From assembly GCA_964356125.1 (NCBI GenBank), contig CAYHHH010000008.1:4337-68336 (forward strand): 64,000 bases of DNA, read 5' to 3'. Of this stretch, positions 1-64,000 are shown piece after piece; the stretch's first letter is position 1, and every line of letters begins with the position of its first letter. The notes beneath the pieces were generated by a model that was given only the letters and a program-made list of their open reading frames with translations, did no database searches and was not told the origin of the DNA. The stretch comes from an uncultured Bifidobacteriaceae bacterium. GTDB taxonomy: Bacteria > Acidobacteriota > Vicinamibacteria > Vicinamibacterales > JAMQPK01. The translations under genes were made by a program, and so were the position numbers.

Positions 1-24
1 TTTACGCCCTGTAGGGCGCTTCAC

Positions 25-792
25 TTGGCACAAATCACTCTCGAGCACGTTGACCTCGAGTTCCACGTCGGCGCCGAGCGCCACACGACGCTGCAATCCG
101 CGGTGAAGCGCGGCCTGCGGCGTCACCACGTCGAGTCGCGCATTGTCAAGGCGCTGCAAGACGTCACGCTGTCGATCCGGTCGGGCGAGCGAGTTGGGTT
201 GATTGGCCACAATGGCGCCGGCAAGAGCACACTGTTGAAGGTGATGGCCGGCATTTACCCCCCCCAGCGCGGTAAAGTGGCGATCGACGGGCACGTCTGT
301 CCGTTGTTCGAGTTCATTACCGGCTTCGAGATGGAAGCGACCGGCTGGGAGAACATCCGCACCAGGGCGCTGCTGCTCGGGATGGCGCCGAAGGAGATCG
401 AGCGCAAGATCGAGAGCATCGGCGCCTTCTCCAACCTGGGCGAGTTTCTCGACATCCCGCTGCGGCACTACTCGTCGGGCATGTGCGTGCGGCTGGCATT
501 CGCGACCTCGACCGCGGTCGACCCGCAGATCCTGCTGCTCGACGAGGTGATGGCAGCCGGCGATGCCGCCTTCCAGGAAACCGCGCGGCTGCGGATGAAC
601 GAATTGATGGAGCGGGCCAGCATCGTCGTGTTCGCCACCCACAGCCTGGACATGTTGCCGCGCTTTTGCGAGCGGACGCTGCTGGTGCGCAAGGGCCGCA
701 TTGTTGCCGACGGCCCGACTGCCGAAGTGGTCGATCTCTACAACCATGGAACCGTGACCGCGCCGGGCGCCGAGGCCACTACCGAATCATGA
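25..792 (+). CDS. ABC transporter ATP-binding protein, polysaccharide export type (Wzt/KpsT/TagH-like)
   Basis: Walker A GHNGAGKST, ABC signature YSSGM and Walker B ILLLDE. TTG start. Stop overlaps the next ATG (ATGA at 789-792). Confidence 0.9.
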   Translation: MAQITLEHVDLEFHVGAERHTTLQSAVKRGLRRHHVESRIVKALQDVTLSIRSGERVGLIGHNGAGKSTLLKVMAGIYPPQRGKVAIDGHVCPLFEFITGFEMEATGWENIRTRALLLGMAPKEIERKIESIGAFSNLGEFLDIPLRHYSSGMCVRLAFATSTAVDPQILLLDEVMAAGDAAFQETARLRMNELMERASIVVFATHSLDMLPRFCERTLLVRKGRIVADGPTAEVVDLYNHGTVTAPGAEATTES

Positions 793-1928
793 AACCCATT
801 CAACTGTTCGTGCCCACCTTCCGGGTGGACGAGTGCCTGGCCGAAGTCCGCGAGTGTCTCGAGCGGGGCTGGACCGGTCTTGGCTACAAGACCAACGAGT
901 TCGAGACCGCGTGGAAGGCCTATACGGCGCTGCCGCATGCGCACTTTCTCAACTCGGCCACCTCGGGCCTGCACCTCGCGGTGCGGCTGCTCAAGGAGCG
1001 GTACCGGTGGCAGGAAGGCGACGAGGTCATCAGCACGCCGCTGACCTTTGTCTCCAGCAACCACGCCATCCTCTACGAGCGCCTGAAGCCGGTGTTCGCG
1101 GACGTGGACGAGTACCTCTGTCTCGATCCGGAATCCATCGCCGCACGGATCACGCCGCGGACGCGCGCGGTGATCTTCGTCGGCCTGGGCGGCAACAGCG
1201 GACGGCTCGCCGAGGTGGTGGCGCTCTGCCGCGATCGCGGTCTCAAGCTGATCCTCGACGCCGCCCACATGTCGGGCACCCGGCTCGGCGGCCGCCACGT
1301 CGGCGGTGAGGGCGACGTCACCGTGTTCAGCTTCCACGCCGTCAAGAACCTGCCGACGGCGGATGGCGGGATGATCTGCTTCCCGGATGCCGACTCCGAT
1401 GCCGCCGTCCGGCATTGGACCTGGCTGGGCATCGACAAGGACACCTTCGCGCGCACCAACAGCGACAGCACCTACAAGTGGTACTACGACGTCGAGCACG
1501 TCGGCTTCAAGTATCACGGCAACTCGATCATGGCTGGCATCGGCATGGTCTCGCTGAAGTATCTCGAGGCCGACAACACCTATCGCCGCCAGTTGGCGGC
1601 GTGGTACGACGAAGGGCTTGAGGGAGCGGACGGCATCGAACGCGTGGCGGTGGCGCCTGGCTGCGAATCGGCCCGCCATCTCTACCAGGTCTTGGTCGAT
1701 CGCCGGGATGACGTGATGGTGGCGCTCAATGCCGCCCAGATCTATCCGGGCGTGCACTATCGCGACAACACGATGTATGCGATGTATGCCGACCAGCCGC
1801 CGTGCCCGAGGGCCCACCGAGCGAGCGAGCGCGTGATCTCCCTGCCGATGCACCTCCAGCTGGAGCGAACGGACGTCCAGCGCGTGTGCGAAACCCTGAG
1901 AGAGATCACCGGTGGCGTCCGGCTTTAG
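789..1928 (+). CDS. DegT/DnrJ/EryC1/StrS-family PLP-dependent sugar aminotransferase
   Basis: Internal ATG at 789 of ORF 483..1928, coupled to the upstream stop. NSATSGLHLA and the PLP-lysine motif SFHAVKNL. Confidence 0.9.
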   Translation: MKPIQLFVPTFRVDECLAEVRECLERGWTGLGYKTNEFETAWKAYTALPHAHFLNSATSGLHLAVRLLKERYRWQEGDEVISTPLTFVSSNHAILYERLKPVFADVDEYLCLDPESIAARITPRTRAVIFVGLGGNSGRLAEVVALCRDRGLKLILDAAHMSGTRLGGRHVGGEGDVTVFSFHAVKNLPTADGGMICFPDADSDAAVRHWTWLGIDKDTFARTNSDSTYKWYYDVEHVGFKYHGNSIMAGIGMVSLKYLEADNTYRRQLAAWYDEGLEGADGIERVAVAPGCESARHLYQVLVDRRDDVMVALNAAQIYPGVHYRDNTMYAMYADQPPCPRAHRASERVISLPMHLQLERTDVQRVCETLREITGGVRL

Positions 1929-1941
1929 CCGGACATTCCCA

Positions 1942-2463
1942 ATGCCCAAACGCCACATTGCTCCGCTTGTCAGCGGCCGCGTCCGGCTCCGGCTCCTCGA
2001 GGAAGCCGATCTGCCGATGACGCTCGCGTGGCGCAACCAGGATCACATCCGCAAGTGGTTTCTCCACGCCGAGCAAGTCTCCGCGGCGCAGCACCGGGCG
2101 TGGTTCAGCCGCTACCTGGCGAGCGATGATGATTTGGTGTTCATAATCGAAGACATCCAACGCGACGATTGCCCGGTCGGACAGGTGGCGATTTACCACA
2201 TCGACTTGGCGACGAAATCCGCAGAGTTTGGCCGTCTCATGATTGGTGACCAAGCGGCAGGCGGGCGCGGTCTGGCCGGCAGCGCCACAAGGCTCTTGGT
2301 CGAGACGGCAATGACGGAGTGGGGACTCGAAACCGTGACACTGGATGTGAAGACTGACAATGCCGCCGCACTCGCGATCTATCGCGCCTGCGGTTTCCGT
2401 CCAGAAAGCCAGGACGGAAGTGTGGTGCGCATGACGAGACTTCACCGCAAGGGGCTGCCATGA
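1942..2463 (+). CDS. GNAT-family N-acetyltransferase (PseH/RimL-like)
   Basis: VRLRLLEEADLPMTLAWRNQ N-terminus and GRGLAGSATRLL acetyl-CoA loop, typical of GNAT. ATG at 1942 chosen inside ORF 1912..2463. Confidence 0.8.
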   Translation: MPKRHIAPLVSGRVRLRLLEEADLPMTLAWRNQDHIRKWFLHAEQVSAAQHRAWFSRYLASDDDLVFIIEDIQRDDCPVGQVAIYHIDLATKSAEFGRLMIGDQAAGGRGLAGSATRLLVETAMTEWGLETVTLDVKTDNAAALAIYRACGFRPESQDGSVVRMTRLHRKGLP

Positions 2464-4334
2464 AGAACCGTTACGTGCTGCTTGGCGATGTGCTGCTGAT
2501 TCCACTGGCAGCGTTCGCTGCATTCGCCGGCCGTTTCGATTTGGGTTTCGTTGGCCAGCGTCCTGAATTCGGTCGCTACGTCGCCGCGGCCTTGGTGATC
2601 AAGCCCATGGTGTTTCTCTGCTTTGGGTTGTACCAGCGCTACTGGCGCTACGCGAGCATCCAGGATCTCGCGGTGGTGGTCTGGGCGGCCACCGTGTCGA
2701 TCTTGGCGATGGCTGCCTATGTGGCCCTCTCGTTCGGCGAGCTCGCGGGGGGCTTCTCGCGAATCGTGCTTTTCAACGACTGGCTGATGACCCTGGCGAC
2801 CGCTGGCGGTCTGCGGGTCGCCGTGCGATTGCTGACGGAGACTGCGTCACGGGATCGTGGAGCCGCGGCCGGCAAGACCCGGCGCGTGCTGGTAGTCGGC
2901 GCCGGTGCCGCCGGGACGATGGTGGTGCGCGAGATGCGGCGAAATCCGCAACTTGGAATGCAACCCGCCGGTTTCTTGGATGACGACATCGACAAGGTCG
3001 GCAAGTATCTCGCCGGTGTTCGAGTCTTGGGTTCCACCGCAGACCTCGCAGACGCCGTCCGTGCCAGCCGCATCGACCATGTGTTGATCGCCATGCCGAC
3101 CGCCCGCGGCGCGGCGGTGCGCAATGTCGTCAACAGCTGCCGCGTCGCTGGCGTGCCTTCACAGATTATCCCCGGCGTCTTCGAACTCATCGGCGGCCGG
3201 GCCAGCGTCAGCCGCATGCGCACTGTTGAGATCGCCGACTTGTTGCGACGCGCCCCGGTCATGCGCGAGACCGATACCGGCATCGTGACCGGCCGGGTCG
3301 TGCTGATTACTGGTGCCGGCGGTTCGATAGGTTACGAGTTGGCGCGCCAGGTTGCCAACGCGTCTCCCGCACGGCTGGTCCTGTTAGGCCATGGCGAGAA
3401 CAGTTTGTTCGAGGCGGAGGCTCGATTGCGCCTGGCCTTTCCGAGCGTCCCGCTCGCTACGGTGATTGCGGATACCCGCGACAACCAGCGGCTGGCCCTC
3501 ATCTTCGACCAGGTGAGGCCGCAGGTCGTGTTTCATGCGGCGGCGCACAAGCATGTCCCTCTGATGGAAGAGAATCCTGAAGAGGCCGTGACCAACAATG
3601 TCACTGGTACTCGCAACGTGGTGAACCAGGCCGTTCGTGTTGGCACCGATCGCCTGGTGTTGATTTCGACCGACAAGGCGGTCTCGCCGACCAGCATTAT
3701 GGGCGCGACCAAGCGCGTGGCCGAAGCCATCGTTCGCCGCGCCGCTCAAGAAACCGGCCGCGCGTTCGTGGTAGTTCGGTTCGGCAACGTCCTTGGCAGC
3801 CGCGGGTCGGTGGTGAATACCTTCAAGGAGCAAATCGAGCGCGGCGGTCCGGTGACCGTGACACACCCGGAAATGACGCGCTTCTTCATGACCATTCCCG
3901 AGGCGGTTCACCTCGTGCTGCAGGCCACGGAAGCCGGCAAAGGTGGAGAGCTGTTCGTCCTCGACATGGGCGAGCCGGTCAAGATCGTTGATCTGGTTCG
4001 AGACCTGATCGTTTTATCCGGACTGGAAGAGGACGAGATCACGGTGGTCTATCGGGGCATGCGACCAGGCGAGAAGTTGCATGAGCGGCTGTACGACGCG
4101 GGATACGAAACACGGCCCACGCCGCATCCTGATGTTCTGGAAGTTATCGGCGCCGATCCCTGTGTCTCCGCCGCTTTGCCCGACTTGGTCCAGAAACTCG
4201 AGCAAGCCGCTCGCCATGGGGATCGGAAAGCCATTACCTGCCAGTTGACCGATCTGGTGCCAGGTTTTGTGCACACTCCGAGTCCTGAGCCGGAGCCGCG
4301 TTCAGCCGTTCCAATCAAAGAAGCCCAATATTGA
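2460..4334 (+). CDS. Membrane-anchored nucleotide-sugar 4,6-dehydratase (PglF/WbpM/CapD family)
   Basis: Hydrophobic N-terminal about 130 aa. Two Rossmann motifs (VVGAGAAG, ITGAGGSIG), STDKAV and MGATKRVAE. ATGA overlap with the upstream gene. Confidence 0.9.
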   Translation: MKNRYVLLGDVLLIPLAAFAAFAGRFDLGFVGQRPEFGRYVAAALVIKPMVFLCFGLYQRYWRYASIQDLAVVVWAATVSILAMAAYVALSFGELAGGFSRIVLFNDWLMTLATAGGLRVAVRLLTETASRDRGAAAGKTRRVLVVGAGAAGTMVVREMRRNPQLGMQPAGFLDDDIDKVGKYLAGVRVLGSTADLADAVRASRIDHVLIAMPTARGAAVRNVVNSCRVAGVPSQIIPGVFELIGGRASVSRMRTVEIADLLRRAPVMRETDTGIVTGRVVLITGAGGSIGYELARQVANASPARLVLLGHGENSLFEAEARLRLAFPSVPLATVIADTRDNQRLALIFDQVRPQVVFHAAAHKHVPLMEENPEEAVTNNVTGTRNVVNQAVRVGTDRLVLISTDKAVSPTSIMGATKRVAEAIVRRAAQETGRAFVVVRFGNVLGSRGSVVNTFKEQIERGGPVTVTHPEMTRFFMTIPEAVHLVLQATEAGKGGELFVLDMGEPVKIVDLVRDLIVLSGLEEDEITVVYRGMRPGEKLHERLYDAGYETRPTPHPDVLEVIGADPCVSAALPDLVQKLEQAARHGDRKAITCQLTDLVPGFVHTPSPEPEPRSAVPIKEAQY

Positions 4335-4383
4335 CAATTGGTTACGGAGCGCGTTTAATGAGTGTTCACGACATGAACACTGG

Positions 4384-5055
4384 GTGGTGTCGCCCAGCTC
4401 CGCCTTGGCTGTAGCCGAGAGGCACGAAGTGTTTCCACCCACAGAACCCGCCGGCCACGAAGCACGTCTCGATGAGCTCCTGCTCCGAATCGAGGATCAG
4501 GGCCGCGTCAGCCAACGATCGCTGGCGCAGGAACTGGGGATTGCACTTGGCCTGACCAATCTGCTCCTTCGCCGTCTCGCGCAACTTGGCTGGATTCAAG
4601 TCGAGCGGCTGAATCGCAACCACGCCCGTTACCTGATCACCCCACTGGGCCTGGCACAGCGGGCCCGCGTCAAGCAACAGAAGCTCGAGCAGGCCATTCG
4701 GTCGTACGCTGACGCGCGTGACCGTGTTCGCGCCAGTCTCGAGCGGCTGTCGGCCGAGTGGCCCGAGCCTGGCGCGCGACAGAAGCGCGTGGTGTTTTTC
4801 GGCGCCAATGAACTGACCGAGATCGCCTCGGTCTGCCTGAAGGGCATGGATCTCCAACTCGTCGCGGTAGTCGACGATGCCCCCCTCTCGAAGCTGGTCG
4901 AGGTGCCGATCATCAAGACCACTGCCCTGACGGCCAGCGCCGCGGACGGGCGGCCATTCGATCGCCTCGTCATGATGACGATGCAATCGCGGGATCGGGT
5001 CACGCCGCGCCTGATAGAAATTGGGTTTCCGCTGGAGAACGTCGCCTGGATTTGA
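4384..5055 (+). CDS. Winged-helix (MarR-like) DNA-binding protein with C-terminal Rossmann-like domain, putative cluster regulator
   Basis: wHTH-like segment VSQRSLAQELGIALGLTNLLLRRLAQLGWIQVERL followed by KRVVFFGANELTE. Start uncertain: GTG 4384 chosen because the 4267 start would overlap the upstream gene by 68 nt. Confidence 0.55.
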   Translation: MVSPSSALAVAERHEVFPPTEPAGHEARLDELLLRIEDQGRVSQRSLAQELGIALGLTNLLLRRLAQLGWIQVERLNRNHARYLITPLGLAQRARVKQQKLEQAIRSYADARDRVRASLERLSAEWPEPGARQKRVVFFGANELTEIASVCLKGMDLQLVAVVDDAPLSKLVEVPIIKTTALTASAADGRPFDRLVMMTMQSRDRVTPRLIEIGFPLENVAWI

Positions 5056-5151
5056 GCGAGGCGGCGCTCCTGACCCTCGCCGTTGTCTGCGTAGCGGCAG
5101 CCATTCATTTGCTCTTCGGCGTAGGGAGCGGCCTACGGCGCCTTTGCGCTC

Positions 5152-5352
5152 GTGCAGATGACGACGCTCGTCTTGGCCGGCACACCACCGTTGCAAGGCT
5201 TCCTTCGAACTGGTGCGTATGTCGGGCTGGCGCTCTCGGTATGGCTGTTGGCTGAAGCACTGGTCTTCGATCGCCTCAGCCCGCGGCGCTACCGTGCCGC
5301 GTTCGGAGTGTTTGCCCTGTCTTTAGGGTTGTTACTGCTTCTGCGAGACTGA
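5152..5352 (+). CDS. Hypothetical small two-helix membrane protein
   Basis: 66-aa ORF with two hydrophobic stretches and GC-rich third positions. It lies in the 310-nt gap before pseB and competes with overlapping ORF 5052..5255 in another frame. Confidence 0.3.
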   Translation: MQMTTLVLAGTPPLQGFLRTGAYVGLALSVWLLAEALVFDRLSPRRYRAAFGVFALSLGLLLLLRD

Positions 5353-6420
<1,068 letters not shown>

Positions 6421-6447
6421 GACAATCGTCGCCCAGGAACTGACCTC

Positions 6448-7644
6448 ATGACGCAGCCTCCCACGCAACCGCGCCGGGTGATCCCCTACGGCCACCAGAG
6501 CATCAGCGCCGCCGACCGCGAAGCGGTCACGCGCGTGCTGGAGAGCGACTGGCTGACACAGGGCCCCGCTGTCGAGGCCTTCGAAACGGCGCTGCGCGAT
6601 TACTTCGGCTGCGGTCATGCGGTGTCATGTAACAACGGCACGGCGGCCCTCCATCTGGCCGCGCTGGCACTCGAGTGGCAGCCGGGCGACGTCGTCATTG
6701 TCCCGGCCATCACCTTTCTGGCGACAGCCAACTGTGCGGTCTACGTCGGCGCCGAAGCGTGTTTTGCGGATATTGACGACCGCACCTTCACCATCGATCC
6801 CAACGAGGTCGAACGCCATGTCCTGCGGCTTCGTGCCGCCGGCCGCCGCGTGCGCGCCATCGTTGGCGTCGACCTGGCTGGTCATCCGTGCGACTGGGTG
6901 GCATTGCGGGCCTTGGCTGATCGTTACCAGCTTCAGCTCGTTGACGATGGCTGTCACGCCCTTGGCGCAGTCGACAGTTCTGGTGAGCGGGTCGGATCGG
7001 GTCGTTACGCCGACCTCACTACCTTGAGTTTCCATCCGGTCAAGCACATCACCACCGCTGAAGGTGGGGCGGTGTTAACCCGTAATGGCGAACTGGCAAG
7101 CCGGATGATGCGCCTGCGGAGTCACGGTACCGTGCGAGGCGAGAAACAGGTCGCGAGCTGGGAAGGACCGTGGCATTACGACATGGTCGATCTCGGCTAC
7201 AACTACCGGCTGTCCGATCTACAGGCGGCGCTTGGGACCTCGCAGATGGCGCGGCTGCCGGCGTTTGTCGAGCGACGCCGGGCAATTGCCGATCGTTACC
7301 GCGCGCAGTTCGCCGGCTTCGATCGGCTCCGGCTGCCCGTCGAAGTGGGCGGCGCGCGCCATGCTTATCATTTGTTCATCGGACGAGCCGAGTTTGCAAA
7401 CGGGATGTCGCGCCGGCAGTTGTTCGATTACTGCCGTGAGCGCGGGATCATTTTGCAGGTCCACTACCGGCCGGTCCACCGCAACGCGTTTTACCAGCGA
7501 TACGCTGAAGCGCGGGCCGCGGAGTCGTGGACGCCGGTCTCTCGTCGTTATTACGACGAGGCCATCTCGCTGCCGATGTTTCCGGACCTGAGCGACGACG
7601 ACGTCGACTATGTCGTGAGTGTTTTGCGCGAGGCGTTGGCATGA
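6448..7644 (+). CDS. pseC: UDP-4-amino-4,6-dideoxy-N-acetyl-beta-L-altrosamine transaminase, PseC
   Basis: IPYGHQSIS...LESDWLTQGP N-terminus and LSFHPVKHITTAEGG PLP-lysine motif, characteristic of PseC. Immediately follows pseB. Confidence 0.9.
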   Translation: MTQPPTQPRRVIPYGHQSISAADREAVTRVLESDWLTQGPAVEAFETALRDYFGCGHAVSCNNGTAALHLAALALEWQPGDVVIVPAITFLATANCAVYVGAEACFADIDDRTFTIDPNEVERHVLRLRAAGRRVRAIVGVDLAGHPCDWVALRALADRYQLQLVDDGCHALGAVDSSGERVGSGRYADLTTLSFHPVKHITTAEGGAVLTRNGELASRMMRLRSHGTVRGEKQVASWEGPWHYDMVDLGYNYRLSDLQAALGTSQMARLPAFVERRRAIADRYRAQFAGFDRLRLPVEVGGARHAYHLFIGRAEFANGMSRRQLFDYCRERGIILQVHYRPVHRNAFYQRYAEARAAESWTPVSRRYYDEAISLPMFPDLSDDDVDYVVSVLREALA

Positions 7645-8519
7645 CGCAACGAGGTGGCGCGACCCTTGGCCTGGGTACGGCGACCTTCATTCCGGGTTAC
7701 GGGCTTGCGCCTCAGGGCCGGCCGGACGTTTCGCTCTTGCGCCGGGCGGTCAATCTCGGCATTCGCTACATCGATACGGCGGCGGCGTACGGCGACGGCG
7801 AGGCCGCCCTGGCCAACCTTGCCGACGTCGTCGACGTTCACGACGTGCGCGTCTGCACCAAGATTCAGCCGGCGGTGCGGACCGCCGAAGCCTTCGTCGA
7901 CGCCGGTCGCGCGTCGCTCTCGCGACTGCGCCGCGCGCAGGTCGACACCATGATGCTGCACAGCGTGCTTGACGGCAGCGTCGCCGACGCCGGTCTTCGG
8001 CTCGCGTGGCAGGGGCTCAAGTCCGAAGGCATGGCGCGATGGAACGGCGTGTCGACTTACGGCACGGAGCCGGCGTGCCTGGCGGCATCGGAGCCCTGGT
8101 GTGACGTGTTGCAGATCGAGTATTCGATTCTCAACCAGTCGGTGCTGCGGGCCTTGCCGGCCGGCTCGCGGCCTGAAGTGGTGGTCCGGAGCGTGCTGTG
8201 CAAGGGCCTGCTGACCGCGGACGCCGTTGACGGGAGCCTGCCCGCCGAGGTCGCCGCCACCGTTGGCGAGTTGTCGGCACTCGCGGGCGACTTGGGCATG
8301 GATCTGGCCACGCTCGCCATTCGATTTGCGTTGGACTCGGCCGGTGTCGATGTCGTCATCATTGGCATCGCCGACGAGGCCCAACTCGATAGTGCCATCG
8401 CGGCCTGGAAGCGCGCCCCGCTCACTGTCGAGCAATGGACACACGTCGCAGGATTCGACCGCAGCAGGGCTGACTGGAGCCATCCGGAACGCTGGCCCGC
8501 AGGACGCCTGACCGCATGA
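7641..8519 (+). CDS. Aldo/keto reductase family oxidoreductase
   Basis: ATG 7641 inside ORF 7527..8519, ATGA-coupled to pseC. LGLGTATF and IRYIDTAAAYGDGE motifs. Confidence 0.85.
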   Translation: MTQRGGATLGLGTATFIPGYGLAPQGRPDVSLLRRAVNLGIRYIDTAAAYGDGEAALANLADVVDVHDVRVCTKIQPAVRTAEAFVDAGRASLSRLRRAQVDTMMLHSVLDGSVADAGLRLAWQGLKSEGMARWNGVSTYGTEPACLAASEPWCDVLQIEYSILNQSVLRALPAGSRPEVVVRSVLCKGLLTADAVDGSLPAEVAATVGELSALAGDLGMDLATLAIRFALDSAGVDVVIIGIADEAQLDSAIAAWKRAPLTVEQWTHVAGFDRSRADWSHPERWPAGRLTA

Positions 8520-9532
8520 CACGCCCCATCCAGGTGATTGCCGAGATCGCGCAAGGCTTCGAGGGCTCGCTCGCCCAAGCGCGGCTGTTGCTGCGCGCCG
8601 CTGCCGCGGCTGGAGCCGACGCAGCGAAGTACCAGCTGGTTTATGCAGACGAGTTGGCGTCGCCCGACTACGTTCACTACGCATTGTTCCGGTCGCTGGA
8701 GATGCCTGACGAGGCGTGGCAGGAACTGGCCGACTACGCGACGCAGCTCGGGATCGAACTGCATCTCGATATCTTCGGCACGCGCAGCCTTGAACTGGCC
8801 GGTCGGATCGGAGCCGCCACCGTCAAAGTGCATGGCACCGACTTGGCCAACGACGGCTTACTCACCGCGGTGGCCGGCAGCGCCGCGGTATCGGTGTTGC
8901 TCGGCGCCGGCGGCGCGCATGCCACCGAGATCGACCGCGCGCTCGACATCCTCGCCGGCAAGTCGGTCGTCGTGCTGCTTGGGTTCCAGGGGTACCCGAC
9001 CCCTGACGATACTAATCAGATCGCCAGGGTCACGGCGATGGTCGAAGGCCTGCGCCGGCGGCATGATCGGCTCCGGGTTGGATTCGCCGATCACGCCAAC
9101 CCCGAGACGCCGCTTCGTTATGCGCTGGCCGCCGCCGCCGTGGGCGCCGGTGCGGCCGTCATCGAGAAACACCTGACACTGGCCCGCGTGATGGCGCTGG
9201 AGGATCACGAATCCGCTCTCGGCCCTGACGAGTTCGCCGAATTTACCCGCACCATTCGCGGATGCGCGGGAGCCGTTGGCGTCGCGAACTTGAGTGCCGA
9301 TGACTTCGGCATGAGCGACGCGGAGAAGGCGTATCGCGCGATGATTCGCCGTCATGTGGTGGCCAGCCGCGATCTGCCGGCGGGCACCACGCTGGCGGCG
9401 GCCGACATGGTGCTGAAGCGCACCTCGGCGGCGCAGCCGCTCGTCGATTGCCGCGCGGTTTATGGACGGCGCCTGGTCCGCGGCATTGGCACGAATGCGC
9501 CGATCCTGGCAGGCGATCTGGACACCGAATGA
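8516..9532 (+). CDS. Divergent NeuB-family (sialic/nonulosonic acid synthase-like) protein with C-terminal SAF domain
   Basis: IAEIAQGFEGSLAQARLLLRAAAAAGADAAKYQ replaces canonical IAEIGxNHNG...GADAVKFQ. GFADHA metal-site motif and EKHLTL are present. C-terminal SAF-like RRHVVASRDLPAGTTL. Confidence 0.8.
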   Translation: MTRPIQVIAEIAQGFEGSLAQARLLLRAAAAAGADAAKYQLVYADELASPDYVHYALFRSLEMPDEAWQELADYATQLGIELHLDIFGTRSLELAGRIGAATVKVHGTDLANDGLLTAVAGSAAVSVLLGAGGAHATEIDRALDILAGKSVVVLLGFQGYPTPDDTNQIARVTAMVEGLRRRHDRLRVGFADHANPETPLRYALAAAAVGAGAAVIEKHLTLARVMALEDHESALGPDEFAEFTRTIRGCAGAVGVANLSADDFGMSDAEKAYRAMIRRHVVASRDLPAGTTLAAADMVLKRTSAAQPLVDCRAVYGRRLVRGIGTNAPILAGDLDTE

Positions 9533-10329
9533 GCCGTCGTCTCGTCGCCGCTGTCGCCTGCCGCAACCAGGGCGCCCGCCTGTACGGCAAGCCGCTTCAG
9601 AACCTTGACGTCGACCGTGGCGTTCGTATCATCGACAACATCATCGGCTGCTTGAAGAGCCTTCGCGATGTTGACGAGATCGTGCTCGGCATTTCAGAGG
9701 GCATCGAAAACGAAGCGTACCGCATGGTCGCCGAGCAGCACGGTCTCTCCTTCATCGTCGGCGACCAGAAAGACGTGCTGTGGCGTCTTGTGCAATGCGG
9801 TGACCAGGGTCACGCCACCGATATCTTTCGCATCACCAGCGAATCGCCCTTTCTTTACTTTGAGCCGGTCGCGCAGATGTGGCAGCGGCACCAGGCCGAG
9901 CACGCCGACGCCACTTTTCTCTGGGACATCATCGACGGCGCGGGGTGCGAAATCTACACCATGGAGACCCTGCGGGCCTCGCACGCGCGTGGGGCTGCGA
10001 AACACCGTTCCGAGCTGTGCTCGCTGTACGTGCGCGAACATCCCGAGGAGTTCAACGTCCTGCGCATCGATGCGCCCGTGGAACTGCGCCGCAAGGATGT
10101 GCGCCTGACGGTGGACTATCCGGAAGATCTGGTCGTGTGCCGTGCGGTCTACCGGGCGCTGCGCGCGCAGGCGCCGCGGCTGAGCGTGCCCGACATCGTG
10201 CGCTTTCTCGACGCGCATCCGCGGTTGCTCGAACTGCTGGCGCCGTATACCGAGGCGGGCTACGCCACCATGGACTTGTGGGGCGCCAAGCTGGCGGTGC
10301 CTCCCGGCGGTTCGCCAGAAAGGGCCTGA
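9529..10329 (+). CDS. SpsF-like cytidylyltransferase-family protein (CTP_transf_3-like)
   Basis: ATG 9529 inside ORF 9448..10329, ATGA-coupled. VAAVACRNQGARLYGKPL N-terminus and RLTVDYPEDL motif, typical of the SpsF/acylneuraminate cytidylyltransferase family. Confidence 0.8.
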   Translation: MSRRLVAAVACRNQGARLYGKPLQNLDVDRGVRIIDNIIGCLKSLRDVDEIVLGISEGIENEAYRMVAEQHGLSFIVGDQKDVLWRLVQCGDQGHATDIFRITSESPFLYFEPVAQMWQRHQAEHADATFLWDIIDGAGCEIYTMETLRASHARGAAKHRSELCSLYVREHPEEFNVLRIDAPVELRRKDVRLTVDYPEDLVVCRAVYRALRAQAPRLSVPDIVRFLDAHPRLLELLAPYTEAGYATMDLWGAKLAVPPGGSPERA

Positions 10330-10330
10330 C

Positions 10331-11674
10331 GTGATCACCAACTTTGCCAATTCGAAAGCCTACTCGGCGCGGATCCACGATCTGATCCCGGGCGGCGCGC
10401 ACACTTACTCGAAGGGCGACGACCAGTTTCCTGCCCTCGCGCCGGCCGCGATCTCGCACGGCAAGGGCGCCTATGTCTGGGACGTCGACGGCAACCGCTA
10501 TCTGGATTGCTCGATGGGCCTGACCTCGGTCAGCCTTGGCCACGCCCATCCACCGGTGCTCGACGCGGTCAAGGCCGAGCTGGATCGCGGCGTGAATTTT
10601 CAGCGGCCCTCGATGCTCGAGCTGCAGACCGCCGAGGCGTTTCTCTCGCTTGTGCCCCAGCACGACATGATCAAGTTCGCCAAGAACGGCTCGACCGTTA
10701 CCACCGCTGCCGTAAAGCTCGCGCGGGCGAAGACAGCGCGCAAGCTCGTGGCATTTCCAGGCGACCATCCTTTCTACAGCTACGATGATTGGTTCATTGG
10801 TACCACCGCATCGAGCAAGGGAGTGCCCGAAGAAATATCGTCCTTGTCGCGCACTTTCCGATCGTGCGACCTGGAGTCGCTTGCGGAGCTGTTTGAGAAA
10901 TACCCGGGGCAGATCGCCGGCGTCATCACCGAGCCAGAGAAAAGCACCTGCGGCGCAGGCTGTCGATGCGGTGGCAAGCCGGGTGAGTTTCTTCAGAAAG
11001 CGATCGAGCTCACGCATCGAGAGGGCGCGCTTTTCATCTTGGACGAAATGATCACCGGCTTCAAGACGGCGTGGCCGGGATCGATCAGCAAGTATGGCCT
11101 GCGGCCGGACATGGCGACCTGGGGTAAGGGCATAGCCAACGGGTTTGCCTTTTGCGCCCTGACGGGCACTAAGGAGGTGATGGAGTTAGGCGGTATCCGC
11201 GCGCTTGGCCAGGAAAAGGTGTTCCTGATTTCTACTACGCATGGTGCGGAAACGCACGCGATGGCTGCGGCGTTGGCTACCATTGACGAATTCAAACAGA
11301 AGAACGTGGTCGGGCACAACCACTCGATCGGTCGCCGTTTGGCTGAGGATTGCCATCGCGCCGTCGTCGCCTCTGGACTCGAGGCCTCCCTGCAAGTCGT
11401 CATGTGCGACTGGATGGTGACGTTCATCTACCGGAACGCGTCGGGGGAGTCCTCTTCGGGCCTCCGGACGCTGTTCATGCAGGAGATGATCAAGCGAGGC
11501 GTCCTGTTTCAGGGGATCTTCGTGCCTTGCCTTTCGCATTCCCTTGCGGACGTAGCCACTTTCGCCGAGGCATTTACCTCTTCACTCGATGTCTATGCCA
11601 AGGCTGTGGCGGAAGGTCATGAGAACTACTTGGTTGGGCTACCGGCCAAGCCTGTGTTCCGAAAGATTCTGTAG
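10331..11674 (+). CDS. Class-III PLP aminotransferase (glutamate-1-semialdehyde 2,1-aminomutase-like)
   Basis: IPGGAHTYSKG, FILDEMITGF and TWGKGIANG (PLP lysine). GTG start 1 nt after the upstream stop. Confidence 0.85.
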   Translation: MITNFANSKAYSARIHDLIPGGAHTYSKGDDQFPALAPAAISHGKGAYVWDVDGNRYLDCSMGLTSVSLGHAHPPVLDAVKAELDRGVNFQRPSMLELQTAEAFLSLVPQHDMIKFAKNGSTVTTAAVKLARAKTARKLVAFPGDHPFYSYDDWFIGTTASSKGVPEEISSLSRTFRSCDLESLAELFEKYPGQIAGVITEPEKSTCGAGCRCGGKPGEFLQKAIELTHREGALFILDEMITGFKTAWPGSISKYGLRPDMATWGKGIANGFAFCALTGTKEVMELGGIRALGQEKVFLISTTHGAETHAMAAALATIDEFKQKNVVGHNHSIGRRLAEDCHRAVVASGLEASLQVVMCDWMVTFIYRNASGESSSGLRTLFMQEMIKRGVLFQGIFVPCLSHSLADVATFAEAFTSSLDVYAKAVAEGHENYLVGLPAKPVFRKIL

Positions 11675-11800
11675 GGCCGGGTCACACGCGACGCGAAGCT
11701 TCGATGACAGACCGCAGGTTCGAGATCGTCGAACAGCCCGAAGGGTGGAAGTCCGCAGCACCGCAGTCTGCGCAAGGGGAGCCTCGGGAATTCTATTCCA

Positions 11801-12676
11801 ATGTCTATCAGCGCGCACGACGACGAGTTACCAAGCGTCGTAAGAGGAGCAACGAATCGTGATGCGGGGGTGGTCGTGACCGCGGATCAACGGCGGGGCA
11901 TCCGGGTTGGCCTGAAACTGTGGTCGCCTAACTTGGACCTGGCGTCACGCGTGGTTGAGATACACCGAGAGGGCTGGATCGATCTCGTCGAACTCTATGT
12001 GGTGCCTGGGACATTTGAGGCCACGATGGAAGGCTGGCGGGGACTTGGGGTGCCGTTCATGCTTCATTGCCCCCATGCAGCCCACAAATTCAATCTGGCA
12101 AAGGCCGAGTTGTTCGAGCCAAACAAATGCAAGTTCGAAGAGGTTCAGCGATTTGCCGATGCACTGCGGGCGGAAGTCATTGTGACCCACGGTGGCAACC
12201 GGGGAAGCATCGACGAAACCATTCGACAGCTGAAGCACTTCAACGATCGGCGAGTCTACATCGAGAACAAACCAAAGCTGAGCCTGACGGGCGGCCTTTG
12301 TGTCGGCCACTCTCCGGAAGAAATCGGTCAGATTTTGGGTTCGGCAGATATCGGTGGCTTCGTTCTCGATTTCGGGCACGCGACCTGCGCCGCGAATTCC
12401 GCCAAAGCAGACGCCTTTGACTACATTGCGAGGTTCGTGGCTCTCAATCCCAGGGTTTTTCACATTGGGGACGGCGATCGAACTTCCGAGAAGGACAACC
12501 ACTTCAACTTTGGTCAGGGTAGCTTCGACATTGCTCGACTCGTCTCTTACGTGCCCCCGTCGAGTGTGCTGACAATAGAAACGCCGACCGACCTGAAGCG
12601 TGGTCTCAACGACTTCGTGGAGAACGCGCGCCACCTGCGGAAGGCGATCGAAGGCTTGGATGAGTCGCGGCACTAG
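11801..12676 (+). CDS. Xylose-isomerase-like TIM-barrel protein (sugar phosphate isomerase/epimerase fold)
   Basis: Alternating beta/alpha pattern with VIVTHGG, VYIENKP, FVLDFGHA and LTIETP strands. Start uncertain (ATG 11801 or GTG 11870). Confidence 0.6.
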   Translation: MSISAHDDELPSVVRGATNRDAGVVVTADQRRGIRVGLKLWSPNLDLASRVVEIHREGWIDLVELYVVPGTFEATMEGWRGLGVPFMLHCPHAAHKFNLAKAELFEPNKCKFEEVQRFADALRAEVIVTHGGNRGSIDETIRQLKHFNDRRVYIENKPKLSLTGGLCVGHSPEEIGQILGSADIGGFVLDFGHATCAANSAKADAFDYIARFVALNPRVFHIGDGDRTSEKDNHFNFGQGSFDIARLVSYVPPSSVLTIETPTDLKRGLNDFVENARHLRKAIEGLDESRH

Positions 12677-12706
12677 CGTCGGCGAGCCCGACTAAGGAGG
12701 TTTTGC

Positions 12707-13561
12707 GTGGAGCCCAATTGTGCGGGTTCGGTTGTAGCCACGAAGGACAATCGCAACATCATTGACTGCCAAGACTGTGGGTACGCCCACGTCTATCCAA
12801 TGTACTCCGAGGCTGAGTTAGAGGAGTACTACCGGAACGTGTTCGCAGAGAGCACGCCGAGCCATCTTTGGTTTGAGAAGGTTCAAAACATTCTTCGTTG
12901 GAAGAAGCAGGGCGCGATCTTGGATGTCGGCTGCTGGGAAGGTGCACAGCTCGAACACTTCATGAAGGCCGGTTGGAACTGCACCGGTCTGGAGCTGAAC
13001 ACGAGGGCTGCTGCCATCGCTCAGGCCAAGGGGATCGAGGTCTGGCAAATGTCAATCCAGGAACTGCTCACGCGTAGTGTCGAGGCGACCTGGGACGTTA
13101 TTAACGTCGCCTACGTGCTCGAGCATATTCCTCAGCCGGTCGCCTTCTTGAGGCAGCTTGGCAGGCAGTTGAAGCCAGGCGGCATCCTGGTTCTTGAGGT
13201 GCCCAATGAGTTCAACCCCCTCCAGTTGGCATACGTGAAGAAGCAGGCGATCGACCCTTATTGGGTCTTTCTCCCAGAACATGTCAACTACTTCAGCAAA
13301 GTCAGCCTCGAGCGCTTAGTAGTCAACGCCGGCTGGAGGATCTTGCACGCTGAATCCAGTTTCCCCATGGAGATGTTCCTTCTTATGGGCGATGACTACC
13401 TGTCAGACAAGGCCGTCGGCCCCATCGCCTTCCAAAAGGCAGTGGCTTTCGAAAGTGGCCTTCGTGGTCATGACCCCGGCTTGGTTTCGCGACTTTATTC
13501 CGCGTTGTATTCCTGTGGCATTGGCCGCGGAATCACCCTCTACCTCCAGGCCGGCGAATGA
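12707..13561 (+). CDS. Class I SAM-dependent methyltransferase with N-terminal Cys-pair Zn-ribbon-like element
   Basis: CQDCGYAHVYP, ILDVGCWEG (motif I) and LKPGGILVLEVPN. GTG start preceded by AAGGAGG 6 nt upstream. Confidence 0.85.
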   Translation: MEPNCAGSVVATKDNRNIIDCQDCGYAHVYPMYSEAELEEYYRNVFAESTPSHLWFEKVQNILRWKKQGAILDVGCWEGAQLEHFMKAGWNCTGLELNTRAAAIAQAKGIEVWQMSIQELLTRSVEATWDVINVAYVLEHIPQPVAFLRQLGRQLKPGGILVLEVPNEFNPLQLAYVKKQAIDPYWVFLPEHVNYFSKVSLERLVVNAGWRILHAESSFPMEMFLLMGDDYLSDKAVGPIAFQKAVAFESGLRGHDPGLVSRLYSALYSCGIGRGITLYLQAGE

Positions 13562-13580
13562 CGGCCAGCCCTCTTCCTAG

Positions 13581-14279
13581 ATGAGATTGGGCCTCGTTGC
13601 CGATATTCACGGCAACGTCGACGCCTTGACGGCCACGCTTGCTGAGGCTCGCGCGCTGGGCGTGCAGCGATTGCTCTGTTGTGGTGACGTTGTCGGCTAT
13701 TACTACGAACCTGCACAGTGTCTTGAGCTCTTGGCCGAGTGGGAGACGGAGAGCGTCCGGGGCAATCACGAGAACATGCTGTCCCGGCTCATTAACGAAC
13801 CTGCAGTCGAGTTAAGTTTTCGGCGCCAATTCGGAAGCGGCCTCTCGGTGGCCGCAACCACCCTAACGCCCAAACAGCTGACGTACCTGGCGAGCCTGCC
13901 CGCGCATAAAGCCCTCGAAATTGAAGGCAAGACAATTCTCCTTTGCCACGGTGCGCCTTGGGACACCGACGAGTATGTGTACCCAGAGTCCCAGGCCAGC
14001 ACTTTCCTGCGCTGCGCCAGCCTGGGCGCGGACTATGTCGTGATGGGTCACACCCATTGTCAGATGGAGGAGCGAATAGGAACAACGGTTCTGATTAATC
14101 CTGGCTCGGTGGGACAGCCTCGGCGAGGGCGGCCGGCCGGGCACTGGGCGGTCCTCGATCTTGATAGCGGCGTCTGCACGCATCACACCGCGGACTATGA
14201 CCCAGGCGGGGTGATCGCGCGGGCTCGCGAGACCGACCCCCATTTTCCCTTTCTCTGGCAAGTTCTCGACCGTCAGTGA
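13581..14279 (+). CDS. Metallophosphoesterase (YfcE/MJ0936-like)
   Basis: Calcineurin-like motifs VADIHGN, CCGDVVGY, GNHE, CHGAPW and GHTH. Confidence 0.85.
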   Translation: MRLGLVADIHGNVDALTATLAEARALGVQRLLCCGDVVGYYYEPAQCLELLAEWETESVRGNHENMLSRLINEPAVELSFRRQFGSGLSVAATTLTPKQLTYLASLPAHKALEIEGKTILLCHGAPWDTDEYVYPESQASTFLRCASLGADYVVMGHTHCQMEERIGTTVLINPGSVGQPRRGRPAGHWAVLDLDSGVCTHHTADYDPGGVIARARETDPHFPFLWQVLDRQ

Positions 14280-15214
14280 AGACGATTCTCATTACCGGGA
14301 TAGGCGGTGACATTGGTCAGGGAGTGGCCAGGATCATCCGAGAAACGTTTCCGCATTGGCGACTGCTTGGCATGGATATCCACGAACGACATGGGGGTGC
14401 ACTCTTCGTTGAACAGGCCGTACGTGCGCCTGCCGTCTCCGACCCTGGGTACGATGCCTATCTCGCCGACCTGATCGCGCGCGAAGGCGTCGATCTATGC
14501 CTTCCCACTTCCGAGGCGGAGCTGATTCATTTGTCTCGAAGGTCACAGCCAGTGTTTGCCAATGCGGGGTTGATAATGGCGAATGCTCGGGCAATCGAGG
14601 TCGGCAGCGACAAGTTACTGACGGCCGAATTTCTCGGTTCGATTGGGGTTGCCCGGCCGTGGACGGTTCCGGCCGAGGCGTTCGCCGCGCAGACTCCGTT
14701 GCCTTGCGTCTTCAAGGCCCGCCGCAGCGCTGGATCAAAGGCCGTGTTCGTCTGCCAGAACAGCAGGGATGTGATGTTCTTTCGAGACCATCATCCGTCG
14801 GCCATCCTCCAGGAGCTTCTCCTCCCTGCCGACCGGGAAGTCACATGCGCGGTGTACCGGAGCCGGCATGGGCGGACGGTGGTCCTGCAGCTTCTGCGGA
14901 CCCTGGTCGGGGGATTCACCGGGTGGGCCGAGGTGATCGATGACCCTGAGGTGACCACACAGTGCACTCGTGTGGCGGAGGGGCTCGATTTGCGGGGTGC
15001 CATAAACGTGCAGTTGAGGGTGACACCGGCCGGCCCTCGGATTTTTGAGATCAATCCGCGCTTTTCCTCCACCGTGCTCATCAGGCACCGCATGGGGTTT
15101 CGCGATTTGGTGTGGGCGCTCCAAGAAAACGGTGGCGAAGAGGCAAGGTTCGTTCAGCCGCCTGCTGGAACAATCGGTGTCAGATTGCAGGATGCGGCGA
15201 TCTGTCATCGCTGA
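14276..15214 (+). CDS. ATP-grasp domain ligase
   Basis: ILITGIGGDIGQG pre-ATP-grasp Rossmann, VFKARRSAGSK and FEINPRFS (ExNPR ATP-grasp motif). GTGA overlap with the upstream gene. Confidence 0.75.
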   Translation: MKTILITGIGGDIGQGVARIIRETFPHWRLLGMDIHERHGGALFVEQAVRAPAVSDPGYDAYLADLIAREGVDLCLPTSEAELIHLSRRSQPVFANAGLIMANARAIEVGSDKLLTAEFLGSIGVARPWTVPAEAFAAQTPLPCVFKARRSAGSKAVFVCQNSRDVMFFRDHHPSAILQELLLPADREVTCAVYRSRHGRTVVLQLLRTLVGGFTGWAEVIDDPEVTTQCTRVAEGLDLRGAINVQLRVTPAGPRIFEINPRFSSTVLIRHRMGFRDLVWALQENGGEEARFVQPPAGTIGVRLQDAAICHR

Positions 15215-15228
15215 TCGAAAGAGAACTC

Positions 15229-16278
15229 ATGGCCACTAGTGCACTGTCCGAACAGCTGAAGCAATCGACTCGTCCGTTCATCATCGCGGAGATGTCGGGC
15301 AATCATAACCGCTCCTTGGAGCGCGCGTTGGCGATCGTGGACGGAGTGGCGAAGTCGGGCGCTCACGCGTTGAAGATTCAGACCTACACCCCCGACACGA
15401 TGACCATCGATATCAACGAGCGCGAGTTCCACATCAGCGATCCGAACAATCTGTGGGCCGGCCGTTCGCTCTATGAGCTCTACGGAGAGGCCTATACACC
15501 GTGGGACTGGCACGGACCCATTTTCGCGCGCGCGCGTGAGCTGGGTCTGATCGCCTTCAGCACGCCGTTCGACGACAGTGCCGTCGAGTTTCTCGAGAGT
15601 CTCGATGTGCCCTGTTACAAAATTGCATCGTTCGAGAACACCGATTTGCCTCTCGTTCGACGGACAGCCGCGACGGGCAAGCCCCTGATCATCTCCACCG
15701 GGATGGCCACCGTGGCGGAGCTCGACGAGACAGTTCGCGCGGCTCGAGAAGAGGGATGCACGGACCTCGTCTTGCTCAAATGCACCAGCACATACCCAGC
15801 GACCGCGGCGGACACCAATCTCGTCACCCTGCCACATTTGCGCGACCTTTTCGGCTGCGAGGTAGGCGTTTCAGACCACACCATGGGGGTGGGCGTTTCA
15901 GTCGCCAGCATCGCTCTAGGCGCTACTGTTGTCGAAAAGCACTTCACACTCAGCCGCGCCGAAGGCGGTGTGGACAGTGCGTTCTCGATGGAGCCTCATG
16001 AGATGTCCCAGCTTGTTGTCGAGACCGAGCGCGCCTGGCAGGCCATGGGACGGGTGACCTATGGACCAACAGCAGCGGAGAGGAATTCGCTGCAGTACCG
16101 ACGCTCCTTGTATGTGGTGCAGGACCTCGTGGCTGGCGAAGTACTTACGCACGTGAATGTCCGTGCGATTCGGCCAGGTCTCGGCCTGCCGACCAAGCAC
16201 ATTTCGCAGATCCTTGGGCGAACTGTGAGATGCGACATCAAGAGAGGAACCGCATTGACTTGGGAGTTGATCGGATGA
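15229..16278 (+). CDS. pseI: Pseudaminic acid synthase, PseI
   Basis: ATG 15229 inside ORF 15112..16278. IIAEMSGNHNRSLERALAIVD...GAHALKIQTYTPDTMT, GVSDHT, EKHFTL and a C-terminal SAF domain. Confidence 0.9.
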   Translation: MATSALSEQLKQSTRPFIIAEMSGNHNRSLERALAIVDGVAKSGAHALKIQTYTPDTMTIDINEREFHISDPNNLWAGRSLYELYGEAYTPWDWHGPIFARARELGLIAFSTPFDDSAVEFLESLDVPCYKIASFENTDLPLVRRTAATGKPLIISTGMATVAELDETVRAAREEGCTDLVLLKCTSTYPATAADTNLVTLPHLRDLFGCEVGVSDHTMGVGVSVASIALGATVVEKHFTLSRAEGGVDSAFSMEPHEMSQLVVETERAWQAMGRVTYGPTAAERNSLQYRRSLYVVQDLVAGEVLTHVNVRAIRPGLGLPTKHISQILGRTVRCDIKRGTALTWELIG

Positions 16279-16889
16279 GCTCGACCGCGGGTGCCTCGTG
16301 CCGATCCTCGGCTGACACGAGTCCGGAAGACGCCCCTGTGCTCACCGGCAAGCACTACCAGCTGGTGCCCTTCAACGAGTCCCTGGCGACGGACCGCTAT
16401 TTGGGCTGGTTGACCGATCCCGAGGTTACGCGTTTCATGGGAGTCCGGCACCAGCCCCAGACGCGCGAGACGGCCTTAGCATTCGTCCGGTCTTTTCAAG
16501 GCGCGACCAATAAATTCATGTGGGCGATCTTTCCCATTGGCGGAGCAGATCCGGTTGGTACTTCGACCTTGTACAACATCAACCGGAACCACGGCAGCGT
16601 GGAACTGGGCCTGATGGTTGGAGACAAGGCGCATTGGGGTCGCGGCGCGTCGGAGGAGACCATTCGCCTGTTAATCGCCTTCGCCTTTGGGCCCCTCGGA
16701 CTGCGCCGGATGACCGGTGGTTCCTATGCTTGCAACCACGGCATGAACTTCACCTACAAGAAACTCGGTTTCACTCGCGAGGGTCGATTGCGCTCGGCCT
16801 TGCAACTCTCACCGGGCGAATTCGTGGACGGATACCTTTGGGGGCTGCTGGCTAGCGATCCGGTAGTGCCACGAGCACCGGGATCATGA
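16275..16889 (+). CDS. GNAT-family N-acetyltransferase (PseH candidate)
   Basis: ATG 16275 ATGA-coupled to pseI. WGRGASEETIRLLIAFAF acetyl-CoA loop and GFTREGRLR C-terminal GNAT motif. Confidence 0.8.
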   Translation: MSSTAGASCRSSADTSPEDAPVLTGKHYQLVPFNESLATDRYLGWLTDPEVTRFMGVRHQPQTRETALAFVRSFQGATNKFMWAIFPIGGADPVGTSTLYNINRNHGSVELGLMVGDKAHWGRGASEETIRLLIAFAFGPLGLRRMTGGSYACNHGMNFTYKKLGFTREGRLRSALQLSPGEFVDGYLWGLLASDPVVPRAPGS

Positions 16890-18685
16890 TCGAGGCGGAC
16901 TCAACCCTCGCTGACATCGTTGCCGCTGCTCGCCCGGATCCAGCCGCTTACGCGGAGGCTGCAAGGCGCGTGCAATCAGAGGCCGGGGCACTGCAGCCCC
17001 TTCGAGTGGCGGTGATGGCGACCTCGACCGTCGAGCCGATTCGGCCCTATCTCGTTGTCGAAGGAGCGGTTCGCGGCCTGATCATCCAGCCGCGGTTTCT
17101 TCCCTTCAACCAGCTCGAGCTGCAGGTCCTGGATCCGAGCTCAGAGCTCAGGCGTGAATCGGTAGATGCGATCGTGATTGCATGCGGACTGAACGATTTT
17201 GCGCCGCGGTTGACATCGGGTTTTGTCGGCCTGTCATCGTTGGCAATCGACGATGAAGTGCGGGCGGTTGGCGACCGCCTAGGCCAGCTGCTGGACGGGA
17301 TACGCGGCTTCACGGATGCCGCCCTCGTCCTCTTCAACTTTGGTCCCGAGGCATATCTCGCGGCGGGACTGGCCGACCCGATGCTCGAGCCATCCCAAGC
17401 CTCGACGCTACAGCGTGTGAATGATGTGGCGGCAGGCTTGGGCCGCACACGCGCCGGCGTTAGCGTGCTGGACTACGCCCGGCTCGTCGTCGAGCACGGC
17501 CTGCGCCATTGGGTGGACCCGCGGCTGGTGTTCCGGGGACGCATTCCGTTCGGCGTGGTCGGGCAGCAGCAGACGGGCCGGGCACTCGCGCGCCACCTGC
17601 GCGCAACCCAGCGGCCGCCGTGCAAGTGCCTGGTGCTCGACCTCGACAACACCCTGTGGGGAGGCGTGCTTGGCGAGGACGGCCCGCAGGGGATTGCGCT
17701 GGGCGAAGATCACCCGGGCAACGTTTTCAAATCGTTTCAGCGTGCCGTCCTCGCGCTCAAGGACCGCGGTGTCCTGCTCGCTCTGGCGAGCAAGAACGAC
17801 GAGGCCGAGGCCAGGGCCGTGATTAACGGCCACCCTGACTGCCTGCTGCGCACGGCCGATTTCTCGGCGTTCCAGGTGAACTGGAATGACAAGGCGAGCA
17901 GCCTGGCGGCGATCGCCGCTCAGTTGTCGATCGGTATCGACGCGCTGGCCTTCTTCGATGACTCGCCCCAGGAGCGCGAGTGGGTCCGCAGCCGCTTGCC
18001 GGCGGTCACGGTCATCGACGTGCCCGCGTCGCCGCTCGGTTACGTCCATGCATTGATGGAATCGGGAGCATTCGATCACCTCTCGCTGACTGCCGAGGAT
18101 CGCGTCCGCGCGGAGCTGTATCGCCAGGAAGATGCCCGCGCCGCGCTGCAATCGCAACACGCGACGATCGCCGACTTTCTCGCCGACCTGGGGCTGAAGG
18201 TGACCATCGGAGGAATCGGGCCGTCGACCCAGGCGCGCGCGGCCCAGCTGATCGCCAAGACCAATCAGTTCAACGTCACCGTTCGCCGTCACTCCGAGGC
18301 GGAGCTGCAGGCGCTGCTGGCCGCCGGGGCCGAGGGGCTCTGGATGCGTGTCAGCGATCGCTACGGCGATGCGGGGCTCGTCGGTCTCGCCATCGCGGTG
18401 GCCACGGACGACGGAGTGTGGGAGCTCGATACACTCTTGCTCAGTTGCCGCGTCATCGGACGCCAGGTCGAGACCGCGTTGCTCGCGCAGTTGGCGGCGC
18501 GCGTGCGCGCGCGCGGTGGTCGCATGCTGGACGCGAAGCTGGTGCGAACGCCGAAGAACGCACCCGCGCACGACGTGTTCGACCGGCACGGCTTCGACGC
18601 CGTTGGCGACGGGCACTGGCGGCTTCCGCTCGATCGGACGATCGAGCGGCCAGAGTTTCTCGAGGTCACCGTTGACGAGTCCTGA
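16886..18685 (+). CDS. FkbH-like HAD-IIIC phosphatase/acyl-loading enzyme
   Basis: HAD motif I VLDLDNTLWGG, LALASKN and FFDDSPQE. C-terminal GNAT-like domain with LLSCRVIGR (candidate acyl-S-enzyme Cys). Confidence 0.85.
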   Translation: MIEADSTLADIVAAARPDPAAYAEAARRVQSEAGALQPLRVAVMATSTVEPIRPYLVVEGAVRGLIIQPRFLPFNQLELQVLDPSSELRRESVDAIVIACGLNDFAPRLTSGFVGLSSLAIDDEVRAVGDRLGQLLDGIRGFTDAALVLFNFGPEAYLAAGLADPMLEPSQASTLQRVNDVAAGLGRTRAGVSVLDYARLVVEHGLRHWVDPRLVFRGRIPFGVVGQQQTGRALARHLRATQRPPCKCLVLDLDNTLWGGVLGEDGPQGIALGEDHPGNVFKSFQRAVLALKDRGVLLALASKNDEAEARAVINGHPDCLLRTADFSAFQVNWNDKASSLAAIAAQLSIGIDALAFFDDSPQEREWVRSRLPAVTVIDVPASPLGYVHALMESGAFDHLSLTAEDRVRAELYRQEDARAALQSQHATIADFLADLGLKVTIGGIGPSTQARAAQLIAKTNQFNVTVRRHSEAELQALLAAGAEGLWMRVSDRYGDAGLVGLAIAVATDDGVWELDTLLLSCRVIGRQVETALLAQLAARVRARGGRMLDAKLVRTPKNAPAHDVFDRHGFDAVGDGHWRLPLDRTIERPEFLEVTVDES

Positions 18686-18697
18686 CGCGGCCACGGG

Positions 18698-19870
18698 GTG
18701 TTTGCCGGCATGACACCCGTAGTTGGACAGGTGTTCCATTACCGCCTCCGCATCGACGAGGCTCTCGTGGAGCAGTTTGCCGCGATGTCAGGCGATCGCA
18801 ACCCGATTCACGTCGATCGCGCCGCCGCGCGATCGTATGGCTTCGATCGCCCGGTTGCGCATGGCGCCATTCTGTTGTCGGCGGTATCGCGCATGATCGG
18901 CCTCGACATTCCCGGCCACGGTGCGGTGTGGATGAGCCAATCGGTGGAGTGGCTGTCGCCCACGTTCGTGGGCGATGAGATTGAGTTGTCGGTGACGGTG
19001 TCGCAGGTCTCTGCGGGTACCGGAATGCTCGGCCTCGACGTCGTCGCAAAACGGGCCGACGGCGCGGTCGTGATGACGGGGCATGGGAAGGTCAAGATGG
19101 GACAAAAGCTGGACGGACATACACCGACGCCCGACGGGCGTCGCGCGGCGCTCGTGACGGGCGCGTCCGGCGCTATTGGCGGCGCCATCGCGTTACGCCT
19201 GGCGGCCTCCGGCATTGCGGTCGCGGTGCATGCCAATCAATCCGCCGCCCGGGCTGAAGCGTTGCTCGGCGAGATTCGCGCCGCCGGCGGCAGCGGTTGC
19301 GTCGTGCTGGGTGACCTGGCGTCAGGCGAAGAAGGCGCGGCACAAGTCGCGGGCGCGGCGCTTGTGGAATTGGGGCGGCTTGACATTGTCGTGCATGCCG
19401 CCACGCCGCCCCTCAACACCGTGAGCGTCGACGAGCTTTCGATGGCGGCGTTCGAGCCGTACTTGCGCTCGTACCTCGGTGGTGCACTGGGCCTCCTGAA
19501 GGTCGTTCGCCCGGGCATGGCGCAACGGCGCTCAGGCCGCTTGATCTTCATCGGCACCGCCGCTGCCTCGGCACCGCCCCCGGGTTGGGCGCCGTACGTG
19601 GCCGCCAAGGAAGCGTTGTGGGGGCTGGTCAAGTGTCTTGCGCGCGAGCTGGGGCCCGACGGCATCACCACCAATATGGTGTCTCCCGGCCTGACGATCA
19701 GCGAGCTGACCGCCAACGTTGCGAGCCGGGCTAAGGAAGTTGAGGCGCGCCGCAATCCGCTCCGGCGCCTGGCCACTGCCGACGACACGGCGGCGGCGGT
19801 CAGTTTTCTCGCGTCACTCGAGGGAGGTTACGTCAATGGAGTGAACCTCCCGGTGACGGGGGGACTGTGA
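18698..19870 (+). CDS. Fusion protein: MaoC-like (R)-hydratase hot-dog domain + SDR oxidoreductase
   Basis: N-terminal FAAMSGDRNPIHVD (MaoC hydratase motif). C-terminal ALVTGASGAIGGAIA and YVAAKEAL (YxxxK). Confidence 0.8.
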   Translation: MFAGMTPVVGQVFHYRLRIDEALVEQFAAMSGDRNPIHVDRAAARSYGFDRPVAHGAILLSAVSRMIGLDIPGHGAVWMSQSVEWLSPTFVGDEIELSVTVSQVSAGTGMLGLDVVAKRADGAVVMTGHGKVKMGQKLDGHTPTPDGRRAALVTGASGAIGGAIALRLAASGIAVAVHANQSAARAEALLGEIRAAGGSGCVVLGDLASGEEGAAQVAGAALVELGRLDIVVHAATPPLNTVSVDELSMAAFEPYLRSYLGGALGLLKVVRPGMAQRRSGRLIFIGTAAASAPPPGWAPYVAAKEALWGLVKCLARELGPDGITTNMVSPGLTISELTANVASRAKEVEARRNPLRRLATADDTAAAVSFLASLEGGYVNGVNLPVTGGL

Positions 19871-19901
19871 GTCCGTTGGCCACATCGATGCGAGATACGC
19901 C

Positions 19902-20432
19902 ATGGTGATCTGGTTCGCGGGACTGTCGGGCGCTGGCAAGTCGACCCTGTGCGAGGCGATCTACGCGCGTCTCAAGCCGCGGATGCCGGAGCTCGTGTTG
20001 CTCGACGGGGACGCCATTCGCGCCGGCGTGAGTGCGGACCTCGGTTACACCGAGGCCGACCGCACCGTGCAGGTGTCGCGCGTGCAACGGCTCGCGCGGC
20101 TGCTGTCTGAGCAGGGACTCGTGGTGATGGTGGCCGTCGTGTATGCGAGCCCCGCGCTCCTGGAGTGGAACCGATCGCAGATCCCCGGCTACTTCGAGGT
20201 GCTGTTGGACGCCCCGCTGGCGCTCGTGACCGGCCGCGATCCCAAGGGTCTGTATGCGCGCGCGGGGCGCGGTGAGACGCGCGACGTGGTTGGCGTGGAC
20301 ATTCCCTGGCACCGCCCGGCCGCGTCTGATCTGGTGCTCGACGCCGGTGCCGGTGCCGGTGCGACCGTTGAGGAACTGGCCTCGCGCGTGGTCAACGCGG
20401 TTCCGGTACTCGCTGCGCGGTGGACGTCGTGA
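19902..20432 (+). CDS. cysC: Adenylylsulfate (APS) kinase
   Basis: WFAGLSGAGKSTL P-loop, LDGDAIR, DLGYTEADR and RDPKGLYARA. Confidence 0.9.
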   Translation: MVIWFAGLSGAGKSTLCEAIYARLKPRMPELVLLDGDAIRAGVSADLGYTEADRTVQVSRVQRLARLLSEQGLVVMVAVVYASPALLEWNRSQIPGYFEVLLDAPLALVTGRDPKGLYARAGRGETRDVVGVDIPWHRPAASDLVLDAGAGAGATVEELASRVVNAVPVLAARWTS

Positions 20433-21511
20433 TGGAGTTGGTGCTCAATAAGCGCCAGTATCTCGAGCTCGAGAAGATCGCGCTCGGCGCCTTCGCGCCG
20501 TTGACCGGCTTCATGGACGAGGCCGACTTTCACTCGGTGGTCGAGCGCATGCACTTGGCGTCGGGCGAAGTCTTCGCCCTTCCGGTCTTCCTCGATGTTA
20601 ACGAGAGCGTCGCGAACGCGGTGGCGCCGGGCGACACGCTGCGCTTGCTGTGGGAAAGGACCGTTGTCGGCGAGGTAGACGCGACAAGCGTGTTTACCTG
20701 TGACAAAGACGCGGCGGCGTCGCAGGTCTACGGCACGACCGATCTCACGCATGCCGGTGTCGCGCACTTCTTCAAGTTGGGCACGCACTTCATCGGCGGA
20801 CCAGTGCGGCTGACTGCCCGCGCCCAGTTTGATTTTTCCGCTCACGAGCTGACGCCGGCGGCCGCTCGCCAACGCTTCGCCGATTTAGGGTGGACGACGA
20901 TCGCCGGTTTCCAGACCCGCAACGTCCCGCATCGCGCTCACGAATACCTGCAGCGGGTTGCGCTCGAGCACGTCGACGGTCTCTTCATCCAGCCGCTGGT
21001 GGGATACAAGAAGCGCGGCGACTACCAGCCGTTGGCGATTCTCGCGGGTTACCAGGCTCTCCTGCAGACCTGCTTTCCGCCGTCGCGCGTGATTCTGGGC
21101 GTGCTGTCGACGTCCATGCGCTACGCCGGGCCTCGCGAGGCGGTGTTTCACGCCATCATCCGCCGCAACTATGGCTGTACGCACTTTGTCGTCGGCCGTG
21201 ACCATGCCGGCGTCGGCGGCTTTTACGGCAAGTACGAAGCGCACGAGATGACCCGCCGTTTCGATGGCGAGTTGGGCATTCAGATCCTGCGCCTGTCGGG
21301 GCCGTTCTACTGCCGCCGTTGCGGACAGATTGCCACTGAGAAGACCTGCCGTCATGTGACCGACGATCCCGGCGCGACTCACGAGATCAGCGGTAGCGAC
21401 ATGCGGCGCCTGCTGTCCGGCCTCGACGAGCCGGCGCCGGAACTGATGCGGCCCGAGGTAGTTGCCAGCCTCGCCGGCCAGCCGCTCTTTGTGGACGAGG
21501 ACGAAGCATGA
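20432..21511 (+). CDS. sat: Sulfate adenylyltransferase (ATP sulfurylase, Sat type)
   Basis: GFQTRNVPHRAHEYL and VVGRDHAGVG signature motifs. ATG 20432 overlaps the cysC stop; the alternative GTG is at 20420. Confidence 0.9.
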   Translation: MELVLNKRQYLELEKIALGAFAPLTGFMDEADFHSVVERMHLASGEVFALPVFLDVNESVANAVAPGDTLRLLWERTVVGEVDATSVFTCDKDAAASQVYGTTDLTHAGVAHFFKLGTHFIGGPVRLTARAQFDFSAHELTPAAARQRFADLGWTTIAGFQTRNVPHRAHEYLQRVALEHVDGLFIQPLVGYKKRGDYQPLAILAGYQALLQTCFPPSRVILGVLSTSMRYAGPREAVFHAIIRRNYGCTHFVVGRDHAGVGGFYGKYEAHEMTRRFDGELGIQILRLSGPFYCRRCGQIATEKTCRHVTDDPGATHEISGSDMRRLLSGLDEPAPELMRPEVVASLAGQPLFVDEDEA

Positions 21512-22923
21512 GCCTGCGGAAGATCGTCGCCACCATCGGCCCCGCGACCGCCAATGCCGAGAGCCTGCGCCAGCTGTTCGCCGCCGGGATGGGCGTGGCG
21601 CGGCTGAATGGCTCGCACGCGACGCTGGAGTGGCACGCCGCGACGATTGCGCTGCTGCGCGCCACCGTGCCGGACGTGCCGGTCCTGCTCGACATCCCCG
21701 GCCGCAAAATTCGCACCGGACGGCTCGTCCATGAACCGAGCTTCGCCGCCGGCGATCAAATCACGCTCACCACCGACACCGGGCATGACGGCACGCTCAA
21801 AGTCCCGGTGAACTACGCCGGCCTCCACGAAGACTTGCGGGCCGGCCACACCATCCTGGCCGACGATGGCCAGCTGCGGTTCACGGTGGTGCGCATTGAA
21901 GGGCGCGACATCGTGTGCCGGGCCGAGGGATCCGGCACCTTGAAGAGCGCGAAGGGCATCAACGTCCCGATGGTCACGCTGCGGACCGCGATGGTCACCG
22001 AGCGCGACCGCCAGATGCTGGCCTTCGCCCGCGAGCACGGTGTCGACTTTGTCGGCATCAGCTTCGTCGAAAGCGCGGCGCACATCCAGGCGATTCGGGA
22101 TCTGATTGGCGGCTCGCAGCCGGCGGTGGTGGCGAAGGTCGAGAACCAGGGCGCGATGGATCACCTGGACGAGGTGGTCGCGGCTGCGGATGCCATCATG
22201 ATCGACCGCGGCGACCTGTCGGTGGAAACCTCGCTCGAAAGCGTGGCGCTCTCGCAGAAGCGCATTCTGACCGCGGCCCGCCGCGTCGCCTGCCCGGTGA
22301 TTGTCGCCACCGAGATGCTGCACTCGATGATCACGAGCTCGAACCCCACCAAGGCCGAAGTGAGCGACATCACCAACGCCGTGCTCGACGGGGCATCGGC
22401 GCTGATGCTGTCGGGCGAGACCGCAGTTGGTGCGTTCCCGATCGAAGCTGTCGCCACCATGCGGCGGATCGTGGATCACGCGGACCGGTTCATGTCCGGA
22501 GAAGCTGGTCCGGTCGAAGGGAACAATGCCATACCGGCTGCGGTTAGCGCAGCGGTCGGCGTGGTGTGCGCCTCGGTCGCCGTGACCAAGATCGTGGCGG
22601 TGACCATTGCCGGTTTCGCTGCGCGGGCGTTGGCGAGCCAGTTGCCGAGGCAGCCGATTCTGGCCGTGACCAGCGACGCCGCCAAGGCGCGGGCGTTCAA
22701 CCTGCTGCCGGGGGTGACCGGTGTGCACGTCGACGTGCCGTTCTCACGACGCACGACGGATCACATTCCGCGGTGCCTCGAAGCGCTGTGGCGCCACGGG
22801 CTGCTGGTCGATCACGATCTGGTGGTGGTTGTCGCCGTAGGTTATCCGCGATCCGGTAATCGAATGAACATGCTGGAGGTCCACCGGATCGACGACCTCC
22901 GGCAGACGATGGGGTGGTTGTAG
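21508..22923 (+). CDS. pyk: Pyruvate kinase paralog (full length, divergent motifs)
   Basis: KIVATIGPA, AKVENQGAM, MIDRGDLSVE, VATEMLHSM, PTKAEVSD and LSGETA, plus a C-terminal alpha/beta domain. Deviations from canonical: LNGSHAT for NFSHG, and LDIPGRKIRTG for LDTKGPEIRTG. Confidence 0.85.
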   Translation: MSLRKIVATIGPATANAESLRQLFAAGMGVARLNGSHATLEWHAATIALLRATVPDVPVLLDIPGRKIRTGRLVHEPSFAAGDQITLTTDTGHDGTLKVPVNYAGLHEDLRAGHTILADDGQLRFTVVRIEGRDIVCRAEGSGTLKSAKGINVPMVTLRTAMVTERDRQMLAFAREHGVDFVGISFVESAAHIQAIRDLIGGSQPAVVAKVENQGAMDHLDEVVAAADAIMIDRGDLSVETSLESVALSQKRILTAARRVACPVIVATEMLHSMITSSNPTKAEVSDITNAVLDGASALMLSGETAVGAFPIEAVATMRRIVDHADRFMSGEAGPVEGNNAIPAAVSAAVGVVCASVAVTKIVAVTIAGFAARALASQLPRQPILAVTSDAAKARAFNLLPGVTGVHVDVPFSRRTTDHIPRCLEALWRHGLLVDHDLVVVVAVGYPRSGNRMNMLEVHRIDDLRQTMGWL

Positions 22924-22925
22924 GC

Positions 22926-23696
22926 ATGGGGCGTTCGAGTCACGCCGGGCAGGTTGGCGAGACGGATCGCGAGACGATCTTCGATCTCGCTGGCGAAGTC
23001 GAGTCTCTGGTGGAAACGACGGTGCCGGCGCCGCGGTTGCCGCGTATGGCTCCGAGCCGCTTGGTCACGCGGTTCGCGCTCAATGGCAACCGGATCGATC
23101 ACAGCCAATACGACGAGCAAGGCCGGTTGGTGTCCCGTTCCGAGTATCGATACGACGAGCAGGGACGGCGAATCGGCCCGCGATTTTACAAAGGCGATCC
23201 CGCAGCCCTGGATCACGAACTGCGCTTCGAGTACGACGAGACCGGCCGCCGCCGCGCACGCCAGGAGCAACGAAATGCCCTGGGCGAACTGATGTTCGTC
23301 CTCCACTTTGGCTACGACGCCACCGGTCGCCGCACCCAGGTTAGGTGGGTGCAGCCAGACGGAGGAGTGATCCGCACCTACCAGATAGGGTACGACGACT
23401 CGGGAAATCGGTCGCGCATTTCGAGCATCGATGGTGCCGGCCGGACGGAGTGGCGCTCACGTACATTCTTCGACAGCCGGGGCCGGTTGCGCCTGCTACT
23501 CAGGCACGAGATGCCGATTGGTCTCAGCGTCGAGTGGCGCTGGTACGGCCGCGACGACACGCGCGGTAACTGGACGCGCAGTGTGCGCTGGCGTGCCTGG
23601 TTGGTCCGCAAGGTGATACCTGTCGTCACGCGTGAACGCATCGAACGCGAAATCGCCTATGCCCCTCACGTCGGGCCAGGCTTGGGGACACCCTGA
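22926..23696 (+). CDS. Small YD/RHS-repeat protein
   Basis: Six YD-type repeats (YDEQGRLV, YRYDEQGRRI, FEYDETGRR, FGYDATGRR, IGYDDSGNR, FFDSRGRL). No obvious signal peptide. ATG 22926 sits right after the pyk stop. Confidence 0.6.
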   Translation: MGRSSHAGQVGETDRETIFDLAGEVESLVETTVPAPRLPRMAPSRLVTRFALNGNRIDHSQYDEQGRLVSRSEYRYDEQGRRIGPRFYKGDPAALDHELRFEYDETGRRRARQEQRNALGELMFVLHFGYDATGRRTQVRWVQPDGGVIRTYQIGYDDSGNRSRISSIDGAGRTEWRSRTFFDSRGRLRLLLRHEMPIGLSVEWRWYGRDDTRGNWTRSVRWRAWLVRKVIPVVTRERIEREIAYAPHVGPGLGTP

Positions 23697-24664
23697 TGCC
23701 TGTTGTCTCGCACGCTTTGAACGTAACCCCGACGGTGGTTCTCATCGACGGGCTCACGCGATCAGGCAAGTCGCTCCTGGGACCGGTCCTCTCCAGCTTT
23801 GACCGGGTCGAGATCGAGCGGCTTGAGCCGGACGTGGAGTGGATGGGTGACCTGGCCCACTTAGGCCGGGTCGAAAGAGATGCTGCTGTGACCTTCTTGC
23901 GCCTTACGGTCGATCGCTTGTTTTACGAAGGCTTGATCGGTCGCAATACCAACTTCCGATTTGGCGATCATTCGAGTGTGTGGCGCGCGCCGTCGCGTTG
24001 GCGATACTTCCGGCGCCTGTTGTTGGACGAGCGCCTGCCGCTGCTGGACCGAGTGGCCAATGAAAGGCCGATTTTCCAGAACATGGTGCATCACCAGTTG
24101 ATGAACCTACCGCTCTACGCCGAGGCGTTTGGCGACCGTCTTCGAATGATTGAGATGGTTCGCGACCCCGTTGATCTGATTGATTCCTGGATGCGCAAGG
24201 ACAAAGGCGCCTTGATCGGAAATGATCCGCTGATCAGCATGGTATTCATCGAACGTGGCGGCAGGGAGCTGCCGTGGTACGCCGCCGGCTGGGAAGATGA
24301 GTACCTGGCCGCAAGCCCGCTCGACCGTGTGATCCGTCTCATCGCGACCAAATGGCGGCTGTCGATCGACGCTTGGCGGGCGGCCGACGAGACCCTTCGT
24401 TCGCGGCTGTTGATGATACCGTTCGAGGACTTCGTTCAGAGAACGGGCGACTACATCGACTGTCTGGGATCTTTCGTCGGCACCAGACCCACCCGGCGCA
24501 CCGCAGCCATGCTGCGATCCCAGCGATGTCCCCGCCTCTACGAGCGCTCCAAACGCGATGAGCGGTTGCTCCGCTTTCGGCGAGATGCCGGGCCCACTGC
24601 CCGGGCCGCGCTGGATGCGATGGTTGGCGAGCACGGCCAGGTAGCCACAGAAATTGCGATCTGA
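23696..24664 (+). CDS. Putative PAPS-dependent sulfotransferase
   Basis: 5'-PSB-like loop GLTRSGKS near the N-terminus and 3'-PB-like MVRDPVDLIDSW. Genomic context with sat/cysC. Confidence 0.7.
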   Translation: MPVVSHALNVTPTVVLIDGLTRSGKSLLGPVLSSFDRVEIERLEPDVEWMGDLAHLGRVERDAAVTFLRLTVDRLFYEGLIGRNTNFRFGDHSSVWRAPSRWRYFRRLLLDERLPLLDRVANERPIFQNMVHHQLMNLPLYAEAFGDRLRMIEMVRDPVDLIDSWMRKDKGALIGNDPLISMVFIERGGRELPWYAAGWEDEYLAASPLDRVIRLIATKWRLSIDAWRAADETLRSRLLMIPFEDFVQRTGDYIDCLGSFVGTRPTRRTAAMLRSQRCPRLYERSKRDERLLRFRRDAGPTARAALDAMVGEHGQVATEIAI

Positions 24665-24683
24665 CAGAAAGGAACCCACGAGC

Positions 24684-26615
24684 GTGACCGAGGCGACACT
24701 GCCCTACAAGCTGCGGATCCGCACGGGCGCTAGCGCCCAAAGCTCTTCTGCCTCGCCGACTGAGATCCACCGCACGGCGGGCTTCGTTGTCGAGGCCTCC
24801 GGCGACGTTACGTCCTGGTGGGAGACTCCCGAGGTGCGCGTCATTCTGGCCGGGCAGGTAGACGGCGTCCGCACGCGAGCCGGCGGGTGGCGTGAGTCGT
24901 CGGGGGGGCGTGACCTGGCGATCGATCCGGCCAACCCGGCACGGTCGGCGGACAAGATCGAGGGGCGCTTCGTGCTCGCGGTGGTGGGCCCTGGCGACCG
25001 TTGCTGGGTCGGGACCGATCGCTACGGCCGCGCCGACGTCTTTATATCCGGGACGGGTAGCGACCTGACACTCGCTACCGACCTTTCGCTCGTGTCGTCG
25101 CCCGGCAACGGCGGGTACGACCAGCCCGCGCTGGCACACACTTTGGTAGCGTATGGCTGGCGCGCCCCCAAACGGCACACTGCGTACGCTCGGGTGAGTC
25201 GGCTTGGTGTAGGCGAGTCGATAGAGGTCATCAATGGCCGCGGCACACGTGCGCAGCGCGAGTTCGTACCCGCCATCGCCGCGCCATTGAGCACTCGCAG
25301 TTTGAATGAATACGCGGACCGGCTGCTCGAGAGCGTGCGATTGCGAGCGTCGCGCCACGGCAACGTTGTCTTCCTCTCTTCGGGATGGGATTCGACATCG
25401 ATTCTGGCGTGTCTGGTGCACCTCTTCGGCCCCCGCAAGGTCCGAGCGGTCATCGGCCGGATGCGGTATGCCGACCGCAGCGGCGTGATCAATCAGTTCG
25501 AACTCGATCGGGCACGCGCCGTCGCGGATTACTACGGAGTGAAGCTTGAGGTGGCCGAGTTCGACTACACAAGAACGGCCCCTGCTCAGTGGGATCGCGT
25601 GAAGGGGCTATTTCTCGAGCACAACATCGCAAGCATCACGGGCCTCAACCACTTTGCCCTAGCCGACCACGTGGCGAGGACGACACGGGGCGACGAGGCC
25701 GTGTTCGCCGGCGAGATTAGCGATGGTGCCCATAATCTCGGCTTCAGCCAGTTCGTCACGGTCTTCCATGCAACTCAGGCGTTCCGTGAGTACGCCGACA
25801 AGATGGCGGGCTACCTTTATGGGCCGACTTTCTTCGGGTTGTTGCAGGATGGCAAGCACGAGTCCGACGAGGTCTTCGGATTCCTGCGGCGGAGGATGGG
25901 GCAGGCGGCGGTTGACGAGCTGGCCCCGGCCGGCGCCGCCCGAACGCAGCAACTGTTGTCGAGTTTCTTCCTCAGAGGGACGCGTTTCCCGCTGGGTTCC
26001 CTCCGGAACACGCGGGTGCTTCACCCGGCAGGGCAGCAGATCTATGCTGAGTCGATGGAACGTGCCTATCTCGCGGAGGCGGCTCAGGCCCTGACCCCCG
26101 AAACCATGTACGCGTGGTATCTCCATTTGTACAATTCGTTTCACTGGCAAGGATCGACCGTGGCGACCCTCGCGCTGACGGGTGAAGCAATGGGATTGCG
26201 GATGGCGCTGCCGTTCTGGGACAGCCAACTCCAGGACAGCCTGTCCGCACTACCCGAAGAGGCTGGGCGCGGGCTTGACTTGCACCCCACGAAATACCCA
26301 CTCAAGTGGACACTGGAGCACCGTCTCGACTACCCGTTTCACCTTCAGGTTGGGCCGCACTCGTATTTGTATGACGTCGACCCATCGTTCAGTCACTCCG
26401 CTGAAGTGCTGTATGCCTCGTCGCTGAAGCTTGTGTTCAGGGAGGCACTGCAGACCCGAAGGTATCGCGATGTTCTTGACGAGAGTGTCTTCGATCTCGC
26501 GTACCTAGATTCGATCGTCGACCACTACCTTGCCGGAGACGAAGTCCGCGGCGCCGAGTTAGGCGATCTTATGTCGCTGGCGCAGGTGGCTTCCGTTGGT
26601 TGGTACGGCCGGTAA
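24684..26615 (+). CDS. Asparagine-synthetase-B-family ATP-dependent amidoligase lacking the N-terminal catalytic Cys
   Basis: PP-loop variant VVFLSSGWDSTS. AsnB-like C-terminal domain. The N-terminus (VTEATLPYKL...) has no MC(G) nucleophile. GTG 24684 preceded by AAAGGA; the alternative TTG is at 24654. Confidence 0.75.
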   Translation: MTEATLPYKLRIRTGASAQSSSASPTEIHRTAGFVVEASGDVTSWWETPEVRVILAGQVDGVRTRAGGWRESSGGRDLAIDPANPARSADKIEGRFVLAVVGPGDRCWVGTDRYGRADVFISGTGSDLTLATDLSLVSSPGNGGYDQPALAHTLVAYGWRAPKRHTAYARVSRLGVGESIEVINGRGTRAQREFVPAIAAPLSTRSLNEYADRLLESVRLRASRHGNVVFLSSGWDSTSILACLVHLFGPRKVRAVIGRMRYADRSGVINQFELDRARAVADYYGVKLEVAEFDYTRTAPAQWDRVKGLFLEHNIASITGLNHFALADHVARTTRGDEAVFAGEISDGAHNLGFSQFVTVFHATQAFREYADKMAGYLYGPTFFGLLQDGKHESDEVFGFLRRRMGQAAVDELAPAGAARTQQLLSSFFLRGTRFPLGSLRNTRVLHPAGQQIYAESMERAYLAEAAQALTPETMYAWYLHLYNSFHWQGSTVATLALTGEAMGLRMALPFWDSQLQDSLSALPEEAGRGLDLHPTKYPLKWTLEHRLDYPFHLQVGPHSYLYDVDPSFSHSAEVLYASSLKLVFREALQTRRYRDVLDESVFDLAYLDSIVDHYLAGDEVRGAELGDLMSLAQVASVGWYGR

Positions 26616-26657
26616 CCGCCGCTGGAAACTGTCTATTGTGATCGGCTGACCTGGCGG

Positions 26658-28559
26658 GTGGGCGTGCGGTTGGCGGCCGATCGAATGCGGGGCCGCATGA
26701 CGTCGAGCGAACTGTGGCTGCTCGACGGCCCTCCCAACACAGTCCGGGCCCGGCTGATCGCGCAACTGCTGACCCTTGTTGGTGTGCAGTGGAAGGAAGC
26801 GCGGTTTTTTGCCGGTCATCTTCGGACGCCCAGTAGGGAGGCCGTGCGCCCGGCGGCGCGAAGGCTCGCGTTCCGAATGGCGTCCGACGCAGCGACCGAG
26901 CTATTGGTTCACTCGTCGCTGTTGTCGCGGTTGAATCAAGAGTGGGGCCGCAACACGCTCACGTTGTTCTTGGCCCGACGGCTTTGGCCGGCCGCGGAAC
27001 GGGTCGCGTTGCGGGCGCTGGTAGCCGAGGCGCTTGCCCGCCAGCGCGGCGGTGGCGCCCGCGTGATGCTGACCTGGCCTGTCGAACTGCCCCAATTGCT
27101 GTCCACCCTCTCGGGGGCGATGTCCCCGGGTGTTTCGGTAGGCATCGGCGCACTTGATCGCGGCACGTGGCGTAGGTCCCAGGTAAGCCATCAGTATCGT
27201 CGCGGGACGCGGTACGCGCGAGTTCTGGCGCTCGTCTGGCTCGCTCGAAACGCGATTCGGCGGCCTTTAGCAATCAGTGGTGTTGCCGCCAGTCCTAAGG
27301 ACCTTCCCGCGATCCTTCTGCTGCAAGAAGACGACATTTCCCTCGATCACTCCTATCGCAGCCAGCCGCACTGGCTACGGCCGGGCACCGGTCCGCCACC
27401 CTTCCGCACCGTGATCCTGTGCGCGGGCGGCCCGGCGCGCATCAAGACGACGGCCGATGAGCTCGCCGCCCTGCGCATCGAGACTGTCGAAGCCAACGAG
27501 ATGTGGGCTGGTGTTCGGCAGTGCGCAGAAGGTCGGCGGCTTGTCCGGCAGGCATGGCGCATCGCCTTGCTGGCGCTGTTCGCTCGCCGAGGCAACACCG
27601 GCCGGGCGATGTCGGAGGTGGCCCGGCTGACAGCCACCGCCGCCGCCATGGCGGCCTTAGTGAAGCGTCATGGTATTCGGGCCTTCATGACATGCGAAAA
27701 CTACATGGTTCACGCTGACGCCATGCAGATCGTCGCTGGACCCCTCGCGGTCCGCACGTTGTCGTATCAGTACTCGAGCCTGCCGTATCCGAGCCTCGCG
27801 CTCATCACCACGGCGGATGTGGTGGCCACATTCTCGGAGCAGTACCACGACCGTTGGCGCTGGCCAGGATTCCGACCTCCGGAATTTGTCGATAGTGGGT
27901 ATCCCTACGATGCGAGCTTCGTGCTCGTCCGACAGCGGGCCTTGGCGTGTCGTGCGCGACTGCAGGCCGCCGGCGCGAGTTTTGTGGTCGGGGTCTTCGA
28001 CGAGAGCGTCGAGCGGGAGCGCTACGGGCTAGTTCACGCGGATGAATATGAAGCGCAGCTATTTGCTCTCCTGGACAAAGTGTCCAGAGATTCTTCGCTT
28101 GGATTGGTGTTCAAGACGCAGTTCCTGCACAACTTGGCCGGGATCTCGGAAGGATTGCGGCACGCCCTGCTGGCCGCCCAAGCCACGGGCCGGGTCGAGC
28201 TCCCCGCCGTTGGCACGCACCGTAACGTGGTGTTTCCGGCTGAAGTCGCGATGGCATCCGACATCACGGTCGGCTATGTCATCGGGGGCACAGCCTCACT
28301 CGAGTCCGCGCTGGCCGGCGCCCGGAGTGTGATCGTCAACTCCTACGGGTTCGTGACTGATATGGACGATCTCTTTGCCCAGGCCGACATCATGCTGCCG
28401 ACGCTGGCCAATGCTCTCGAGGCCATCGACAGCCATCGACGTGGAGAACGGCCGCTGCTGGGAGATTGGACCAGCATTCTTCCGTCGTTTGACCACTATC
28501 GTGATGGCGGTGCGGCCGATCGATTGAAGGAAGTCGTGGCTCGAGCCACTGGCCAATAG
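26658..28559 (+). CDS. Large hypothetical protein with GT-B-like C-terminal half (candidate unusual glycosyltransferase)
   Basis: No family motif recognised in the N-terminal half. C-terminal LGLVFKTQFLH ... DITVGYVIGGTASLESALAGARSVIV resembles the donor-binding Rossmann of GT-B enzymes. Alternative ATG start at 26697. Confidence 0.45.
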   Translation: MGVRLAADRMRGRMTSSELWLLDGPPNTVRARLIAQLLTLVGVQWKEARFFAGHLRTPSREAVRPAARRLAFRMASDAATELLVHSSLLSRLNQEWGRNTLTLFLARRLWPAAERVALRALVAEALARQRGGGARVMLTWPVELPQLLSTLSGAMSPGVSVGIGALDRGTWRRSQVSHQYRRGTRYARVLALVWLARNAIRRPLAISGVAASPKDLPAILLLQEDDISLDHSYRSQPHWLRPGTGPPPFRTVILCAGGPARIKTTADELAALRIETVEANEMWAGVRQCAEGRRLVRQAWRIALLALFARRGNTGRAMSEVARLTATAAAMAALVKRHGIRAFMTCENYMVHADAMQIVAGPLAVRTLSYQYSSLPYPSLALITTADVVATFSEQYHDRWRWPGFRPPEFVDSGYPYDASFVLVRQRALACRARLQAAGASFVVGVFDESVERERYGLVHADEYEAQLFALLDKVSRDSSLGLVFKTQFLHNLAGISEGLRHALLAAQATGRVELPAVGTHRNVVFPAEVAMASDITVGYVIGGTASLESALAGARSVIVNSYGFVTDMDDLFAQADIMLPTLANALEAIDSHRRGERPLLGDWTSILPSFDHYRDGGAADRLKEVVARATGQ

Positions 28560-28562
28560 TCG

Positions 28563-30356
28563 ATGAGGAGCCTGAACTATTTCCTTCGCCACTATCGCCG
28601 GCAGTACGTGCTGCTGCTCGCCGCAGTGGTTGCGGCTGCCGTTGCCGAGGCGGTCGCGGTGGCGGCTATCTATCCCCTGCTCGTGCTGGTGCTCGATGCC
28701 AGCGGCAGCGAACTGGGCGGTCGGTTGCTGGCGGCAATTGGCGCCGTCCTCGTTCGTGTGCCAGAGCAATATCGGCTGGCCACTGTGTTGGCCGTGTTCC
28801 TCACTGTGCTGGCGGCGAACACGGCTCTGCAATTGCTTCGCGAATGGCGGACCTCGATCACGAGCGGATTTGTGGCATTCGACGTCAAACAGCGGCTCTT
28901 TAGGCGATACGTTGGTGCGCCCTACGCATACTTCCTGGGGGTTCGACAGGGCGATCTGACCTACCGCCTGTCGACCGCACCGACGAACCTGTCGTTCGCC
29001 CTCTACTTGTCAGCCTCAATCGTGAATGCGGCGTTCACCGCGGCGTTCATTCTCGTGGTGCTGGTTTCAATCGAATGGCGAATCACGGCCGTTCTCGGCA
29101 TTCTTGGCGTGGGCGTCTTTGCTGCAAATCGTGCGGTTGCCAACAACGTGTCGGCCTGGACCGGGCGCGGAAAGCAGGCCGCGATGGCTACCGAACTCGA
29201 CATTGCGCAGGAATTTTCGCTTGGGGTGAAGGAGATTGGCGTCGCGGGAATGGGCGGGGTGTGGGCGGCTCGGTTTGCCGAGCAGGGCGAAGTGTTTCGG
29301 ACGCTTTACGTACGGGACCTGATCTGGGCCGCGGTTCCCGCGCTTGCGAGCGAACTGGCCATCTTCGGGATCGTTGGCATCGCCCTGGTAGCCAGCCGGG
29401 CGAGTGGTGTTAGCGTGGTTGGAGAGCTCCTGCCGGTGATGGCGGTGTTCTATTACGGCGTCCGGCAACTGTTATCGACATCCAGTTCTCTTGGCAGGCA
29501 GGTGCTTCGCGTCGCCGGGCTGCTGCCAGACGTTGAGCTCCTTCACAACGCGCTCACCGAACCGTACCCTGCCGTTCGCGAGGGCACCAAGCCGACAGTG
29601 CCGGCCTGGACCACGTTGGCGTTTGAGCAGGTTGGACTCACTTACGCATCCCGCGAAATCGCTGCGGTAAACGGCGTGAGTTTTACGGTTCAACGTGGCC
29701 AGGTCGTGGCGTTGGTGGGGGCTTCCGGCTCCGGCAAGACGACACTCGTCAATGTGCTGCTACGGCTCTTCGACCCAACGGACGGGCATATTTCGGTCGA
29801 CGGCATTCCCATCGCTGCCTACCAGCGATCAGCCTGGCTGGACACGATCGGCTATGTCAGCCAGGAGAATTTCCTCTTCAACGGCAGCGTGACGGCCAAC
29901 ATTCAATTCGGCCGGGATGATGTGGCCGACGCAGTTCAGCACGCTGCCAAAGCGGCCTTCGCTCACGACTTCATCCAGGCATTGCCCAAAGGCTACGACA
30001 CCGTCTTGGGCACTCACGGCATGACGCTGTCCGGGGGACAGCGTCAACGCATCGCGATTGCGCGAGCGCTGCTCCGCCGGCCGCAGCTCTTAGTGTTGGA
30101 CGAAGCGACGAGTTCGCTGGATGCCCAATCCGAAGCTCTCATCCAACAGGCGCTGACCGCTCTCCGTGGTTCCTGCACTCAGGTAATAGTCGCGCACCGT
30201 CTGTCAACCGTTCGCGACGCCGACCAGATTGTCGTCATGCGCGCCGGCGAGGTGGCCGAGATCGGCACGCACGATACGTTGCTTGCCGCCGGCGGGGTTT
30301 ACGCGGGCCTCTATCGGCGTCAGCAAGTGGAATCTGTGGAGGCACCCGCGTCATGA
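28563..30356 (+). CDS. ABC exporter, fused permease + ATPase (MsbA/PglK-like)
   Basis: Six-helix N-terminal TMD. Walker A GASGSGKTT, signature LSGGQRQR and Walker B LLVLDEATS. Confidence 0.9.
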   Translation: MRSLNYFLRHYRRQYVLLLAAVVAAAVAEAVAVAAIYPLLVLVLDASGSELGGRLLAAIGAVLVRVPEQYRLATVLAVFLTVLAANTALQLLREWRTSITSGFVAFDVKQRLFRRYVGAPYAYFLGVRQGDLTYRLSTAPTNLSFALYLSASIVNAAFTAAFILVVLVSIEWRITAVLGILGVGVFAANRAVANNVSAWTGRGKQAAMATELDIAQEFSLGVKEIGVAGMGGVWAARFAEQGEVFRTLYVRDLIWAAVPALASELAIFGIVGIALVASRASGVSVVGELLPVMAVFYYGVRQLLSTSSSLGRQVLRVAGLLPDVELLHNALTEPYPAVREGTKPTVPAWTTLAFEQVGLTYASREIAAVNGVSFTVQRGQVVALVGASGSGKTTLVNVLLRLFDPTDGHISVDGIPIAAYQRSAWLDTIGYVSQENFLFNGSVTANIQFGRDDVADAVQHAAKAAFAHDFIQALPKGYDTVLGTHGMTLSGGQRQRIAIARALLRRPQLLVLDEATSSLDAQSEALIQQALTALRGSCTQVIVAHRLSTVRDADQIVVMRAGEVAEIGTHDTLLAAGGVYAGLYRRQQVESVEAPAS

Positions 30357-31024
30357 TCGGAGTTCCCTTTCGGGTCGTCGCCCTGGATTTTGACGGCGTC
30401 CTGGTGGATTCCTCCGAGGCGAAGATGGCCGCATACGCCGACGTGTTTGCCCAGTATCCGGAGCATGCGGCGGCGCTGGCGATGTTGCGGCACGACGATT
30501 GGTCCCTCAACCGCGTCCAGTTCTTTGAGCGCGCCGTTCCGCTCGTTTTCGGCCTGTCGGCGGAGGGGCATCTGGTCACGCGATTGGTGACGGCATTGAG
30601 TGATGCGATGGTCGCCCGGGTGGGTGGCTGCGCGTCGATGCCTGGGGTGGAGCAGCTGTTCGCGGCAATTGGCGGTGCGCCGGTCTATCTCGTTTCGAAG
30701 ACACCGCAGGATGATCTCCTTCGGATCCTGGACGCACGGCGGCTGCAAGCCTGCTTCGCCGGCGTATTCGGATGCCCGCCGCACTCCAAGGCGGATGCCC
30801 TGCGCGCGATCGTGACGCGAGAGCGCGTGGCCGCGATCGAGGTCTTCTTCACGGGCGACGATCCTACCGACGCTGAGGCGGCGGCAGAGGCAGGTGTTGC
30901 GTTTGCTTTCACCTCGGCCCGCCACGCCCCGCCGAGGGACGTGCGGTCGTTCGCGACCTTGGCCGAGCTCGCTCCATGGTTGGCGAGCCATCTGGCTTCG
31001 TCCGAATGCAGGTTCACGGCATGA
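30353..31024 (+). CDS. HAD-superfamily hydrolase/phosphatase
   Basis: DxD motif ALDFDGVLVDS, VSKTP and TGDDPTD. Paralog of 39965..40606. Confidence 0.8.
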   Translation: MIGVPFRVVALDFDGVLVDSSEAKMAAYADVFAQYPEHAAALAMLRHDDWSLNRVQFFERAVPLVFGLSAEGHLVTRLVTALSDAMVARVGGCASMPGVEQLFAAIGGAPVYLVSKTPQDDLLRILDARRLQACFAGVFGCPPHSKADALRAIVTRERVAAIEVFFTGDDPTDAEAAAEAGVAFAFTSARHAPPRDVRSFATLAELAPWLASHLASSECRFTA

Positions 31025-31950
31025 AAGTCTTGATTACCGGAATGAGTGGGCTGCTGGGGCTGAACGCGGCGCTTTCGTGTCGCGACCGCCACCAGGTCGT
31101 GGGCGCCGTTCATAGCCATCCCGTGTCGCTGCAGGGCGTGACCGCCCGGAGGCTCGACATCCGCGATCCAGCCGTGGTCCGCGCGTGGGTTGCCGACGAG
31201 CGTCCGGACTTGATCCTGCACACTGCCGGTCTCACCAACGTCGAGGCGTGCGAATCCGATCCGGCGGCGGCGCGCGCCCTGAACGTTCAAGCGGCCGAAT
31301 ACGTCGCGGATGCGGCCACGGCGACGCGTACGCCATTACTCCACGTCTCCACCGATCACCTGTTCGACGGCCACCGCGCGATGTCCGTTGAGACCGACGC
31401 GCCGTCACCCCTGAATGAATACGCGCGCACGAAGCTCGAGGCCGAACGCGTGGTCGCGCAGGTGTGCCCGCAAGCGTGGATCCTGCGCACGAACTTCTAC
31501 GGGTGGGGGCATCGCCACCGGGCGTCGTTCAGCGACTGGATCGTGACGGCCCTCCGTGCCGGCCAGAACCTGACGATGTTCGACGATGTCTACTTCACGC
31601 CGATTCTGGTGAACGATCTCGTGGACGCCGCGTTTGCTCTCGCCGGCACCAGTACGCCTGGGCTCTATCACTTGTGCGGCGGCGAGCGGATCTCGAAGTA
31701 CGCGTTCGGGCGGCTGGTGGCCGAGGCGTTCGGGCTCGACGCGAGCCGCATTGCTCCGGTCTCGGTCGACTCGTTCCCGTTCAAGGCCGCCAGGCCCCGT
31801 GACATGTCCCTTGACTGCAGCAAGGCAGGCGCGGTCCTGGGCCGCAACATGCCATCGGTGGCCGACGGCTTGGCTCGCCTCGCGGACTTGGAGAAGGCTG
31901 GCTATCCGCGGCTGCTTGATGCCGCCTTCGAGGTTTCGACAGGATCCTGA
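31021..31950 (+). CDS. RmlD-like NAD(P)-dependent 4-ketosugar reductase (dTDP-4-dehydrorhamnose reductase family)
   Basis: ATG 31021 ATGA-coupled. MKVLITGMSGLLG, VSTDHLFDG and YARTKLEAE (YxxxK). Confidence 0.8.
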   Translation: MKVLITGMSGLLGLNAALSCRDRHQVVGAVHSHPVSLQGVTARRLDIRDPAVVRAWVADERPDLILHTAGLTNVEACESDPAAARALNVQAAEYVADAATATRTPLLHVSTDHLFDGHRAMSVETDAPSPLNEYARTKLEAERVVAQVCPQAWILRTNFYGWGHRHRASFSDWIVTALRAGQNLTMFDDVYFTPILVNDLVDAAFALAGTSTPGLYHLCGGERISKYAFGRLVAEAFGLDASRIAPVSVDSFPFKAARPRDMSLDCSKAGAVLGRNMPSVADGLARLADLEKAGYPRLLDAAFEVSTGS

Positions 31951-31951
31951 G

Positions 31952-32731
31952 ATGCCCGAATACTTGACCGACCTTTTCAATCTCAACGGCCGGGTCGCCG
32001 CACTCACTGGCGCCGGCGGCTTCCTCGTCGGCGAAATGTGCCGTGGCTTGGGCCGAGCCGGCGTCAAAGTGGCGGCGCTCGACGTCAGTCTGGAGGCTGC
32101 CGAACGAACCGCCGGCGAGTTGCGCGATCAGGGCGCCGACGCCATGGCCCTTGCCGTCGACGTGCGCGACCGCGCCGACTACGAGCGCGCGCTGGCGGCG
32201 ATTCTCGACCGCTGGGGTCGCCTCGATTTCGCCGTCCTGGGCGCCGGCGCCAACGCGCCGACTCCGTTCATGGAGATTCCCCTCGATGAATGGAACAACA
32301 TTCTCGCCGTGCAGCTGACCGGCACCATGCTGGGCTGCCAGGTGTTTGGCGGTCACATGCTCTCGCGCCAGTCGGGATCGATCATCACGATCTCATCGGC
32401 ATCCTCCGGGCCGCCGTTGTCGAAGGCGTTCACCTACTCGGTGGCCAAGGCTGGTGTAAAGAACCTGACGCAGAATCTGGCGCGTGAGTGGGCGACGTCC
32501 AATGTCCGCGTCAATGCGCTGCGTCCGGGGTTCTTCCCGACGGAGTGGAGCAAAACACACTTCATCACGCCCGAGCGGGAGGCCGCGATCCTGGGACACA
32601 CCGCGATGCGGCGTTACGGCCGTCCGGCCGAACTGGTGGGCGCGGTCCTTTGGCTCCTCTCCGATGCCGCCAGCTTCGTGACCGGCGCGGAAGTTCCCGT
32701 CGATGGCGGCTTCACCGCCATGACAATATAG
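31952..32731 (+). CDS. SDR-family oxidoreductase
   Basis: ATG 31952 inside ORF 31634..32731. ALTGAGGFLVGEM, YSVAKAGV (YxxxK) and VDGGFT. Confidence 0.85.
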   Translation: MPEYLTDLFNLNGRVAALTGAGGFLVGEMCRGLGRAGVKVAALDVSLEAAERTAGELRDQGADAMALAVDVRDRADYERALAAILDRWGRLDFAVLGAGANAPTPFMEIPLDEWNNILAVQLTGTMLGCQVFGGHMLSRQSGSIITISSASSGPPLSKAFTYSVAKAGVKNLTQNLAREWATSNVRVNALRPGFFPTEWSKTHFITPEREAAILGHTAMRRYGRPAELVGAVLWLLSDAASFVTGAEVPVDGGFTAMTI

Positions 32732-32783
32732 TGGGCGGCTGCGGCGATTGGTTGATTGCTTCTTCGGACGCTATGGTGACTGG

Positions 32784-33035
32784 ATGAATCAAGAATTCGA
32801 ACCCCGCGTAATACGCGTTCTCTCGGCCGTGGTCAACCTGCCTGTCGAGCAGTTGTCCGGTGATTCGGGACCCGACACGGTTCCGGGTTGGGACTCGGCG
32901 TCGCATCTGAGTTTGGTGCTTGCCCTCGAGGCCGAGTTCGGCACGGCCTTCACCGATGAAGAGGTTACCGACATGCTGTCAGTCAACCTGATTTGTACGA
33001 TCCTCGGCGAGCGCCAGAACGCGTGGCGTTTGTGA
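32784..33035 (+). CDS. Acyl carrier protein
   Basis: 83-aa acidic four-helix-type sequence with phosphopantetheine-site motif GWDSASHLSLV. ATG 32784 inside ORF 32748..33035. Confidence 0.75.
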   Translation: MNQEFEPRVIRVLSAVVNLPVEQLSGDSGPDTVPGWDSASHLSLVLALEAEFGTAFTDEEVTDMLSVNLICTILGERQNAWRL

Positions 33036-33050
33036 ACCGTCGGCACGCCG

Positions 33051-33644
33051 TTGAGGATGCTGCGGCACTCAGCTGACATGCACTGGCTTCTACGTCGGCT
33101 CGTCCAGCTACCGAACTATATCGCGCGGCGTGCGCGCCGATTGTGGTACGCACAGAGATTGCAAGGCCTCGGACCAGGCGCCGACTTGGGACCTCACCTA
33201 CTCGTTCTCGGCGCCGACAGGATTCGCGTCGGCGCGAACTTTTCGTGTTGGCGGCTGTGCACGCTCGCGGCCGCCGGCGGCCGGCTGGAGATCGGCGACC
33301 GCGTGTCGCTTAACGCCAACGTCTATCTCAATGCATGTGGGGGCCACATCACGATCGGCAGCGACGTGCTGATTGGGCCCAATGTCGTCATGCGGGCGAC
33401 CGACCACATCTTCACCGACCCAGCTCGGCCGATCCGGGAACAGGGGCACACCGCAGGCAACATTGCGATCGAGGATGATGTGTGGCTGGGTTCCAATGTG
33501 ACCATTGTGGGCGGCGTCCGCATCGGCCGCGGATCGGTGGTCGCGGCGGGAGCGGTGGTGACGCGCGATGTTGAACCGGGTTCGATCGTGGGCGGAGTCC
33601 CCGCCAGGCTGCTGAAAAAGCGGGGTAGCGAGGTGTCCGAATGA
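33051..33644 (+). CDS. Left-handed beta-helix (hexapeptide-repeat) acyl/acetyltransferase
   Basis: Hexapeptide repeats IGDRVSLNANVYL, IGSDVLIGPNVV, IEDDVWLGSNVTIVGGVRIGRGSVVAAGAVV and a GGVPARLL tail. TTG 33051 or ATG 33057. Confidence 0.85.
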   Translation: MRMLRHSADMHWLLRRLVQLPNYIARRARRLWYAQRLQGLGPGADLGPHLLVLGADRIRVGANFSCWRLCTLAAAGGRLEIGDRVSLNANVYLNACGGHITIGSDVLIGPNVVMRATDHIFTDPARPIREQGHTAGNIAIEDDVWLGSNVTIVGGVRIGRGSVVAAGAVVTRDVEPGSIVGGVPARLLKKRGSEVSE

Positions 33645-34441
33645 TTGTGACTGCCTGCGATCTCCTCGCCCTGGGGATGGACGCCTGTGACAGGTTTCAT
33701 GTTCTCAATGTGCAGCCCATTCTTGTTCGCACTAAACCCGACGGCACGGCTGTGACGCGCGTTGACACCGAGATCGACCTTTTCTTGCGCGCGCGCTTGA
33801 TACGTGTGGTGCCAGACGCGGGGTGGTTGTCGGAAGAGAGTGGCGCCGATCCCGATCGGCTCACTCGCTCGTGCTGCTGGGTCGTCGATCCGCTGGACGG
33901 CACGAAGGAGTTCGCTCGAGGCATTCCTGAGTGTGCGATATCGGTTGCACTGGTTCACCACGGGGTTGCGGTTGCGGCAGTGGTCGTCAATCCCTTCAAC
34001 GGGCTGGCCGCGGCGTGCGGCACCGATGGCACCTGGATCGCCTCTGGAGAGGGATCCAGCCGGCCGCGCGCGGCAAGCCTGATGACTGCCGGCGCCAGTG
34101 TCAGCCGCACGGAAGTGGAAGACGGTTCGATCACGCCGTTTCTTGAGCGGGTCGGGACCGCGCGCCCGATTGGCAGTGTGGCGTACAAGCTGTTGCGCGT
34201 CGCGGTTGGCCTCGACGACTTGACGTTCTCGGTACAGCCTAAGTCTGAATGGGACATCTGCGGCGGCGTGGCCCTTCTCGCGGCGCAGGGATTGGCGTTC
34301 GAGCGGCTCGACGGCCGGACCCAGGTGTTCAATCAGGCTGCGACGCGGATTCCGGTGGGGTTCGTCGCTGGCCCTCCTCACCTTGCCCGCGAACTTGCCA
34401 GCCAACTCCGATCGGCGCTGCCGACTGAGGGTGCCTCCTGA
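33641..34441 (+). CDS. Inositol-monophosphatase-family phosphatase, likely 3'(2'),5'-bisphosphate nucleotidase (CysQ-like)
   Basis: WVVDPLDGTKEF and WDICGGVALL IMPase/CysQ motifs. The cluster also encodes PAPS synthesis and a sulfotransferase. Confidence 0.75.
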   Translation: MIVTACDLLALGMDACDRFHVLNVQPILVRTKPDGTAVTRVDTEIDLFLRARLIRVVPDAGWLSEESGADPDRLTRSCCWVVDPLDGTKEFARGIPECAISVALVHHGVAVAAVVVNPFNGLAAACGTDGTWIASGEGSSRPRAASLMTAGASVSRTEVEDGSITPFLERVGTARPIGSVAYKLLRVAVGLDDLTFSVQPKSEWDICGGVALLAAQGLAFERLDGRTQVFNQAATRIPVGFVAGPPHLARELASQLRSALPTEGAS

Positions 34442-35538
34442 TGGTGCCGCGACATACGTCACGTGCGATCGATGTTGCCCGGGGTCTGGCCGCGCTGGGC
34501 GTGATCTGGGGACACGCCATCTACAACCTCGGCATACCACTCGAATTGAACGGTGCCTTCTGGGTTTGGGTGTTCCTGCCGATTAGTGGCTACCTCGTTG
34601 GGCGTAGTTTCACCGATGGCGGTTATCGACTCGACCTTGCCGGCTTTGGTCGTTTTCTCCGGAACCGTTCCCTTCGCATCGTCCCGTTGGCGACGCTGGC
34701 GCTCGTGATTGGCCTTACCATTCACCTGGCGGCCGGTGTGGCTGTGCCCGATGGTGCCTGGCGCCAGTTTCTCTTCGTGCCAGCCGGCAACGACATGTCA
34801 TTGGTCGGACCACTCTGGACGGTTGCGGCCGAGATTCAGTTCTACGTACTGGCCGTGGTGCTGGTGCCGCTGATGGCCGGCGCTTGGCGGCTGGCCGGCG
34901 GGGTCGGCGGTCTCACTCTCTGGATCCTGATCGTTGCGGCCTGGGTTGCATCCGTAGCGGATGCCGGGGGACAGCCCCGCACGCTGATCGGCAATCTGGC
35001 GTTCTTCGTGTTCGGCCTGCTGCTCGCTTCCGCCCGTCCCTTGCGCATGCGCTACGTGCGCACCATGCAAGTCGTGTTGGTGGCCGCGGCCGCCGGACTC
35101 GCGTGGTGGCTCCAGAACTACAAGGCTGAATACTTCTGGCGTTGGGGCCCGCACACGGGGTGGCCGCTTGGCGGCGGGGCGGCCTGCGCCATATTCATCA
35201 CCGCCGCGGTGGTACTGCTCGGCGTCCTGAATGAGGAGCCATCGGAGTCGTGGCGCCGCCCGCCGCATGGCTTGATCCTGCGGGCTTTGGCATGGTGCGG
35301 GTTCTACACATACGGCATCTACGTCTGGCACTCGATCCTGGCCGTGTTCAACTATCAGGTCGTTCATATCCCGCCCGGCCCGGTGCGCCTCGCGCTGCTC
35401 TTGATCGCGGTGCCGCTCGCGCCGCTCAGTTATCGCTGGTTGGAACAGCCCTTCTTGCGCCTCAAGTCGTCTCGATCGCGTGACGCGGCGACGGACAACA
35501 AACTCATGCCGTCACCGGGTGCCGCCCATGTCGTCTGA
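34441..35538 (+). CDS. Membrane acyltransferase family 3 (OafA/WecH-like O-acyltransferase)
   Basis: N-terminal RAIDVARGLAALGVIWGH motif and about 10 predicted TM segments. Confidence 0.8.
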   Translation: MVPRHTSRAIDVARGLAALGVIWGHAIYNLGIPLELNGAFWVWVFLPISGYLVGRSFTDGGYRLDLAGFGRFLRNRSLRIVPLATLALVIGLTIHLAAGVAVPDGAWRQFLFVPAGNDMSLVGPLWTVAAEIQFYVLAVVLVPLMAGAWRLAGGVGGLTLWILIVAAWVASVADAGGQPRTLIGNLAFFVFGLLLASARPLRMRYVRTMQVVLVAAAAGLAWWLQNYKAEYFWRWGPHTGWPLGGGAACAIFITAAVVLLGVLNEEPSESWRRPPHGLILRALAWCGFYTYGIYVWHSILAVFNYQVVHIPPGPVRLALLLIAVPLAPLSYRWLEQPFLRLKSSRSRDAATDNKLMPSPGAAHVV

Positions 35539-36286
35539 TACACGCGTCGTTCTCGTCACCGGTGGTGGCCGTGGCATTGGCGCCGCCATTTCGCGGGCGT
35601 TCATCGCCGACGGCGATCGCGTCGCCATTGCCTCGCGCACTGACGATGGCCTTGCAGCCGCCCTCGGCGCGTCCGCTTGCCACATCGCCGCGGATGCCGC
35701 CGATGCCGCGCAGGTGAACGCCGCGGTGGCGCGGGTCGTCTCCTGGGGCGGCCGCCTCGACGTGGTGATCAACAACGCCGGCATGTCGGCGTGGCGTCCG
35801 CTCGAGCAGATTGACGACGCCTTCTGGGCGCAGATGCTCGCGGTCAACCTGTCGAGCGTCCTCTACGTGTGCCGTGCCGCCGCTCCGCATCTCGCGGGTG
35901 GCGCCGCGATCGTCAATGTCTCGAGCCTGGCCGGCAAGCGAGGCAGTGCCAACAACGCGGCGTACTGCGCCGCGAAGTTTGGCGTCAACGGCCTGACGCA
36001 GTCGCTGGCCAAGGAGCTCGGCCCCCGCGGCGTCCGCGTCAATGCCGTGTGCCCGGTGTATGTCGATACGGCGGGATTGCGCGAGGCGCTACTGGAGCCG
36101 GCGGCGCCGCCGGCCGGCGGCGGCGTCGACGCGTATCTCGCCGAGTTTGCCCGCACGCAGGCAGCACTGCGGCGGTTGCCGACGGGCGAAGAAGTGGCGG
36201 CGGCTTGTCTAATGCTTTCTGGGCCTGGCGCGTCGGCCATCACGGGTCAGTGCGTCAACGTCGATTGCGGCGTCCTACCCCAGTGA
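35528..36286 (+). CDS. SDR-family oxidoreductase (FabG-like)
   Basis: ATG 35528 inside ORF 35480..36286. VLVTGGGRGIG, NNAG and YCAAKFGV (YxxxK). Confidence 0.85.
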   Translation: MSSDTRVVLVTGGGRGIGAAISRAFIADGDRVAIASRTDDGLAAALGASACHIAADAADAAQVNAAVARVVSWGGRLDVVINNAGMSAWRPLEQIDDAFWAQMLAVNLSSVLYVCRAAAPHLAGGAAIVNVSSLAGKRGSANNAAYCAAKFGVNGLTQSLAKELGPRGVRVNAVCPVYVDTAGLREALLEPAAPPAGGGVDAYLAEFARTQAALRRLPTGEEVAAACLMLSGPGASAITGQCVNVDCGVLPQ

Positions 36287-36329
36287 GCGGACCAGGGTCG
36301 CACACGTTCCAACCTGTGCCTTACTAGCT

Positions 36330-37127
36330 GTGAGTATTTCGGTGCCTGTGCCTTCATATACGGTTGTCATTCCCGCTCGCATGGCGTCGTCACGCTATCC
36401 CGGCAAGCCGCTCGAGTTGATTCTCGGCTTGCCGATGGTCGAGCACGTGCGGCGGCGGGCGCTGCTGGCGGCCGGCGCCTCAGAGGTCGTCGTCGCCACC
36501 TGTGACGACAGCATTCTTGCTGCGGTCACGGCGGCCGGTGGCCGGGCCGTGATGACCGCCGACACCCACGAGCGTTGCACCGATCGCATTGAGGAGGCCA
36601 TGCGCTCGCTGCCCGGTGAGATCGTGGTCATGGTGCAGGGCGACGAGCCGCTGTTGATGCCCGATGCGGTCTCGCGGATCGCGCAGCCGTTGCTCGATCG
36701 CGCCGACGTGAGCTGCACCAACCTGCTGTCGCCGCTCGAGAGCGACGCCGATCTCGACAACCCGAACATTGTGAAGGCCGCCTGCGATCGGTCCGGCCGC
36801 ATCATGTTTTTCACCCGCGCCCGGATTCCGTACTACCGCAGCCGCGTCGACTGTCCGATCTACCGGCAGACCGGCATCATGGGGTTCCGCACCGGCCTGT
36901 TGCGCGCCTACGCGGCGATGCCCGAAACGCCGTTCGAGCGCGCCGAGTCGGTCGACATGCTGCGCCTGCTCGAGCACGGCCATGCGATTCAGGGCGTCGT
37001 GGTCGACTATCCGACGGTCGGCGTCGACCGGCCGGAGGACGTGCCGCTGGTCGAGCGCATTCTCCGCGAGAATGCGGTCCAGCGCGATATTCACGCCCGC
37101 ATCCAAGGGAGAGGTCCGGTCCAATGA
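36330..37127 (+). CDS. KdsB-family cytidylyltransferase (CMP-ulosonic acid synthetase-like)
   Basis: VIPARMASSRYPGKPL, VVVATCDD, HERCTDRI, VQGDEPL and GVDRPEDV, colinear with CMP-Kdo synthetase motifs. Confidence 0.8.
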   Translation: MSISVPVPSYTVVIPARMASSRYPGKPLELILGLPMVEHVRRRALLAAGASEVVVATCDDSILAAVTAAGGRAVMTADTHERCTDRIEEAMRSLPGEIVVMVQGDEPLLMPDAVSRIAQPLLDRADVSCTNLLSPLESDADLDNPNIVKAACDRSGRIMFFTRARIPYYRSRVDCPIYRQTGIMGFRTGLLRAYAAMPETPFERAESVDMLRLLEHGHAIQGVVVDYPTVGVDRPEDVPLVERILRENAVQRDIHARIQGRGPVQ

Positions 37128-38155
37128 CGCGACGTTTACGCGCCGGGATCGTCGGTTACGGCTACATGGGCGAAATTCGCCGCCGCAACATCGATGAGCT
37201 CGACGGTCTCGAGCTGGTCGGCGTCGTCGATCCGTTTGCCGCCGGCCGGCTGCCGGCGAGCGTGGCGGTTTACGATTCGTACCAGGAGCTGGTCGCGGCC
37301 GGCATCGACGCGCTGTTTGTCTGCACGCCGAACCACGTGACGCCCGAAGCCGTGATCTACGGCCTCGAGCACGGCTGCCATGTCTTCAGCGAGAAGCCGC
37401 CGGGCCGGACGCTCGGCGACATCCAGCGCATTGTCGACGCGGAGCGGCGCCATCCGGAACTGAAGCTGGTGTTCGGCTTCAACCATCGCTATCACCCCGG
37501 CATCACCGACGCCAAGGCGATCGTCGACAGCGGTTCGCTCGGGCGAATCCTGACCTTGCGCGGGGTCTACGGCAAGTCGGGCGGTCAGGGCTTCGAGCGA
37601 TCCTGGCGGAACAATCCGGCGGAGGGTGGCGGCGGCATTCTGCTGGATCAAGGCATCCACATGCTCGACCTGTTCCGTTTTTTCTGCGGTGACTTCGACG
37701 AAGTGGTTGGCTTCATCAATGCCGCCTACTGGGAGATTCCGGTCGAGGACAACGCGATGGTCCTGCTGCGCAACCGCGCCGGCCAGGTCGCGCATCTCCA
37801 CTCGTCGGCGACGTCGTGGAAGCACACGTTCCGGCTCGAGATTGGGCTCGAGCGCGGCTACCTGACGATCAGTGGTCTGTTGTCCAAGACCGGCAGCTAC
37901 GGCCGCGAAACCTTGCTGGTCGGCCGCCGTCCCGCCAGCGGGGAAGCCTCAGCGCTCGGCAATCCGCGTGAAGAGCTGACCTACTACGACAGCGACCCGT
38001 CGTGGATCGCCCAGGTCGACCGCTTCGTCGACTGCATCCTGACCAACACGCCGGTGACCGAGAGCAGCGCCCACGACGCGCTGCGCGTAATGGAGATCGT
38101 CGACACGGTGTACCGGAGTGCGGCCGAGCGGTCGCCGCGGGGAGTGACGTCATGA
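37124..38155 (+). CDS. Gfo/Idh/MocA-family NAD(P) oxidoreductase
   Basis: GIVGYGYMG Rossmann, EKPP motif (FSEKPPGRT) and a C-terminal alpha/beta domain. Confidence 0.85.
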   Translation: MTRRLRAGIVGYGYMGEIRRRNIDELDGLELVGVVDPFAAGRLPASVAVYDSYQELVAAGIDALFVCTPNHVTPEAVIYGLEHGCHVFSEKPPGRTLGDIQRIVDAERRHPELKLVFGFNHRYHPGITDAKAIVDSGSLGRILTLRGVYGKSGGQGFERSWRNNPAEGGGGILLDQGIHMLDLFRFFCGDFDEVVGFINAAYWEIPVEDNAMVLLRNRAGQVAHLHSSATSWKHTFRLEIGLERGYLTISGLLSKTGSYGRETLLVGRRPASGEASALGNPREELTYYDSDPSWIAQVDRFVDCILTNTPVTESSAHDALRVMEIVDTVYRSAAERSPRGVTS

Positions 38156-39156
38156 AGACCGTTGTGTCGCTGCAGGATCTGCTCGACGGCGAAATCCGGC
38201 CGCAGGCGCTGATCGCCGAGTATCAGGGATTGGTCGACCGCGACCTCAGGCAATGGTGGGCGGCGCATCCGCTTCGCGCGGTGCCGTGCCCGGCGTGCCA
38301 GAGCGATCGATCGACGCCGGCCTTCGAGCGGTTCGGCGCCCGTTACTGCCAGTGCGAGGGCTGTGCCTCGTTGTTCGTCTCGCCGCGCCCGGACGAAGCG
38401 GCGCTGGTCGAGTTCTACCGCGATGCACCGGCGGCGAAGTTCTGGCGCGAGCGGATCTGGCCGACCACGGCGGCGACGCGCCGCGAGAAGCTGGCGCGGC
38501 CCCGCGCGGAGTGGGTCAACGAAGGGCTTGCCGAGTATGCGCCGAAGGCGGTCAGTGGTCTCGACATCAGTCCGTACGGTGGCGCCGTGGCCGAAGAACT
38601 GGCGCGCGCCGGACGGCCGATGATGGCGGCAGCGTGGCTGGCCGATCTCGATATTCCGTCGCCGGTCGACGGTGTCACCGTGCGGCCGTCGCTCATCACC
38701 GGTCTGTCGGCAATCGGGCCAAGGGATTTCGTGACCGCGTTCGACGTCCTCGACCGCGCCGCGGACGTCCCGGCGCTGATGGCCGCGGTCGCCGAGGTGT
38801 TGCCGCCCGGCGGACTGTTGTTCCTCACGGCGACCAACGCCGATGGCTTCGACCTGCAGGTCCTGTGGTCCAAGGCGCCGACGCTGGCGCCTCCCGACAA
38901 GCTCAACGTGTTGTCGGTCGACGGCCTGCTGAAGCTGCTGTCGGGTCCGGAATGGGAAGTGCTGGAGTTCAGCACCCCAGGCTTGTTCGATGTCGAGCAA
39001 GTGCGGCGGGCGGTCGCCGCCGACCCCACCGGTGATTGGCCCAGGCCGGTGCGCCGTTTGCTGGCGCGCGGCGGCGGCGCGCTCGACGATTTCCAGGAAT
39101 TCCTCCAGCGCCATCGCCTGGCGTCATTTGCCCGCCTCGTCGTGCGGCGGCGGTAA
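38152..39156 (+). CDS. Zn-ribbon-containing methyltransferase-fold protein (degenerate SAM motif I)
   Basis: ATG 38152 ATGA-coupled. CPACQS...CQCEGCASLFVSPRP Cys pairs. Motif I reads LDISPYGG instead of DxGxGxG. Paralog of 40603..41610 and 12707..13561. Confidence 0.6.
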   Translation: MKTVVSLQDLLDGEIRPQALIAEYQGLVDRDLRQWWAAHPLRAVPCPACQSDRSTPAFERFGARYCQCEGCASLFVSPRPDEAALVEFYRDAPAAKFWRERIWPTTAATRREKLARPRAEWVNEGLAEYAPKAVSGLDISPYGGAVAEELARAGRPMMAAAWLADLDIPSPVDGVTVRPSLITGLSAIGPRDFVTAFDVLDRAADVPALMAAVAEVLPPGGLLFLTATNADGFDLQVLWSKAPTLAPPDKLNVLSVDGLLKLLSGPEWEVLEFSTPGLFDVEQVRRAVAADPTGDWPRPVRRLLARGGGALDDFQEFLQRHRLASFARLVVRRR

Positions 39157-39173
39157 GAGAAGGGACGAAGCCA

Positions 39174-39968
39174 GTGCTCGCAGCCGAGATCAAAGCCAAG
39201 CTGAAGCGGGGCGAAGTGAGCCTCGGGTCGTGGATGTCCATGGCCCATGTGTCGATCGCCGAGATCCTCGCTTCGGCGGGATACGACTGGGTGGTGATCG
39301 AGACCGAACACACCGCGATCGACAACCACGAGGTGTTGCGCCTGCTGCCCGCAATCGAACATGCCGGGGCGGTACCGCTCGTGCGGCTGGCATGGAACGA
39401 CGCCATCCAGTGCAAGGCCGTGCTCGATTCCGGCGCTGCCGGGGTGCTGGTGCCCATGGTGAATTCGCGCACCGAAGCCGAGCTCGCCGTGAAAGCAGTG
39501 AAGTACCCGCCGATGGGTACCCGCGGCGTCGGCCTCGCGCGGGCGCAACATTACGGTGAGCGGTTCGCCGAGTACGTTGCGCAGGCCAACGATTCGACCT
39601 TGCTAATCGTGCAGATCGAGCACGTGGATGCAGTGCGCAACATTGAGGAGATTCTCGACGTGCCCGGCATCGACGGCACGTTCATCGGACCGTACGACCT
39701 GTCCATGTCGATGGGCCTACCCGGCCAGCTCGACCATCCCGATATTCTGCAGGCACGTCGCCGCGTCCTCGAGGCCACCAAGGCCCGGGGCCTTGCACCG
39801 GGTATCCACCTGGTGCATCCGGACCGGGCAGTTGCCGACATTGCTTCGGTCATCGCCGAGGGCTACCAGTTCATCGCCCTGGGTACCGACATTCTGTTCC
39901 TGGGCGATTCGTGCCGCGCCGTCCAGCGCGCCACGGCCGCCGCGGTGTCAGCCGTCGCGCCGAAGTGA
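39174..39968 (+). CDS. HpcH/HpaI-family class II (metal-dependent) pyruvate aldolase
   Basis: GTG 39174 inside ORF 39036..39968. GSWMSMAHVSIAEILASAGYDWVVIETEH, VRLAWND, VLVPMVNS, YPPMGTRG, IEHVDAV and GPYDLS. Confidence 0.85.
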   Translation: MLAAEIKAKLKRGEVSLGSWMSMAHVSIAEILASAGYDWVVIETEHTAIDNHEVLRLLPAIEHAGAVPLVRLAWNDAIQCKAVLDSGAAGVLVPMVNSRTEAELAVKAVKYPPMGTRGVGLARAQHYGERFAEYVAQANDSTLLIVQIEHVDAVRNIEEILDVPGIDGTFIGPYDLSMSMGLPGQLDHPDILQARRRVLEATKARGLAPGIHLVHPDRAVADIASVIAEGYQFIALGTDILFLGDSCRAVQRATAAAVSAVAPK

Positions 39969-40606
39969 GCCGCGTCCGCGCACTGGTTCTCGATTTCGAT
40001 GGTGTGATCCTCGAGTCGAACGATCTGAAGACGGCGGCATTCGACGCCGTGTTTTCGCGGTTTCCCGAACACCAGGCCGCGATGATGGCGTTTCACCACG
40101 CTCATGTCGCCGAATCACGCTACGTCAAGTTCCGGCACCTGGCGACCGCACATCTCGGCCGGCCTGCCGATGACCCGATCGTCGAAGAGCTGGTCACTGG
40201 ATTTTCAACCGAGATGCAGGCCCGTCTTGCACGGTGCCCGATGGTCGCAGGCGCCGACGCGTTCCTGGATCGCGTGCGCGGCCGCTTACCGTTGTACCTC
40301 GCCTCGATGACTCCCGCCGCCGAACTCGACGACCTGCTGGCGCTTCGTGGTCTGCGGGCGACCTTTACTGGGGTCTACGGATGCCCGCCGTGGCCCAAGG
40401 AGCAGGCCTTGAACGAAATTGTGGCCGTGCACGGCCGCGACGGACTGCTGTTCATCGGCGATTCGGCTGGCGATCAACGCGCGGCCGCGCGGACCGGCAT
40501 CGAATTCATCGGCCGTGACAGCGGCTTGCCGTTCGACGAGCCGCTTCCGCGGTCGTATCCCAACATGGTCGAACTCCTCTCAGCCATCGACGAGCGTTTG
40601 CCATGA
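39965..40606 (+). CDS. HAD-superfamily hydrolase/phosphatase
   Basis: GTG 39965 GTGA-coupled. DxD motif VLDFDGVILES, ASMTP and IGDSAGD. Paralog of 30353..31024. Confidence 0.8.
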   Translation: MSRVRALVLDFDGVILESNDLKTAAFDAVFSRFPEHQAAMMAFHHAHVAESRYVKFRHLATAHLGRPADDPIVEELVTGFSTEMQARLARCPMVAGADAFLDRVRGRLPLYLASMTPAAELDDLLALRGLRATFTGVYGCPPWPKEQALNEIVAVHGRDGLLFIGDSAGDQRAAARTGIEFIGRDSGLPFDEPLPRSYPNMVELLSAIDERLP

Positions 40607-41610
40607 CTACGCCGATGCGCGAGAACGACATCAGGCCCAAGGCGCTGCTCGACGAGTTCTTTGCCCGCTTGAAGCGTGACGCGGATCGCCTGGCGGCGCG
40701 CCGCGCCTCGTTCGTCGACGTGCCTTGTGGCCTGTGCGGATCGGCCGACAGCGCTCAGACCTTCGTGAAAGACGGATTCCCTTATCGCACCTGCAGCTCG
40801 TGCAGCTCGCTGTTTGCCAGCCCGCGCCCGACCGAAGCCGCCCTGATCGACTACGCGGAGACCTCCGAAGCGGTGGAATTCTGGAGCACGCATTTTTATC
40901 GCGAGACCGCGGCCGCTCGCCGGGAGCGGATGTTCCGGCCGCGCGCCGCGCTCGCCATGGAGATCGCCTCGCGCTACGGGCTGACCGGTGAGGTCAGAGC
41001 CGCTGACGTCGGTGCCGGCTACGGCCTGTTCCTGCTCGAACTGCAGGCGATTGCTCCGGCGTGGTCGCTCACGGCAATCGAACCGGATCAGCGGTTGGCA
41101 GCCGTCTGTCGCGAACATGGGCTCGAGGTCGATCAGCGGTGGGTGGAGCAGATCGGCGATGGCGAGCTGGGCATGGATTTCGTCGCCGCCTTCGAGGTGA
41201 TCGAGCACGTGTTCGATCCGGCGGCGTTCATCGACGCCTGCCGGCGGCTGCTGCGGCCAGGCGGTATCGCGCTCGTCACGACGCTCACCATTTCCGGATT
41301 CGATCTCCAGGTGCTCGGCGCCGCATCGCGCTCAATCACGCCGCCTCAGCACTTGAATTTCCCTTCGGTCGCGGCAGTGGCGCGGCTGGCGGCGCGCACC
41401 GGCTTCGAGGTCGTTGAAGTGTCCACGCCCGGGCAGCTCGACGTCGATATCGTTCGTAACGTCTATCTTGAACATCCGGAGTTCGTGCAGGACGCCTTCG
41501 CGCGCTCTATGGCCATGGCGGGTGACGAGACGCGACAGGCCTTCCAAGCCTTCTTACGCGAGCATCGCATGAGCTCGCATCTGAGGTGCGTGCTTCGCCG
41601 TGTGCGGTGA
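40603..41610 (+). CDS. Class I SAM-dependent methyltransferase with Zn-ribbon N-terminus
   Basis: CGLCGS...CSSCSSLFASPRP, motif I DVGAGYG and LRPGGIALV. Confidence 0.75.
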   Translation: MTTPMRENDIRPKALLDEFFARLKRDADRLAARRASFVDVPCGLCGSADSAQTFVKDGFPYRTCSSCSSLFASPRPTEAALIDYAETSEAVEFWSTHFYRETAAARRERMFRPRAALAMEIASRYGLTGEVRAADVGAGYGLFLLELQAIAPAWSLTAIEPDQRLAAVCREHGLEVDQRWVEQIGDGELGMDFVAAFEVIEHVFDPAAFIDACRRLLRPGGIALVTTLTISGFDLQVLGAASRSITPPQHLNFPSVAAVARLAARTGFEVVEVSTPGQLDVDIVRNVYLEHPEFVQDAFARSMAMAGDETRQAFQAFLREHRMSSHLRCVLRRVR

Positions 41611-43556
41611 CGGCTCGGCGGCTGCTGGTCCTCGACTCGTACGATGCATCGATCGTGCGGCAGATTACCGGCGACGGCCGGGACTGGGATGTCCTGCTGC
41701 TGGGCATCGATGAACGGTGGTTCCGGCGGCTGTCGCCGGAGCTGGTGCCGGCCGACGATCGCGTGCGCTACCTGGACCTGACGAGCGTCGCCGCGCAGGC
41801 GCACGAGCAGGTCCGTGAGTTCGTGCTCGGGACGGTTGCCATGCTGGGGCACCAGCCGGTCGACGGCGTACCACTATGGCAGGCGCTCGCATCGGCCGGC
41901 TCATCGTGGTGGTACCTCGAAACCACTGAGAAGGGCCCTTACCGGACGCCGCTCGTGTCTCAGCTCTACGCGCTCGCGCTCTTCGCGCAGGTCCGGGAGC
42001 GCACGAGGTATACCTCCCATGTCGTCGCCACGCGCCATTCGTGGCTGGCGCGCGCGGCCTCGTCCCTCGATCGCTGCGCCGTCTCTCGACTCGGCGCCTC
42101 GCTGCCGGCGCCACCCTCACAGCCACGGCGCGACTATCTGCGGCATGCGGCCACCGCCGCCGCGACCGTCGCGGTCGCACGGCTTGCCGCCTGGCGCGGA
42201 CGATGGCCTCGTATCGCGTTGCCGGCTGGACGAACCTGGGTGTTCAGTTTTCTGCCGGCATGGTGGACCAGACCGTTGGACCCGCAGTTGGCCAGCGAGC
42301 GTTTTTTCCCGGCGCCACCTGCCGGGGTTGCGTTTGTCGGCTGGGTCCACACGCCGCAGTTGCTGTGGCGGTCGCGACGGGAGTTGGCCGAGGTGATCGC
42401 CGCCCGGCAGATTCTGGTGCTCAACCGGCTCGTGCCATGGCGGACTGTGCTTGGGCTCCTGTCGCCTCGGCGGTTCTTCCGTTTCATGCGCATCGTTGAT
42501 GGCATTCGGCGGCTGCCCGAGTTGAAGTTCGCCGGTGTCGATGCCGGGCCGGTGGTGGCGCGCGACCTCGAACGCTCGCTGACGGGCGGCGAAGTCTTTC
42601 AAGACCAGATGCTGGCTGAAGCAATGGCGCGGTTTGCGCGCCAGCAGCAGCCCCGCATAGTGGCCTATCGAGCAGAGTTTCAACCGGCGGAGCAAGCCGT
42701 GCTGACAGGTCTGCGAGGGCTGTCTCGCGCCGTGGGCTTTGTCCACTATCCGTTCGGCCGCCGTTACCTTTCGATGTACGAATCGCCAGCAACAACCAGC
42801 CCGGGAACTCCTGAACGCTTGGCGCCCGACGCGTTCATCAGTTGCGGCGCCGTCGGACGGGAGCACCTGATCGACGCCGGCTACCAGGCGGAGCGCATTG
42901 CGCTCTGCGGCCCGCAGCGTCACCCGAACCTGGTGACGCGGCTGCGGCAGCCGATCGATCGCACCGCGACGCGAGGCGCGCTCGGTCTCGATCCCGGCAC
43001 GCCCGTTATGCTGGTGGCGATTGCGATCGAGCAAGCGGACACGGAAGCGTTGTTCGGAGCGCTCCTGGACGCGCTCGACGCCTTTGGCCCGTGGCGGATC
43101 TGGATTCGCACACATCCCAACCGTCCCGGCGGAGATTCCGCCCTGAAGTACGCGCTGGCATCGCTTGGGCCTGAGCGCGCGGTCTTGGTTCCCGACGCCG
43201 TTTCACTCTATGACACGTTGATCGCGAGCGATGTGTTGGTGACGATCGGTTCGACCCTCGCATTCGAGGCCCTGGCCCTTGGATGTCAGGCGATCGCCTT
43301 CGAAACGCCGGCCACGTATGCCGCGACCTCGCTCGCCGAGTTTTCGGACGCGATCCACGTCGTGCACGATGCGGCAGAGCTGCAGCGGGCGCTCGATGAG
43401 ATCATTGGCCGCGCCCCAGCGGCGCTGGCGCGGCAAGCGTGCTGGCATCGTACGGTGACCCGGATGCTTGGCGACCTGTCGACCCCGCTCCCGCGACAGT
43501 TTGACCACGCCATGGCCGGACTCGGCCTGGCGCCAATGCCCGAAGGAGAATCATGA
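41607..43556 (+). CDS. Large hypothetical protein with GT-B-like C-terminal half (candidate ulosonic-acid transferase, KpsC/KpsS- or TagF-like)
   Basis: GTG 41607 GTGA-coupled. C-terminal IWIRTHPN ... DVLVTIGSTLAFEALALGCQAIAF resembles the K/R-x-HP and S-T-x-x-E-A motifs of the Capsule_synth/TagF GT-B families. Weak motif-level call only. Confidence 0.45.
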   Translation: MTARRLLVLDSYDASIVRQITGDGRDWDVLLLGIDERWFRRLSPELVPADDRVRYLDLTSVAAQAHEQVREFVLGTVAMLGHQPVDGVPLWQALASAGSSWWYLETTEKGPYRTPLVSQLYALALFAQVRERTRYTSHVVATRHSWLARAASSLDRCAVSRLGASLPAPPSQPRRDYLRHAATAAATVAVARLAAWRGRWPRIALPAGRTWVFSFLPAWWTRPLDPQLASERFFPAPPAGVAFVGWVHTPQLLWRSRRELAEVIAARQILVLNRLVPWRTVLGLLSPRRFFRFMRIVDGIRRLPELKFAGVDAGPVVARDLERSLTGGEVFQDQMLAEAMARFARQQQPRIVAYRAEFQPAEQAVLTGLRGLSRAVGFVHYPFGRRYLSMYESPATTSPGTPERLAPDAFISCGAVGREHLIDAGYQAERIALCGPQRHPNLVTRLRQPIDRTATRGALGLDPGTPVMLVAIAIEQADTEALFGALLDALDAFGPWRIWIRTHPNRPGGDSALKYALASLGPERAVLVPDAVSLYDTLIASDVLVTIGSTLAFEALALGCQAIAFETPATYAATSLAEFSDAIHVVHDAAELQRALDEIIGRAPAALARQACWHRTVTRMLGDLSTPLPRQFDHAMAGLGLAPMPEGES

Positions 43557-44149
43557 CGTTCGCAGCGCAGTATTTTAAAGAAGCCATCCAGATCCTGGAA
43601 CAACTTGACGCCGCCGCAGTCGAGCGGATGGCCGACGTGCTCGTCGATCTCCGCACCCGTGGCGGCCGCCTGTTCCTGCTCGGCGTGGGCGGCGGCGCCG
43701 GCCACGCTTCGCACGCGGTCAACGACTTTCGGAAGATCGCCGGCATCGAGGCGTATTCGCCGGTCGACAACGTCTCGGAGCTGACCGCGCGCGCCAACGA
43801 CGAAGGTTGGGACACCACCTTTGCCGCGTGGCTCGCCGGCAGCCGCCTCAGGGCCGAGGATGCGGTTCTGGTGTTTTCGGTCGGCGGCGGCAGCCTCGAC
43901 AAGAACGTCAGCGCCAACATCGTTCGCGCCCTGGAGCTCGCCGTCGAGCGCAAGGCCACTGTTCTCGGCATCGTCGGCCGCGATGGTGGCTTCACCGCCA
44001 AGGTCGCGACCGCCTGTGTCATCGTGCCGACCGTGAATCCGGCGCACGTGACGCCTCATACCGAATCGTTCCAGGCCCTGGTCTGGCACGCGCTGGTGGC
44101 GCACCCGAAGCTTCAGCAGGTTACGAACAAGTGGGAATCGCTCAAGTGA
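43553..44149 (+). CDS. SIS-domain sugar-phosphate isomerase (GmhA/KdsD-like)
   Basis: RLFLLGVGGGAGHASHAVNDF and VFSVGGGS SIS motifs. Confidence 0.85.
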   Translation: MTFAAQYFKEAIQILEQLDAAAVERMADVLVDLRTRGGRLFLLGVGGGAGHASHAVNDFRKIAGIEAYSPVDNVSELTARANDEGWDTTFAAWLAGSRLRAEDAVLVFSVGGGSLDKNVSANIVRALELAVERKATVLGIVGRDGGFTAKVATACVIVPTVNPAHVTPHTESFQALVWHALVAHPKLQQVTNKWESLK

Positions 44150-44177
44150 GCGTGACGACAAGAGCCGGAGGCACGCA

Positions 44178-45125
44178 ATGAAGCTGCGATTCATGCGGGA
44201 TCGAACGCCGGAAGACTTCGCCGAGCCGACGGCGCTGCCGGAGTCCGCCGAACAGGCAAGCCGCTGGCAAGGCGACAACCGGGCGTGGTGGGAAGCGCAT
44301 CCGATGCGCTATGACTTCACCGAGTCGCACGAAGCGGCGGAACTGACGCCGGCGTTCTTCGACGAAGTCGACGCCCGGTTCTTCCAGAGCGCTGCCGAAG
44401 AGTTCCCGTGGACGCGCGTGCCGTTCGACAACTTTGTCGACTTTTCCTCGCTGGCCGACAAGCGCGTTCTCGAGATTGGCGTCGGTTGCGGCACGCACGC
44501 CGAACTGTTGTCGCGCCACGCCGGCGAGTACGTTGGCATCGACCTGACCGGCTACGCCGTTCGCGCGACCAACACGCGACTGGCGTTGCGCGGCCTGCCG
44601 GCGCGGGCCGTCGAGATGGACGCCGAGCACATGGACTTTCCCGATGCCTCATTCGACCTGGTCTGGTCGTGGGGAGTCATTCATCACTCGTCCAATACCC
44701 GGCAGATTCTGAGTGAAATTGCGCGTGTGCTGAAGCCACAGGGCCGCTGCACTGTCATGATCTACCACACGAGTCCGTGGAACACGTTCATTCGCGGCGG
44801 GCTGTACTACGGCATCCTGCGCGGCGGCTTCTTGCGGACCCGCTCCGTGCACCGGCTGTTGCAGGAGACCACCGACGGCGCCCTGGCGCGCTACTACACT
44901 ATCGACGAATGGAAGCGGGAAGCGGCGCCGTTCTTCGAGGTCTCATCGGTGTCGGTGATCGGGCACCGGACGCAGTTGATCCCGCTGGCGGCCGGCCGCT
45001 TGAAGAATGCTGTTGGCGCACTGATACCGGGACCGCTTGGCCGCTGGATTACCAACCGGCCGTTCTTCGGCTACATGCTGGTGGCCGACATGACCCGCAA
45101 GACGGCGCAGCCGGCAGATGGCTAG
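44178..45125 (+). CDS. Class I SAM-dependent methyltransferase
   Basis: VLEIGVGCGTHA motif I, FDLVWSWGVIHH and LKPQGRC. Confidence 0.85.
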   Translation: MKLRFMRDRTPEDFAEPTALPESAEQASRWQGDNRAWWEAHPMRYDFTESHEAAELTPAFFDEVDARFFQSAAEEFPWTRVPFDNFVDFSSLADKRVLEIGVGCGTHAELLSRHAGEYVGIDLTGYAVRATNTRLALRGLPARAVEMDAEHMDFPDASFDLVWSWGVIHHSSNTRQILSEIARVLKPQGRCTVMIYHTSPWNTFIRGGLYYGILRGGFLRTRSVHRLLQETTDGALARYYTIDEWKREAAPFFEVSSVSVIGHRTQLIPLAAGRLKNAVGALIPGPLGRWITNRPFFGYMLVADMTRKTAQPADG

Positions 45126-46071
45126 CCATACCGCTGCGAGCCTGGCCATCCTGGTGCCCACCAAGGACCGGCCGCAGAAGATCCGAACGCTATTGCAGAC
45201 CCTGGTGGCACAGTCCTCCGCATGCGCCCGGGTGATCATCATCGATGGCGGTGTCAGCGTTCGCGACGTGGTGATGGAGTTCGCCGATCGGCTGCCGGTC
45301 GAGCATCATGCCTGTCTGCCGCCCGGCCAGATCAAGCAGCGTCTCATGGGGTTGGCGATGCTGAACGACGGCACCCCGCTGGTGGCGTTGCTCGACGACG
45401 ATATCGAACTGGAGCCGGAGGCGGTCGAGAACATGATTGCTTTCTGGAATCGGGTCGAACCGGACACCGCCGCCGTGTCGTTCAACATCGTCAACACCCC
45501 GCCCGAGCCGAACACGGCAATCCGGCGACTGTTCTTCCTGGCCGGCCAACGGCCGGGGCAGGTGCTGGCGTCCGGGATGTCGACATCCAATTGCCAGGTG
45601 TCATCCGACTGGCGGGTGGAGTGGGTGTGCGGCGGCGCCACGGTGTGGCGGGTGGCCGTACTGCGGGCGCATCCGCAGCGCGTGCTACCGGCAAAGTGGG
45701 CGATCGCCGAAGACCTCGCCTACAGCCACCCGATCGGTAGGCAGTTGCCGATGTACGTGTGCGCCGGCGCGCGCGTGCGCCACGAGCATGTATTCGATTA
45801 CAAGGTGAAGCGTCAGCATCGCTTCCACGGATATACGCAGACGTTGTGGCTCTATCACTTTGTGCAGTCATCGCCATTCCTGTCACTGCCGGCGTTCTAC
45901 TGGATGACCGTCGGCTCGGCACTGGCCAGGACCTTCGCGACTGCCGGCGGCCGGTTCGAGCACCTGCAGTTCGCGATTGGCCAGTTCGACGCCCTCAAGC
46001 GCGGAACCTCCGCCTTGCTGCGCGGCCGCGACATTGGTGAAGTCATCGCCCAGGATGCCGATCGAGACTGA
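45118..46071 (+). CDS. Glycosyltransferase family 2
   Basis: LAILVPTKDR, VIIIDGG and LLDDDIEL (DxD). Confidence 0.85.
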   Translation: MASHTAASLAILVPTKDRPQKIRTLLQTLVAQSSACARVIIIDGGVSVRDVVMEFADRLPVEHHACLPPGQIKQRLMGLAMLNDGTPLVALLDDDIELEPEAVENMIAFWNRVEPDTAAVSFNIVNTPPEPNTAIRRLFFLAGQRPGQVLASGMSTSNCQVSSDWRVEWVCGGATVWRVAVLRAHPQRVLPAKWAIAEDLAYSHPIGRQLPMYVCAGARVRHEHVFDYKVKRQHRFHGYTQTLWLYHFVQSSPFLSLPAFYWMTVGSALARTFATAGGRFEHLQFAIGQFDALKRGTSALLRGRDIGEVIAQDADRD

Positions 46072-47365
46072 CGCCACCGTGGGTCTGGCGCCCGGGCTGG
46101 CTGGCCGCGCGGCGAACGTGCTCGCCGTGTTTCTGTTTCCCGTGTTGCTGACCGCGGCGGTGTGCAATCAGCCGCGGCCCTATCCGCTCATCACTCGAAT
46201 GGGCGAGTTGACTTCGGTGCTGTCAATCGCGATGGCTGGACTGTTGCTGCTGACGACTTTCCCGCGACGCTTTTGGCCCTGGGGAATCCTCGGCTTCGTC
46301 CTGGCGCTCAGGTTCCAGCGCCTGGTGAGCCCGTCACCTTCATCGGTGGCCACCCTGACCTACGCTTTTGCCGTCTCATTGCTGTTTGCCGCCGCCGGTG
46401 CCGTGATTCTGGCGCGGCATCCAAAGCTGATCAGGAACCAGCTGACGGCGTTCATCGTCGCTTCGGGTCCATTAATGTTGATCCAGCTCTCTGGGGTCTC
46501 GGCCTGGGCCCACGTGCTGCGGACCGACCTGCATACCTACGAGGACCGTCTCTATCAGATGGTCCCGGTGCTGTTTGTCCCGCCCGAGGCGGTCGTCATC
46601 ACGACGCTGCAGGCGCGCCCCGCTGGATTCCTCCACGCCAACAACTTTCTCTCGTTGTTCCTTGCCTTTGCCATGGCGTTGTACTTCGGCCGGCCGTCTC
46701 GGGGGCGGATCGCATTCCGCGACGTCATGGTGGTGGGCGTGCTGACGCTTGCCATGTCGAAGACGGCTTTCGTGGTGTTTGTGTTGATGATGGTCGCCAT
46801 GTCGGTCACGGGAGACCGAGCTCAACGAACGTACGCATTGAGTCTGACCGGCCTGCTGGTGGTCGAGCTGGTCGCCTACCGGACGCTCTTCCCCGGACTA
46901 TTCGCCTACACCGCATCGCTCGACCTGGCACTGTTGAACCTCGAGCTGAGAATTGCCGATATTCTGCTCGCGTCAGGCAACCCCACCCTGACTGCCCTGG
47001 CCAACGAATGGCTGCCGCTCGCGGTTGCGCGGCTGGAGCCATCGAAGATTGGCGCTGAGTCCGCCTATGCCTTGATCGCCGCCTCCGGTGCGGCCGTGGT
47101 GTCAATCGCCGTGCTGACGCCTCTGTACCTCCGAGCCCTCAGGCGGTTCGGCCGCCGAAATCCCGACTGGCGGATGGCGGTGATGCTGTCGGCGATTGCC
47201 CTTGGCGTAGTGCCGGCGATGACGTCCTTTCTGGGGTCGACGGCGATGGCGTTTCTGTGCGGCTTCGCGGTGCTGCCGCTCGCGGCGGTGTGGGAGCCCC
47301 GGTTCGAGCTGCTGATGCGGCGCGCCTTGGAGGCAGCGGCCCCGGCCGCGGCGGGTCGCACCTGA
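46055..47365 (+). CDS. Polytopic membrane protein, O-antigen polymerase/ligase-like (Wzy/WaaL/PglL superfamily candidate)
   Basis: About 10-12 hydrophobic segments with one larger loop. Sits between glycosyltransferase genes. ATG 46055 chosen inside ORF 45977..47365. Confidence 0.55.
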   Translation: MPIETDATVGLAPGLAGRAANVLAVFLFPVLLTAAVCNQPRPYPLITRMGELTSVLSIAMAGLLLLTTFPRRFWPWGILGFVLALRFQRLVSPSPSSVATLTYAFAVSLLFAAAGAVILARHPKLIRNQLTAFIVASGPLMLIQLSGVSAWAHVLRTDLHTYEDRLYQMVPVLFVPPEAVVITTLQARPAGFLHANNFLSLFLAFAMALYFGRPSRGRIAFRDVMVVGVLTLAMSKTAFVVFVLMMVAMSVTGDRAQRTYALSLTGLLVVELVAYRTLFPGLFAYTASLDLALLNLELRIADILLASGNPTLTALANEWLPLAVARLEPSKIGAESAYALIAASGAAVVSIAVLTPLYLRALRRFGRRNPDWRMAVMLSAIALGVVPAMTSFLGSTAMAFLCGFAVLPLAAVWEPRFELLMRRALEAAAPAAAGRT

Positions 47366-48559
47366 ATGGCGGCGCCGATTCGAGTGGCGATCTACGAGCC
47401 GTATCCGATGGGTCTCGGTGGCGGCAACCTGCGCACGCAGCTTTACATTTTGCGTGGCATCAATCGCCAGGTCATCGAACCGCTGGTCATCACGCCTGAC
47501 GCCGCGCCGTTCATCGAGCGGTTCCGGGCGCTCGGTGTCGAATGCCTGGTGGAGCCGCCGCCCGACTCGGTCAATCGGTTCGCCGGTCAGGTGCTGAGGG
47601 ATTCGCCGCTACGCAAGATCAGGAACGTCTTCGATCTAATGCGCTACAACCTGCGACTGGCCCGGTTGTTCAGGCAGCGCCGTGTCGACGTCCTTTACTG
47701 CAACAGCATTCGCGCCGTGCTGCTGGCCGGTCTTGGCGCCCGTCTCGCCGGTGTGCCGGTGCTCTGGTACATCAAGGGGCGGCTGGAGAATCCATGGCTT
47801 GATCGCCTGGGCTTTGCCGTCGCCACCCGGATCCTGTTCTTTTGCGCTGCCAATCGCGACGATGACTATCCCGCGCTGGTGGCCCGTTACCAGGACAAGA
47901 TCGGCATTTTGCGCATCGGTCTCGACCGCACCGCGATCGCGGCAGCGGAACAGAGCGACCGTCAGGCGCTTGCTCGCGAACTCGACATCCGCCCCGGCCG
48001 CATCAACGCCATCATGCTGGGGCAGGTCTACCGTCCAAAGGGTCAGCACTACGTACTGGAAGGCCTCCAGGAAGTGGTGCGCGAGTTCCCCAGCTTCATG
48101 CTCTACATCGCCGGCGATCACGTGCTCGATCAATATCGCCCGTACCGGGAAGAGCTCGAGCGGATTGTCGCCCGTGACGGCCTGGAAAGGCATGTGCGTT
48201 TCATCGGCTGGCGAACCGATGCCCTGCCGATCCTGAGCCTGATGGACATCATGGTCCATCCCTCGCTGAACGAAGGGTTCGGCCGCGCCGTTCTGGAGGC
48301 GATGGCCATGGGCCGGGCGGTGGTCGCCTCATCGGTGGGCGGCCTCCGCGAAGCGATCCGCGACGGCGAAAACGGTTTTCTCGTGCCGCCGCGCGACACC
48401 GCCGCGTTGATCGACCGCATCCTCCGTCTGGCGCGAGATCCAGATCTGCGCGAGCGTTTCGGGCGCGCGGCGCGCCGCGAAGTGTTCGCACACTACCTGA
48501 TCGACGACAAGGTCTGCGAGTTGCAGCAGATCTGGCTTCAGATGGCGGGACGCGCCTGA
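47366..48559 (+). CDS. Glycosyltransferase family 4 (GT-B, GT1-type)
   Basis: EGFGRAVLEAMAMGRAVVASSVGGLREAIRDGENGFLV (E-x7-E region). Confidence 0.9.
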   Translation: MAAPIRVAIYEPYPMGLGGGNLRTQLYILRGINRQVIEPLVITPDAAPFIERFRALGVECLVEPPPDSVNRFAGQVLRDSPLRKIRNVFDLMRYNLRLARLFRQRRVDVLYCNSIRAVLLAGLGARLAGVPVLWYIKGRLENPWLDRLGFAVATRILFFCAANRDDDYPALVARYQDKIGILRIGLDRTAIAAAEQSDRQALARELDIRPGRINAIMLGQVYRPKGQHYVLEGLQEVVREFPSFMLYIAGDHVLDQYRPYREELERIVARDGLERHVRFIGWRTDALPILSLMDIMVHPSLNEGFGRAVLEAMAMGRAVVASSVGGLREAIRDGENGFLVPPRDTAALIDRILRLARDPDLRERFGRAARREVFAHYLIDDKVCELQQIWLQMAGRA

Positions 48560-48560
48560 T

Positions 48561-50492
48561 ATGTGCGGCGTTGCAGGCGAGTTGACGTTCGACGGCCGTC
48601 CGGCATCAGCCGACGCGGTTCGGGCGATGACGGACGCGCTGCAGCATCGCGGCCCGGACGATGCCGGCTTGTACTGCGATGGCCCGATCGGCCTCGGCCA
48701 CCGGCGGCTTGCCATCATCGACCTGTCGCCGGGCGGGCACCAGCCGATGTGGACGGCTGATGGCCGATTTGCAGTGATCTTCAACGGCGAGATCTACAAC
48801 TACCAGGAGTTGGCCCGGGAGTTGCTCGCCACCGGGTACCGATTCCAGAACCAGAGCGATACCGAAGTACTGCTCGCAGCCGTCGCGACCTGGGGCGTCG
48901 AGCGCGCGCTACAGCGCTTCATCGGCATGTTCGCGTTCGCCCTGTGGGACAGCCGGGAGCGGATCCTGACCCTGTGCCGCGACCGCGTTGGGATCAAGCC
49001 CCTGCACTATTTTGTCGACGGCACACGGCTGCTGTTTGCGTCTGAGCTCAAGGCGATCGTCGTGCATCCCAGCTTCCAGCGCACGGTGAACCCCGCTGCG
49101 GTCGCTCAGTTCCTCTCGATCGGCTACATCGTCGCGCCGGCGACCATCTACGATCGCACCTACAAGCTGCCGGCGGCGTGCTATGCGCGCGTGACCGAGG
49201 ACGGCCGCGTCTCGCTGCATCGGTACTGGAGCCTTGACCAGGTTCAACGCGGGGCCTTTCACGGCACGCTCGAAGACGCTGCTGCTGAACTCGACATCCT
49301 GGCCGAAAGCGCGTTTCGCTACCGGTTGGTGTCAGACGTGCCGGTCGGCGTGTTCCTCTCGGGCGGCACCGATTCGTCGTATCTTGCCGGCGTCCTGCGC
49401 CGCCGCATTGGCGCCGACCTGCTGCACCTGACCATCGGTTTTCATAACGAGGCGTTTGACGAGAGCGCGAAAGCGCGGCAGGTCGCCGAGACCCTGGGCG
49501 TGCGTCACCAGGTGCGCTACCTGGACGCAACGCAGGCGCAGGGCATGCTTGAGCGCTTCGTCGAGGTCTACGACGAGCCGTTCAGCGACACTTCCGGCCT
49601 GCCGACGCTGCTGGTATCGGCGATGGCTCGTGAGTACGTGAAGGTGGTGCTGTCGGCTGACGGCGGGGACGAGCAGTTCAGTGGCTATCCCAGTTACGTG
49701 GAGTACGCGGCCCGGTCCGACAGCATGCGAATGGTGCCGTCGATGGTGCGCCGGGCGTTGGCCTCGGCGCTTCGTGCCCTGCCACTGGCCGCCGTCGCGT
49801 CGGCCTGGTCGGCCCGCGACGCCTCGGGCCTGAGGCCCCAGGCAGTCGCCCGTCTCGAGAAAGGCATCGAGCTCATCGGCGCCGTGTCGGTGGCCGATGT
49901 CCTGCAGCTTATGAACGAGAAAGCGTGGCCGTTCTCGAAGGTCGGTGGCTTGATGGCGGGTCAACCAACGGTTGATCCCGCGGCCGGGACACCGCTCGCC
50001 TTCCTGCACGGTGACCTTCGCGGCCACCGCCTGGTCGACGCCATGATGCGCACCGACTACGCCATGTTCCTGGCCGACGATGTCCTCACCAAAGTGGACC
50101 GGGCGTCGATGGCGGCGTCCCTCGAGTGCCGCGATCCCTTTCTCGATCACCGCATCGCCGAGTTCGCCTTCTCCCTGCCGCTGGAGTTCCTCACATCGCG
50201 AGGTGAACAGAAACACATCCTCAAGAACGCGCTGCGGTCATGGCTGGCCGAGCCGATCGTCTCCGCCCCCAAGCGCGGCTTCATGATCCCGTTGTACCAA
50301 TGGCTACGCGGGCCGTGGCGGCCGATGGTGGAGCGGCACCTCTCGGCTGCCGCCATCGAACGCGCCGGCCTGCTCGACGTTGCTGCGACCCGCGCCGCGG
50401 TCGACGGGTTCTACGCCAGGCCCGGCTTGCGTGCCGAGCGCATCATGTCACTGCTGCTGCTGCAAATGTGGGCCGGGCGCTGGAGTGGTTGA
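48561..50492 (+). CDS. asnB: Asparagine synthase (glutamine-hydrolysing), WbpS-like amidotransferase
   Basis: MCGVAG N-terminal Cys nucleophile, HRGPDD and PP-loop FLSGGTDSS. Confidence 0.9.
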   Translation: MCGVAGELTFDGRPASADAVRAMTDALQHRGPDDAGLYCDGPIGLGHRRLAIIDLSPGGHQPMWTADGRFAVIFNGEIYNYQELARELLATGYRFQNQSDTEVLLAAVATWGVERALQRFIGMFAFALWDSRERILTLCRDRVGIKPLHYFVDGTRLLFASELKAIVVHPSFQRTVNPAAVAQFLSIGYIVAPATIYDRTYKLPAACYARVTEDGRVSLHRYWSLDQVQRGAFHGTLEDAAAELDILAESAFRYRLVSDVPVGVFLSGGTDSSYLAGVLRRRIGADLLHLTIGFHNEAFDESAKARQVAETLGVRHQVRYLDATQAQGMLERFVEVYDEPFSDTSGLPTLLVSAMAREYVKVVLSADGGDEQFSGYPSYVEYAARSDSMRMVPSMVRRALASALRALPLAAVASAWSARDASGLRPQAVARLEKGIELIGAVSVADVLQLMNEKAWPFSKVGGLMAGQPTVDPAAGTPLAFLHGDLRGHRLVDAMMRTDYAMFLADDVLTKVDRASMAASLECRDPFLDHRIAEFAFSLPLEFLTSRGEQKHILKNALRSWLAEPIVSAPKRGFMIPLYQWLRGPWRPMVERHLSAAAIERAGLLDVAATRAAVDGFYARPGLRAERIMSLLLLQMWAGRWSG

Positions 50493-50496
50493 CCTC

Positions 50497-51543
50497 GTGA
50501 CGGACGACCTGCGCGATCGCGACGCGATCGCGGCGGCGCTGGCGGCCGCCACCGGCCAGGCGGTTGTCGAGACCGGCGCCCTTTCGCGCAATCACTTCTC
50601 GTTTCTGTTTCGGGCGCAACTGGCCTCCGGCCTGCGAGTCATGGTGAAGGTGCCGAAAACCGACCTACGCCAGCGGTCCGACGGTCTGCTGGCGCTGACC
50701 AGCGCCGATCGCGCGCTGGGCAGGGCCGAGTTTGACAGTTTGACCTTTCTTCAGCAGGAGTGGCAGGGCGACGATGTCAACGTGCGGTGGGTGCGTCCGG
50801 TCGCCTACCTGGCGCCGTTCAACGCGGTGGTCACCGAATGGGTGGAGGCTGACGAGGTCTGTGAGCGCTACCGTGCGCGCACGCTGCGGCAGTGGCTTGG
50901 CAACCGCTCCGCAGGGCGCGAGCTGACCAGCGCGCTAGCGGGATTTGGCACCGCACTGGCGCACCTGCATCAGCGGCATGGCCGCCCACTCTCGCTGCCC
51001 GGGGAGCCGATGGCGGTGCGGCTCGACGACTATGCCCGACGGCTGATATCGAAGCGTGGCCCCGACCCGGTGCTGAGGGGCATCAACCTCGCGGCATCCC
51101 GCATCGCCGGGGAGTGCTGGGACACGCTCGAGACGCCCACGCTCAAAGGCATCGACATCCGCAATGTTCTCGAAGACCGCTCGGGCTCGACCTGGTTGCT
51201 CGATCCCGGTAAGATTAAGTGCACCGCTAGGGAGGCCGACCTCGCGCGATTCCTCCTCACCTGGCGCATTCTGTTCTGGGGGACTCCCTGGTTCGCGTTT
51301 GGTGCGAGGCCGCATCCAGCGGTCGAAGGGGCGTTCGTGGCCGCGTATTGGCAGGATCAGCCCCACGCCCGGCGCGCGATGTACGCGTACGAGCTGAAGG
51401 AAACCCTCAAGCACTGGCTGACCGCTCTCGATTCGCTCGCGATCAAGATGTGGCCGCGTCCGATCACGTCCGCCGCGTGTCGTGGCTACATCGACCCCTT
51501 TTACCGCCATCAAGTGGAGCGCCTGTTGCGGGCCCTGGCATGA
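50497..51543 (+). CDS. Protein-kinase-like-fold phosphotransferase (APH/choline-kinase-like)
   Basis: GTG 50497 inside ORF 50380..51543. VMVKVPK (ATP lysine), GIDIRNVL catalytic-loop-like and LLDPGK (DFG-like). Confidence 0.6.
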   Translation: MTDDLRDRDAIAAALAAATGQAVVETGALSRNHFSFLFRAQLASGLRVMVKVPKTDLRQRSDGLLALTSADRALGRAEFDSLTFLQQEWQGDDVNVRWVRPVAYLAPFNAVVTEWVEADEVCERYRARTLRQWLGNRSAGRELTSALAGFGTALAHLHQRHGRPLSLPGEPMAVRLDDYARRLISKRGPDPVLRGINLAASRIAGECWDTLETPTLKGIDIRNVLEDRSGSTWLLDPGKIKCTAREADLARFLLTWRILFWGTPWFAFGARPHPAVEGAFVAAYWQDQPHARRAMYAYELKETLKHWLTALDSLAIKMWPRPITSAACRGYIDPFYRHQVERLLRALA

Positions 51544-52208
51544 CCGACTACGAGCGCGACACCCGGCACGCCTACCAGACGCGTGCGCGTGCGATGTCCT
51601 ATCGTGATTATCAGCAGCGCGACTGGTCGTGGGGGCGGCTGTCGACGGTGATGGAGCAACGTGCGCTGCGGCGGATGATGCGGCCGTTGCTGCATCCCGA
51701 CGACCTCGTGCTCGACATGCCGTGCGGCACCGGTATTCTGGCCCCCCTGCTGACGGCGGCGCGGGCTCGGGTGGTGGCGGCGGATATCTCGACCGAGATG
51801 ATGGCGCTGGCCCTTGAAACTTATGCTGCCACCTGCGTCGCCCACGCCCAGGCCGACATCACCGCGCTGCCATTCCGCAGCGGCAGCATCGATACGGTCA
51901 TGACGATCGGGTTCATGCACCGGGTGCCGCCGGGCGTCCGTCGCGCGGCGTTGCAGGAGATCGCCCGGGTGTCCCGGCGGTTCGCCATCGTGTCGTTCAG
52001 TCTTGACTCGCCACTGCAGCGCGTCAAGCACGCCGTGCTGCGCGCCGTCACGTCACGCCACGTCCCCGCGCCGAGTCCCGCTCACGGCGGACAGGTCGAG
52101 GCCGAGATTCGTGCTGCCGGCTGCCGGGTGGCCGCCCGGGTCGCCATCCTGCCGTGGCTGTCGGCCGAGTGGCTCTACCTGATTGAGAAGACGGAACCTC
52201 CGGCGTGA
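51540..52208 (+). CDS. Class I SAM-dependent methyltransferase
   Basis: ATG 51540 ATGA-coupled. VLDMPCGTG motif I, ADIS and IDTVMTIGFMH. Confidence 0.8.
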   Translation: MTDYERDTRHAYQTRARAMSYRDYQQRDWSWGRLSTVMEQRALRRMMRPLLHPDDLVLDMPCGTGILAPLLTAARARVVAADISTEMMALALETYAATCVAHAQADITALPFRSGSIDTVMTIGFMHRVPPGVRRAALQEIARVSRRFAIVSFSLDSPLQRVKHAVLRAVTSRHVPAPSPAHGGQVEAEIRAAGCRVAARVAILPWLSAEWLYLIEKTEPPA

Positions 52209-53014
52209 GAATCATGGGCCGGCCTGTTCGCCGCTACGTCGCCAACCTTGCCCGCCTGCACCTGCACGTCCGCGACGTCGCGCGGACGATCGTGCTCTTC
52301 AAGCAGCCGTGGTCGGTGCTCCGCGACTATGTGCGCCGCCAGCCGCCCGCGTCGGGCTGCCTCGAGTTGCGTTCGGGCCTGCGGATCTTCGTATCGCACG
52401 ATCCGCTCGACGTGGTGACGGTCGTCGGCATCTTCGTGCGCCGCGACTACGGGCTGGTCGAAGCTGGTAGCGAGGTGATCGACATTGGCGCCAACATTGG
52501 CGTGTTCACGCTGTTTGCCGCGCATTGCGGCGCGGCGCGCGTCCACTGTTACGAGCCCAGCGCCGAGGCCTTTGCCTGTCTCGCCCGGAACGTGCGCGAG
52601 AACGCACTGGAGTCACGCGTCGCCGCCCACCAAGTGGCCGTCGGCGCCGGTCCCGAGCGCTCCGTGATGTTTCCGCGCCAGTCGAGCGTCTTCAACGCGA
52701 TCGGTGCCACCCGCGACGGCGAATGCGACCCGGTTCGCCTCGAGACGCTGGCCACGGTCGTCGCGCGGCTCGATCGTCCGGCACTGATCAAGCTCGATTG
52801 CGAGGGTGAAGAAGAGTTCATCCTTTCCGACGCCAGCGACGACACGGTCCGGAAGGTCACGCGCATTCGCTTCGAGTATCACAAGGGACGCGGCGCCGCG
52901 ATCATGGCGAACCTTGTCGCGCGGGGCTTTGCGGTCGAACATGTGTGGGCCGCCGACGACAAGGGCGGCCTAGTCTGGATGCGCCGCCTCGATAGCGTGG
53001 CGGCACGGCCATGA
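52205..53014 (+). CDS. FkbM-family methyltransferase
   Basis: VIDIGANIGVFTLFAA...YEPSAEAF, characteristic of FkbM. GTGA overlap. Confidence 0.85.
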   Translation: MRIMGRPVRRYVANLARLHLHVRDVARTIVLFKQPWSVLRDYVRRQPPASGCLELRSGLRIFVSHDPLDVVTVVGIFVRRDYGLVEAGSEVIDIGANIGVFTLFAAHCGAARVHCYEPSAEAFACLARNVRENALESRVAAHQVAVGAGPERSVMFPRQSSVFNAIGATRDGECDPVRLETLATVVARLDRPALIKLDCEGEEEFILSDASDDTVRKVTRIRFEYHKGRGAAIMANLVARGFAVEHVWAADDKGGLVWMRRLDSVAARP

Positions 53015-54186
53015 CGCTAGCCCTGATTTGCCCAGATGGCTTGTCGGTGCTGCTGTTTTGCAAGGGCATCATCAAGATTCTCCGCCGTGACGGCGCGACC
53101 CGCGTGGTGGTCGTGACGGAGGCGGGCCCGCATCGCGCCGAGCTCGAGGCTCTGGGGGTGAGCGTTCGCGACCTGCCGATGGACCGATTCATCGACCCGG
53201 CGGGCGATCTGGTCTTCGTCTGGCGGCTGACCCGGATCCTGCGGGAGGAGCGCTGCACCGCCGTGCTGAACTTCTCGACTAAGTCCAACATCTACGGCGC
53301 GATGGCCGCACGGCTGGCCGGGGTCCCGGCCGTTGTGTCGCACGTCGTCGGTCTCGGGGCCTCGTTCTTGCCCGACCGCTCGTGGCGGGGGATCGCCATG
53401 CGCGCGACGATGCGCGGGCTCTACCGCCTGTGTGGACGTCTGAGCGACTACGTGTGGTTCACCAATCGCAACGATCGGGAGTACTTTATCGAGCGCGGGT
53501 TGGTGCCGGCGGCCAAGACCCTGCTGACGCGGAACTACCTTGACACCACTGAATACGTGGCAGAGCGGGAGTCCACGGCGGAGGTTGCCGGCCTGCGGCT
53601 CGAACTCGGGCTCGCCCCCGGGCACGTGGTGGTGGTGATGGTGGCGCGGTTGATCTGGCCAAAGGGCGTGCGGGAGTTCGCCGATGCGGCGCGGCTGCTG
53701 CGCGACTCGCACCCCGCGCTGCGGTTCTTGCTCGTCGCTCCGCCCGAGCCGCCCAGCCTGCAGACCGTTCCCGAAGCATTTGTCCGCGAACGCGAGCAAG
53801 ACGGCAACTTTCGCTGGCTTGGCTTCCGCCGCGATGTCCGCCGGGTCTACGCCCTCACCGATATCGGCGTGCTGCCGTCGTACTACAAGGAAGGCGGCTA
53901 TCCGCGGGCCCTGCTGGAACCAATGTCGATGGGCAAACCGATCATTACCACCACCAGTGATGACTGCCGCGGTACCGTAGACGATGGCGTCAATGGCCTG
54001 CTGGTACCGCCGCGTGACGCCGTCGCGCTGGCAACGGCGATCGCCAGGCTCGCAGATGACGCGTCGTTGCGCGTGCGGTTCGGGCTGGCGTCACGCCGCA
54101 AAGTGGTCGCCGAGTTCGAGGAGAGCACCATCCTGCGAGGCGCCCTGCGCCAAGCCGGTCTTTTGCCCGACGCGTCTGAGGCATGA
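53011..54186 (+). CDS. Glycosyltransferase family 4 (GT-B, GT1-type)
   Basis: EGGYPRALLEPMSMGKPIITTTSDDCRGTVDDGVNGLLV. Confidence 0.85.
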   Translation: MTLALICPDGLSVLLFCKGIIKILRRDGATRVVVVTEAGPHRAELEALGVSVRDLPMDRFIDPAGDLVFVWRLTRILREERCTAVLNFSTKSNIYGAMAARLAGVPAVVSHVVGLGASFLPDRSWRGIAMRATMRGLYRLCGRLSDYVWFTNRNDREYFIERGLVPAAKTLLTRNYLDTTEYVAERESTAEVAGLRLELGLAPGHVVVVMVARLIWPKGVREFADAARLLRDSHPALRFLLVAPPEPPSLQTVPEAFVREREQDGNFRWLGFRRDVRRVYALTDIGVLPSYYKEGGYPRALLEPMSMGKPIITTTSDDCRGTVDDGVNGLLVPPRDAVALATAIARLADDASLRVRFGLASRRKVVAEFEESTILRGALRQAGLLPDASEA

Positions 54187-54950
54187 ACCTCTACACTTTC
54201 GCCAAGGCCGCGCTGTTGCCGGGTACGCTCGGGTTCCTGTTCATTGGACTGGCCACGGGATTGGCGTGCTTGCGATGGCCCCGGACAAATGGTCTGGCGC
54301 GCCGCTGGCTGTGGCTGCTGGTCTTGGGGTACGTTGCGATGAGTATGCCGGGCGGCGCCTGCGGTTTGGAATCAATGGTCTCGGCGGGCTATGCGCCCGT
54401 GAACGACCCGCGGCAGCTCGAGGGTTTGGGCGGCGTGATTGTGCTCGATGGTGGCACTGCGCGACTCGGCCGTGACGGCCTTGCGAGTGCTGTCCCCGTT
54501 CGGGTTAGCGTCGAGCGAGGGCTCGAGGCCGCGCGCGTTTACCGGATGATGGCGGCGCCGCTGGTGGTCGTGACCGGCGGAGCATACGAGCGGGTGACTG
54601 GTATCCCGGAGGGGGCCAGCCTGGCCAATCTCCTGGTCGAACTGGGCGTGCCGCGCGATCGAATCATGCTCGATGACCAATCCCGCAGCACGGCGGAAAG
54701 CGCTAGAAACGTGCCTCGGCTGTTGCGGCAGCAGGGCATCGAGCGCTGGGCCCTCGTGACGTCGGCCGTGCACATGCGGCGATCAGTGCGCGCGTTCGGC
54801 GCCGAGGCGGGAGTTGCGGCGCCAGCGCCGGTGAGTTGCGGCGCCCGAAACTGGTGGCTCCCGCAGCCGGGTTCGCTCGAGCGCAGTTATCAGGCCCTCT
54901 ATGAAGCTGTGGGTCTTCCCTATTACATTGTCCGTGGCTGGATCGACTAG
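54183..54950 (+). CDS. YdcF/DUF218-family protein
   Basis: N-terminal TM helices, VVVTGG and DDQSRSTAESA motifs of DUF218 (ElyC/SanA-like). Confidence 0.75.
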   Translation: MNLYTFAKAALLPGTLGFLFIGLATGLACLRWPRTNGLARRWLWLLVLGYVAMSMPGGACGLESMVSAGYAPVNDPRQLEGLGGVIVLDGGTARLGRDGLASAVPVRVSVERGLEAARVYRMMAAPLVVVTGGAYERVTGIPEGASLANLLVELGVPRDRIMLDDQSRSTAESARNVPRLLRQQGIERWALVTSAVHMRRSVRAFGAEAGVAAPAPVSCGARNWWLPQPGSLERSYQALYEAVGLPYYIVRGWID

Positions 54951-55028
54951 TTGACTGGGCAAGTGATACCCTCGTCTCCGCTGCGGGCCATGTGCCCCGC
55001 ACGGTTAGCTGGCTGGTAGCGAAACCTC

Positions 55029-55859
55029 ATGACAGACGACATGCAAACGGTTGAACAGCGCAAGCTCGAAGAGATTGCCTTCCACGACAAGCTCCGTGAA
55101 GGCCAGCACGAACAACGCTGGTCGCCAGAGGCCGAAGCCCGAGTCAAGGACGATCCGCTATGGTCGAATTTCAAGTTCTATTCGATCGAAGCCGATAGCC
55201 TCGCACTCATGCGAAAGTGGGTTGGTGAGCGGCTGCCTGGTGCGACCGTGTTGGACTACTGTTGTGGCAATGGCGACGAGGCTCTGGCGGCCGGTCACAA
55301 CGGTGCCCGGCGCGTCACCGGCATCGACATCTCGCCGGTGTCGATCGATAACTGCCGTGGGCGCGCGCAGCTGGAAGGCTTGAGCGGGGTGATCGACTTC
55401 CAAGTAATGGATGCCGAGGCGCTCGATTTCCCGGACGCCCATTTTGACCTGATCATGGAATACGGCGTTCTTCATCACCTGGAACTCGACAAGGGGATGG
55501 CCGAACTCGCACGGGTAATGAAACCGGGCGGCGCCATGGTGTGCACCGAAACGCTGGGCCACAACCCTCTGATCCGTTGGTATCGCCGCCGCACTCCTGA
55601 CCTGCGGACGGCGTGGGAGGTCGAGCACATTCTGACCCGCCCCAGCTTCGAAATCATGCGACGGCACTTCGGAAAAATAGAGATGTCGTTCTTCCATTTG
55701 GCGACCTTAGCCGCCGTCCCGTTGCGGCACACCCCCCTGTTTGGACCGGCGCTGGCGGTGCTGCGGGCGGTGGACCGCGCCGCACTGAGTGTGCCGGGCC
55801 TCCAGTGGCACGCCTGGCAGATCGTCTTCAAGCTTTCGGAGCCGATCCGTCGTGGCTGA
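55029..55859 (+). CDS. Class I SAM-dependent methyltransferase
   Basis: VLDYCCGNG motif I, GIDIS, FDLIMEYGVLHH and MKPGGAMV. Confidence 0.85.
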   Translation: MTDDMQTVEQRKLEEIAFHDKLREGQHEQRWSPEAEARVKDDPLWSNFKFYSIEADSLALMRKWVGERLPGATVLDYCCGNGDEALAAGHNGARRVTGIDISPVSIDNCRGRAQLEGLSGVIDFQVMDAEALDFPDAHFDLIMEYGVLHHLELDKGMAELARVMKPGGAMVCTETLGHNPLIRWYRRRTPDLRTAWEVEHILTRPSFEIMRRHFGKIEMSFFHLATLAAVPLRHTPLFGPALAVLRAVDRAALSVPGLQWHAWQIVFKLSEPIRRG

Positions 55860-57069
55860 CAGCGCTCCGCGCAGCGATCGGTTGCCGTCGCTGGCGCCCG
55901 ACGACGAGCCATCGCTGGCCTCATATGTGCCGATGGTGCTGACCCACGTCAGGATGGTGACCTTGGTCACCGTCATCGCCGCACTGACCGCCACCGCGTG
56001 GGTGTGGGACACGCCGCTGCGTTATCGTGCCGCGGCGCGGCTCGTCGTCACTCCGCCGCGGGTGCCTGACGCCGCGGCGGAAGGTATGGGGATCAGCGTC
56101 AACAACTTCCGCACGCTGCTCGAGGGCGATCGGCTCGTCAGTCAGGTCATCGCCGAAACCGGGCTCGACAAGCCTCCGTATAACCTCACGCCGAGCACAT
56201 TTCGACGAGCGATCCTGAGTATTCAGACGTTGCGCGACACGCGAATCATCGAGGTTGCCGTCACCCTTCGCGATGCGGCGAAAGCAGCAGAAGTCGCTGG
56301 AGTGGTCTGTCGAATTGCGATGGAGTTGTGGCAGCGGTTGGCCTCCGGCGAGGGCGCGAGCACGCGCGACGCCTTGACGAAACAGATTGGGAACGCCGGC
56401 TCCGAATATGACCGGGCGAACGCAAAGGTCAGGGCGTTTCTCCGGGCCGAACGGCCCGAACAGGCGAAGGTTGAAGCCGAACTCTACCTTGAACACCTGA
56501 AACGACTCAAGGGAGTGAGTCAACAGATAGCGATCATCGAGGCACGCAACGATGCGACGGCGAAGGGCTTGAACGGCCAAGAGAAATTCCGCACCGCGCC
56601 ACAAGCGATTCGCCCCGATGAAGCGGAGATTGCCCTCCGCGATGAGGCCGTCAGCGCGTTCATCAACCCGACCTACGAAGTCCTGGCCCGTGAATTGGCC
56701 CAGGGTCGCGTGGCCGTGGCTGGATTGCGCCGCGAAGAACAGGAACTCACTGCGAGAGTTCGGCCCGGGACGGACGGCTCGACGCCGTTGACTCGGCAGG
56801 CATTGGTGGAATCTACGCAGGCGCGCCTGCTGAACCAGGAAGCTCTCGCGCGACAAACCACGGAAGCGCTGGCAAGCCTTCTCGCTGGCGCCGAGGTCAG
56901 CGGTCTCCAGCGTGCCGCGCAGGTTCAGATTCTAGACGAACCGCGCGTTCCCGATGAGCCCCTGCCGCGGCTCCGGTTGCAGCGCGTCGCGGCGGCGTCG
57001 GGGGTGGCCTTGGTCCTCGCTGCGTTGGTGGCGGTGTTTCTAGAGCTGTTTCGTTTCCGTCGTACCTAG
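55852..57069 (+). CDS. Polysaccharide co-polymerase / chain-length determinant (Wzz/GumC-like, no kinase domain)
   Basis: TM helix MVTLVTVIAALTATAWVW, a long coiled-coil-rich periplasmic region and a C-terminal TM VALVLAALVAVFLELF. GTG 55852 chosen; start uncertain. Confidence 0.7.
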   Translation: MADSAPRSDRLPSLAPDDEPSLASYVPMVLTHVRMVTLVTVIAALTATAWVWDTPLRYRAAARLVVTPPRVPDAAAEGMGISVNNFRTLLEGDRLVSQVIAETGLDKPPYNLTPSTFRRAILSIQTLRDTRIIEVAVTLRDAAKAAEVAGVVCRIAMELWQRLASGEGASTRDALTKQIGNAGSEYDRANAKVRAFLRAERPEQAKVEAELYLEHLKRLKGVSQQIAIIEARNDATAKGLNGQEKFRTAPQAIRPDEAEIALRDEAVSAFINPTYEVLARELAQGRVAVAGLRREEQELTARVRPGTDGSTPLTRQALVESTQARLLNQEALARQTTEALASLLAGAEVSGLQRAAQVQILDEPRVPDEPLPRLRLQRVAAASGVALVLAALVAVFLELFRFRRT

Positions 57070-57077
57070 GATGGGTG

Positions 57078-57106
57078 TTGATTCGTTCACACCTGTCGTT
57101 TAGTGT
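57078..57106 (+). promoter_or_regulatory. Candidate sigma70-type promoter upstream of the transaldolase module
   Basis: TTGATT (57078-57083), a 17-nt spacer, then TAGTGT (57101-57106), in one of the few AT-rich non-coding patches. The -10 match is weak (3/6). Confidence 0.25.
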
Positions 57107-57166
57107 ACTATGTTGGACGCTGGGATCGCTCGCGTCCCCGTCAATGGCCGGCGACTTCGCGCCCAA

Positions 57167-57883
57167 ATGGACCTGATGGATAACCTCCAGATCAAGATCT
57201 TCGCCGACGGCGCCGAACTCGCCGGGATGCTGCAGTTCTATCGCGAACCGTACATCAAGGGATTCACGACGAACCCCACACTGATGCACAAGGCCGGCAT
57301 CCGCGACTATGCCGGGTTTGCGAGGGAGATCTTGGCGGCGATACCCGATCGTCCGATTTCCTTTGAAGTGTTTTCCGACGAGTTCGACGAGATGGAGCGC
57401 CAGGCGCGCGCGATCGCGTCGTGGGGCCAGAACGTCTACGTCAAGATCCCGGTCACCAATACGCGCCGCGAGCCGGCTTACAGGCTGATTCGCAGGCTGT
57501 CCGAGGCCGGCGTGCAGGTCAACGTCACCGCACTGATGACACTGGCGCAGGTCCGCGACGTGGTGGAGGCGGTCAAGGATGGAGCGCCCTCGAACATCTC
57601 GGTCTTTGCCGGCCGCATCGCCGACACCGGCCGCGATCCGGTGCCCCTGATGGCGGCCGCAGTTGCGCTGTTACAGTTGGCGCCCCGAGCCGAGTTGATC
57701 TGGGCGAGTCCGCGCGAACTGCTGAATATTTACCACGCCGATTCGGTCGGCTGTCACATCATCACCGTCACGCACGACGTGCTCAAGAAATTGTCGCTCG
57801 TGGGTAAGAACCTCGACGACTATTCATTGGATACCGTGCGCATGTTTCATACTGACGCCCAGCGTGCGGGCTTCGCCCTCTGA
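57167..57883 (+). CDS. Transaldolase-family protein (short Fsa/TalC-like type)
   Basis: IKIFADGA, GFTTNPTL and VYVKIPVT (Schiff-base lysine region). Start ambiguous (ATG 57110, 57167 or 57176). Confidence 0.8.
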   Translation: MDLMDNLQIKIFADGAELAGMLQFYREPYIKGFTTNPTLMHKAGIRDYAGFAREILAAIPDRPISFEVFSDEFDEMERQARAIASWGQNVYVKIPVTNTRREPAYRLIRRLSEAGVQVNVTALMTLAQVRDVVEAVKDGAPSNISVFAGRIADTGRDPVPLMAAAVALLQLAPRAELIWASPRELLNIYHADSVGCHIITVTHDVLKKLSLVGKNLDDYSLDTVRMFHTDAQRAGFAL

Positions 57884-57895
57884 GCACAGCCCAGC

Positions 57896-58696
57896 TTGAC
57901 TCCTGACTTCCTCGCCCTCACCGAGATCGCTGGCGACGACGTAACCACCGAGCAGGTAGAGCGTCTGGCCCGTCGCTACTACTGGGCGGAGCCGTACTGC
58001 CGTGAACGCGATGTCGTCGAAGTGGCCTGCGGCACTGGCCAGGGCGTCGGCCACCTCGCCCGCCACGCGCGCTCCATGGCGGCCGGCGACTACACCGAGC
58101 CGTTGCTCGCGATCGCTCGACGTCACTACGGCGCTCGCTTTGACTTCCAGCACTTCGACGCGCAGCAAATGCCGTTTGCGGACCGCTCGCGGGACGTGAT
58201 CGTGATCTTCGAGGCGCTGTACTACATTCCGTCTCTGGACCGATTCTTTGCCGAATGCGCCCGGGTGCTGCGCCCGGGCGGCGTGCTGCTGATTGCCAGC
58301 GCCAACAAGGACTTGTTCGACTTCAATCCGAGCCCGGACAGCTATCGTTACCTCGGTGTCTGCGAGTTCGAGGATGAACTCGCGCGCTTTGGGTTCGCGA
58401 CGACCTGCTACGGTGATACTCCGGTCGGTAAAGTGTCGGCGCGCCAGCAGCTGCTGCGGCCGGTCAAAGCCATGGCTGCCAGGCTCGGCCTGATTCCCAA
58501 ATCGATGAAGGGCAAGAAGCTCCTCAAGCGCCTGGTGTTCGGCGGGCTGGTGCCGATGCCGGCGGAGATCACGGCCGCGACCGCGCCGGCGGTGGCCCCG
58601 ACGCCGTTGCCCGCAGGCCGGCCCGACACGGATCACAAGGTTATTTTTTGCGTCGCCACGCTCGTTCCTGATGGCCCCACTCCTCTGCAATCCTGA
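57896..58696 (+). CDS. Class I SAM-dependent methyltransferase
   Basis: VVEVACGTGQG motif I, VIVIFEALYY and LRPGGVLLI. TTG start. Confidence 0.8.
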   Translation: MTPDFLALTEIAGDDVTTEQVERLARRYYWAEPYCRERDVVEVACGTGQGVGHLARHARSMAAGDYTEPLLAIARRHYGARFDFQHFDAQQMPFADRSRDVIVIFEALYYIPSLDRFFAECARVLRPGGVLLIASANKDLFDFNPSPDSYRYLGVCEFEDELARFGFATTCYGDTPVGKVSARQQLLRPVKAMAARLGLIPKSMKGKKLLKRLVFGGLVPMPAEITAATAPAVAPTPLPAGRPDTDHKVIFCVATLVPDGPTPLQS

Positions 58697-58705
58697 CTTG
58701 CCCCA

Positions 58706-59818
58706 ATGACGCCCCGCTCGATTCCATTCTTTCCATATCCGCAGTTGTTCATGAGCCAGGAACACGAGTTACTGGCCGTCATGACCGACGTGTGCCGCCG
58801 TGGCGCTTACATTCAGCAGAGGGACTGCCGTGAGTTCGAGTCGGCGCTGGCGGCGTTTACCGGCGCCAAGCACGCCTTTGGCGTCGCGAACGGCACCGAC
58901 GCGATCATCATCGGTTTGAAGGCGGCCGGCATCGGCCCCGGCGACGAGGTCATTCTGCCGTCGCATACCTACATTGCGACCGCCGCATCCGTGCACATGG
59001 TCGGAGCAATCCCAGTGCTCGCCGAGTGCGGCGCCGACCACATGCTCGACGCGGCCGATGCCGAGTCGCGCGTGACCCCGCGTACCAAGGCGATCATGCC
59101 GGTGCAGGTGAACGGCCGGACCTGCGACATGGATGCCATGGCGGTGGTCGCGACGCGCAACAATCTTCTGATCTGTGAGGACGCGGCGCAGGGCCTCGGC
59201 TCCCGCTTCAATGGTCGGAGCGCCGGCACCTTCGGCGTGTTCGGAACTATCAGTTTCTATCCGGCCAAGCTGCTGGGCTGCTTCGGCGACGGCGGCGCAA
59301 TTCTCACCAACGACGATCGCGTCGCTGGCCAGATTGCCCTGCTCCGGGATCACGGCCGCAACGACGACGGCCGGGTCGTGGCGTGGGGCTACAACTCCCG
59401 CCTCGACAACCTGCAGGCCGCCGTCCTCAATCACAAACTCAGATCGTTCCCCGCCGACATCGAGCGCCGCCGCGCCATCGCCGCGCAGTATCAGTCCGGG
59501 CTCGGTGACCTCGCAGAGCTGAACCTGCCGCCCGCGCCCGGCGCCGACCCTCGCCATTTTGATGTCTACCAAAACTACGAGTTCGAAGCCGATCGTCGAG
59601 ATGCGCTGAAGGCTCACCTCGAGCAGCAGGGCGTGCGGACCATCATCCAATGGGCCGGCACGCCGGTGCATCAGTTCCGCGAACTGGGCTTTACCGTTGA
59701 ACTGCCGGTCACCGACGCGTTCTTCGCGCGCTGCCTGATGCTGCCGATGAACGTGGCCCTGAGCGACGAGGACGTCGCCTACGTGATCGCCGCGATCAGG
59801 AGTTTCTATGGCAGGTAG
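58706..59818 (+). CDS. DegT/DnrJ/EryC1/StrS-family PLP-dependent sugar aminotransferase
   Basis: ANGTDAIIIGL, CEDAAQG and ISFYPAKLLG (PLP lysine). Confidence 0.9.
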   Translation: MTPRSIPFFPYPQLFMSQEHELLAVMTDVCRRGAYIQQRDCREFESALAAFTGAKHAFGVANGTDAIIIGLKAAGIGPGDEVILPSHTYIATAASVHMVGAIPVLAECGADHMLDAADAESRVTPRTKAIMPVQVNGRTCDMDAMAVVATRNNLLICEDAAQGLGSRFNGRSAGTFGVFGTISFYPAKLLGCFGDGGAILTNDDRVAGQIALLRDHGRNDDGRVVAWGYNSRLDNLQAAVLNHKLRSFPADIERRRAIAAQYQSGLGDLAELNLPPAPGADPRHFDVYQNYEFEADRRDALKAHLEQQGVRTIIQWAGTPVHQFRELGFTVELPVTDAFFARCLMLPMNVALSDEDVAYVIAAIRSFYGR

Positions 59819-59821
59819 CCG

Positions 59822-60871
59822 ATGACCTGGCGGAACCTCGGCGAGCTCGCCGACCCGGCGCTGCGCCACGGCCCCATCGACATCAGCGACGAGACACCGG
59901 AAGTACTGATCCCGCAGCTGCGCTCGATGCTGCGGATCCGCCGTGCCGAGCAGCACCTCGCCCTGCACCGCCAGGCCGGCCTGATTGGCGGCCCGGTCCA
60001 CCTGGGTGTCGGTCAGGAAGCGGTGGCCGTCGGTGTCTCGCGGCACCTCCGCCCGTCGGATCGCATCTTCGGCGCCCACCGATCGCATTCCCACGTCCTC
60101 GCCCTTGGCTCAAGCCTGCGCGGCCTGTTCGCTGAAGTACTGGGCAAGAGCACTGGCCTGGCGCGCGGGATGGGAGGCTCAATGCACTTGTGGGATCAAC
60201 CGCGCGGGTTTTTTGGTTCGGTGCCGATCGTGGCCGGCGCCGTGCCGCTGGCGGTCGGCGCCGGACTCGCCGCCAAACTGCAGGGCACTGACGATGTGGC
60301 GGTGAGCTATTTCGGTGATGGCGCCGTTGAGGAGGGCGCAGTCCACGAGTCGCTCAATCTCTCGCGCATGCTGAAGGCACCGGTGATCTTTGTCATCGAA
60401 AACAATCTGTTCTCAAGTCACATGGAGATCCGCCTGCGACAGCCATTCACCTCGACCGCTCGTTTCGCGGCCGTGAACGACATGCCGGCTGAGGTGGTTG
60501 ATGGCAACGATGTGGCCGCAGTCGGCGTCGCCGCCGAACGGCTGGTGGCTCGAGCGCGACGGGGAGAGGGACCAGGCCTCATCGAGGCCGTGACCTTCCG
60601 CTGGTACGGCCACGTCGATCACCGTGAGGACATCGACGTCGGTGTTAATCGTTCGACTGAAGATTTGGCCAATTGGCGCGCGCGCGATCCGGTTTCGCGG
60701 CTGGTCATGGCGATGGAAGAACGCGGGTGGTGGTCGGCGACCCGTCACGAATCGCTGCTGGCCGAAATCGACGCTGAAGTGACGACGGCGTGGGATCAAG
60801 CCATGCAAGATCCGTATCCAGACGCTGACACCCTGCTCGGTTGCGTCTACGCGAAGGCGCCGCGGCGATGA
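59822..60871 (+). CDS. Thiamine-diphosphate-dependent dehydrogenase E1 component, alpha subunit (stand-alone, no E2/E3 in window)
   Basis: HLGVGQEAVAVG, MGGSMHL and TPP-binding YFGDGAVEEGAVHESLN...VIFVIENN. Confidence 0.9.
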   Translation: MTWRNLGELADPALRHGPIDISDETPEVLIPQLRSMLRIRRAEQHLALHRQAGLIGGPVHLGVGQEAVAVGVSRHLRPSDRIFGAHRSHSHVLALGSSLRGLFAEVLGKSTGLARGMGGSMHLWDQPRGFFGSVPIVAGAVPLAVGAGLAAKLQGTDDVAVSYFGDGAVEEGAVHESLNLSRMLKAPVIFVIENNLFSSHMEIRLRQPFTSTARFAAVNDMPAEVVDGNDVAAVGVAAERLVARARRGEGPGLIEAVTFRWYGHVDHREDIDVGVNRSTEDLANWRARDPVSRLVMAMEERGWWSATRHESLLAEIDAEVTTAWDQAMQDPYPDADTLLGCVYAKAPRR

Positions 60872-61869
60872 CACCTGCTACGCAGCGATTCAACTACGGG
60901 ACCGCCATTCTCGCGGCCTTCGAGTACCTGCTGAGCACACACCCGGAAGTCTTCGTCATCGGCCAGGGACTGTGGAGTCCCTGGTATGTCGGCAACTCGA
61001 TGACCGAGCTGGACAAGAAGTTCGGGGCCCATCGGGTGATCGATACACCGGTCTCGGAACTGGCCTGTACGGGTGCCGGCGTCGGCGCCGCTCTCGCCGG
61101 GATGAAGCCGATCGTCGTGCATCCGCGCGTCGACTTCATGCTCTACGCCATGGACTCGGTCGTCAACCAGGCCGCCAAGTGGAGTCACATGTTCGGGGGG
61201 CAGGCGCATCCGGGCGTCACGATCCGAGCGATCATCAATCGCGGCGGTGAACAGGGCGCCCAGCACTCACAAGCCTTGCACGCGTGGTTTGCCCACGTGC
61301 CGGGCCTTCGCGTCGTGATGCCGGCCACGGTCGCCGATGCGCGTGACCTGCTGGTGGCTGCGGTGCTGTCGCCCGATCCGGTGATCTACATAGACGATCG
61401 CTGGCTCTACGATCAGGAGGAGGAACTGGCGCCCATCACCGTCCTCGATCTTTCGACGGAGGGACCGCGTTGCCTCGCGGAGGGCAGCGACCTGACCATT
61501 GCCGCCGCCGGCTTTTCAGTTCGACTCGCGATGCAAGCCCGCGAGATCCTGCAGTCGTGTGGCGTGTCAGCGGAAGTCGTTGACATTCGCGTCCTCAACC
61601 CATTTCAACCGGAGGTGGTGGTCACCTCTGTGTCCAAGACGGGCCGGCTGCTCGTGGTTGATGGTGGCTGGCGCAATGGCGGCTTCGCCGGCGAAGTGAT
61701 GGCGTCGGCGGCCGAACGCCTCGAGCCGTCTGTGTGGCTGGCCAAGCCGGCTCGTGTGACACTGCCAGATGCTCCCGCGCCGTCGTCGCGTGTCCTCGAA
61801 GAAATCTACTACCCGACACCGAACGCGGTGGTTGCCGCCGCTCTGGCGATGGTTGGTCGCCGGCAGTGA
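60868..61869 (+). CDS. Thiamine-diphosphate-dependent dehydrogenase E1 component, beta subunit (transketolase-like)
   Basis: ATG 60868 ATGA-coupled. VIDTPVSELACTGAGVGAA, MPATVADARDLL and the C-terminal transketolase domain VVDIRVLNPF. Confidence 0.9.
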   Translation: MTPATQRFNYGTAILAAFEYLLSTHPEVFVIGQGLWSPWYVGNSMTELDKKFGAHRVIDTPVSELACTGAGVGAALAGMKPIVVHPRVDFMLYAMDSVVNQAAKWSHMFGGQAHPGVTIRAIINRGGEQGAQHSQALHAWFAHVPGLRVVMPATVADARDLLVAAVLSPDPVIYIDDRWLYDQEEELAPITVLDLSTEGPRCLAEGSDLTIAAAGFSVRLAMQAREILQSCGVSAEVVDIRVLNPFQPEVVVTSVSKTGRLLVVDGGWRNGGFAGEVMASAAERLEPSVWLAKPARVTLPDAPAPSSRVLEEIYYPTPNAVVAAALAMVGRRQ

Positions 61870-62609
61870 TCAAACGGCTGCTGGACATCGTGGCCGCCGT
61901 GGCCGGGCTGGTGCTTGCATCACCGGTCATGCTGCCCGTCATGTTCCTGGTGTGGCGGCAGGATGGCCACTCGCCCTTCTACGTCGCGCCCCGGGTTGGC
62001 GAGGGGGACCAGGTGTTCCGAATGATCAAACTGCGTTCGATGATCAAGAACGCTGATCGTACCGGCGTCGATTCCACCGGTGCCGACGACCAGCGCATCA
62101 CTCCGGTGGGCCATTTCATCCGGCGGTACAAGCTCGACGAAATCACCCAGCTGTGGAATGTTCTGAAGGGCGACATGAGCTTGGTGGGTCCGCGCCCGAA
62201 CGTCAAGCGGGAGACAGACTTGTACACGCCGATCGAGCGGCGGTTGCTCGAGGTCAAGCCCGGCATCACCGACTTCTCGTCGATCGTGTTTTCGGACGAG
62301 GGTGAGATTCTTCGCGACCAGCCCGATCCCGACATCGCTTACAACCAGCTGATCCGGCCGGGCAAGAGTCTGCTTGGCCTCTTCTATGTACAGCACCGGA
62401 GCCTGTGGGTCGATGTGAGATTATGCGTCCTCACGCTCGTGGCAGTCGTATCGCGTCGCCGTGCGTTGTCGGGAGTCCACGCGATGCTCCACGGCCTTGC
62501 GGCGCCCATTGAACTGTTGGCGCTCGCGTCGCGCCAGGCACCGCTGGTGCCGATGCCGCCGCCAGGAGCGACGCGGCTCGTGACCTCGCGTGACGGCAGC
62601 TGGACCTAA
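61866..62609 (+). CDS. Small monotopic phosphoglycosyl transferase (PglC/WbaP C-terminal domain family), initiating undecaprenyl-phosphate sugar-phosphate transferase
   Basis: GTG 61866 GTGA-coupled. KRLLDIVAAVAGLVLASPV re-entrant helix, FRMIKLRSM, DEITQLWNVLKGDMSLVGPRP and PGITD. Confidence 0.9.
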   Translation: MIKRLLDIVAAVAGLVLASPVMLPVMFLVWRQDGHSPFYVAPRVGEGDQVFRMIKLRSMIKNADRTGVDSTGADDQRITPVGHFIRRYKLDEITQLWNVLKGDMSLVGPRPNVKRETDLYTPIERRLLEVKPGITDFSSIVFSDEGEILRDQPDPDIAYNQLIRPGKSLLGLFYVQHRSLWVDVRLCVLTLVAVVSRRRALSGVHAMLHGLAAPIELLALASRQAPLVPMPPPGATRLVTSRDGSWT

Positions 62610-63973
62610 AAGAAGCGCCGCAACACGAACGACAGAGCGTAGGCGTGGAACCCGCCGCACATCACTAGCAGAACCAGCGCCCTCCATCGCACCGGCCTGA
62701 TCGCCGGGCTCGGGCTCGCGACCACCGCCGGTGCGATCCAGGTAATCGCGAGCAGAACCAGGAACCAGCCGATCAAGTAACGGCCGTGCAGGTTGGCCTT
62801 CAAGGCGTACGCAGTGACACCGTACGCCGCGATGGTCAGCAGCAGGCCGGCGACGGCCACTCCCAGAGCCGCGAATCGGCGGAGGTTGCCGGTGGTCGCC
62901 GTATGGATCGACAGCGCCATCACCATGATGCCGGTCACCAGGACCAGCAAAGTGGTGTAGAGCGGGCCCGGCATCGTGTCGAGCGAGCCGAACCCGATCC
63001 AGAAGGCGTTCGCCATGAACGTGCTGTGCGCAGTCAGCCGGAACATGCTCGCCGCCGTGGAGACGACATCCCAGGCGTGACTGCCGAGGGAAGGGACGAT
63101 CGGGCTCTCGATGTTCTGAACGTCGGGCAAGCGTATCGCCAGGGACGCGATGAATGAGGCCGCGACCGCCAGCGCCGCTACGCCGAGCAACGTGCGGGCC
63201 GCCGGCAGGAACAGTGGCCGGCCCCGCAGTGCGACCGCTGCCCCCAGCGGCTTGAGTCCAGCCTCGAGCCCCCAGCCGGCGATGCATGCTGCGGGGATCA
63301 GCCAGACCAACGTTGACCAGCTCATTGCCGTCCCGACGAACCCGGCGGTCTGTTCAGGCGTCAAACCCACGAGGGCGGATAGTCGGGCCGCGGAGGGATG
63401 GGTGGCAACGAGCGCGACATACTGTTGGAAGTCTGGATTCCACAGCGCCACGCCGAGCGCCGTCGCCCCCGCTGCGAATCCAGTCCAGAACACCCCTGCG
63501 CTCCGCAGGGAGTGAGCCCCCCGGCCGGAGCCGACCAATACCCGGATCGCCAGGCTGGTGATCACCATCGGCACCATGGGCAGCGAACTGCGCGCGCCGC
63601 CGAGCAACGCCGCCGACGCCAAGCCGAGCGGCAATCCCACCCAATGGGCGCGGGTGTCGCCCAATGCGACGACGACGACGCCGGCAGCAAGCAGGGTGTA
63701 GACCGAGGTCAACAATGACGCCTCTGAAAACGTCATCGCAAACGATGGCACGGCCGGCGCGAACAAGAACGACAGACAGATCAATTGGGCGTAGGGCGCA
63801 CCGGTGAGGTTGGCCAGGAGGCCCGCCGACACCGCAACTGCTGCTCCGAATAGAACCGCGTTGACGAGGCGCATCGCCAAGAACAGGCGCGCCACGGACT
63901 GGTTGGGGAGCCATCTGCTGGTGAGTGTCCAGAACCCGGCAGTCAGACTGCTGCGTGCGCCGGTCGGCGCCAC
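62606..63973 (-). CDS. Polytopic membrane protein (DUF2142/GT-C-like candidate), probably 5'-truncated by the window edge
   Basis: At least 11 hydrophobic segments. The reading frame stays open from the GTG at 63973 to position 64000, so the true start may lie outside the window. Convergent with the cluster. Confidence 0.5.
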   Translation of the reverse strand: MAPTGARSSLTAGFWTLTSRWLPNQSVARLFLAMRLVNAVLFGAAVAVSAGLLANLTGAPYAQLICLSFLFAPAVPSFAMTFSEASLLTSVYTLLAAGVVVVALGDTRAHWVGLPLGLASAALLGGARSSLPMVPMVITSLAIRVLVGSGRGAHSLRSAGVFWTGFAAGATALGVALWNPDFQQYVALVATHPSAARLSALVGLTPEQTAGFVGTAMSWSTLVWLIPAACIAGWGLEAGLKPLGAAVALRGRPLFLPAARTLLGVAALAVAASFIASLAIRLPDVQNIESPIVPSLGSHAWDVVSTAASMFRLTAHSTFMANAFWIGFGSLDTMPGPLYTTLLVLVTGIMVMALSIHTATTGNLRRFAALGVAVAGLLLTIAAYGVTAYALKANLHGRYLIGWFLVLLAITWIAPAVVASPSPAIRPVRWRALVLLVMCGGFHAYALSFVLRRFF

Positions 63974-64000
63974 TTCGAAAGATGGTGCGTCGGGATAGGG

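Follow-up and report, generated by a model that had tools for sequence, protein, structure and literature searches.

Why does a locus that already encodes a pseudaminic acid (Pse) synthase carry a second, divergent enzyme of the same NeuB family, with an activase, a reductase and an aminotransferase at its side? Pseudaminic and legionaminic (Leg) acids are found as decorations on flagella, capsules and lipopolysaccharide, where they influence immune recognition and phage attachment, and far more is known of the structural variety of these sugars than of its genetic basis. The locus lies in a 64,000-nucleotide stretch of DNA from an uncultured bacterium (henceforth the window), and all genes given with coordinates below are on its + strand. 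Three of them, called by NCBIfam equivalog cut-offs, all of which were passed, frame the question: pseB, the context gene, for the inverting UDP-GlcNAc 4,6-dehydratase (5365..6420; TIGR03589, 517.1 bits against a cut-off of 407.75), pseC for the aminotransferase (6448..7644; TIGR03588, 451.9 against 423.5) and pseI, the second NeuB-family synthase of the locus (15274..16278; TIGR03586, 489.5 against 340.25). The pseI reading frame opens at 15112, and the model match begins at residue 55.

Directly behind pseC follow an aldo/keto reductase (AKR, 7641..8519; PF00248, Aldo_ket_red, 95.9 bits), a divergent protein of NeuB fold with a SAF domain (NeuBL, 8516..9532; PF03102, NeuB, 112.2 bits; PF08666, SAF, 27.3 bits), an SpsF-type cytidylyltransferase of KdsB/NeuA fold (SpsFL, 9529..10329; PF02348, CTP_transf_3, score close to the cut-off) and a HemL-like class-III aminotransferase of PRK06209 type (AT3, 10331..11674; Aminotran_3, 142.5 bits; NF004856, 540 bits against 486). 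Inspection of the sequence revealed ATGA stop/start overlaps between pseC and AKR (7641-7644), AKR and NeuBL (8516-8519), and NeuBL and SpsFL (9529-9532), while a single base separates the SpsFL stop from the GTG start of AT3. The open reading frame of SpsFL spans 9448-10329, its true start being most likely the ATG at 9529. pseC and the four cassette genes are translationally coupled, and no promoter- or terminator-like site exceeding shuffled expectation was found between the cassette genes. The initial annotation had described four tightly coupled genes between pseBC and pseI, and the coupling, the Pfam matches and the order all hold; four further genes, however, separate the cassette from pseI, namely a xylose-isomerase-like TIM barrel (AP_endonuc_2, 11801..12676; PF01261, 37.4 bits), a methyltransferase, a metallophosphoesterase and an ATP-grasp gene. 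A GNAT gene follows pseI. Further downstream, a KdsB-type cytidylyltransferase (36330..37127; NF009905, 266.3 bits against 255; TIGR00466, 167.1 against 155.2), the second activase of the island, heads a GFO/IDH/MocA, HpcH aldolase and HAD module (36330-41610). The window holds three C-C bond-forming ulosonate enzymes, PseI, NeuBL and the HpcH aldolase, in keeping with the up to three ulosonic-acid routes initially suggested.

The arrangement is far from private to this genome. The neighbourhood survey placed it at 55 loci in genomes of many phyla (Pseudomonadota, Bacteroidota, Acidobacteriota, Nitrospirota, Planctomycetota, Gemmatimonadota, Actinomycetota and others), with NeuBL called in 50. 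The full order AKR-NeuBL-SpsFL-AT3 is present in 34 of 46 scorable genome loci; SpsFL is the gene right after NeuBL in 44 of 48, AT3 comes next in 37 of 46, and in 41 of 50 the AKR precedes NeuBL immediately or is set apart from it by a single Acyl_transf_3 gene. Most loci have PseB and PseC upstream of the cassette and PseI downstream. Since the neighbourhood survey finds the same arrangement conserved across phyla, the earlier description of the cassette as an insertion has to be dropped, and we tentatively regard the four genes as a conserved accessory module of Pse-type loci. The TIM barrel is also a recurrent neighbour: it follows SpsFL or AT3 in loci L006, L078, L085, L098, L140-L142, L144 and L148, and in the window it sits where most other loci have pseG. 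A KdsB-type activase together with a pyruvate-aldolase module is found near the cassette in 18 of 35 carrier genomes.

NeuBL has the two domains that define the NeuB family, a TIM barrel and a C-terminal SAF domain, both in Pfam and in its AF2 model (pLDDT 87.1). This model, a check suggested at the outset, has the NeuB fold (TM 0.73-0.77 to N. meningitidis NeuB and C. jejuni PseI), with PseI 8H2C as top structural match (TM 0.77); the best sequence match is 1VLI (SpsE). The motifs IAEIAQGFEGS and GFADH are present as first quoted, along with the SAF domain. The protein scores below the cut-offs for both NeuB_NnaB (TIGR03569, 142.6 bits against 399.65) and PseI (TIGR03586, 100.9 against 340.25), and in the phylogeny it forms a clade of its own outside PseI and NeuB (SH-aLRT 97-98), in line with the divergent second family member initially proposed and contrary to the refuting case named with it, a place inside a characterised PseI/LegI/NeuB clade.

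Residues were mapped by sequence alignment, in which loop positions may be off by one, to N. meningitidis NeuB (NmNeuB), with roles as given in the excerpted text of PMC11339185. The positions aligned to NmNeuB E25, K53, Q55, K129, D214, H215, E234, H236, D247 and R314 are unchanged in all 51 NeuBL sequences, so that the two His, two Lys, Gln, Asp, two Glu and SAF-domain Arg of NeuB and PseI are kept; among these are the metal His (H193 and H219 in NeuBL, NmNeuB H215 and H236) and the catalytic Glu (E10 and E217). The Tyr of known synthases is kept in 40 of the 51. By this alignment NeuBL retains the metal His pair, the carboxylate-binding Lys pair and the residues that bind the sugar, among them the Arg holding the N-acetyl group; the metal ligands are intact, and the dead enzyme allowed for in the initial annotation was not what we found.

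The phosphate side of the pocket is another matter. The Ser triad that binds the PEP phosphate is, according to the same excerpt (PMC11339185), fully conserved in bacterial synthases and mammalian Neu5Ac-9-phosphate synthases, and the co-resident synthases of our loci keep Ser at the three positions in 50, 47 and 49 of 52 sequences. The window NeuBL has G107, G130 and A191 instead. Over the 51 NeuBL sequences, the position of NmNeuB S132 is G in 31, S in 14, P in 4 and T in 2, that of S154 is G in 37, S in 12 and A in 2, and that of S213 is A in 44, M in 3, S in 2 and Q in 2. Thr110 is replaced by Asp in all 51, Asn184 of known synthases by Gln, and Asn-His of the first loop by Gly-Phe/Tyr. 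Polar residues new to the pocket are invariant or nearly so (D85, Q158 and N112 in 51/51, T108 in 50/51, H106 in 48/51), giving an active-site signature of D85, H106, T108, Q158 and A191 plus the AQGFEG loop. The loop change had been taken as a sign of a different aldose substrate; the change is real, but with the phosphate pocket also altered the donor side is equally concerned, and because the triad has changed the use of PEP is not assured.

One way to read this, which we consider unlikely, is that NeuBL has given up PEP altogether and binds a finished nonulosonic acid, the product of PseI or LegI, altering it before handing it to SpsFL by C4 epimerisation (retro-aldol/aldol) or by enolisation/elimination at C3/C4, the other enzyme being the sole true synthase. 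The triad is changed, yet every residue also able to bind the product is kept, and new invariant polar residues have appeared in the pocket. A second NeuB-family synthase accompanies NeuBL in 35 of 35 carrier genomes (scoring as PseI in 29) and in 18 of 20 long metagenome loci, a constancy that is odd for a simple parallel NeuBL route, and most loci have two synthases but a single nonulosonate-type activase; fusions of NeuBL to SpsFL (see below) would also suit a step immediately before activation. On the other hand, Ser persists at two of the three triad positions in 12 to 14 of the 51 sequences, phosphate might be held anew by T108 or by the glycine-rich GAGG loop, and locus L100, with two activases and two synthases, fits two separate routes. 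Moreover, we know of no NeuB-family member that is an epimerase or lyase.

SpsFL lies at the edge of its Pfam model (PF02348, cut-off 22.6), reaching 22.0 bits on the long reading frame and 22.6 in a six-frame scan of the genome, where it was marked as over the cut-off. Its AF2 model (pLDDT 90.1) has as top match the Leptospira cytidylyltransferase 6OEW (TM 0.78/0.87, 18% identity), followed by CMP-Kdo synthetases (TMq 0.57-0.61), and this fold search agrees with an activase role. Residues R12, R17, K21, D196, P198, D200 and L201 are invariant among 26 sequences; we take them to be the N-terminal Arg/Lys and C-terminal acidic motifs of cytidylyltransferases. There was no match to the PseF model (TIGR03584) at E up to 0.01. 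We conclude that SpsFL is an SpsF-type enzyme of KdsB/NeuA fold, standing in for PseF in Pse-type loci. PseF over the TIGR03584 cut-off is absent from the source genome and from all 35 carrier genomes, and a match of at least 100 bits (NeuA/PseF-type) is missing in 23 of the 35, although this model misses SpsF-type activases and the result speaks only for PseF of the TIGR03584 kind. In five NeuBL-less Pse clusters from the same phylum, the gene for an SpsF-type activase stands between pseC and pseI, so that in Pse clusters PseF is replaced by enzymes of SpsF type.

Set against the canonical CMP-Pse pathway of Campylobacter and Helicobacter (PseB, PseC, PseH, PseG, PseI, PseF), the window shares the PseB, PseC and PseI equivalogs and has the GNAT gene after pseI, whereas its genome (97.87% complete) has no PseF over cut-off and no match to PseG (TIGR03590) anywhere; a PseG-like gene is found in 29 of 50 related loci. 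What the cassette adds is a second NeuB-family enzyme, an SpsF-type activase, an AKR and a class-III aminotransferase, and going by the standard order of Pse clusters it occupies the place of pseF.

NeuBL and SpsFL are a functional pair, since one polypeptide often contains both. The two form a single reading frame in 26 of 68 metagenome loci, and in a set of 31 longer SpsFL relatives NeuB domains are present in 20 and Aminotran_3 in 10; locus L059 encodes an activase::AT3 fusion of 724 aa. These natural fusions agree with the initial view that the synthase has its own cytidylyltransferase. An SpsE-like synthase with an SpsF-type cytidylyltransferase is also seen in Leptospira (6NCS/6OEW) and in B. 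subtilis, where SpsE/SpsF make legionaminic acid for the spore crust (excerpt of PMC7439481). In alignment, SpsE keeps the canonical loop and serines and NeuBL does not, and the excerpt describes neither an AKR nor a class-III aminotransferase in the Bacillus locus (PMC7439481).

Taken strictly, the initial annotation would have the pair produce and activate an ulosonic acid that has nothing to do with Pse, its aldose being a common one and no product of PseB/PseC, with another enzyme activating Pse, an account that seems doubtful to us. The fused NeuBL::SpsFL sits in Leg-like contexts, whose dehydratase, aminotransferase and synthase are 24-48% identical to the window PseB, PseC and PseI, and its substrate need not be L-altro; the order in L100 (CTP_transf_3::PseG, NeuBL::SpsFL, second NeuB-family gene) amounts to two complete pairs side by side. 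A NeuA-like activase gene is also present elsewhere in the source genome (G000), on contig C24 (125.3 bits to PseF), adjoining a third NeuB-family gene (232 bits). Yet across carrier genomes and long metagenome loci the pair was never found without another NeuB-family synthase (compare the 18 of 20 above), 23 of the 35 carrier genomes lack a NeuA/PseF-type match of at least 100 bits, and in Pse clusters that have no NeuBL the resident activase is of SpsF type.

The two outer genes of the cassette look active, as far as conservation can tell. The D, Y, K and H positions of the AKR, which by motif we take as its catalytic tetrad, are conserved in at least 95% of 42 orthologues, and the GK-motif Lys of AT3 is conserved in 44 sequences. 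AT3 falls below the hemL cut-off (TIGR00713, 184.5 bits against 527.3) and passes PRK06209 (540 against 486), a provisional name whose core members lie in glycan loci. Outside the cassette it adjoins a nucleotidyltransferase in loci L068 and L066, and in several contexts its family comes right behind a nucleotidyltransferase or is fused with one, for which reason AT3 may act on a nucleotide-linked substrate; this runs against the earlier expectation that such enzymes do not act on NDP-keto sugars. Nor are AKR and AT3 partners specific to NeuBL: both occur without it, beside an SpsF-type activase in the NeuBL-less Pse clusters and beside pseF in Aeromonas (excerpt of PMC7874193), and AT3 is present in only 1 of 15 loci with fused NeuBL::SpsFL. 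As the fused form mostly lacks AT3 and is placed in Leg-like contexts, the pair does not depend on AKR and AT3. The polar-flagellin islands of Aeromonas group I read, in that excerpt, pseB-pseC-reductase (AKR)-pseF-class III aminotransferase-pseG-pseI, sharing with the cassette the reductase and the aminotransferase; unlike the window, no second NeuB-family gene is described there, and the flagellin of these strains carries a single Pse derivative (PMC7874193).

Keto acids and aldehydes are natural substrates of AKRs and class-III aminotransferases, and the methyltransferase and ATP-grasp genes lie between AT3 and pseI in the window. The cassette might build an acyl or amino-acyl substituent and not a glycosyl donor, which we think quite improbable: NeuBL would yield a short 2-keto-3-deoxy acid, the AKR would reduce its C2 keto group or AT3 aminate it, the methyltransferase and ATP-grasp enzyme would complete it and link it to a Pse amino group, and SpsFL would be a PseF analogue. 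It would account for PseI always being kept, and the flagellin of Treponema denticola has a Pse-configured sugar with a 2-methoxy-4,5,6-trihydroxy-hexanoyl group, a 3-deoxy-hexonic acid (excerpt of PMC13439194). However, the aldolase module at 36330-41610 suits such a group no less well, NeuBL has retained residues for binding a 2-acetamido hexose, the Arg among them, an ATP-grasp gene is present in the window but in only 13 of the 55 genome loci, AKR-activase-AT3 sets are also found where NeuBL is absent, and the NeuBL-activase fusion is left without explanation.

The reading that we prefer, while holding it with appreciable doubt, is that NeuBL as synthase and SpsFL as activase together provide a second CMP-nonulosonate, which AKR and AT3 tailor. 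NeuBL would condense a three-carbon enol donor, most likely still PEP, with the 2-acetamido sugar of the same pathway, its product being a second nonulosonic acid beside that of PseI. SpsFL would activate this product with CTP, and probably Pse too in loci without another nonulosonate activase. Against this, other enzymes of the source genome might activate Pse in trans, namely the product of the NeuA-like gene on contig C24 or that of the KdsB-type gene at 36330-37127. AKR and AT3 would form an oxidoreductase/transaminase pair working on the substrate or product of the activase, in the simplest case turning a hydroxyl, through a keto intermediate, into an amino group. In the synthesis of Kdo8N in Shewanella (KdnB oxidase, KdnA aminotransferase) and of gentamicin (GenQ/GenB1), a hydroxyl is oxidised on the finished sugar and the carbonyl transaminated. 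Our proposal borrows the oxidise-then-transaminate logic of KdnB/KdnA and GenQ/GenB by analogy; oxidation there is by enzyme families other than AKR, and we know of no precedent for an AKR acting as an alcohol oxidase. The output would be a modified, probably extra-aminated CMP-nonulosonate, besides or replacing plain CMP-Pse5Ac7Ac. A weak lead comes from Aeromonas, through the group I islands described above and through A. hydrophila AH-1, whose Pse-like glycan has an odd nominal mass of 403 Da (PMC4691044), which implies an odd number of nitrogens. The literature searched holds no biochemistry on any of the four proteins.

A very improbable extension is that NeuBL and SpsFL work as one machine that releases no free nonulosonic acid, condensation yielding the CMP-sugar directly, with the widened, Ser-poor pocket of NeuBL taking a cytidylylated enolpyruvate made by the highly divergent SpsFL or holding the CMP-linked product. 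This would explain both the frequent fusion and why the pair always accompanies, and never replaces, an ordinary synthase, and, if true, it would be a new way to make activated sialic-acid-like sugars.

New here are the NeuBL clade with its altered Ser triad, the fusions, the constant second synthase, the SpsF-type enzymes in place of PseF and the KdsB/aldolase module nearby. Going by its genes, the four-gene set is a widespread module that probably makes a second, modified sialic-acid-like surface sugar, and it is among the commonest unexplained additions to Pse/Leg-type loci. Working it out would improve the prediction of nonulosonate structures from genomes, settle the Pse activase in the many genomes without a PseF-type gene, and test the function of a NeuB fold with a rebuilt PEP site, for which the active-site signature of NeuBL is a concrete starting point.

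The genes considered here lie in a long series of closely spaced genes that runs along the + strand of the window from pseB through to a GNAT gene. The series opens with pseB (5365–6420; TIGR03589, 517.1 bits against a cut-off of 407.75), immediately preceded by a MarR/winged-helix regulator gene (4267–5055), and pseC (6448–7644; 451.9 bits, cut-off 423.5). Then comes a four-gene cassette encoding an aldo/keto reductase (AKR, 7641–8519), a divergent protein with NeuB fold and SAF domain (NeuBL, 8516–9532), an SpsF-type cytidylyltransferase (SpsFL, 9529–10329) and a class-III aminotransferase (AT3, 10331–11674), all on the + strand. ATGA overlaps join pseC to AKR, AKR to NeuBL and NeuBL to SpsFL, while AT3 starts one base past the SpsFL stop. 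Further along the same strand are a xylose-isomerase-like TIM barrel (AP_endonuc_2, 11801–12676), a methyltransferase, a metallophosphoesterase (13581–14279), an ATP-grasp protein, pseI (TIGR03586, 489.5 bits, cut-off 340.25) and the GNAT gene. Promoter- or terminator-like sites across the gene run were no more frequent than in shuffled sequences. The coordinates, domain calls and quoted motifs of the initial annotation were all confirmed; its observation stands, and its interpretation of a separate ulosonic-acid route with a different aldose substrate is supported only in part.

Relatives of NeuBL number in the hundreds, at 60–69% identity, in unrelated phyla, and the loop AE[LI]AQGFEG is invariant in 20 of 20 aligned sequences. 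A locus scan restricted to one genome per species (mechanical ORF calls and clustering) yielded 55 loci, with NeuBL called in 50. The next gene is SpsFL in 44 of 48 loci, and SpsFL followed by AT3 in 37 of 46; upstream, AKR is directly adjacent to NeuBL, sometimes with an intervening Acyl_transf_3 gene, in 41 of 50. PseC is found upstream in 37 of 50; 41 of 50 have a further NeuB-family gene inside the same 20 kb, and 29 of 50 a PseG-like gene. Pfam searches of sample loci confirmed AKR, RmlD-like, PseG::GNAT (a fused protein) and formyltransferase neighbours. The cassette had been described as inserted between pseBC and pseI, a view not borne out by these loci, in which it behaves as a conserved module with the complete four-gene order in 34 of 46. 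A recent insertion or foreign island was likewise rejected, given the conserved order and a GC content (0.61–0.66) equal to that of the flanks. The whole locus may have been acquired horizontally, because just 3 of the 401 genomes sampled from the phylum contained SpsFL-like genes; a plasmid collection searched at E 1e-30 contained no NeuBL relatives. The intervening Acyl_transf_3 gene, a membrane protein, was seen between AKR and NeuBL in loci L001, L016, L017, L020, L023, L025, L030 and others. Its cluster is present in 13 loci overall, suggesting that the product is O-acylated in those organisms.

All 35 genomes carrying NeuBL also had a second NeuB-family gene, which was a PseI over cut-off in 29. 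Scanning metagenomes gave 80 loci, 68 of them with both NeuBL and SpsFL, and in 26 of these 68 the two were fused in frame. Where 4 kb was available on both sides, a second NeuB-family gene was present in 6/6 fused and 12/14 unfused loci. With at least 2 kb available downstream, 22 of 24 unfused loci had AT3 as the following gene; of 15 fused loci, just one did. The fused forms occur mostly in legionaminic acid (Leg)-like contexts, with a dehydratase, aminotransferase and synthase 24–48% identical to those of the window. One fused locus (L100) reads CTP_transf_3::PseG, NeuBL::SpsFL, NeuB-family, i.e. two activases and two synthases adjoining, and another (L128) PseB, PseC, AKR, one further gene, PseI, NeuBL::SpsFL, AT3, GNAT. 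Longer relatives of SpsFL (n = 31) include 20 with NeuB and SAF domains, 10 with Aminotran_3 and one with a GFO/IDH/MocA domain; a search for AKR fusions found none, which is weak evidence. From the fusion and co-occurrence counts, therefore, the core of the module is the NeuBL–SpsFL pair, always alongside an ordinary synthase; a second pair consists of AKR and AT3, which attach to the activase whether NeuBL is present or not. The reading that we tentatively place first is that NeuBL and SpsFL would be the synthase and activase of a second CMP-nonulosonate, tailored by the oxidoreductase/transaminase pair. That the NeuBL–SpsFL pair makes an unrelated ulosonic acid seems to us unlikely.

NeuBL scores well under the NeuB and PseI equivalog cut-offs. 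In a tree of 103 NeuB-family proteins from these loci it belongs to a clade of 39 to 45 rows (SH-aLRT 97–98), and the window PseI falls in a different group (35 rows, support 98). Its AF2 model (pLDDT 87.1) resembles PseI 8H2C (TM 0.77) and Neisseria meningitidis NeuB (NmNeuB; TM 0.73–0.74); a protein atlas returned generic NeuB-family names only. Residues were mapped onto NmNeuB with HMMER and by aligning all 103 proteins with MAFFT; shifts of one residue are possible. Active-site roles were taken from PMC11339185 and PMC6795526. The metal histidines H193 and H219, E10 and E217, the two PEP-carboxylate-binding lysines K38 and K104, Q40, D230 and the SAF-domain R302, whose NmNeuB equivalent binds the N-acetyl group, are kept in 51/51 NeuBL sequences, and Y160 in 40/51. 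As for whether NeuBL is catalytically dead through loss of its metal ligands, which would have counted against the initial annotation, these are intact on alignment; a dead paralogue was rejected on the invariant metal and catalytic residues and the level of identity retained across phyla.

The other side of the donor site differs. Three PEP-phosphate-binding serines, which PMC11339185 describes as conserved throughout the bacterial and mammalian synthases, correspond to G107, G130 and A191 in the window NeuBL. Across 51 NeuBL sequences the S132 position of NmNeuB is G in 31, S in 14, P in 4 and T in 2, the S154 position G in 37, S in 12 and A in 2, and the S213 position A in 44, M in 3, S in 2 and Q in 2; the co-resident synthases of the same loci (n = 52) keep Ser in 50, 47 and 49, respectively. 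NmNeuB Thr110 is replaced by Asp and Asn184 by Gln in 51/51, the first-loop Asn-His has become Gly-Phe/Tyr, and His106 (48/51) and Thr108 (50/51) are new. The initial annotation had noticed a changed substrate loop; the change is present, but the donor (PEP) site has also been rebuilt. Phosphate might instead be held by T108 or by the GAGG loop. The rebuilt site could alternatively belong to an enzyme that remodels a preformed sugar, which we regard as improbable.

The assignment of SpsFL is borderline on Pfam CTP_transf_3 (22.0 bits vs 22.6), and the PseF model gives no match. The closest structure to its AF2 model (pLDDT 90.1) is an uncharacterised Leptospira cytidylyltransferase (6OEW, TM 0.78/0.87), followed by CMP-Kdo synthetases (TMq 0.57–0.61) and a CMP-Kdn synthetase (TMq 0.54), and its Arg/Lys and acidic motifs are invariant. 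Sequences linked to NeuBL are 34–70% identical to the window SpsFL (49 aligned sequences fall in the same cluster) and activases without NeuBL 22–27%, SpsFL representing a divergent SpsF-type branch that accompanies NeuBL. The source genome (97.87% complete) has no PseG match and no PseF over cut-off; PseF passes in 0 of 35 carrier genomes, 23 of them without any match of at least 100 bits. Of 401 genomes sampled from the phylum, 15 have a PseI over cut-off, and only 3 of the other 14 match TIGR03584 at E 1e-15. Five of six examined pseudaminic acid (Pse) clusters from those 14 have an SpsF-type activase (82–125 bits on CTP_transf_3) between pseC and pseI; in many Pse clusters, therefore, the resident activase is of SpsF type. 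The lack of TIGR03584 was rejected as stand-alone proof of no PseF, given that the model overlooks SpsF-type activases. Loci L059–L063, of the same phylum, are Pse clusters of this kind, with an SpsF-type activase in place of a TIGR03584-type PseF. AKR-activase-AT3 (L063) and an activase::AT3 fusion of 724 aa (L059) were each seen once, and L060 has a 778-aa PseG::GNAT::WbqC fusion.

The case for SpsFL as sole activase is weakened by a KdsB-type activase, which in 20 of 35 carrier genomes lies, by coordinates, no more than ~25 kb from the second synthase (PseI in 18), and by a NeuA-like gene elsewhere in the source genome. The latter (125.3 bits to the PseF model) is on contig C24, outside the window, ~2.4 kb from the third NeuB-family gene of this genome (232 bits to the PseI model); this stretch of C24 (33738–37742; L056) adds another nonulosonate locus to the genome. 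In the window the KdsB-type activase (36330–37127; NF009905, 266.3 bits vs 255) comes first in a block (36330–41610) continuing with a GFO/IDH/MocA oxidoreductase, an HpcH aldolase, a HAD hydrolase and a methyltransferase. In 18 of 35 carriers the aldolase shares a contig with the second synthase (mostly PseI) and lies at most ~25 kb from it, compared with 0 of 14 PseI-positive phylum genomes lacking NeuBL (one match elsewhere in one genome); the two samples are taxonomically different and not independent, making this a lead only. Speculatively, an aldolase, a reductase and a methyltransferase would also suit the making of a 2-methoxy-3-deoxy-hexonoyl side chain such as that of Treponema denticola, whose Pse-configured sugar bears a 2-methoxy-4,5,6-trihydroxy-hexanoyl group according to PMC13439194. 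That the cassette itself builds an acyl side chain we consider very unlikely.

AT3 scores over cut-off on PRK06209, a provisional model, but not on HemL; heme-pathway HemL was rejected as its identity, the score being far under TIGR00713 and the context that of a glycan. HemL enzymes are its nearest solved relatives, followed by D-phenylglycine, C-6' aminoglycoside, fumonisin and formycin aminotransferases. The AT3 lysine motif and the AKR tetrad are conserved. PRK06209 members are over cut-off in 9 of 401 phylum genomes, the top-scoring ones in other glycan loci without Pse genes and directly 3' of a nucleotidyltransferase, e.g. CTP_transf_3, AT3, CN_hydrolase (L068, 9140–11923) or NTP_transferase, AT3, PIG-L deacetylase (L066, 8561–11437). 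This position points to an AT3 substrate or product that may be nucleotide-linked.

The AP_endonuc_2 TIM barrel is repeatedly found directly 3' of SpsFL or AT3 and 5' of pseI (window, L006, L078, L085, L098, L140–L142, L144, L148). No PseG-like gene was called in the window or in L006, and the TIM barrel, perhaps with the metallophosphoesterase, may do the work of the absent UDP-sugar hydrolase.

Papers retrieved for this combination of genes contain annotation only, and none tests the cassette. Passages of the relevant papers describe an SpsF-like::AKR bifunctional gene after pseC in Vibrio/Moritella, suggested to replace NeuA (PMC7371886); PseG, GSA aminomutase, cytidylyltransferase and an aryl-alcohol-dehydrogenase-like gene in Legionella serogroup 6 and 12 O-antigen loci (PMC3694923); and pseC-reductase-pseF-class III aminotransferase in Aeromonas group I islands (PMC7874193). 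They also describe Bacillus subtilis SpsF, a proposed CMP-Leg synthetase whose mutant builds up Leg inside the mother cell (PMC7439481), and, as a glycan lead, a Pse-like glycan of 403 Da in Aeromonas hydrophila AH-1 (PMC4691044). The points most worth testing are the rebuilt PEP site of NeuBL and the constant presence of a second synthase beside it.

Follow-up and report, generated by a model that had tools for sequence, protein, structure and literature searches.

A sugar-coat gene cluster of an uncultured Bifidobacteriaceae bacterium appears to hold, as separate genes, the parts of an antibiotic assembly line that would make carrier-bound lactate from a glycolysis intermediate. We examined a stretch of 64,000 nucleotides (GCA_964356125.1 CAYHHH010000008.1:4337-68336), hereafter called the window, and judge from domain order and gene neighborhoods that four of its genes probably, if by no means certainly, form a discrete, split lactyl-S-ACP starter module of trans-AT PKS type whose product would be passed to a sugar. 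Read in this way, the locus suggests how bacteria may put lactoyl or glyceroyl groups onto pseudaminic acid. The features on which the argument draws are as follows:

5365..6420, plus strand: pseB, UDP-GlcNAc 4,6-dehydratase (inverting); TIGR03589 PseB, 517.1 bits (cutoff 407.75)
6448..7644, plus strand: pseC, aminotransferase; TIGR03588 PseC, 451.9 bits (cutoff 423.5)
15229..16278, plus strand: pseI, pseudaminic acid synthase, 349-aa gene call; TIGR03586 PseI, 489.5 bits (cutoff 340.25)
16275..16889, plus strand: GNAT (Acetyltransf_3), 204 aa, between pseI and the FkbH gene; PF13302, 68.2 bits
16886..18685, plus strand: FkbH-type glyceryl-S-ACP synthase/phosphatase, 599 aa; TIGR01686 and motifs
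18710..19870, plus strand: MaoC hot-dog dehydratase-SDR fusion, 386 aa; PF01575 and PF00106, start as in the gene call of the source contig
31634..32731, plus strand: SDR directly upstream of the ACP; PF13561, 171.4 bits
32784..33035, plus strand: acyl carrier protein (ACP), serine in GWDS (GWDSAS); profile of FkbH-adjacent ACPs
33051..33644, plus strand: hexapeptide-repeat acyltransferase, 16 bp after the ACP; PF00132 and PF14602
34441..35538: membrane acyltransferase, Acyl_transf_3; domain match
35480..36286: second SDR near the ACP; domain match

Equivalogs of PseB, PseC and PseI are all present in the window, each scoring above its cutoff. We propose pseudaminic acid synthesis as the acceptor pathway, with PseB as its first step and PseC predicted to yield UDP-4-amino-4,6-dideoxy-beta-L-AltNAc, the acceptor amine. 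As for PseG and PseF, the window ORFs showed no PseG-type domain; CTP_transf_3 matches weakly at 9448-10329, and the gene at 36330-37127 is KdsB-like. A survey of about 60 window ORFs against Pfam found no ketosynthase or AMP-binding domain, in agreement with the original prediction that ketosynthases and acyl-AMP ligases are absent; the same scan found neither a thiolase nor an AMP-ligase, and domains of an FkbI-like acyl-CoA dehydrogenase and of an FkbK-like 3-hydroxyacyl-CoA dehydrogenase were likewise missing.

The ORF at 16886-18685 encodes a full FkbH-type enzyme, far beyond a chance match: the TIGR01686 FkbH profile matches it over positions 3-320 of 323 (277.5 bits, cutoff 146.65, E 1.3e-82), and TIGR01681 HAD-IIIC scores 64.8 bits (cutoff 35.75). 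The assignment originally made from motifs is thus borne out by the profile. An N-terminal domain is followed by the HAD-IIIC domain (D252, D254), in which the DxDxT nucleophile motif (DLDNT, 250-256) lies within VLDLDNTLWGG (residues 249-259), and by a C-terminal domain with LLSCRVIGR at residues 518-526, the SCR motif of which contains the acyl-holding Cys521. Residues D252, D254, S302, K303, K336, D358, D359 and C521 are invariant across 20 homologs, and PDB 3slr spans residues 22-400 of the protein. The gene had been thought to follow pseI directly, but the GNAT gene intervenes and overlaps both neighbors with ATGA at both ends.

Only 24 bp separate the FkbH stop from the gene of the MaoC-SDR fusion. 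As predicted for this hot-dog hydratase fused to an SDR, ORF 18698-19870 contains MaoC_dehydratas (residues 14-107, 66.9 bits) and then adh_short (150-343, 117.5 bits), with the hydratase-2 motif SGDRNPIHVD (DxNPxH) as well as TGASGAIG (TGxxxxxG) and YVAAK (YxxxK). The fusion had been treated as an unexplained neighbor, but it matches the DH-KR pair in the loader of the FR901464/spliceostatin PKS from Burkholderia sp. FERM BP-3421, which starts with MaoC_dehydratas, adh_short, FkbH, PP-binding and KS. The window MaoC-SDR and FkbH proteins align colinearly with this loader and likewise with the loader of a Streptomyces anulatus trans-AT PKS, and by this analogy we regard the fusion as the discrete counterpart of the DH-KR pair ahead of FkbH-ACP. 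Pairwise, the FkbH domains are 34% identical (E 1e-52), with E 6e-7 for MaoC and E 1e-10 for the SDR. However, the SDR scores higher against FabG structures (120 bits for PDB 3sj7, a FabG 3-oxoacyl-ACP reductase, versus 50 bits for the KR of the FR901464 loader), so that the likeness to characterized DH-KR proteins appears to lie at the level of superfamily and architecture rather than orthology.

According to a review (PMC4765723, citing He et al. 2014), bifunctional DH-KR proteins convert glyceryl-S-ACP into lactyl-S-ACP in the FR901464 and lankacidin systems (see also PMC7901079). Because MaoC-SDR-FkbH-ACP is the domain order of the FR901464 loader for which that review reports lactyl-S-ACP, lactyl-S-ACP is the likely donor rather than glyceryl- or hydroxymalonyl-ACP, and the fusion is proposed to work as a DH-KR that leads from glyceryl-S-ACP via pyruvoyl-S-ACP to lactyl-S-ACP. 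The original prediction had named a glyceroyl or hydroxymalonyl-type donor. A hydroxymalonyl- or methoxymalonyl-ACP product of the FkbG-K pathway is disfavored since FkbI- and FkbK-type domains are missing from the ORFs scanned, and lactoyl now seems more likely than glyceroyl.

The ACP itself lies far from the loader. A profile of 71 ACPs that adjoin FkbH genes, searched against all six frames of the window, matches ORF 32784-33035 at 85 bits (E 1.1e-25) and no other ORF at E<10. This ORF is also the only window match to E. coli AcpP, which upholds the claim of a single ACP with GWDSAS some 14 kb away. Within the family of FkbH-adjacent ACPs, conservation of WDS reaches at least 90%. From the FkbH stop to the downstream start of the ACP gene the distance is 14.1 kb, and both genes belong to one unbroken array of plus-strand genes. 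Domain matches agree with the neighbors that had been described for it, i.e., SDRs, a hexapeptide acyltransferase and a membrane acyltransferase, with a CysQ-like gene between the latter two. The SDR domain of ORF 31634-32731 begins only near residue 112, so the true start is later; this protein is possibly an accessory reductase.

We compared 80 related FkbH loci from many phyla. A homolog of the window ACP lies at most 400 bp from the FkbH gene in 67 of them and at most 3.3 kb away in 71, while four of the nine loci without a nearby ACP homolog stop at the FkbH gene. In one locus (L014), FkbH, ACP and a GNAT-like domain form one protein of 1084 aa, and another (L010) has the ACP fused to the same GNAT-like domain. 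Given this adjacency and the fusion in L014, the distant ACP is very probably the partner of the window FkbH enzyme, as far as homology can tell. Similarity to the window is correlated between FkbH and ACP across loci (Spearman 0.52, p 4e-6, kinship of genomes ignored).

The 14-kb split recurs in none of the 80 loci, which makes the window layout unusual and the FkbH-ACP pairing in this organism an assumption. Together with the typical partners adjoining the ACP (SDR and hexapeptide transferase), this would fit a history in which FkbH gene and ACP are unrelated remnants: FkbH would be phosphatase-only or inactive after losing an adjacent ACP, and the present ACP would carry a different acyl group for the use of the SDRs, the hexapeptide transferase or the membrane acyltransferase around it. 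We consider this very improbable, given that all HAD motifs and Cys521 are intact, that the ACP falls within the FkbH-partner family, that both genes belong to one co-directional array, and that no second loader (FkbH, AMP-ligase or FabD-type acyltransferase domain) was found in the window.

Recurrent neighbors of the FkbH-ACP cassette are acyltransferases (GNAT, hexapeptide, MBOAT), polysaccharide deacetylase and NeuB/Pse genes, and with these the predicted use of an ACP-bound C3 donor to acylate a sugar fits. A MaoC domain adjoins FkbH/ACP in 14 of the 80 loci, as a MaoC-SDR fusion in 10 of these. In the other 66 loci FkbH and ACP accompany acyltransferases without any MaoC, so that the cassette by default probably serves to transfer glyceroyl. 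For the window, this counts in favor of a route in which FkbH and ACP go no further than glyceryl-S-ACP and the sugar receives the glyceroyl group unchanged, possibly to be O-methylated later, with the MaoC-SDR protein serving another purpose. Moreover, pseudaminic acids with N-glyceroyl and with di-O-methylglyceroyl groups have been described (PMC5378307, PMC3068675), and the window has eight SAM methyltransferase genes, in keeping with the many methyltransferases noted before. We nevertheless regard direct glyceroyl transfer as rather unlikely here: the MaoC-SDR gene follows FkbH immediately; the set of MaoC-SDR, FkbH and ACP is found together across phyla and, in PKS loaders reported to make lactyl-S-ACP, within one polypeptide; and glyceryl thioesters, being 3-hydroxyacyl thioesters, belong to the substrate class of MaoC dehydratases.

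The loci with MaoC also stand apart in their link to nonulosonic acids. A NeuB/PseI-family gene is present in 8 of the 14 MaoC loci versus none of the 66 others (Fisher 1e-7, kinship of genomes ignored); all eight loci with such a gene carry the MaoC domain. Three (L013, L024 and L060) have the order NeuB, MaoC-SDR, FkbH, ACP, GNAT and polysaccharide deacetylase, and a Myxococcales locus (L002), with an FkbH protein 49% identical to that of the window, has GNAT, FkbH, ACP and MaoC-SDR near pseI, an arrangement like that of the window except that the ACP has kept its place beside FkbH.

A different product would result if MaoC-SDR and ACP formed a small unit resembling fatty acid synthesis or beta-oxidation that gives (R)-3-hydroxybutanoyl or some other hydroxyacyl group with an extended chain. 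In favor of this, the SDR domain resembles FabG, MaoC belongs to the (R)-specific enoyl hydratase family, and 5 of the 80 loci have a KSIII gene next to the cassette, three of them among the ten with MaoC-SDR (FabH-like KSIII in L041, L051 and L054), so that the pair may process a chain-extended product in some systems. However, the window and most MaoC-SDR loci are without ketosynthase, thiolase and AMP-ligase, a housekeeping or unlinked ketosynthase would be required, and the FkbH enzyme, the most conserved partner of the window ACP, is left without a role. We therefore hold such a unit to be improbable in the window.

With lactyl-S-ACP as the preferred product, the pathway would begin with the FkbH enzyme taking 1,3-bisphosphoglycerate, from which the HAD aspartates would remove the 3-phosphate, while D-glycerate would be held as a Cys521 thioester and handed to the holo-ACP (32784-33035). 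The MaoC domain would dehydrate glyceryl-S-ACP to the enol-pyruvoyl and thereby pyruvoyl form, and the SDR domain would reduce the 2-keto group to give lactyl-S-ACP. An acyltransferase would finally move the C3 hydroxyacyl group to a sugar. The PseC product is the most likely acceptor, through its 4-amino group, and the outcome would be a pseudaminic acid of Pse5Ac7Lac type. Observed directly were the families to which the proteins belong, the intactness of their catalytic motifs, the linkage and fusion of the genes, and co-occurrence; the substrate, the step order, the acceptor and the lactoyl nature of the product are all predicted by analogy.

Two proteins are candidates for the final transfer. 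The GNAT at 16275-16889 is the only PseH-like gene in the window, though it scores only 27.6 bits against TIGR03585 PseH (cutoff 93.1), and a close homolog beside FkbH occurs only in L002 (directly upstream, 3e-58); it may be an N-acyltransferase, either an ordinary acetyl-CoA PseH or a user of acyl-ACP. A second candidate acyl-ACP user is the hexapeptide transferase at 33051-33644, the best NCBIfam matches of which are O-acetyltransferases (WbbJ, 76.8 bits, below cutoff) and which is less like the PglD/NeuD N-acetyltransferases. Hexapeptide transferases cluster with FkbH-ACP in 22 of the 80 loci, and stand-alone SDRs of the 31634-32731 type adjoin FkbH/ACP in L039, L051, L054 and L058.

The commonest unusual N-acyl group on nonulosonic acids is (R)-3-hydroxybutanoyl. 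Pse5(R-lactoyl)7Ac occurs in the capsule of Psychrobacter marincola KMM 277T, in a paper that discusses no genes (PMC7281560), and Pse5Am7Gra is known from Tannerella forsythia (PMC5378307), in which the glyceroyl gene "remains elusive" (PMC6120980). The window module would be expected to give the same kind of C3 hydroxyacyl pseudaminic acid. For these two systems only the structures are known, and the lactoyl group of P. marincola sits on N5, while a PseH-type GNAT would acylate N7.

The literature searched agrees with the original view that glycan decoration by way of FkbH and an ACP is undescribed, in that no functional study naming FkbH together with polysaccharide was found, though cj1302 is an FkbH-domain gene in the flagellin glycosylation locus of C. 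jejuni (PMC7099621). Like the window gene, it lies within a pseudaminic acid glycosylation locus, and no function for it is shown in the literature searched. The ACP genes cj1299 and cj1304 lie near it, and the locus includes fabH2, whereas the window is without a fabH2-type gene. The C. jejuni strain concerned makes di-O-methylglyceroyl-Pse (PMC3068675). A Dlt-like layout for glycan O-acylation, with an MBOAT beside an ACP and an FkbH-like gene (S. meliloti pSymB, plasmid pSC52_6), was considered and rejected: nothing homologous to the L083 MBOAT occurs in the window, where the Acyl_transf_3 protein is present instead.

FkbH of fkbGHIJK, which provides methoxymalonyl-ACP for FK520/FK506, shares the FkbH domain (TIGR01686) and a dedicated ACP, but the protein encoded in the window is longer by an N-terminal domain (PDB 3slr-like), and the locus has a MaoC-SDR pair in place of FkbI- and FkbK-like domains. 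Stand-alone glyceryl-S-ACP synthases of tetronate cassettes, e.g., in the FabH-like/FkbH/ACP set of Methylosinus trichosporium OB3b pOB3b3, are likewise three-domain proteins of about 600 aa, 32.6% identical to the window enzyme over residues 40-598, and have a small ACP next to them; however, these cassettes have a FabH-like condensing enzyme and feed a polyketide, and the window has neither. The bryostatin BryA loader is DH-KR-FkbH-ACP. The FR901464 loader shares all four parts and their order (MaoC-type hot-dog dehydratase, SDR, FkbH and ACP) as well as the DNTLW and LLSCRV[IL]GR motifs, with LLSCRVIGR of the window aligned to its LLSCRVLGR. It differs in that about 150 aa of spacer separate MaoC from SDR in the PKS loaders, while in the window the parts are split among three proteins, the ACP being encoded 14 kb from the others. 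No ketosynthase follows them, and they lie in a pseudaminic acid/glycan locus, where lactyl would be an acyl donor for sugar instead of a polyketide starter.

The window, part of a metagenome contig (ENA ERZ4201063), has a G+C content of ca. 65% and consists nearly throughout of one co-directional array of glycan-biosynthesis genes on the + strand, in which NCBIfam profiles identify pseB, pseC, and pseI equivalogs upstream of a gene for an FkbH-type enzyme. The genes on which our analysis centers are the following:

16275-16889, + strand: GNAT gene (204 aa), overlapping pseI on one side and the FkbH gene on the other, each time by ATGA
16886-18685, + strand: FkbH-type enzyme (599 aa) with matches to TIGR01686 and TIGR01681 (HAD-IIIC)
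18698 or 18710 to 19870, + strand: MaoC-SDR fusion, a MaoC hot-dog domain joined to an SDR (Pfam)
32784-33035, + strand: ACP with the motif GWDSAS

The assignment of the 599-aa product to the FkbH family, already made in the original prediction, was borne out by TIGR01686 (NCBIfam, FkbH domain), which matches nearly over the whole profile with 277.5 bits at a curated cutoff of 146.65, and both VLDLDNTLWGG and LLSCRVIGR are present. Pfam misses the FkbH domain and returns only a weak GNAT-like match in the C-terminal part (residues 470-570). Residues 22-400 match the solved structure of an uncharacterised Bacteroides fragilis protein, BF1531 (3slr), and an alignment with 19 homologs revealed invariant residues D252, D254, S302, K303, K336, D358, D359, and C521. 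More than 1,200 homologs were found at E<1e-20, nearly all of them ca. 600 aa long and carrying either no name or the names "FkbH-like" or "HAD-IIIC family phosphatase". The closest relatives among the listed matches in species-representative genomes are ca. 48-50% identical (Verrucomicrobia, Myxococcales), and metagenome proteins reach 57% identity.

Because the GNAT gene lies between them, the FkbH gene is not immediately downstream of pseI, and the original prediction has to be amended on this point. Its other statements on gene content stood: the MaoC-SDR fusion, whose hydratase-2 motif (SGDRNPIHVD) we found intact along with a Rossmann motif (TGASGAIG) and YVAAK, follows the FkbH gene; neither a ketosynthase nor an AMP-binding enzyme such as an acyl-AMP ligase was found among the ca. 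60 window ORFs scanned; and a six-frame search of the window yielded a single ACP-like ORF at 32784-33035. This ACP is flanked, as had been noted, by SDRs, a hexapeptide transferase, and a membrane acyltransferase (Acyl_transf_3), together with a CysQ-like gene.

Relatives of the FkbH gene were sought in species-representative genomes, where at least 595 were confirmed among 600 stretches examined, and the best 80 loci were kept. These come from bacteria (Verrucomicrobiota, Myxococcota, Acidobacteriota, Planctomycetota, Proteobacteria, Gemmatimonadota, relatives of Cyanobacteria, and the Patescibacteria group of the candidate phyla radiation) and archaea (Asgard archaea, Thermoproteota, and Nitrososphaeria). 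When the locus ORFs were searched with all window proteins, a homolog of the window ACP appeared in 71 of the 80 loci, and in 67 it lies at most 400 bp from the FkbH gene (64 downstream, two upstream, one fused); of the nine loci lacking it, four stop at the FkbH gene. A profile of these partner ACPs matches the window at 32784-33035 with 85 bits and nowhere else, and their W-D-S phosphopantetheine site, conserved to at least 90%, is present in the window ACP. Across loci, the similarities of FkbH and ACP to the window copies correlate (Spearman 0.52). Adjacency, fusions, profile match, and correlation together argue that FkbH and the window-type ACP form a conserved two-gene unit, from which the 14-kb gap between the two genes is the window's sole departure. 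In an Aureliella sp. locus (L014, 1903-5157), FkbH, ACP, and a GNAT-like domain (ca. 370 aa) are joined in a single 1084-aa protein, and a Verrucomicrobiia locus (L010, 11787-13148) has the ACP fused to a GNAT-like domain of the same kind; in both, a stand-alone MaoC gene comes next after the fusion.

Clustering the neighbors of FkbH and ACP and annotating representatives revealed recurrent partners: a GNAT-like protein of ca. 377 aa for which Pfam gave no significant match (cluster c4; 24 loci, chiefly Acidobacteriota), a different GNAT-like protein of similar length 3' of the ACP in six MaoC loci, hexapeptide transferases in 22 loci, and a polysaccharide deacetylase that follows in 15. A MaoC domain adjoins FkbH/ACP in 14 of the 80 loci, 10 times as a MaoC-SDR fusion like that of the window. 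NeuB/PseI-family genes are present in eight of these 14 loci versus none of the other 66 (Fisher 1e-7, with the relatedness of genomes ignored). Three of them (L013, L024, and L060) share the order NeuB, MaoC-SDR, FkbH, ACP, GNAT, and deacetylase. The Myxococcales locus L002, whose FkbH is 49% identical, reads pseI, then GNAT (homologous to the window GNAT), FkbH, ACP, and MaoC-SDR, and matches the window arrangement except that the ACP has kept its place beside FkbH. Since the window ACP has a hexapeptide transferase 16 bp 3' and an SDR 5', both usual cassette partners, the locus resembles a split cassette, either a single one or two that merged.

We tentatively propose, as a reading that we consider plausible and slightly short of probable, that FkbH and ACP, with or without MaoC or MaoC-SDR, constitute a widespread system for tailoring glycans, as yet uncharacterised and present in both bacteria and archaea, that turns 1,3-bisphosphoglycerate into ACP-bound glyceroyl, pyruvoyl, or lactoyl groups and passes them to nonulosonic acids and polysaccharides via GNAT, hexapeptide, or MBOAT enzymes. 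Our best explanation for the window is that FkbH would charge the ACP with D-glycerate taken from 1,3-bisphosphoglycerate, the MaoC domain would dehydrate the 2,3-dihydroxyacyl thioester, via an enol-pyruvoyl intermediate, to pyruvoyl-S-ACP, and the SDR domain would reduce this to lactyl-S-ACP, from which the GNAT or the hexapeptide transferase would move the acyl group onward. The 4-amino group made by PseC would be the most likely acceptor, giving N7-lactoyl pseudaminic acid (Pse), though O-acylation by the hexapeptide enzyme, judged by its resemblance to O-acetyltransferases, is possible. A paper of 2020 describes, without genetics, Pse5(R-lactoyl)7Ac from the capsule of Psychrobacter marincola as the first Pse decorated with lactic acid (PMC7281560). 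Where a deacetylase and a GNAT follow the ACP, re-acylation of N5 would fit this structure.

Plain transfer of a glyceroyl group, as originally suggested, is a real alternative to lactoyl transfer and probably the activity of the 66 loci without MaoC. For some systems, a chain-extended product is possible, as KSIII is present in three MaoC-SDR loci, but the window itself has no condensing enzyme. A hydroxymalonyl- or methoxymalonyl-type product, the first of which had also been considered originally, is unlikely because no FkbI/FkbK-type genes were found among the ca. 60 window ORFs scanned.

Beyond this lactoyl candidate, the window contains several other modules. The interval between pseC and pseI (7527-15214) holds a second one, with an aldo-keto reductase, a methyltransferase, a YfcE-type phosphoesterase, an ATP-grasp enzyme, a synthase that resembles NeuB but stays under the NeuB cutoff at 142.6 bits, an ORF with weak similarity to cytidylyltransferases, a PRK06209-type aminotransferase (540 bits, over the cutoff of 486), and a xylose-isomerase-like TIM barrel. 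The genes at 36330-41610 may form a third ulosonic-acid-type pathway and comprise a KdsB-like cytidylyltransferase (266 bits, over the cutoff of 255), a GFO/IDH/MocA oxidoreductase, two methyltransferases, an HpcH/HpaI aldolase, and a HAD hydrolase. A further group (57110-61869: transaldolase-family gene, methyltransferase, DegT aminotransferase, and thiamine-dependent E1 alpha/beta subunits) resembles sets that add two-carbon branches to sugars. Eight SAM-dependent methyltransferase genes (at 12707, 38002, 40603, 44178, 51348, 52205, 55029, and 57896; that at 52205-53014 is of FkbM type) make heavy methylation of the glycan probable, and the C3 hydroxyacyl group may itself be O-methylated.

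Directly 3' of the MaoC-SDR gene lies a sulfation set (19902-24664) of APS kinase, ATP sulfurylase, pyruvate kinase, and a weak sulfotransferase-like gene, with a CysQ-like PAP phosphatase farther downstream (33641-34441). Inside this block, a 260-aa ORF (22914-23696) with an RHS-repeat match of 27.7 bits is odd for the context and may be spurious or an unrecognised enzyme. PAPS genes, CysQ, or pyruvate kinase also occur near FkbH-ACP in unrelated loci (L007, L015, L026, L028, L033, L035, L053, L059, and L073) and on plasmid pSC52_6 (L083).

Plasmid sequences were likewise searched for FkbH matches. An MBOAT-containing, Dlt-like layout of MBOAT, a 360-410-aa protein, ACP, and an FkbH-like gene was found in Sinorhizobium meliloti (pSymB; L082, 6651-11686), adjoining rkpR and KPS export genes, and in a Rhodobacteraceae strain (pSC52_6; 7059-11912) near sulfation genes, which suggests extracytoplasmic capsule O-acylation with an FkbH-derived acyl group. 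We rejected such a route for the window since the pSC52_6 MBOAT has no homolog there, and likewise a placement of the pSymB homolog in the rkp-3 Pse region, since we found no Pse genes within 14 kb of it. The sugar of EPS I carries 3-hydroxybutanoyl, and homologs on the Ralstonia megaplasmid were considered as part of the EPS I locus and rejected because they lie inside a PKS/fatty-acyl cluster. Full-length MaoC-SDR matches were not found on plasmids by tblastn, only single-domain ones.

Recognition by phages, antibodies, and hosts is shaped by the N-acyl groups that pseudaminic and legionaminic acids carry. The window locus and its 80 relatives offer a concrete, testable candidate pathway built on enzyme chemistry established in polyketide biosynthesis, and the cassette is common, occurring in many phyla of bacteria as well as in several lineages of archaea. 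Proof of its function would lead to better annotation in many glycan loci, where it now appears only as "HAD-IIIC family phosphatase", and yield enzymes to make modified nonulosonic acids. If correct, our proposal would also fill in the genes so far lacking for N-glyceroyl and N-lactoyl Pse; for the N7-glyceroyl group on the Pse of Tannerella forsythia, the responsible gene "remains elusive" (PMC6120980). The openly searchable literature yielded no description of discrete FkbH-ACP use in nonulosonic acid or polysaccharide loci, and the sole relevant statement found concerns Campylobacter jejuni cj1302, which lies in the flagellin glycosylation locus and encodes an FkbH domain (PMC7099621). Such use of discrete proteins appears undescribed. 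The enzymes themselves are members of known families, with chemistry familiar from polyketide loaders.

The window FkbH protein matches the FkbH of a canonical tetronate cassette (FabH-like, FkbH, ACP) on Methylosinus plasmid pOB3b3 across residues 40-598 and thus has the three-domain architecture of known glyceryl-S-ACP synthases. In the FR901464/spliceostatin producer Burkholderia sp. FERM BP-3421, the FkbH match lies within the first PKS protein, whose N-terminus comprises MaoC_dehydratas (10-98), adh_short (280-467), FkbH (ca. 705-1035), and PP-binding (1156-1217) domains followed by a ketosynthase; a Streptomyces anulatus trans-AT PKS is arranged in the same way. This FkbH domain is 34% identical to that of the window (E 1e-52), with DNTLW and LLSCRV[IL]GR in both, and the window MaoC-SDR is colinear with the same N-terminus (E 6e-7 for MaoC, 1e-10 for SDR). 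Bifunctional dehydratase-ketoreductase (DH-KR) proteins are reported to convert glyceryl-S-ACP to lactyl-S-ACP in FR901464 and lankacidin biosynthesis (review PMC4765723, citing He et al., Chem. 2014, 53:11315), and an FkbH loading module that makes D-lactate-ACP from 1,3-bisphosphoglycerate is listed in PMC7901079. The SDR half of the window fusion scores far nearer to FabG (120 bits) than to the PKS KR of the FR901464 loader (50 bits), so its tie to the characterised DH-KR is drawn from architecture and linkage rather than from orthology. If our proposal holds, the lactyl starter module of trans-AT PKSs and the sugar-decoration cassette would be versions of one unit.

Follow-up and report, generated by a model that had tools for sequence, protein, structure and literature searches.

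Gene layout of the locus

Positions 19902-24664 of the window (the whole 64,000-nt stretch of DNA analysed here) hold five genes on the plus strand, encoding an APS kinase (CysC), an ATP sulfurylase (Sat), a pyruvate kinase (PK), a YD-repeat protein and a predicted sulfotransferase (ST). Inspection of the junctions identified a single translationally coupled run. The cysC stop and the sat start overlap in TGATG, sat and pyk overlap in ATGA, 2 nt lie between the pyk stop and the YD start, and the YD and ST genes overlap again in TGATG. These shared or adjacent stop and start codons bear out the coupling claimed in the original prediction, which had recognized the APS kinase, Sat and the ST candidate but had overlooked pyk (21508-22923) and the YD gene (22926-23696). 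No excess of promoter or terminator signals was seen inside the run, and neither a sulfate transporter nor a pyrophosphatase was found within the window. An Acidobacteriota MAG (L001/L008) has the same block, cysC-sat-pyk-YD-ST plus the gene for an asparagine-synthase-like protein, with 54-72% identity. The window itself probably stems from an uncultured acidobacterium.

All motifs previously quoted for this run are present in the translations: WFAGLSGAGKST in 19902-20432, QTRNVPHRAH and GRDHAG in 20420-21511, and both TRSGKS and RDPVDLIDSW in 23696-24664. They are no chance strings, since each sits within an HMM-supported domain.

Sulfate activation

The first gene (19902..20432, +) encodes an APS kinase of 176 aa, as indicated by Pfam, NCBIfam and PDB matches and by its motifs. 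It matches APS_kinase (PF01583, E 1.1e-35, 123.4 bits against a cut-off of 21.1) and passes NF004041 (134.8 bits, cut-off 127), while lying slightly under the cut-off of TIGR00455 (133.9 against 138.7 bits). Its best PDB matches are all APS kinases, including 7yq0 with a full-length alignment (E 2e-27), and it carries the P-loop GLSGAGKST (GxxGxGKS/T type) as well as LLDGD. CysC is predicted to convert APS and ATP to PAPS with release of ADP, where APS as the substrate rests on the adjoining downstream sat.

Sat (20420..21511, +; called start ATG at 20432, overlapping the cysC stop) is a homo-oligomeric, Sat-type ATP sulfurylase by Pfam, NCBIfam and motif evidence. It contains the PUA_2 (PF14306, E 1.5e-32) and ATP-sulfurylase (PF01747, E 4e-78) domains, passes TIGR00339 (335.1, cut-off 322.95) and NF003166 (420.3, cut-off 387), and shows the active-site motifs QTRNVPHRAH (type QTRNPxHRxH) and VGRDHAG. 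Sulfate activation by Sat and CysC, as originally proposed, is thus upheld by curated NCBIfam cut-offs that both proteins pass.

Association of pyruvate kinase with the PAPS module

The third gene (21508..22923, +) encodes a pyruvate kinase with barrel and C-terminal domains, identified by Pfam (PF00224, E 2.7e-87; PF02887 also matched), by TIGR01064, which it passes with 402.8 bits against a cut-off of 306.4, and by full-length alignment with Escherichia coli PykF (6.6e-77), in which the motifs RLNxSH (RLNGSH), KVEN, DRGDL and ATEML are retained. Judged by its sequence, the pyk of the window is an intact, full-length gene.

Triads of cysC-sat-pyk were found in L001, L009, L023-L025, L026 and other loci, within glycan clusters of several phyla; their hosts include Acidobacteriota, Elusimicrobia and Alphaproteobacteria MAGs, among others. 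PK homologues at 62-64% identity belonged to such triads within glycan clusters in all three sampled cases, and the order cysC-sat-pyk-ST occurs in L040. The earlier view that sulfation cassettes are uncommon holds among characterized bacteria but not for metagenomes, in which the cassette often occurs. In a metagenome scan, sat lay directly upstream of 15 of the 24 clade PKs and somewhere in the locus for 17, about a quarter having no sat nearby, while none of the 34 PKs below 45% identity in the same scan had sat upstream. Single-ORF fusions of PK barrel, PUA_2 and ATP sulfurylase are encoded in L007 (778 aa) and L020 (734 aa), and further PK-Sat fusions in L016 (cut by the contig end) and L015 (split into two ORFs). 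On the basis of the triads, the counts of upstream sat and the four fusion loci, we assign the PK to the PAPS module. Literature searches turned up no account of either a PK-Sat fusion or a cysC-sat-pyk operon.

All three enzymes look fully functional and of housekeeping type and pass equivalog-level models, which would fit sat, cysC (and pyk) being ordinary assimilatory or glycolytic genes that lie in the glycan locus by chance, with the ST using the general PAPS pool and no dedicated module. We consider this unlikely, as the coupled triad recurs in the same order in glycan clusters of Acidobacteriota, Elusimicrobia, Alphaproteobacteria and other MAGs, four loci encode PK-Sat fusions, the PKs below 45% identity lack an upstream sat, and the neighbours include no cysH, cysIJ or glycolytic genes.

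A cell-wide ATP pool makes a private PK look superfluous, so that its role could be different. The enzyme might serve a sugar pathway, either by providing the HpcH-type aldolase (39036-39968) or the E1 components (59822-61869) with pyruvate, or by phosphorylating another 2-hydroxy or 2-oxo acid. Pyruvate-using enzyme families and an FkbH-type glyceryl loader are indeed encoded in the cluster, and E1/E2 genes are near in L001 and L007. Such a role nevertheless appears improbable, given that L007, L020, L016 and L015 encode PK and ATP sulfurylase as physical fusions, that PK directly follows sat in triads with otherwise differing neighbours, and that it has the catalytic motifs of a canonical PK. 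We posit instead that the dedicated role of the PK is to use PEP to rebuild ATP from the ADP that CysC releases. In vitro PAPS synthesis requires ATP regeneration by PK and PEP, since ADP and APS trap APS kinase in a dead-end complex (PMC9885120).

A predicted sulfotransferase of an unannotated family

The last gene of the run (23696..24664, +) encodes a soluble protein of 322 aa, which we place in a new, unannotated sulfotransferase family. The assignment leans on family, profile and fold evidence. In Pfam, Sulfotransfer_3 scored 19.9 bits, below its gathering score of 27, and there was no NCBIfam match. Many of its 86 relatives (about a third) carry precomputed PF00685 or PF13469 matches, and in a profile search against the PDB nearly all of the 42 matches listed were sulfotransferases, the best being the CurM ST (E 2.7e-4). 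The AlphaFold (AF2) model reached a pLDDT of 94.7 and a pTM of 0.92, and its best 25 Foldseek matches in the PDB were all PAPS-dependent sulfotransferases (prob 1.0, TM 0.35-0.54), including TPST2 (8.8e-7), OLS ST, Stf9, CurM ST, Teg14 and Stf1. The modelled product thus has a sulfotransferase fold; of the two checks originally suggested for this gene, the structure prediction supported the assignment, while the Pfam score stayed below gathering.

The two PAPS-binding signatures earlier reported in this protein are conserved across 19 ST loci as 5'-PSB [TP]R[ST]GK[ST] and 3'-PB R[HD]P[VI]D..[SN]. E39 and H132, candidates for the catalytic base, are conserved in these loci too. Among 45 sequences P158, E39 and H132 proved invariant, with K25 and R156 nearly so. 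At E<=1e-30 the family falls into 695 representative clusters, none of them annotated. We predict the protein to be a PAPS-dependent O-sulfotransferase acting on a glycan, most likely on a nonulosonic acid.

In Campylobacter jejuni, the CysC homologue of the MeOPN pathway (Cj1415-Cj1418) makes a 3'-phosphorylated nucleotide donor for capsule decoration. The window is similar in having a CysC homologue in a decoration locus, and homologues of the MeOPN gene set Cj1415-Cj1418 (PMC3907429) adjoin ST-family members of 45-48% identity in L006, L010, L012 and L017. These homologues of Cj1418, Cj1417, Cj1416 and Cj1415 are PPDK_N/PEP-utilizers, GATase, NTP_transferase and APS-kinase-like, and the four loci are without sat, so that PAPS is not certain as the donor for every family member. 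The ST-fold protein could accordingly use a 3'-phosphonucleotide donor to transfer a group other than sulfate, such as phosphoramidate from 3'-phospho-CDP-amidate, and the ST sequences of sat and MeOPN-like contexts do not separate. For the window protein we regard this as quite improbable. A tblastn search with the L006 homologues (E 1e-3) found no GATase, NTP_transferase, PPDK-like kinase or conserved 421-aa partner in the window, which encodes a bona fide Sat in place of the glutamine kinase, amidase and cytidylyltransferase set, so that the donor should be PAPS. Furthermore, sat is present in seven of the 19 ST loci as well as in L040, and the ST in MeOPN-type loci could simply draw on housekeeping PAPS.

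Conserved neighbours and a candidate PAP phosphatase

The gene between pyk and the ST gene (22926..23696, +) encodes a small soluble YD/RHS-repeat protein of 256 aa (RHS_repeat E 3.6e-6; TIGR01643). Its AF2 model (pLDDT 78) is an all-beta hairpin sheet, with Rhs/YD shells as Foldseek matches. Homologues adjoin pyk/sat in L001 and L007 only, and just two close clusters were found among 5.8 billion proteins; it is an optional member of the module. On the other side of the ST gene lies an asparagine-synthase-like adenylating protein without the glutaminase cysteine (24684..26615, +; weak Asn_synthase match, E 8.7e-4), whose homologues flank the ST in L001 (61% identity) and L007 (38%), and which may have a role in amide or amidine tailoring. 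A soluble 633-aa protein (26658..28559, +) is a conserved ST neighbour by synteny, with homologues in L001, L007 and L006; it gave no Pfam or PDB match and has no TM segments. The next gene encodes an ABC exporter (28563-30356).

An IMPase-superfamily phosphatase (33641..34441, +; PF00459, Inositol_P, E 4.8e-35) is encoded 9 kb downstream of the ST in the same gene array and is a candidate for the hydrolysis of PAP (3'-phosphoadenosine 5'-phosphate). It retains the metal motifs of the IMPase fold, VVDPLDGT and EWDICGG (types DPxDGT and WDxxxG). The top NCBIfam model is CysQ (TIGR01331), at 84.6 bits against a cut-off of 228.8 and with HisN and IMPase models scoring alike, and a non-discriminating PDB search ranked IMPase, SuhB and HisN above CysQ. 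Homologues directly follow the pyk of the triad in L026 (56% identity) and in L009 (44%), an Elusimicrobia MAG with the gene order cysC-sat-pyk-IMPase-ST, which supports a possible PAP-phosphatase role and a possible link to PAPS turnover; within 8 kb of triads L023-L025 a homologue is absent. Of the IMPase/CysQ-like PAP phosphatase originally proposed here, the IMPase family stands, while the sequence is not assignable to CysQ.

Glycan cluster and likely acceptor

The run is surrounded by genes for a NeuB-type nonulosonic acid synthase (15112..16278, +; NeuB E 3.3e-82, plus SAF), a second, divergent NeuB (8516-9532; E 3.7e-32) and a CMP-sugar synthetase (36330-37127; CTP_transf_3 E 7.7e-38). 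Domain searches found two NeuB, CTP_transf_3, Polysacc_synt_2, DegT, GT2, GT4 and Bac_transf families, and by this gene content the window is a nonulosonic acid (Pse/Leg-type) glycan cluster, with synthase, CMP-sugar synthetase, PseB/PseC-like dehydratase and aminotransferase, glycosyltransferases and an initiating transferase all represented. An HpcH-type aldolase (39036-39968), E1 components (59822-61869) and an FkbH-type glyceryl loader are also encoded in the cluster.

The presence of a PAPS-making gene set and an ST inside a glycan cluster makes it very likely that the surface glycan is sulfated. In 13 of the 19 loci NeuB is found no more than 10 kb from the ST, immediately adjacent in L010, L019 and L020, which makes a nonulosonic acid the likeliest acceptor, and the sulfated sugar predicted for the product can likely be narrowed to this class. 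Literature searches gave no example of a sulfated Pse, Leg or Neu from bacteria. A protein target for a TPST/RaxST-like tyrosine sulfotransferase, such as the adjacent Tyr-Asp-rich YD protein with its many acidic Y-D/E motifs, is very improbable even though the best Foldseek matches are tyrosylprotein sulfotransferases, for the YD protein accompanies the ST in only three of the 19 loci against 13 for NeuB, the TM to TPST (0.40-0.49) is no better than to polyketide or glycolipid sulfotransferases, and the genes lie in the middle of a sugar-tailoring operon.

Proposed sulfation module

We propose, with a probability of roughly 0.7, that 19902-24664 and the phosphatase at 33641-34441 constitute a dedicated sulfation module of a nonulosonic-acid surface glycan cluster, combining a PEP-driven PAPS supply with a glycan O-sulfotransferase. 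The identities of CysC, Sat and PK, the ST fold and motifs, gene coupling, synteny and fusions were computed, and from these we infer ATP regeneration, acceptor and PAP hydrolysis. Sat would adenylylate sulfate to APS, which CysC would phosphorylate to PAPS, releasing ADP. The co-translated PK, using PEP, may return this ADP to ATP, which would keep the unfavourable activation going and prevent the dead-end CysC-ADP-APS complex. The soluble 322-aa ST would then pass the PAPS sulfate to a hydroxyl of the glycan or of a precursor, the acceptor most likely being a nonulosonic acid, and the IMPase-family enzyme might convert the inhibitory by-product PAP to AMP.

More tentatively, and as a reading that is less likely than not as a whole, we suggest that cysC-sat-pyk (with or without IMPase) is a "PEP-driven PAPS generator" that has spread horizontally and has so far gone undescribed, and that some lineages have turned it into a bifunctional PK-ATP sulfurylase. 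The 322-aa protein would be the founding member of a large nonulosonic-acid O-sulfotransferase family (about 700 clusters at 50% identity), part of which is perhaps re-used with a phosphoramidate donor. If so, sulfated sialic-acid-like sugars, so far unknown in bacteria, would be common among uncultured Acidobacteriota, Elusimicrobia, Nitrospirota, Omnitrophota and others.

Comparison with known systems

In Sinorhizobium meliloti, NodP/NodQ with NodH (and LpsS) sulfate Nod factor and LPS, NodPQ being a GTPase-coupled CysDN-type sulfurylase fused to CysC. As in this rhizobial system, where they are a second copy, probably dedicated sulfate-activation genes are placed in the window with a putative PAPS-dependent carbohydrate ST in a glycoconjugate locus. 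The window differs in having a Sat-type sulfurylase, a separate CysC and a pyruvate kinase, and its ST belongs to a different, unannotated family in a nonulosonic acid context. Bifunctional PAPS synthases (animal PAPSS1/2; Sat-CysC fusions such as Aquifex 2gks) likewise link the activation steps by fusion or coupling, but they join the sulfurylase to APS kinase, whereas the window and related loci add pyruvate kinase as a partner. This combination of ATP sulfurylase, APS kinase and PK/PEP is shared with engineered in vitro PAPS cascades (PMC9885120), which also include a pyrophosphatase and in which PK/PEP removes ADP and restores ATP, sparing APS kinase the ADP-APS dead-end complex; the PK of the window would follow the same logic. 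Unlike these man-made systems, the window set is a natural operon, with PK-Sat fusion in some loci and no pyrophosphatase gene seen in the window.

The ST resembles TPST, the CurM/OLS ST domains and mycobacterial Stf1/Stf9 in its predicted fold, its P-loop-like 5'-PSB (TRSGKS) and its 3'-PB (RDPVD...S), and, like the TPST and CurM type, it has a conserved Glu a short distance past the 5'-PSB. It differs from solved sulfotransferases in its low identity to them (10-15%) at a TM of only about 0.4-0.5, in its Pfam score below gathering, in a conserved GRNxNFRxxD loop and a TH[DH] motif of its own, and in its acceptor, which is probably a nine-carbon sugar acid. O-sulfation of sialic acid occurs in vertebrates and echinoderms (PMC9304399), and if the acceptor is a nonulosonic acid, the window would give an analogous kind of product, an O-sulfated nonulosonic acid. 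The animal sialic acid sulfotransferases are Golgi type II membrane enzymes, unlike the soluble ST of the window.

Gene organization of the probable sulfation module

The window has a GC content of 65% and consists almost entirely of a single plus-strand array of about 60 genes. The interval 19902-24664, in which the original prediction had placed three genes, holds five: an APS kinase (CysC, 19902-20432), a Sat-type ATP sulfurylase (20420/20432-21511), a pyruvate kinase (PK, 21508-22923), a 256-aa YD-repeat protein (22926-23696) and a candidate sulfotransferase (ST, 23696-24664). The proposal of one coupled run was borne out, as the junctions (TGATG, ATGA, a 2-nt spacer and TGATG) point to translational coupling throughout. 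A consensus scan between 16 and 36 kb found no promoter- or terminator-like signals above chance. Transmembrane segments are absent from all five products, the sole exception being one hydrophobic stretch within the PK fold.

All motifs quoted in the original prediction were found in the translations. CysC exceeds the cut-off of the NCBIfam model NF004041 (134.8 vs. 127), and APS kinases make up all of its best PDB matches. Sat passes TIGR00339 and NF003166 (NCBIfam). PK scores 402.8 against 306.4 for TIGR01064, aligns end-to-end with Escherichia coli PykF and retains the catalytic motifs; its segment DIPGRKIR is similar to that of the Lys-117, K+-independent PK type. Together with the fold and motifs of ST and the recurrence of a cysC-sat-pyk triad in other genomes, these assignments support the interpretation as a sulfation module as far as computation goes.

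A family of putative sulfotransferases

The 322-aa protein ST was the weak point of the original prediction, yet by profile, fold and motif evidence it falls within the sulfotransferase superfamily. It stays below the Pfam cut-off for Sulfotransfer_3 (19.9 bits vs. 27) and has no NCBIfam match. Because a direct sequence search against the PDB returned noise only, the assignment was made by profile and fold searches. A 45-member profile matched almost exclusively sulfotransferases in the PDB, with the CurM sulfotransferase as best match (E 2.7e-4). The AlphaFold model built on this alignment was very confident (pLDDT 94.7, pTM 0.92), and its top 25 Foldseek matches were all PAPS-dependent sulfotransferases (TPST1/2, the OLS and CurM sulfotransferase domains, Stf9, Stf1 and Teg14), with modest TM-scores of 0.35-0.54.

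ST homologues on other contigs were searched with a 13-sequence alignment as query. All 19 non-redundant ST loci keep the 5'-phosphosulfate loop ([TP]R[ST]GK[ST]), the 3'-phosphate motif (R[HD]P[VI]D..S), Glu E39 and His H132; E39 follows the Arg of that loop by 17 residues, as in TPST- and CurM-type enzymes. All 86 relatives in a collection of 5.8 billion proteins lack a functional name, the most specific label being 'hypothetical protein'; precomputed matches to PF00685 or PF13469 exist for about a third of them. In an exhaustive HMM search, the count of representative clusters (50% identity) rose from 695 at E<=1e-30 to 1271 at E<=1e-10. Given the unnamed relatives, the fold and motif evidence and these cluster numbers, we consider ST a member of a sizeable, unannotated family of predicted sulfotransferases. 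Enzymes of this kind behind the sulfate of environmental extracellular polymeric substances (EPS) are hard to detect by BLAST or homology (PMC10483923), and the ST family is a candidate for them.

Some members of this ST-fold family might transfer phosphoramidate from 3'-phospho-CDP-amidate, the donor for the Campylobacter capsule decoration MeOPN, instead of sulfate. ST homologues (36-48% identity) lie by a MeOPN-like gene set in L006:1-3860, L010:4617-9708, L012:3533-7087, L017:9302-16342 and L005:7177-8506, all without ATP sulfurylase; in the first four the set is complete and identity to ST reaches 45-48%. The set comprises a PPDK_N/PEP-utilizers kinase, a Peptidase_C26 GATase, an NTP_transferase, an APS-kinase-like (CysC-like) protein and a conserved 421-aa unknown protein. 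ST sequences are not split by these contexts, and L020 carries both the MeOPN-like set and a PK-Sat fusion. The window, however, encodes Sat and has no genes of the MeOPN-like set, and PAPS is therefore the expected donor there. ST is unlikely to be a protein tyrosine sulfotransferase with the YD-repeat protein as its substrate, given the rarity of that protein among ST loci.

Pyruvate kinase as a member of the module

According to our analysis, PK belongs to the sulfation module, which is the main addition to the original prediction. The closest genome is CAWEUE01, a MAG of an uncultured member of the Acidobacteriota, in which a cysC-sat-pyk-YD-ST-AsnS-like run is syntenic with the window (54-72% identity), and the orders cysC-sat-pyk-IMPase-ST and cysC-sat-pyk-ST were found in an Elusimicrobia MAG (L009) and in L040, respectively. 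More than 120 relatives share at least 60% identity with the window PK; three of these, with 62-64% identity, were sampled, and each is part of a cysC-sat-pyk triad within a glycan cluster containing NeuB, Epimerase_2, DegT, Capsule_synth or other sulfotransferases. A metagenome scan returned 80 PK loci, among them 24 PKs with at least 45% identity and an upstream sequence of 1.2 kb or more. The sat gene is immediately upstream in 15 of these and anywhere in the locus in 17, compared with none of the 34 PKs below 45% identity.

In more distant loci, a PK barrel (without the PK_C domain), PUA_2 and ATP sulfurylase form a single protein of 778 aa (L007:16483-18819) or 734 aa (L020:16113-18317), each directly followed by cysC. 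Further PK-Sat fusions are cut by the contig end (L016:2587-4184) or split into two ORFs (L015:4484-6683). Gene fusion and conserved order across phyla are strong evidence for a functional link. That sat, cysC and pyk are ordinary housekeeping genes that happen to lie in a glycan locus is unlikely, as the triad recurs in glycan loci and the fusions occur. A PK that serves pyruvate-using sugar enzymes is contradicted by the fusions. No description of a cysC-sat-pyk operon or of a PK-Sat fusion was found in the searched open-access literature.

A second, longer Sulfotransfer_3 protein (about 430 aa) lies directly upstream of the fusion in L020 (14818-16113) and L016 (1261-2553), where sulfation may occur at two positions. 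The 421-aa protein of the MeOPN-like loci was rejected as another sulfotransferase, showing no similarity to the second one of L020 and weak GDSL/DUF6473 matches only.

The most economical mechanism would be ATP regeneration, with PK and PEP restoring ATP from the ADP that CysC releases. When the PK/PEP module is left out, in vitro PAPS cascades yield almost no PAPS, since the APS kinase becomes caught in an enzyme-ADP-APS dead-end complex (PMC9885120). In its ATP regeneration, the locus would be a natural version of such a hand-assembled biotechnological cascade. The natural PK-Sat fusion enzymes could also serve enzymatic sulfation.

Candidate PAP phosphatase

The protein encoded at 33641-34441 belongs to the IMPase superfamily, as originally predicted. 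Its assignment as CysQ-like is less firm: CysQ is the best NCBIfam model, yet the score of 84.6 is far below the cut-off of 228.8, and the PDB matches do not discriminate. IMPase homologues directly follow pyk in L009 (44% identity) and L026 (56% identity), and L001, an Acidobacteriota MAG locus, has one about 9 kb downstream, in the same arrangement as the window; in L023-L025, none came to light up to 8 kb from the triad. The candidate may plausibly act as a PAP phosphatase.

The nonulosonic acid cluster and the putative acceptor

By gene content, we assign the window to the nonulosonic acid clusters. It encodes two NeuB paralogues (8516-9532 and 15112-16278), a PseB/PseC-like pair (5365-7644), a CMP-sugar synthetase (36330-37127), a second, weak one (9448-10329) and an initiating Bac_transf protein (61734-62609), along with GNATs, an ATP-grasp, a metallophosphoesterase, many methyltransferases, GT2 and GT4 glycosyltransferases, an ABC exporter and a multi-span membrane protein. 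NeuB lies within 10 kb of ST in 13 of the 19 ST loci, and three of the other six lie on contigs no longer than 8 kb. The two genes adjoin in L010, L019 and L020, and L015 has the order NeuB, GNAT-CMP-transferase, PK-Sat, ST.

Directly upstream of cysC (16886-19870), an FkbH-type HAD-IIIC/GNAT protein (TIGR01686, 277 bits) and a MaoC dehydratase-SDR fusion suggest that the sugar bears a glyceryl or hydroxyacyl N-acyl group; at this position L001 encodes an ACP with E2, E1alpha and E1beta. Since these acyl genes differ while ST is kept in both, the sugar core appears likelier to be the target than the acyl side chain. We posit, with a probability of roughly 45%, that the product is an O-sulfated nonulosonic acid, formed cytoplasmically at the level of a precursor or nucleotide-sugar. 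The searched open-access literature yielded no sulfated Pse, Leg or Neu from bacteria; chemical work has shown sulfate and nonulosonic acids alike to be common in environmental EPS and present in environmental biofilm matrices (PMC10483923). If the acceptor is confirmed, O-sulfation would join the known modifications of bacterial sialic-acid-like sugars.

Rhizobial NodPQ/NodH combine a dedicated PAPS supply and a carbohydrate sulfotransferase within a glycoconjugate locus; the window module would be a system of the same kind. New here are the Sat-CysC-PK composition with natural PK-Sat fusions in other loci, the frequent IMPase partner, the unannotated family of predicted sulfotransferases and the association with nonulosonic acid clusters of uncultured phyla.

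Neighbouring genes and regulation

The cluster also includes carbon-chain builders that are unusual for a sugar pathway, namely an HpcH/HpaI aldolase (39036-39968), a transaldolase/FSA-family protein (57110-57883) and E1alpha/E1beta thiamine-enzyme components (59822-61869). Large proteins weakly similar to Capsule_synth (KpsC/KpsS-like) are encoded in the window (41586-43556) and by the triads of L025 (4902-6389) and L023 (13015-14490), which hints at a group-2-capsule-like assembly route.

The YD-repeat protein is small and cytoplasmic, with an Rhs-like all-beta hairpin sheet that gives no functional clue. It occurs in 3 of the 19 ST loci and in two close clusters only, plus copies in L001 and L007, always adjoining pyk or PK-Sat. 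ST is flanked (24684-28559) by an AsnS-like protein without the N-terminal glutaminase cysteine and a 633-aa protein without family match, both conserved alongside ST in L001 and L007; in L006, a protein of the 633-aa type precedes an ABC exporter. PDB sequence searches with these three proteins gave nothing usable.

An HTH_24/MarR-type regulator is encoded at 4267-5055. Similar HTH_24 genes are paired with a NusG-family (RfaH-like) gene adjoining the triad in L023 (4134-5308) and L024 (11239-12359), a possible sign that antitermination controls these long operons.
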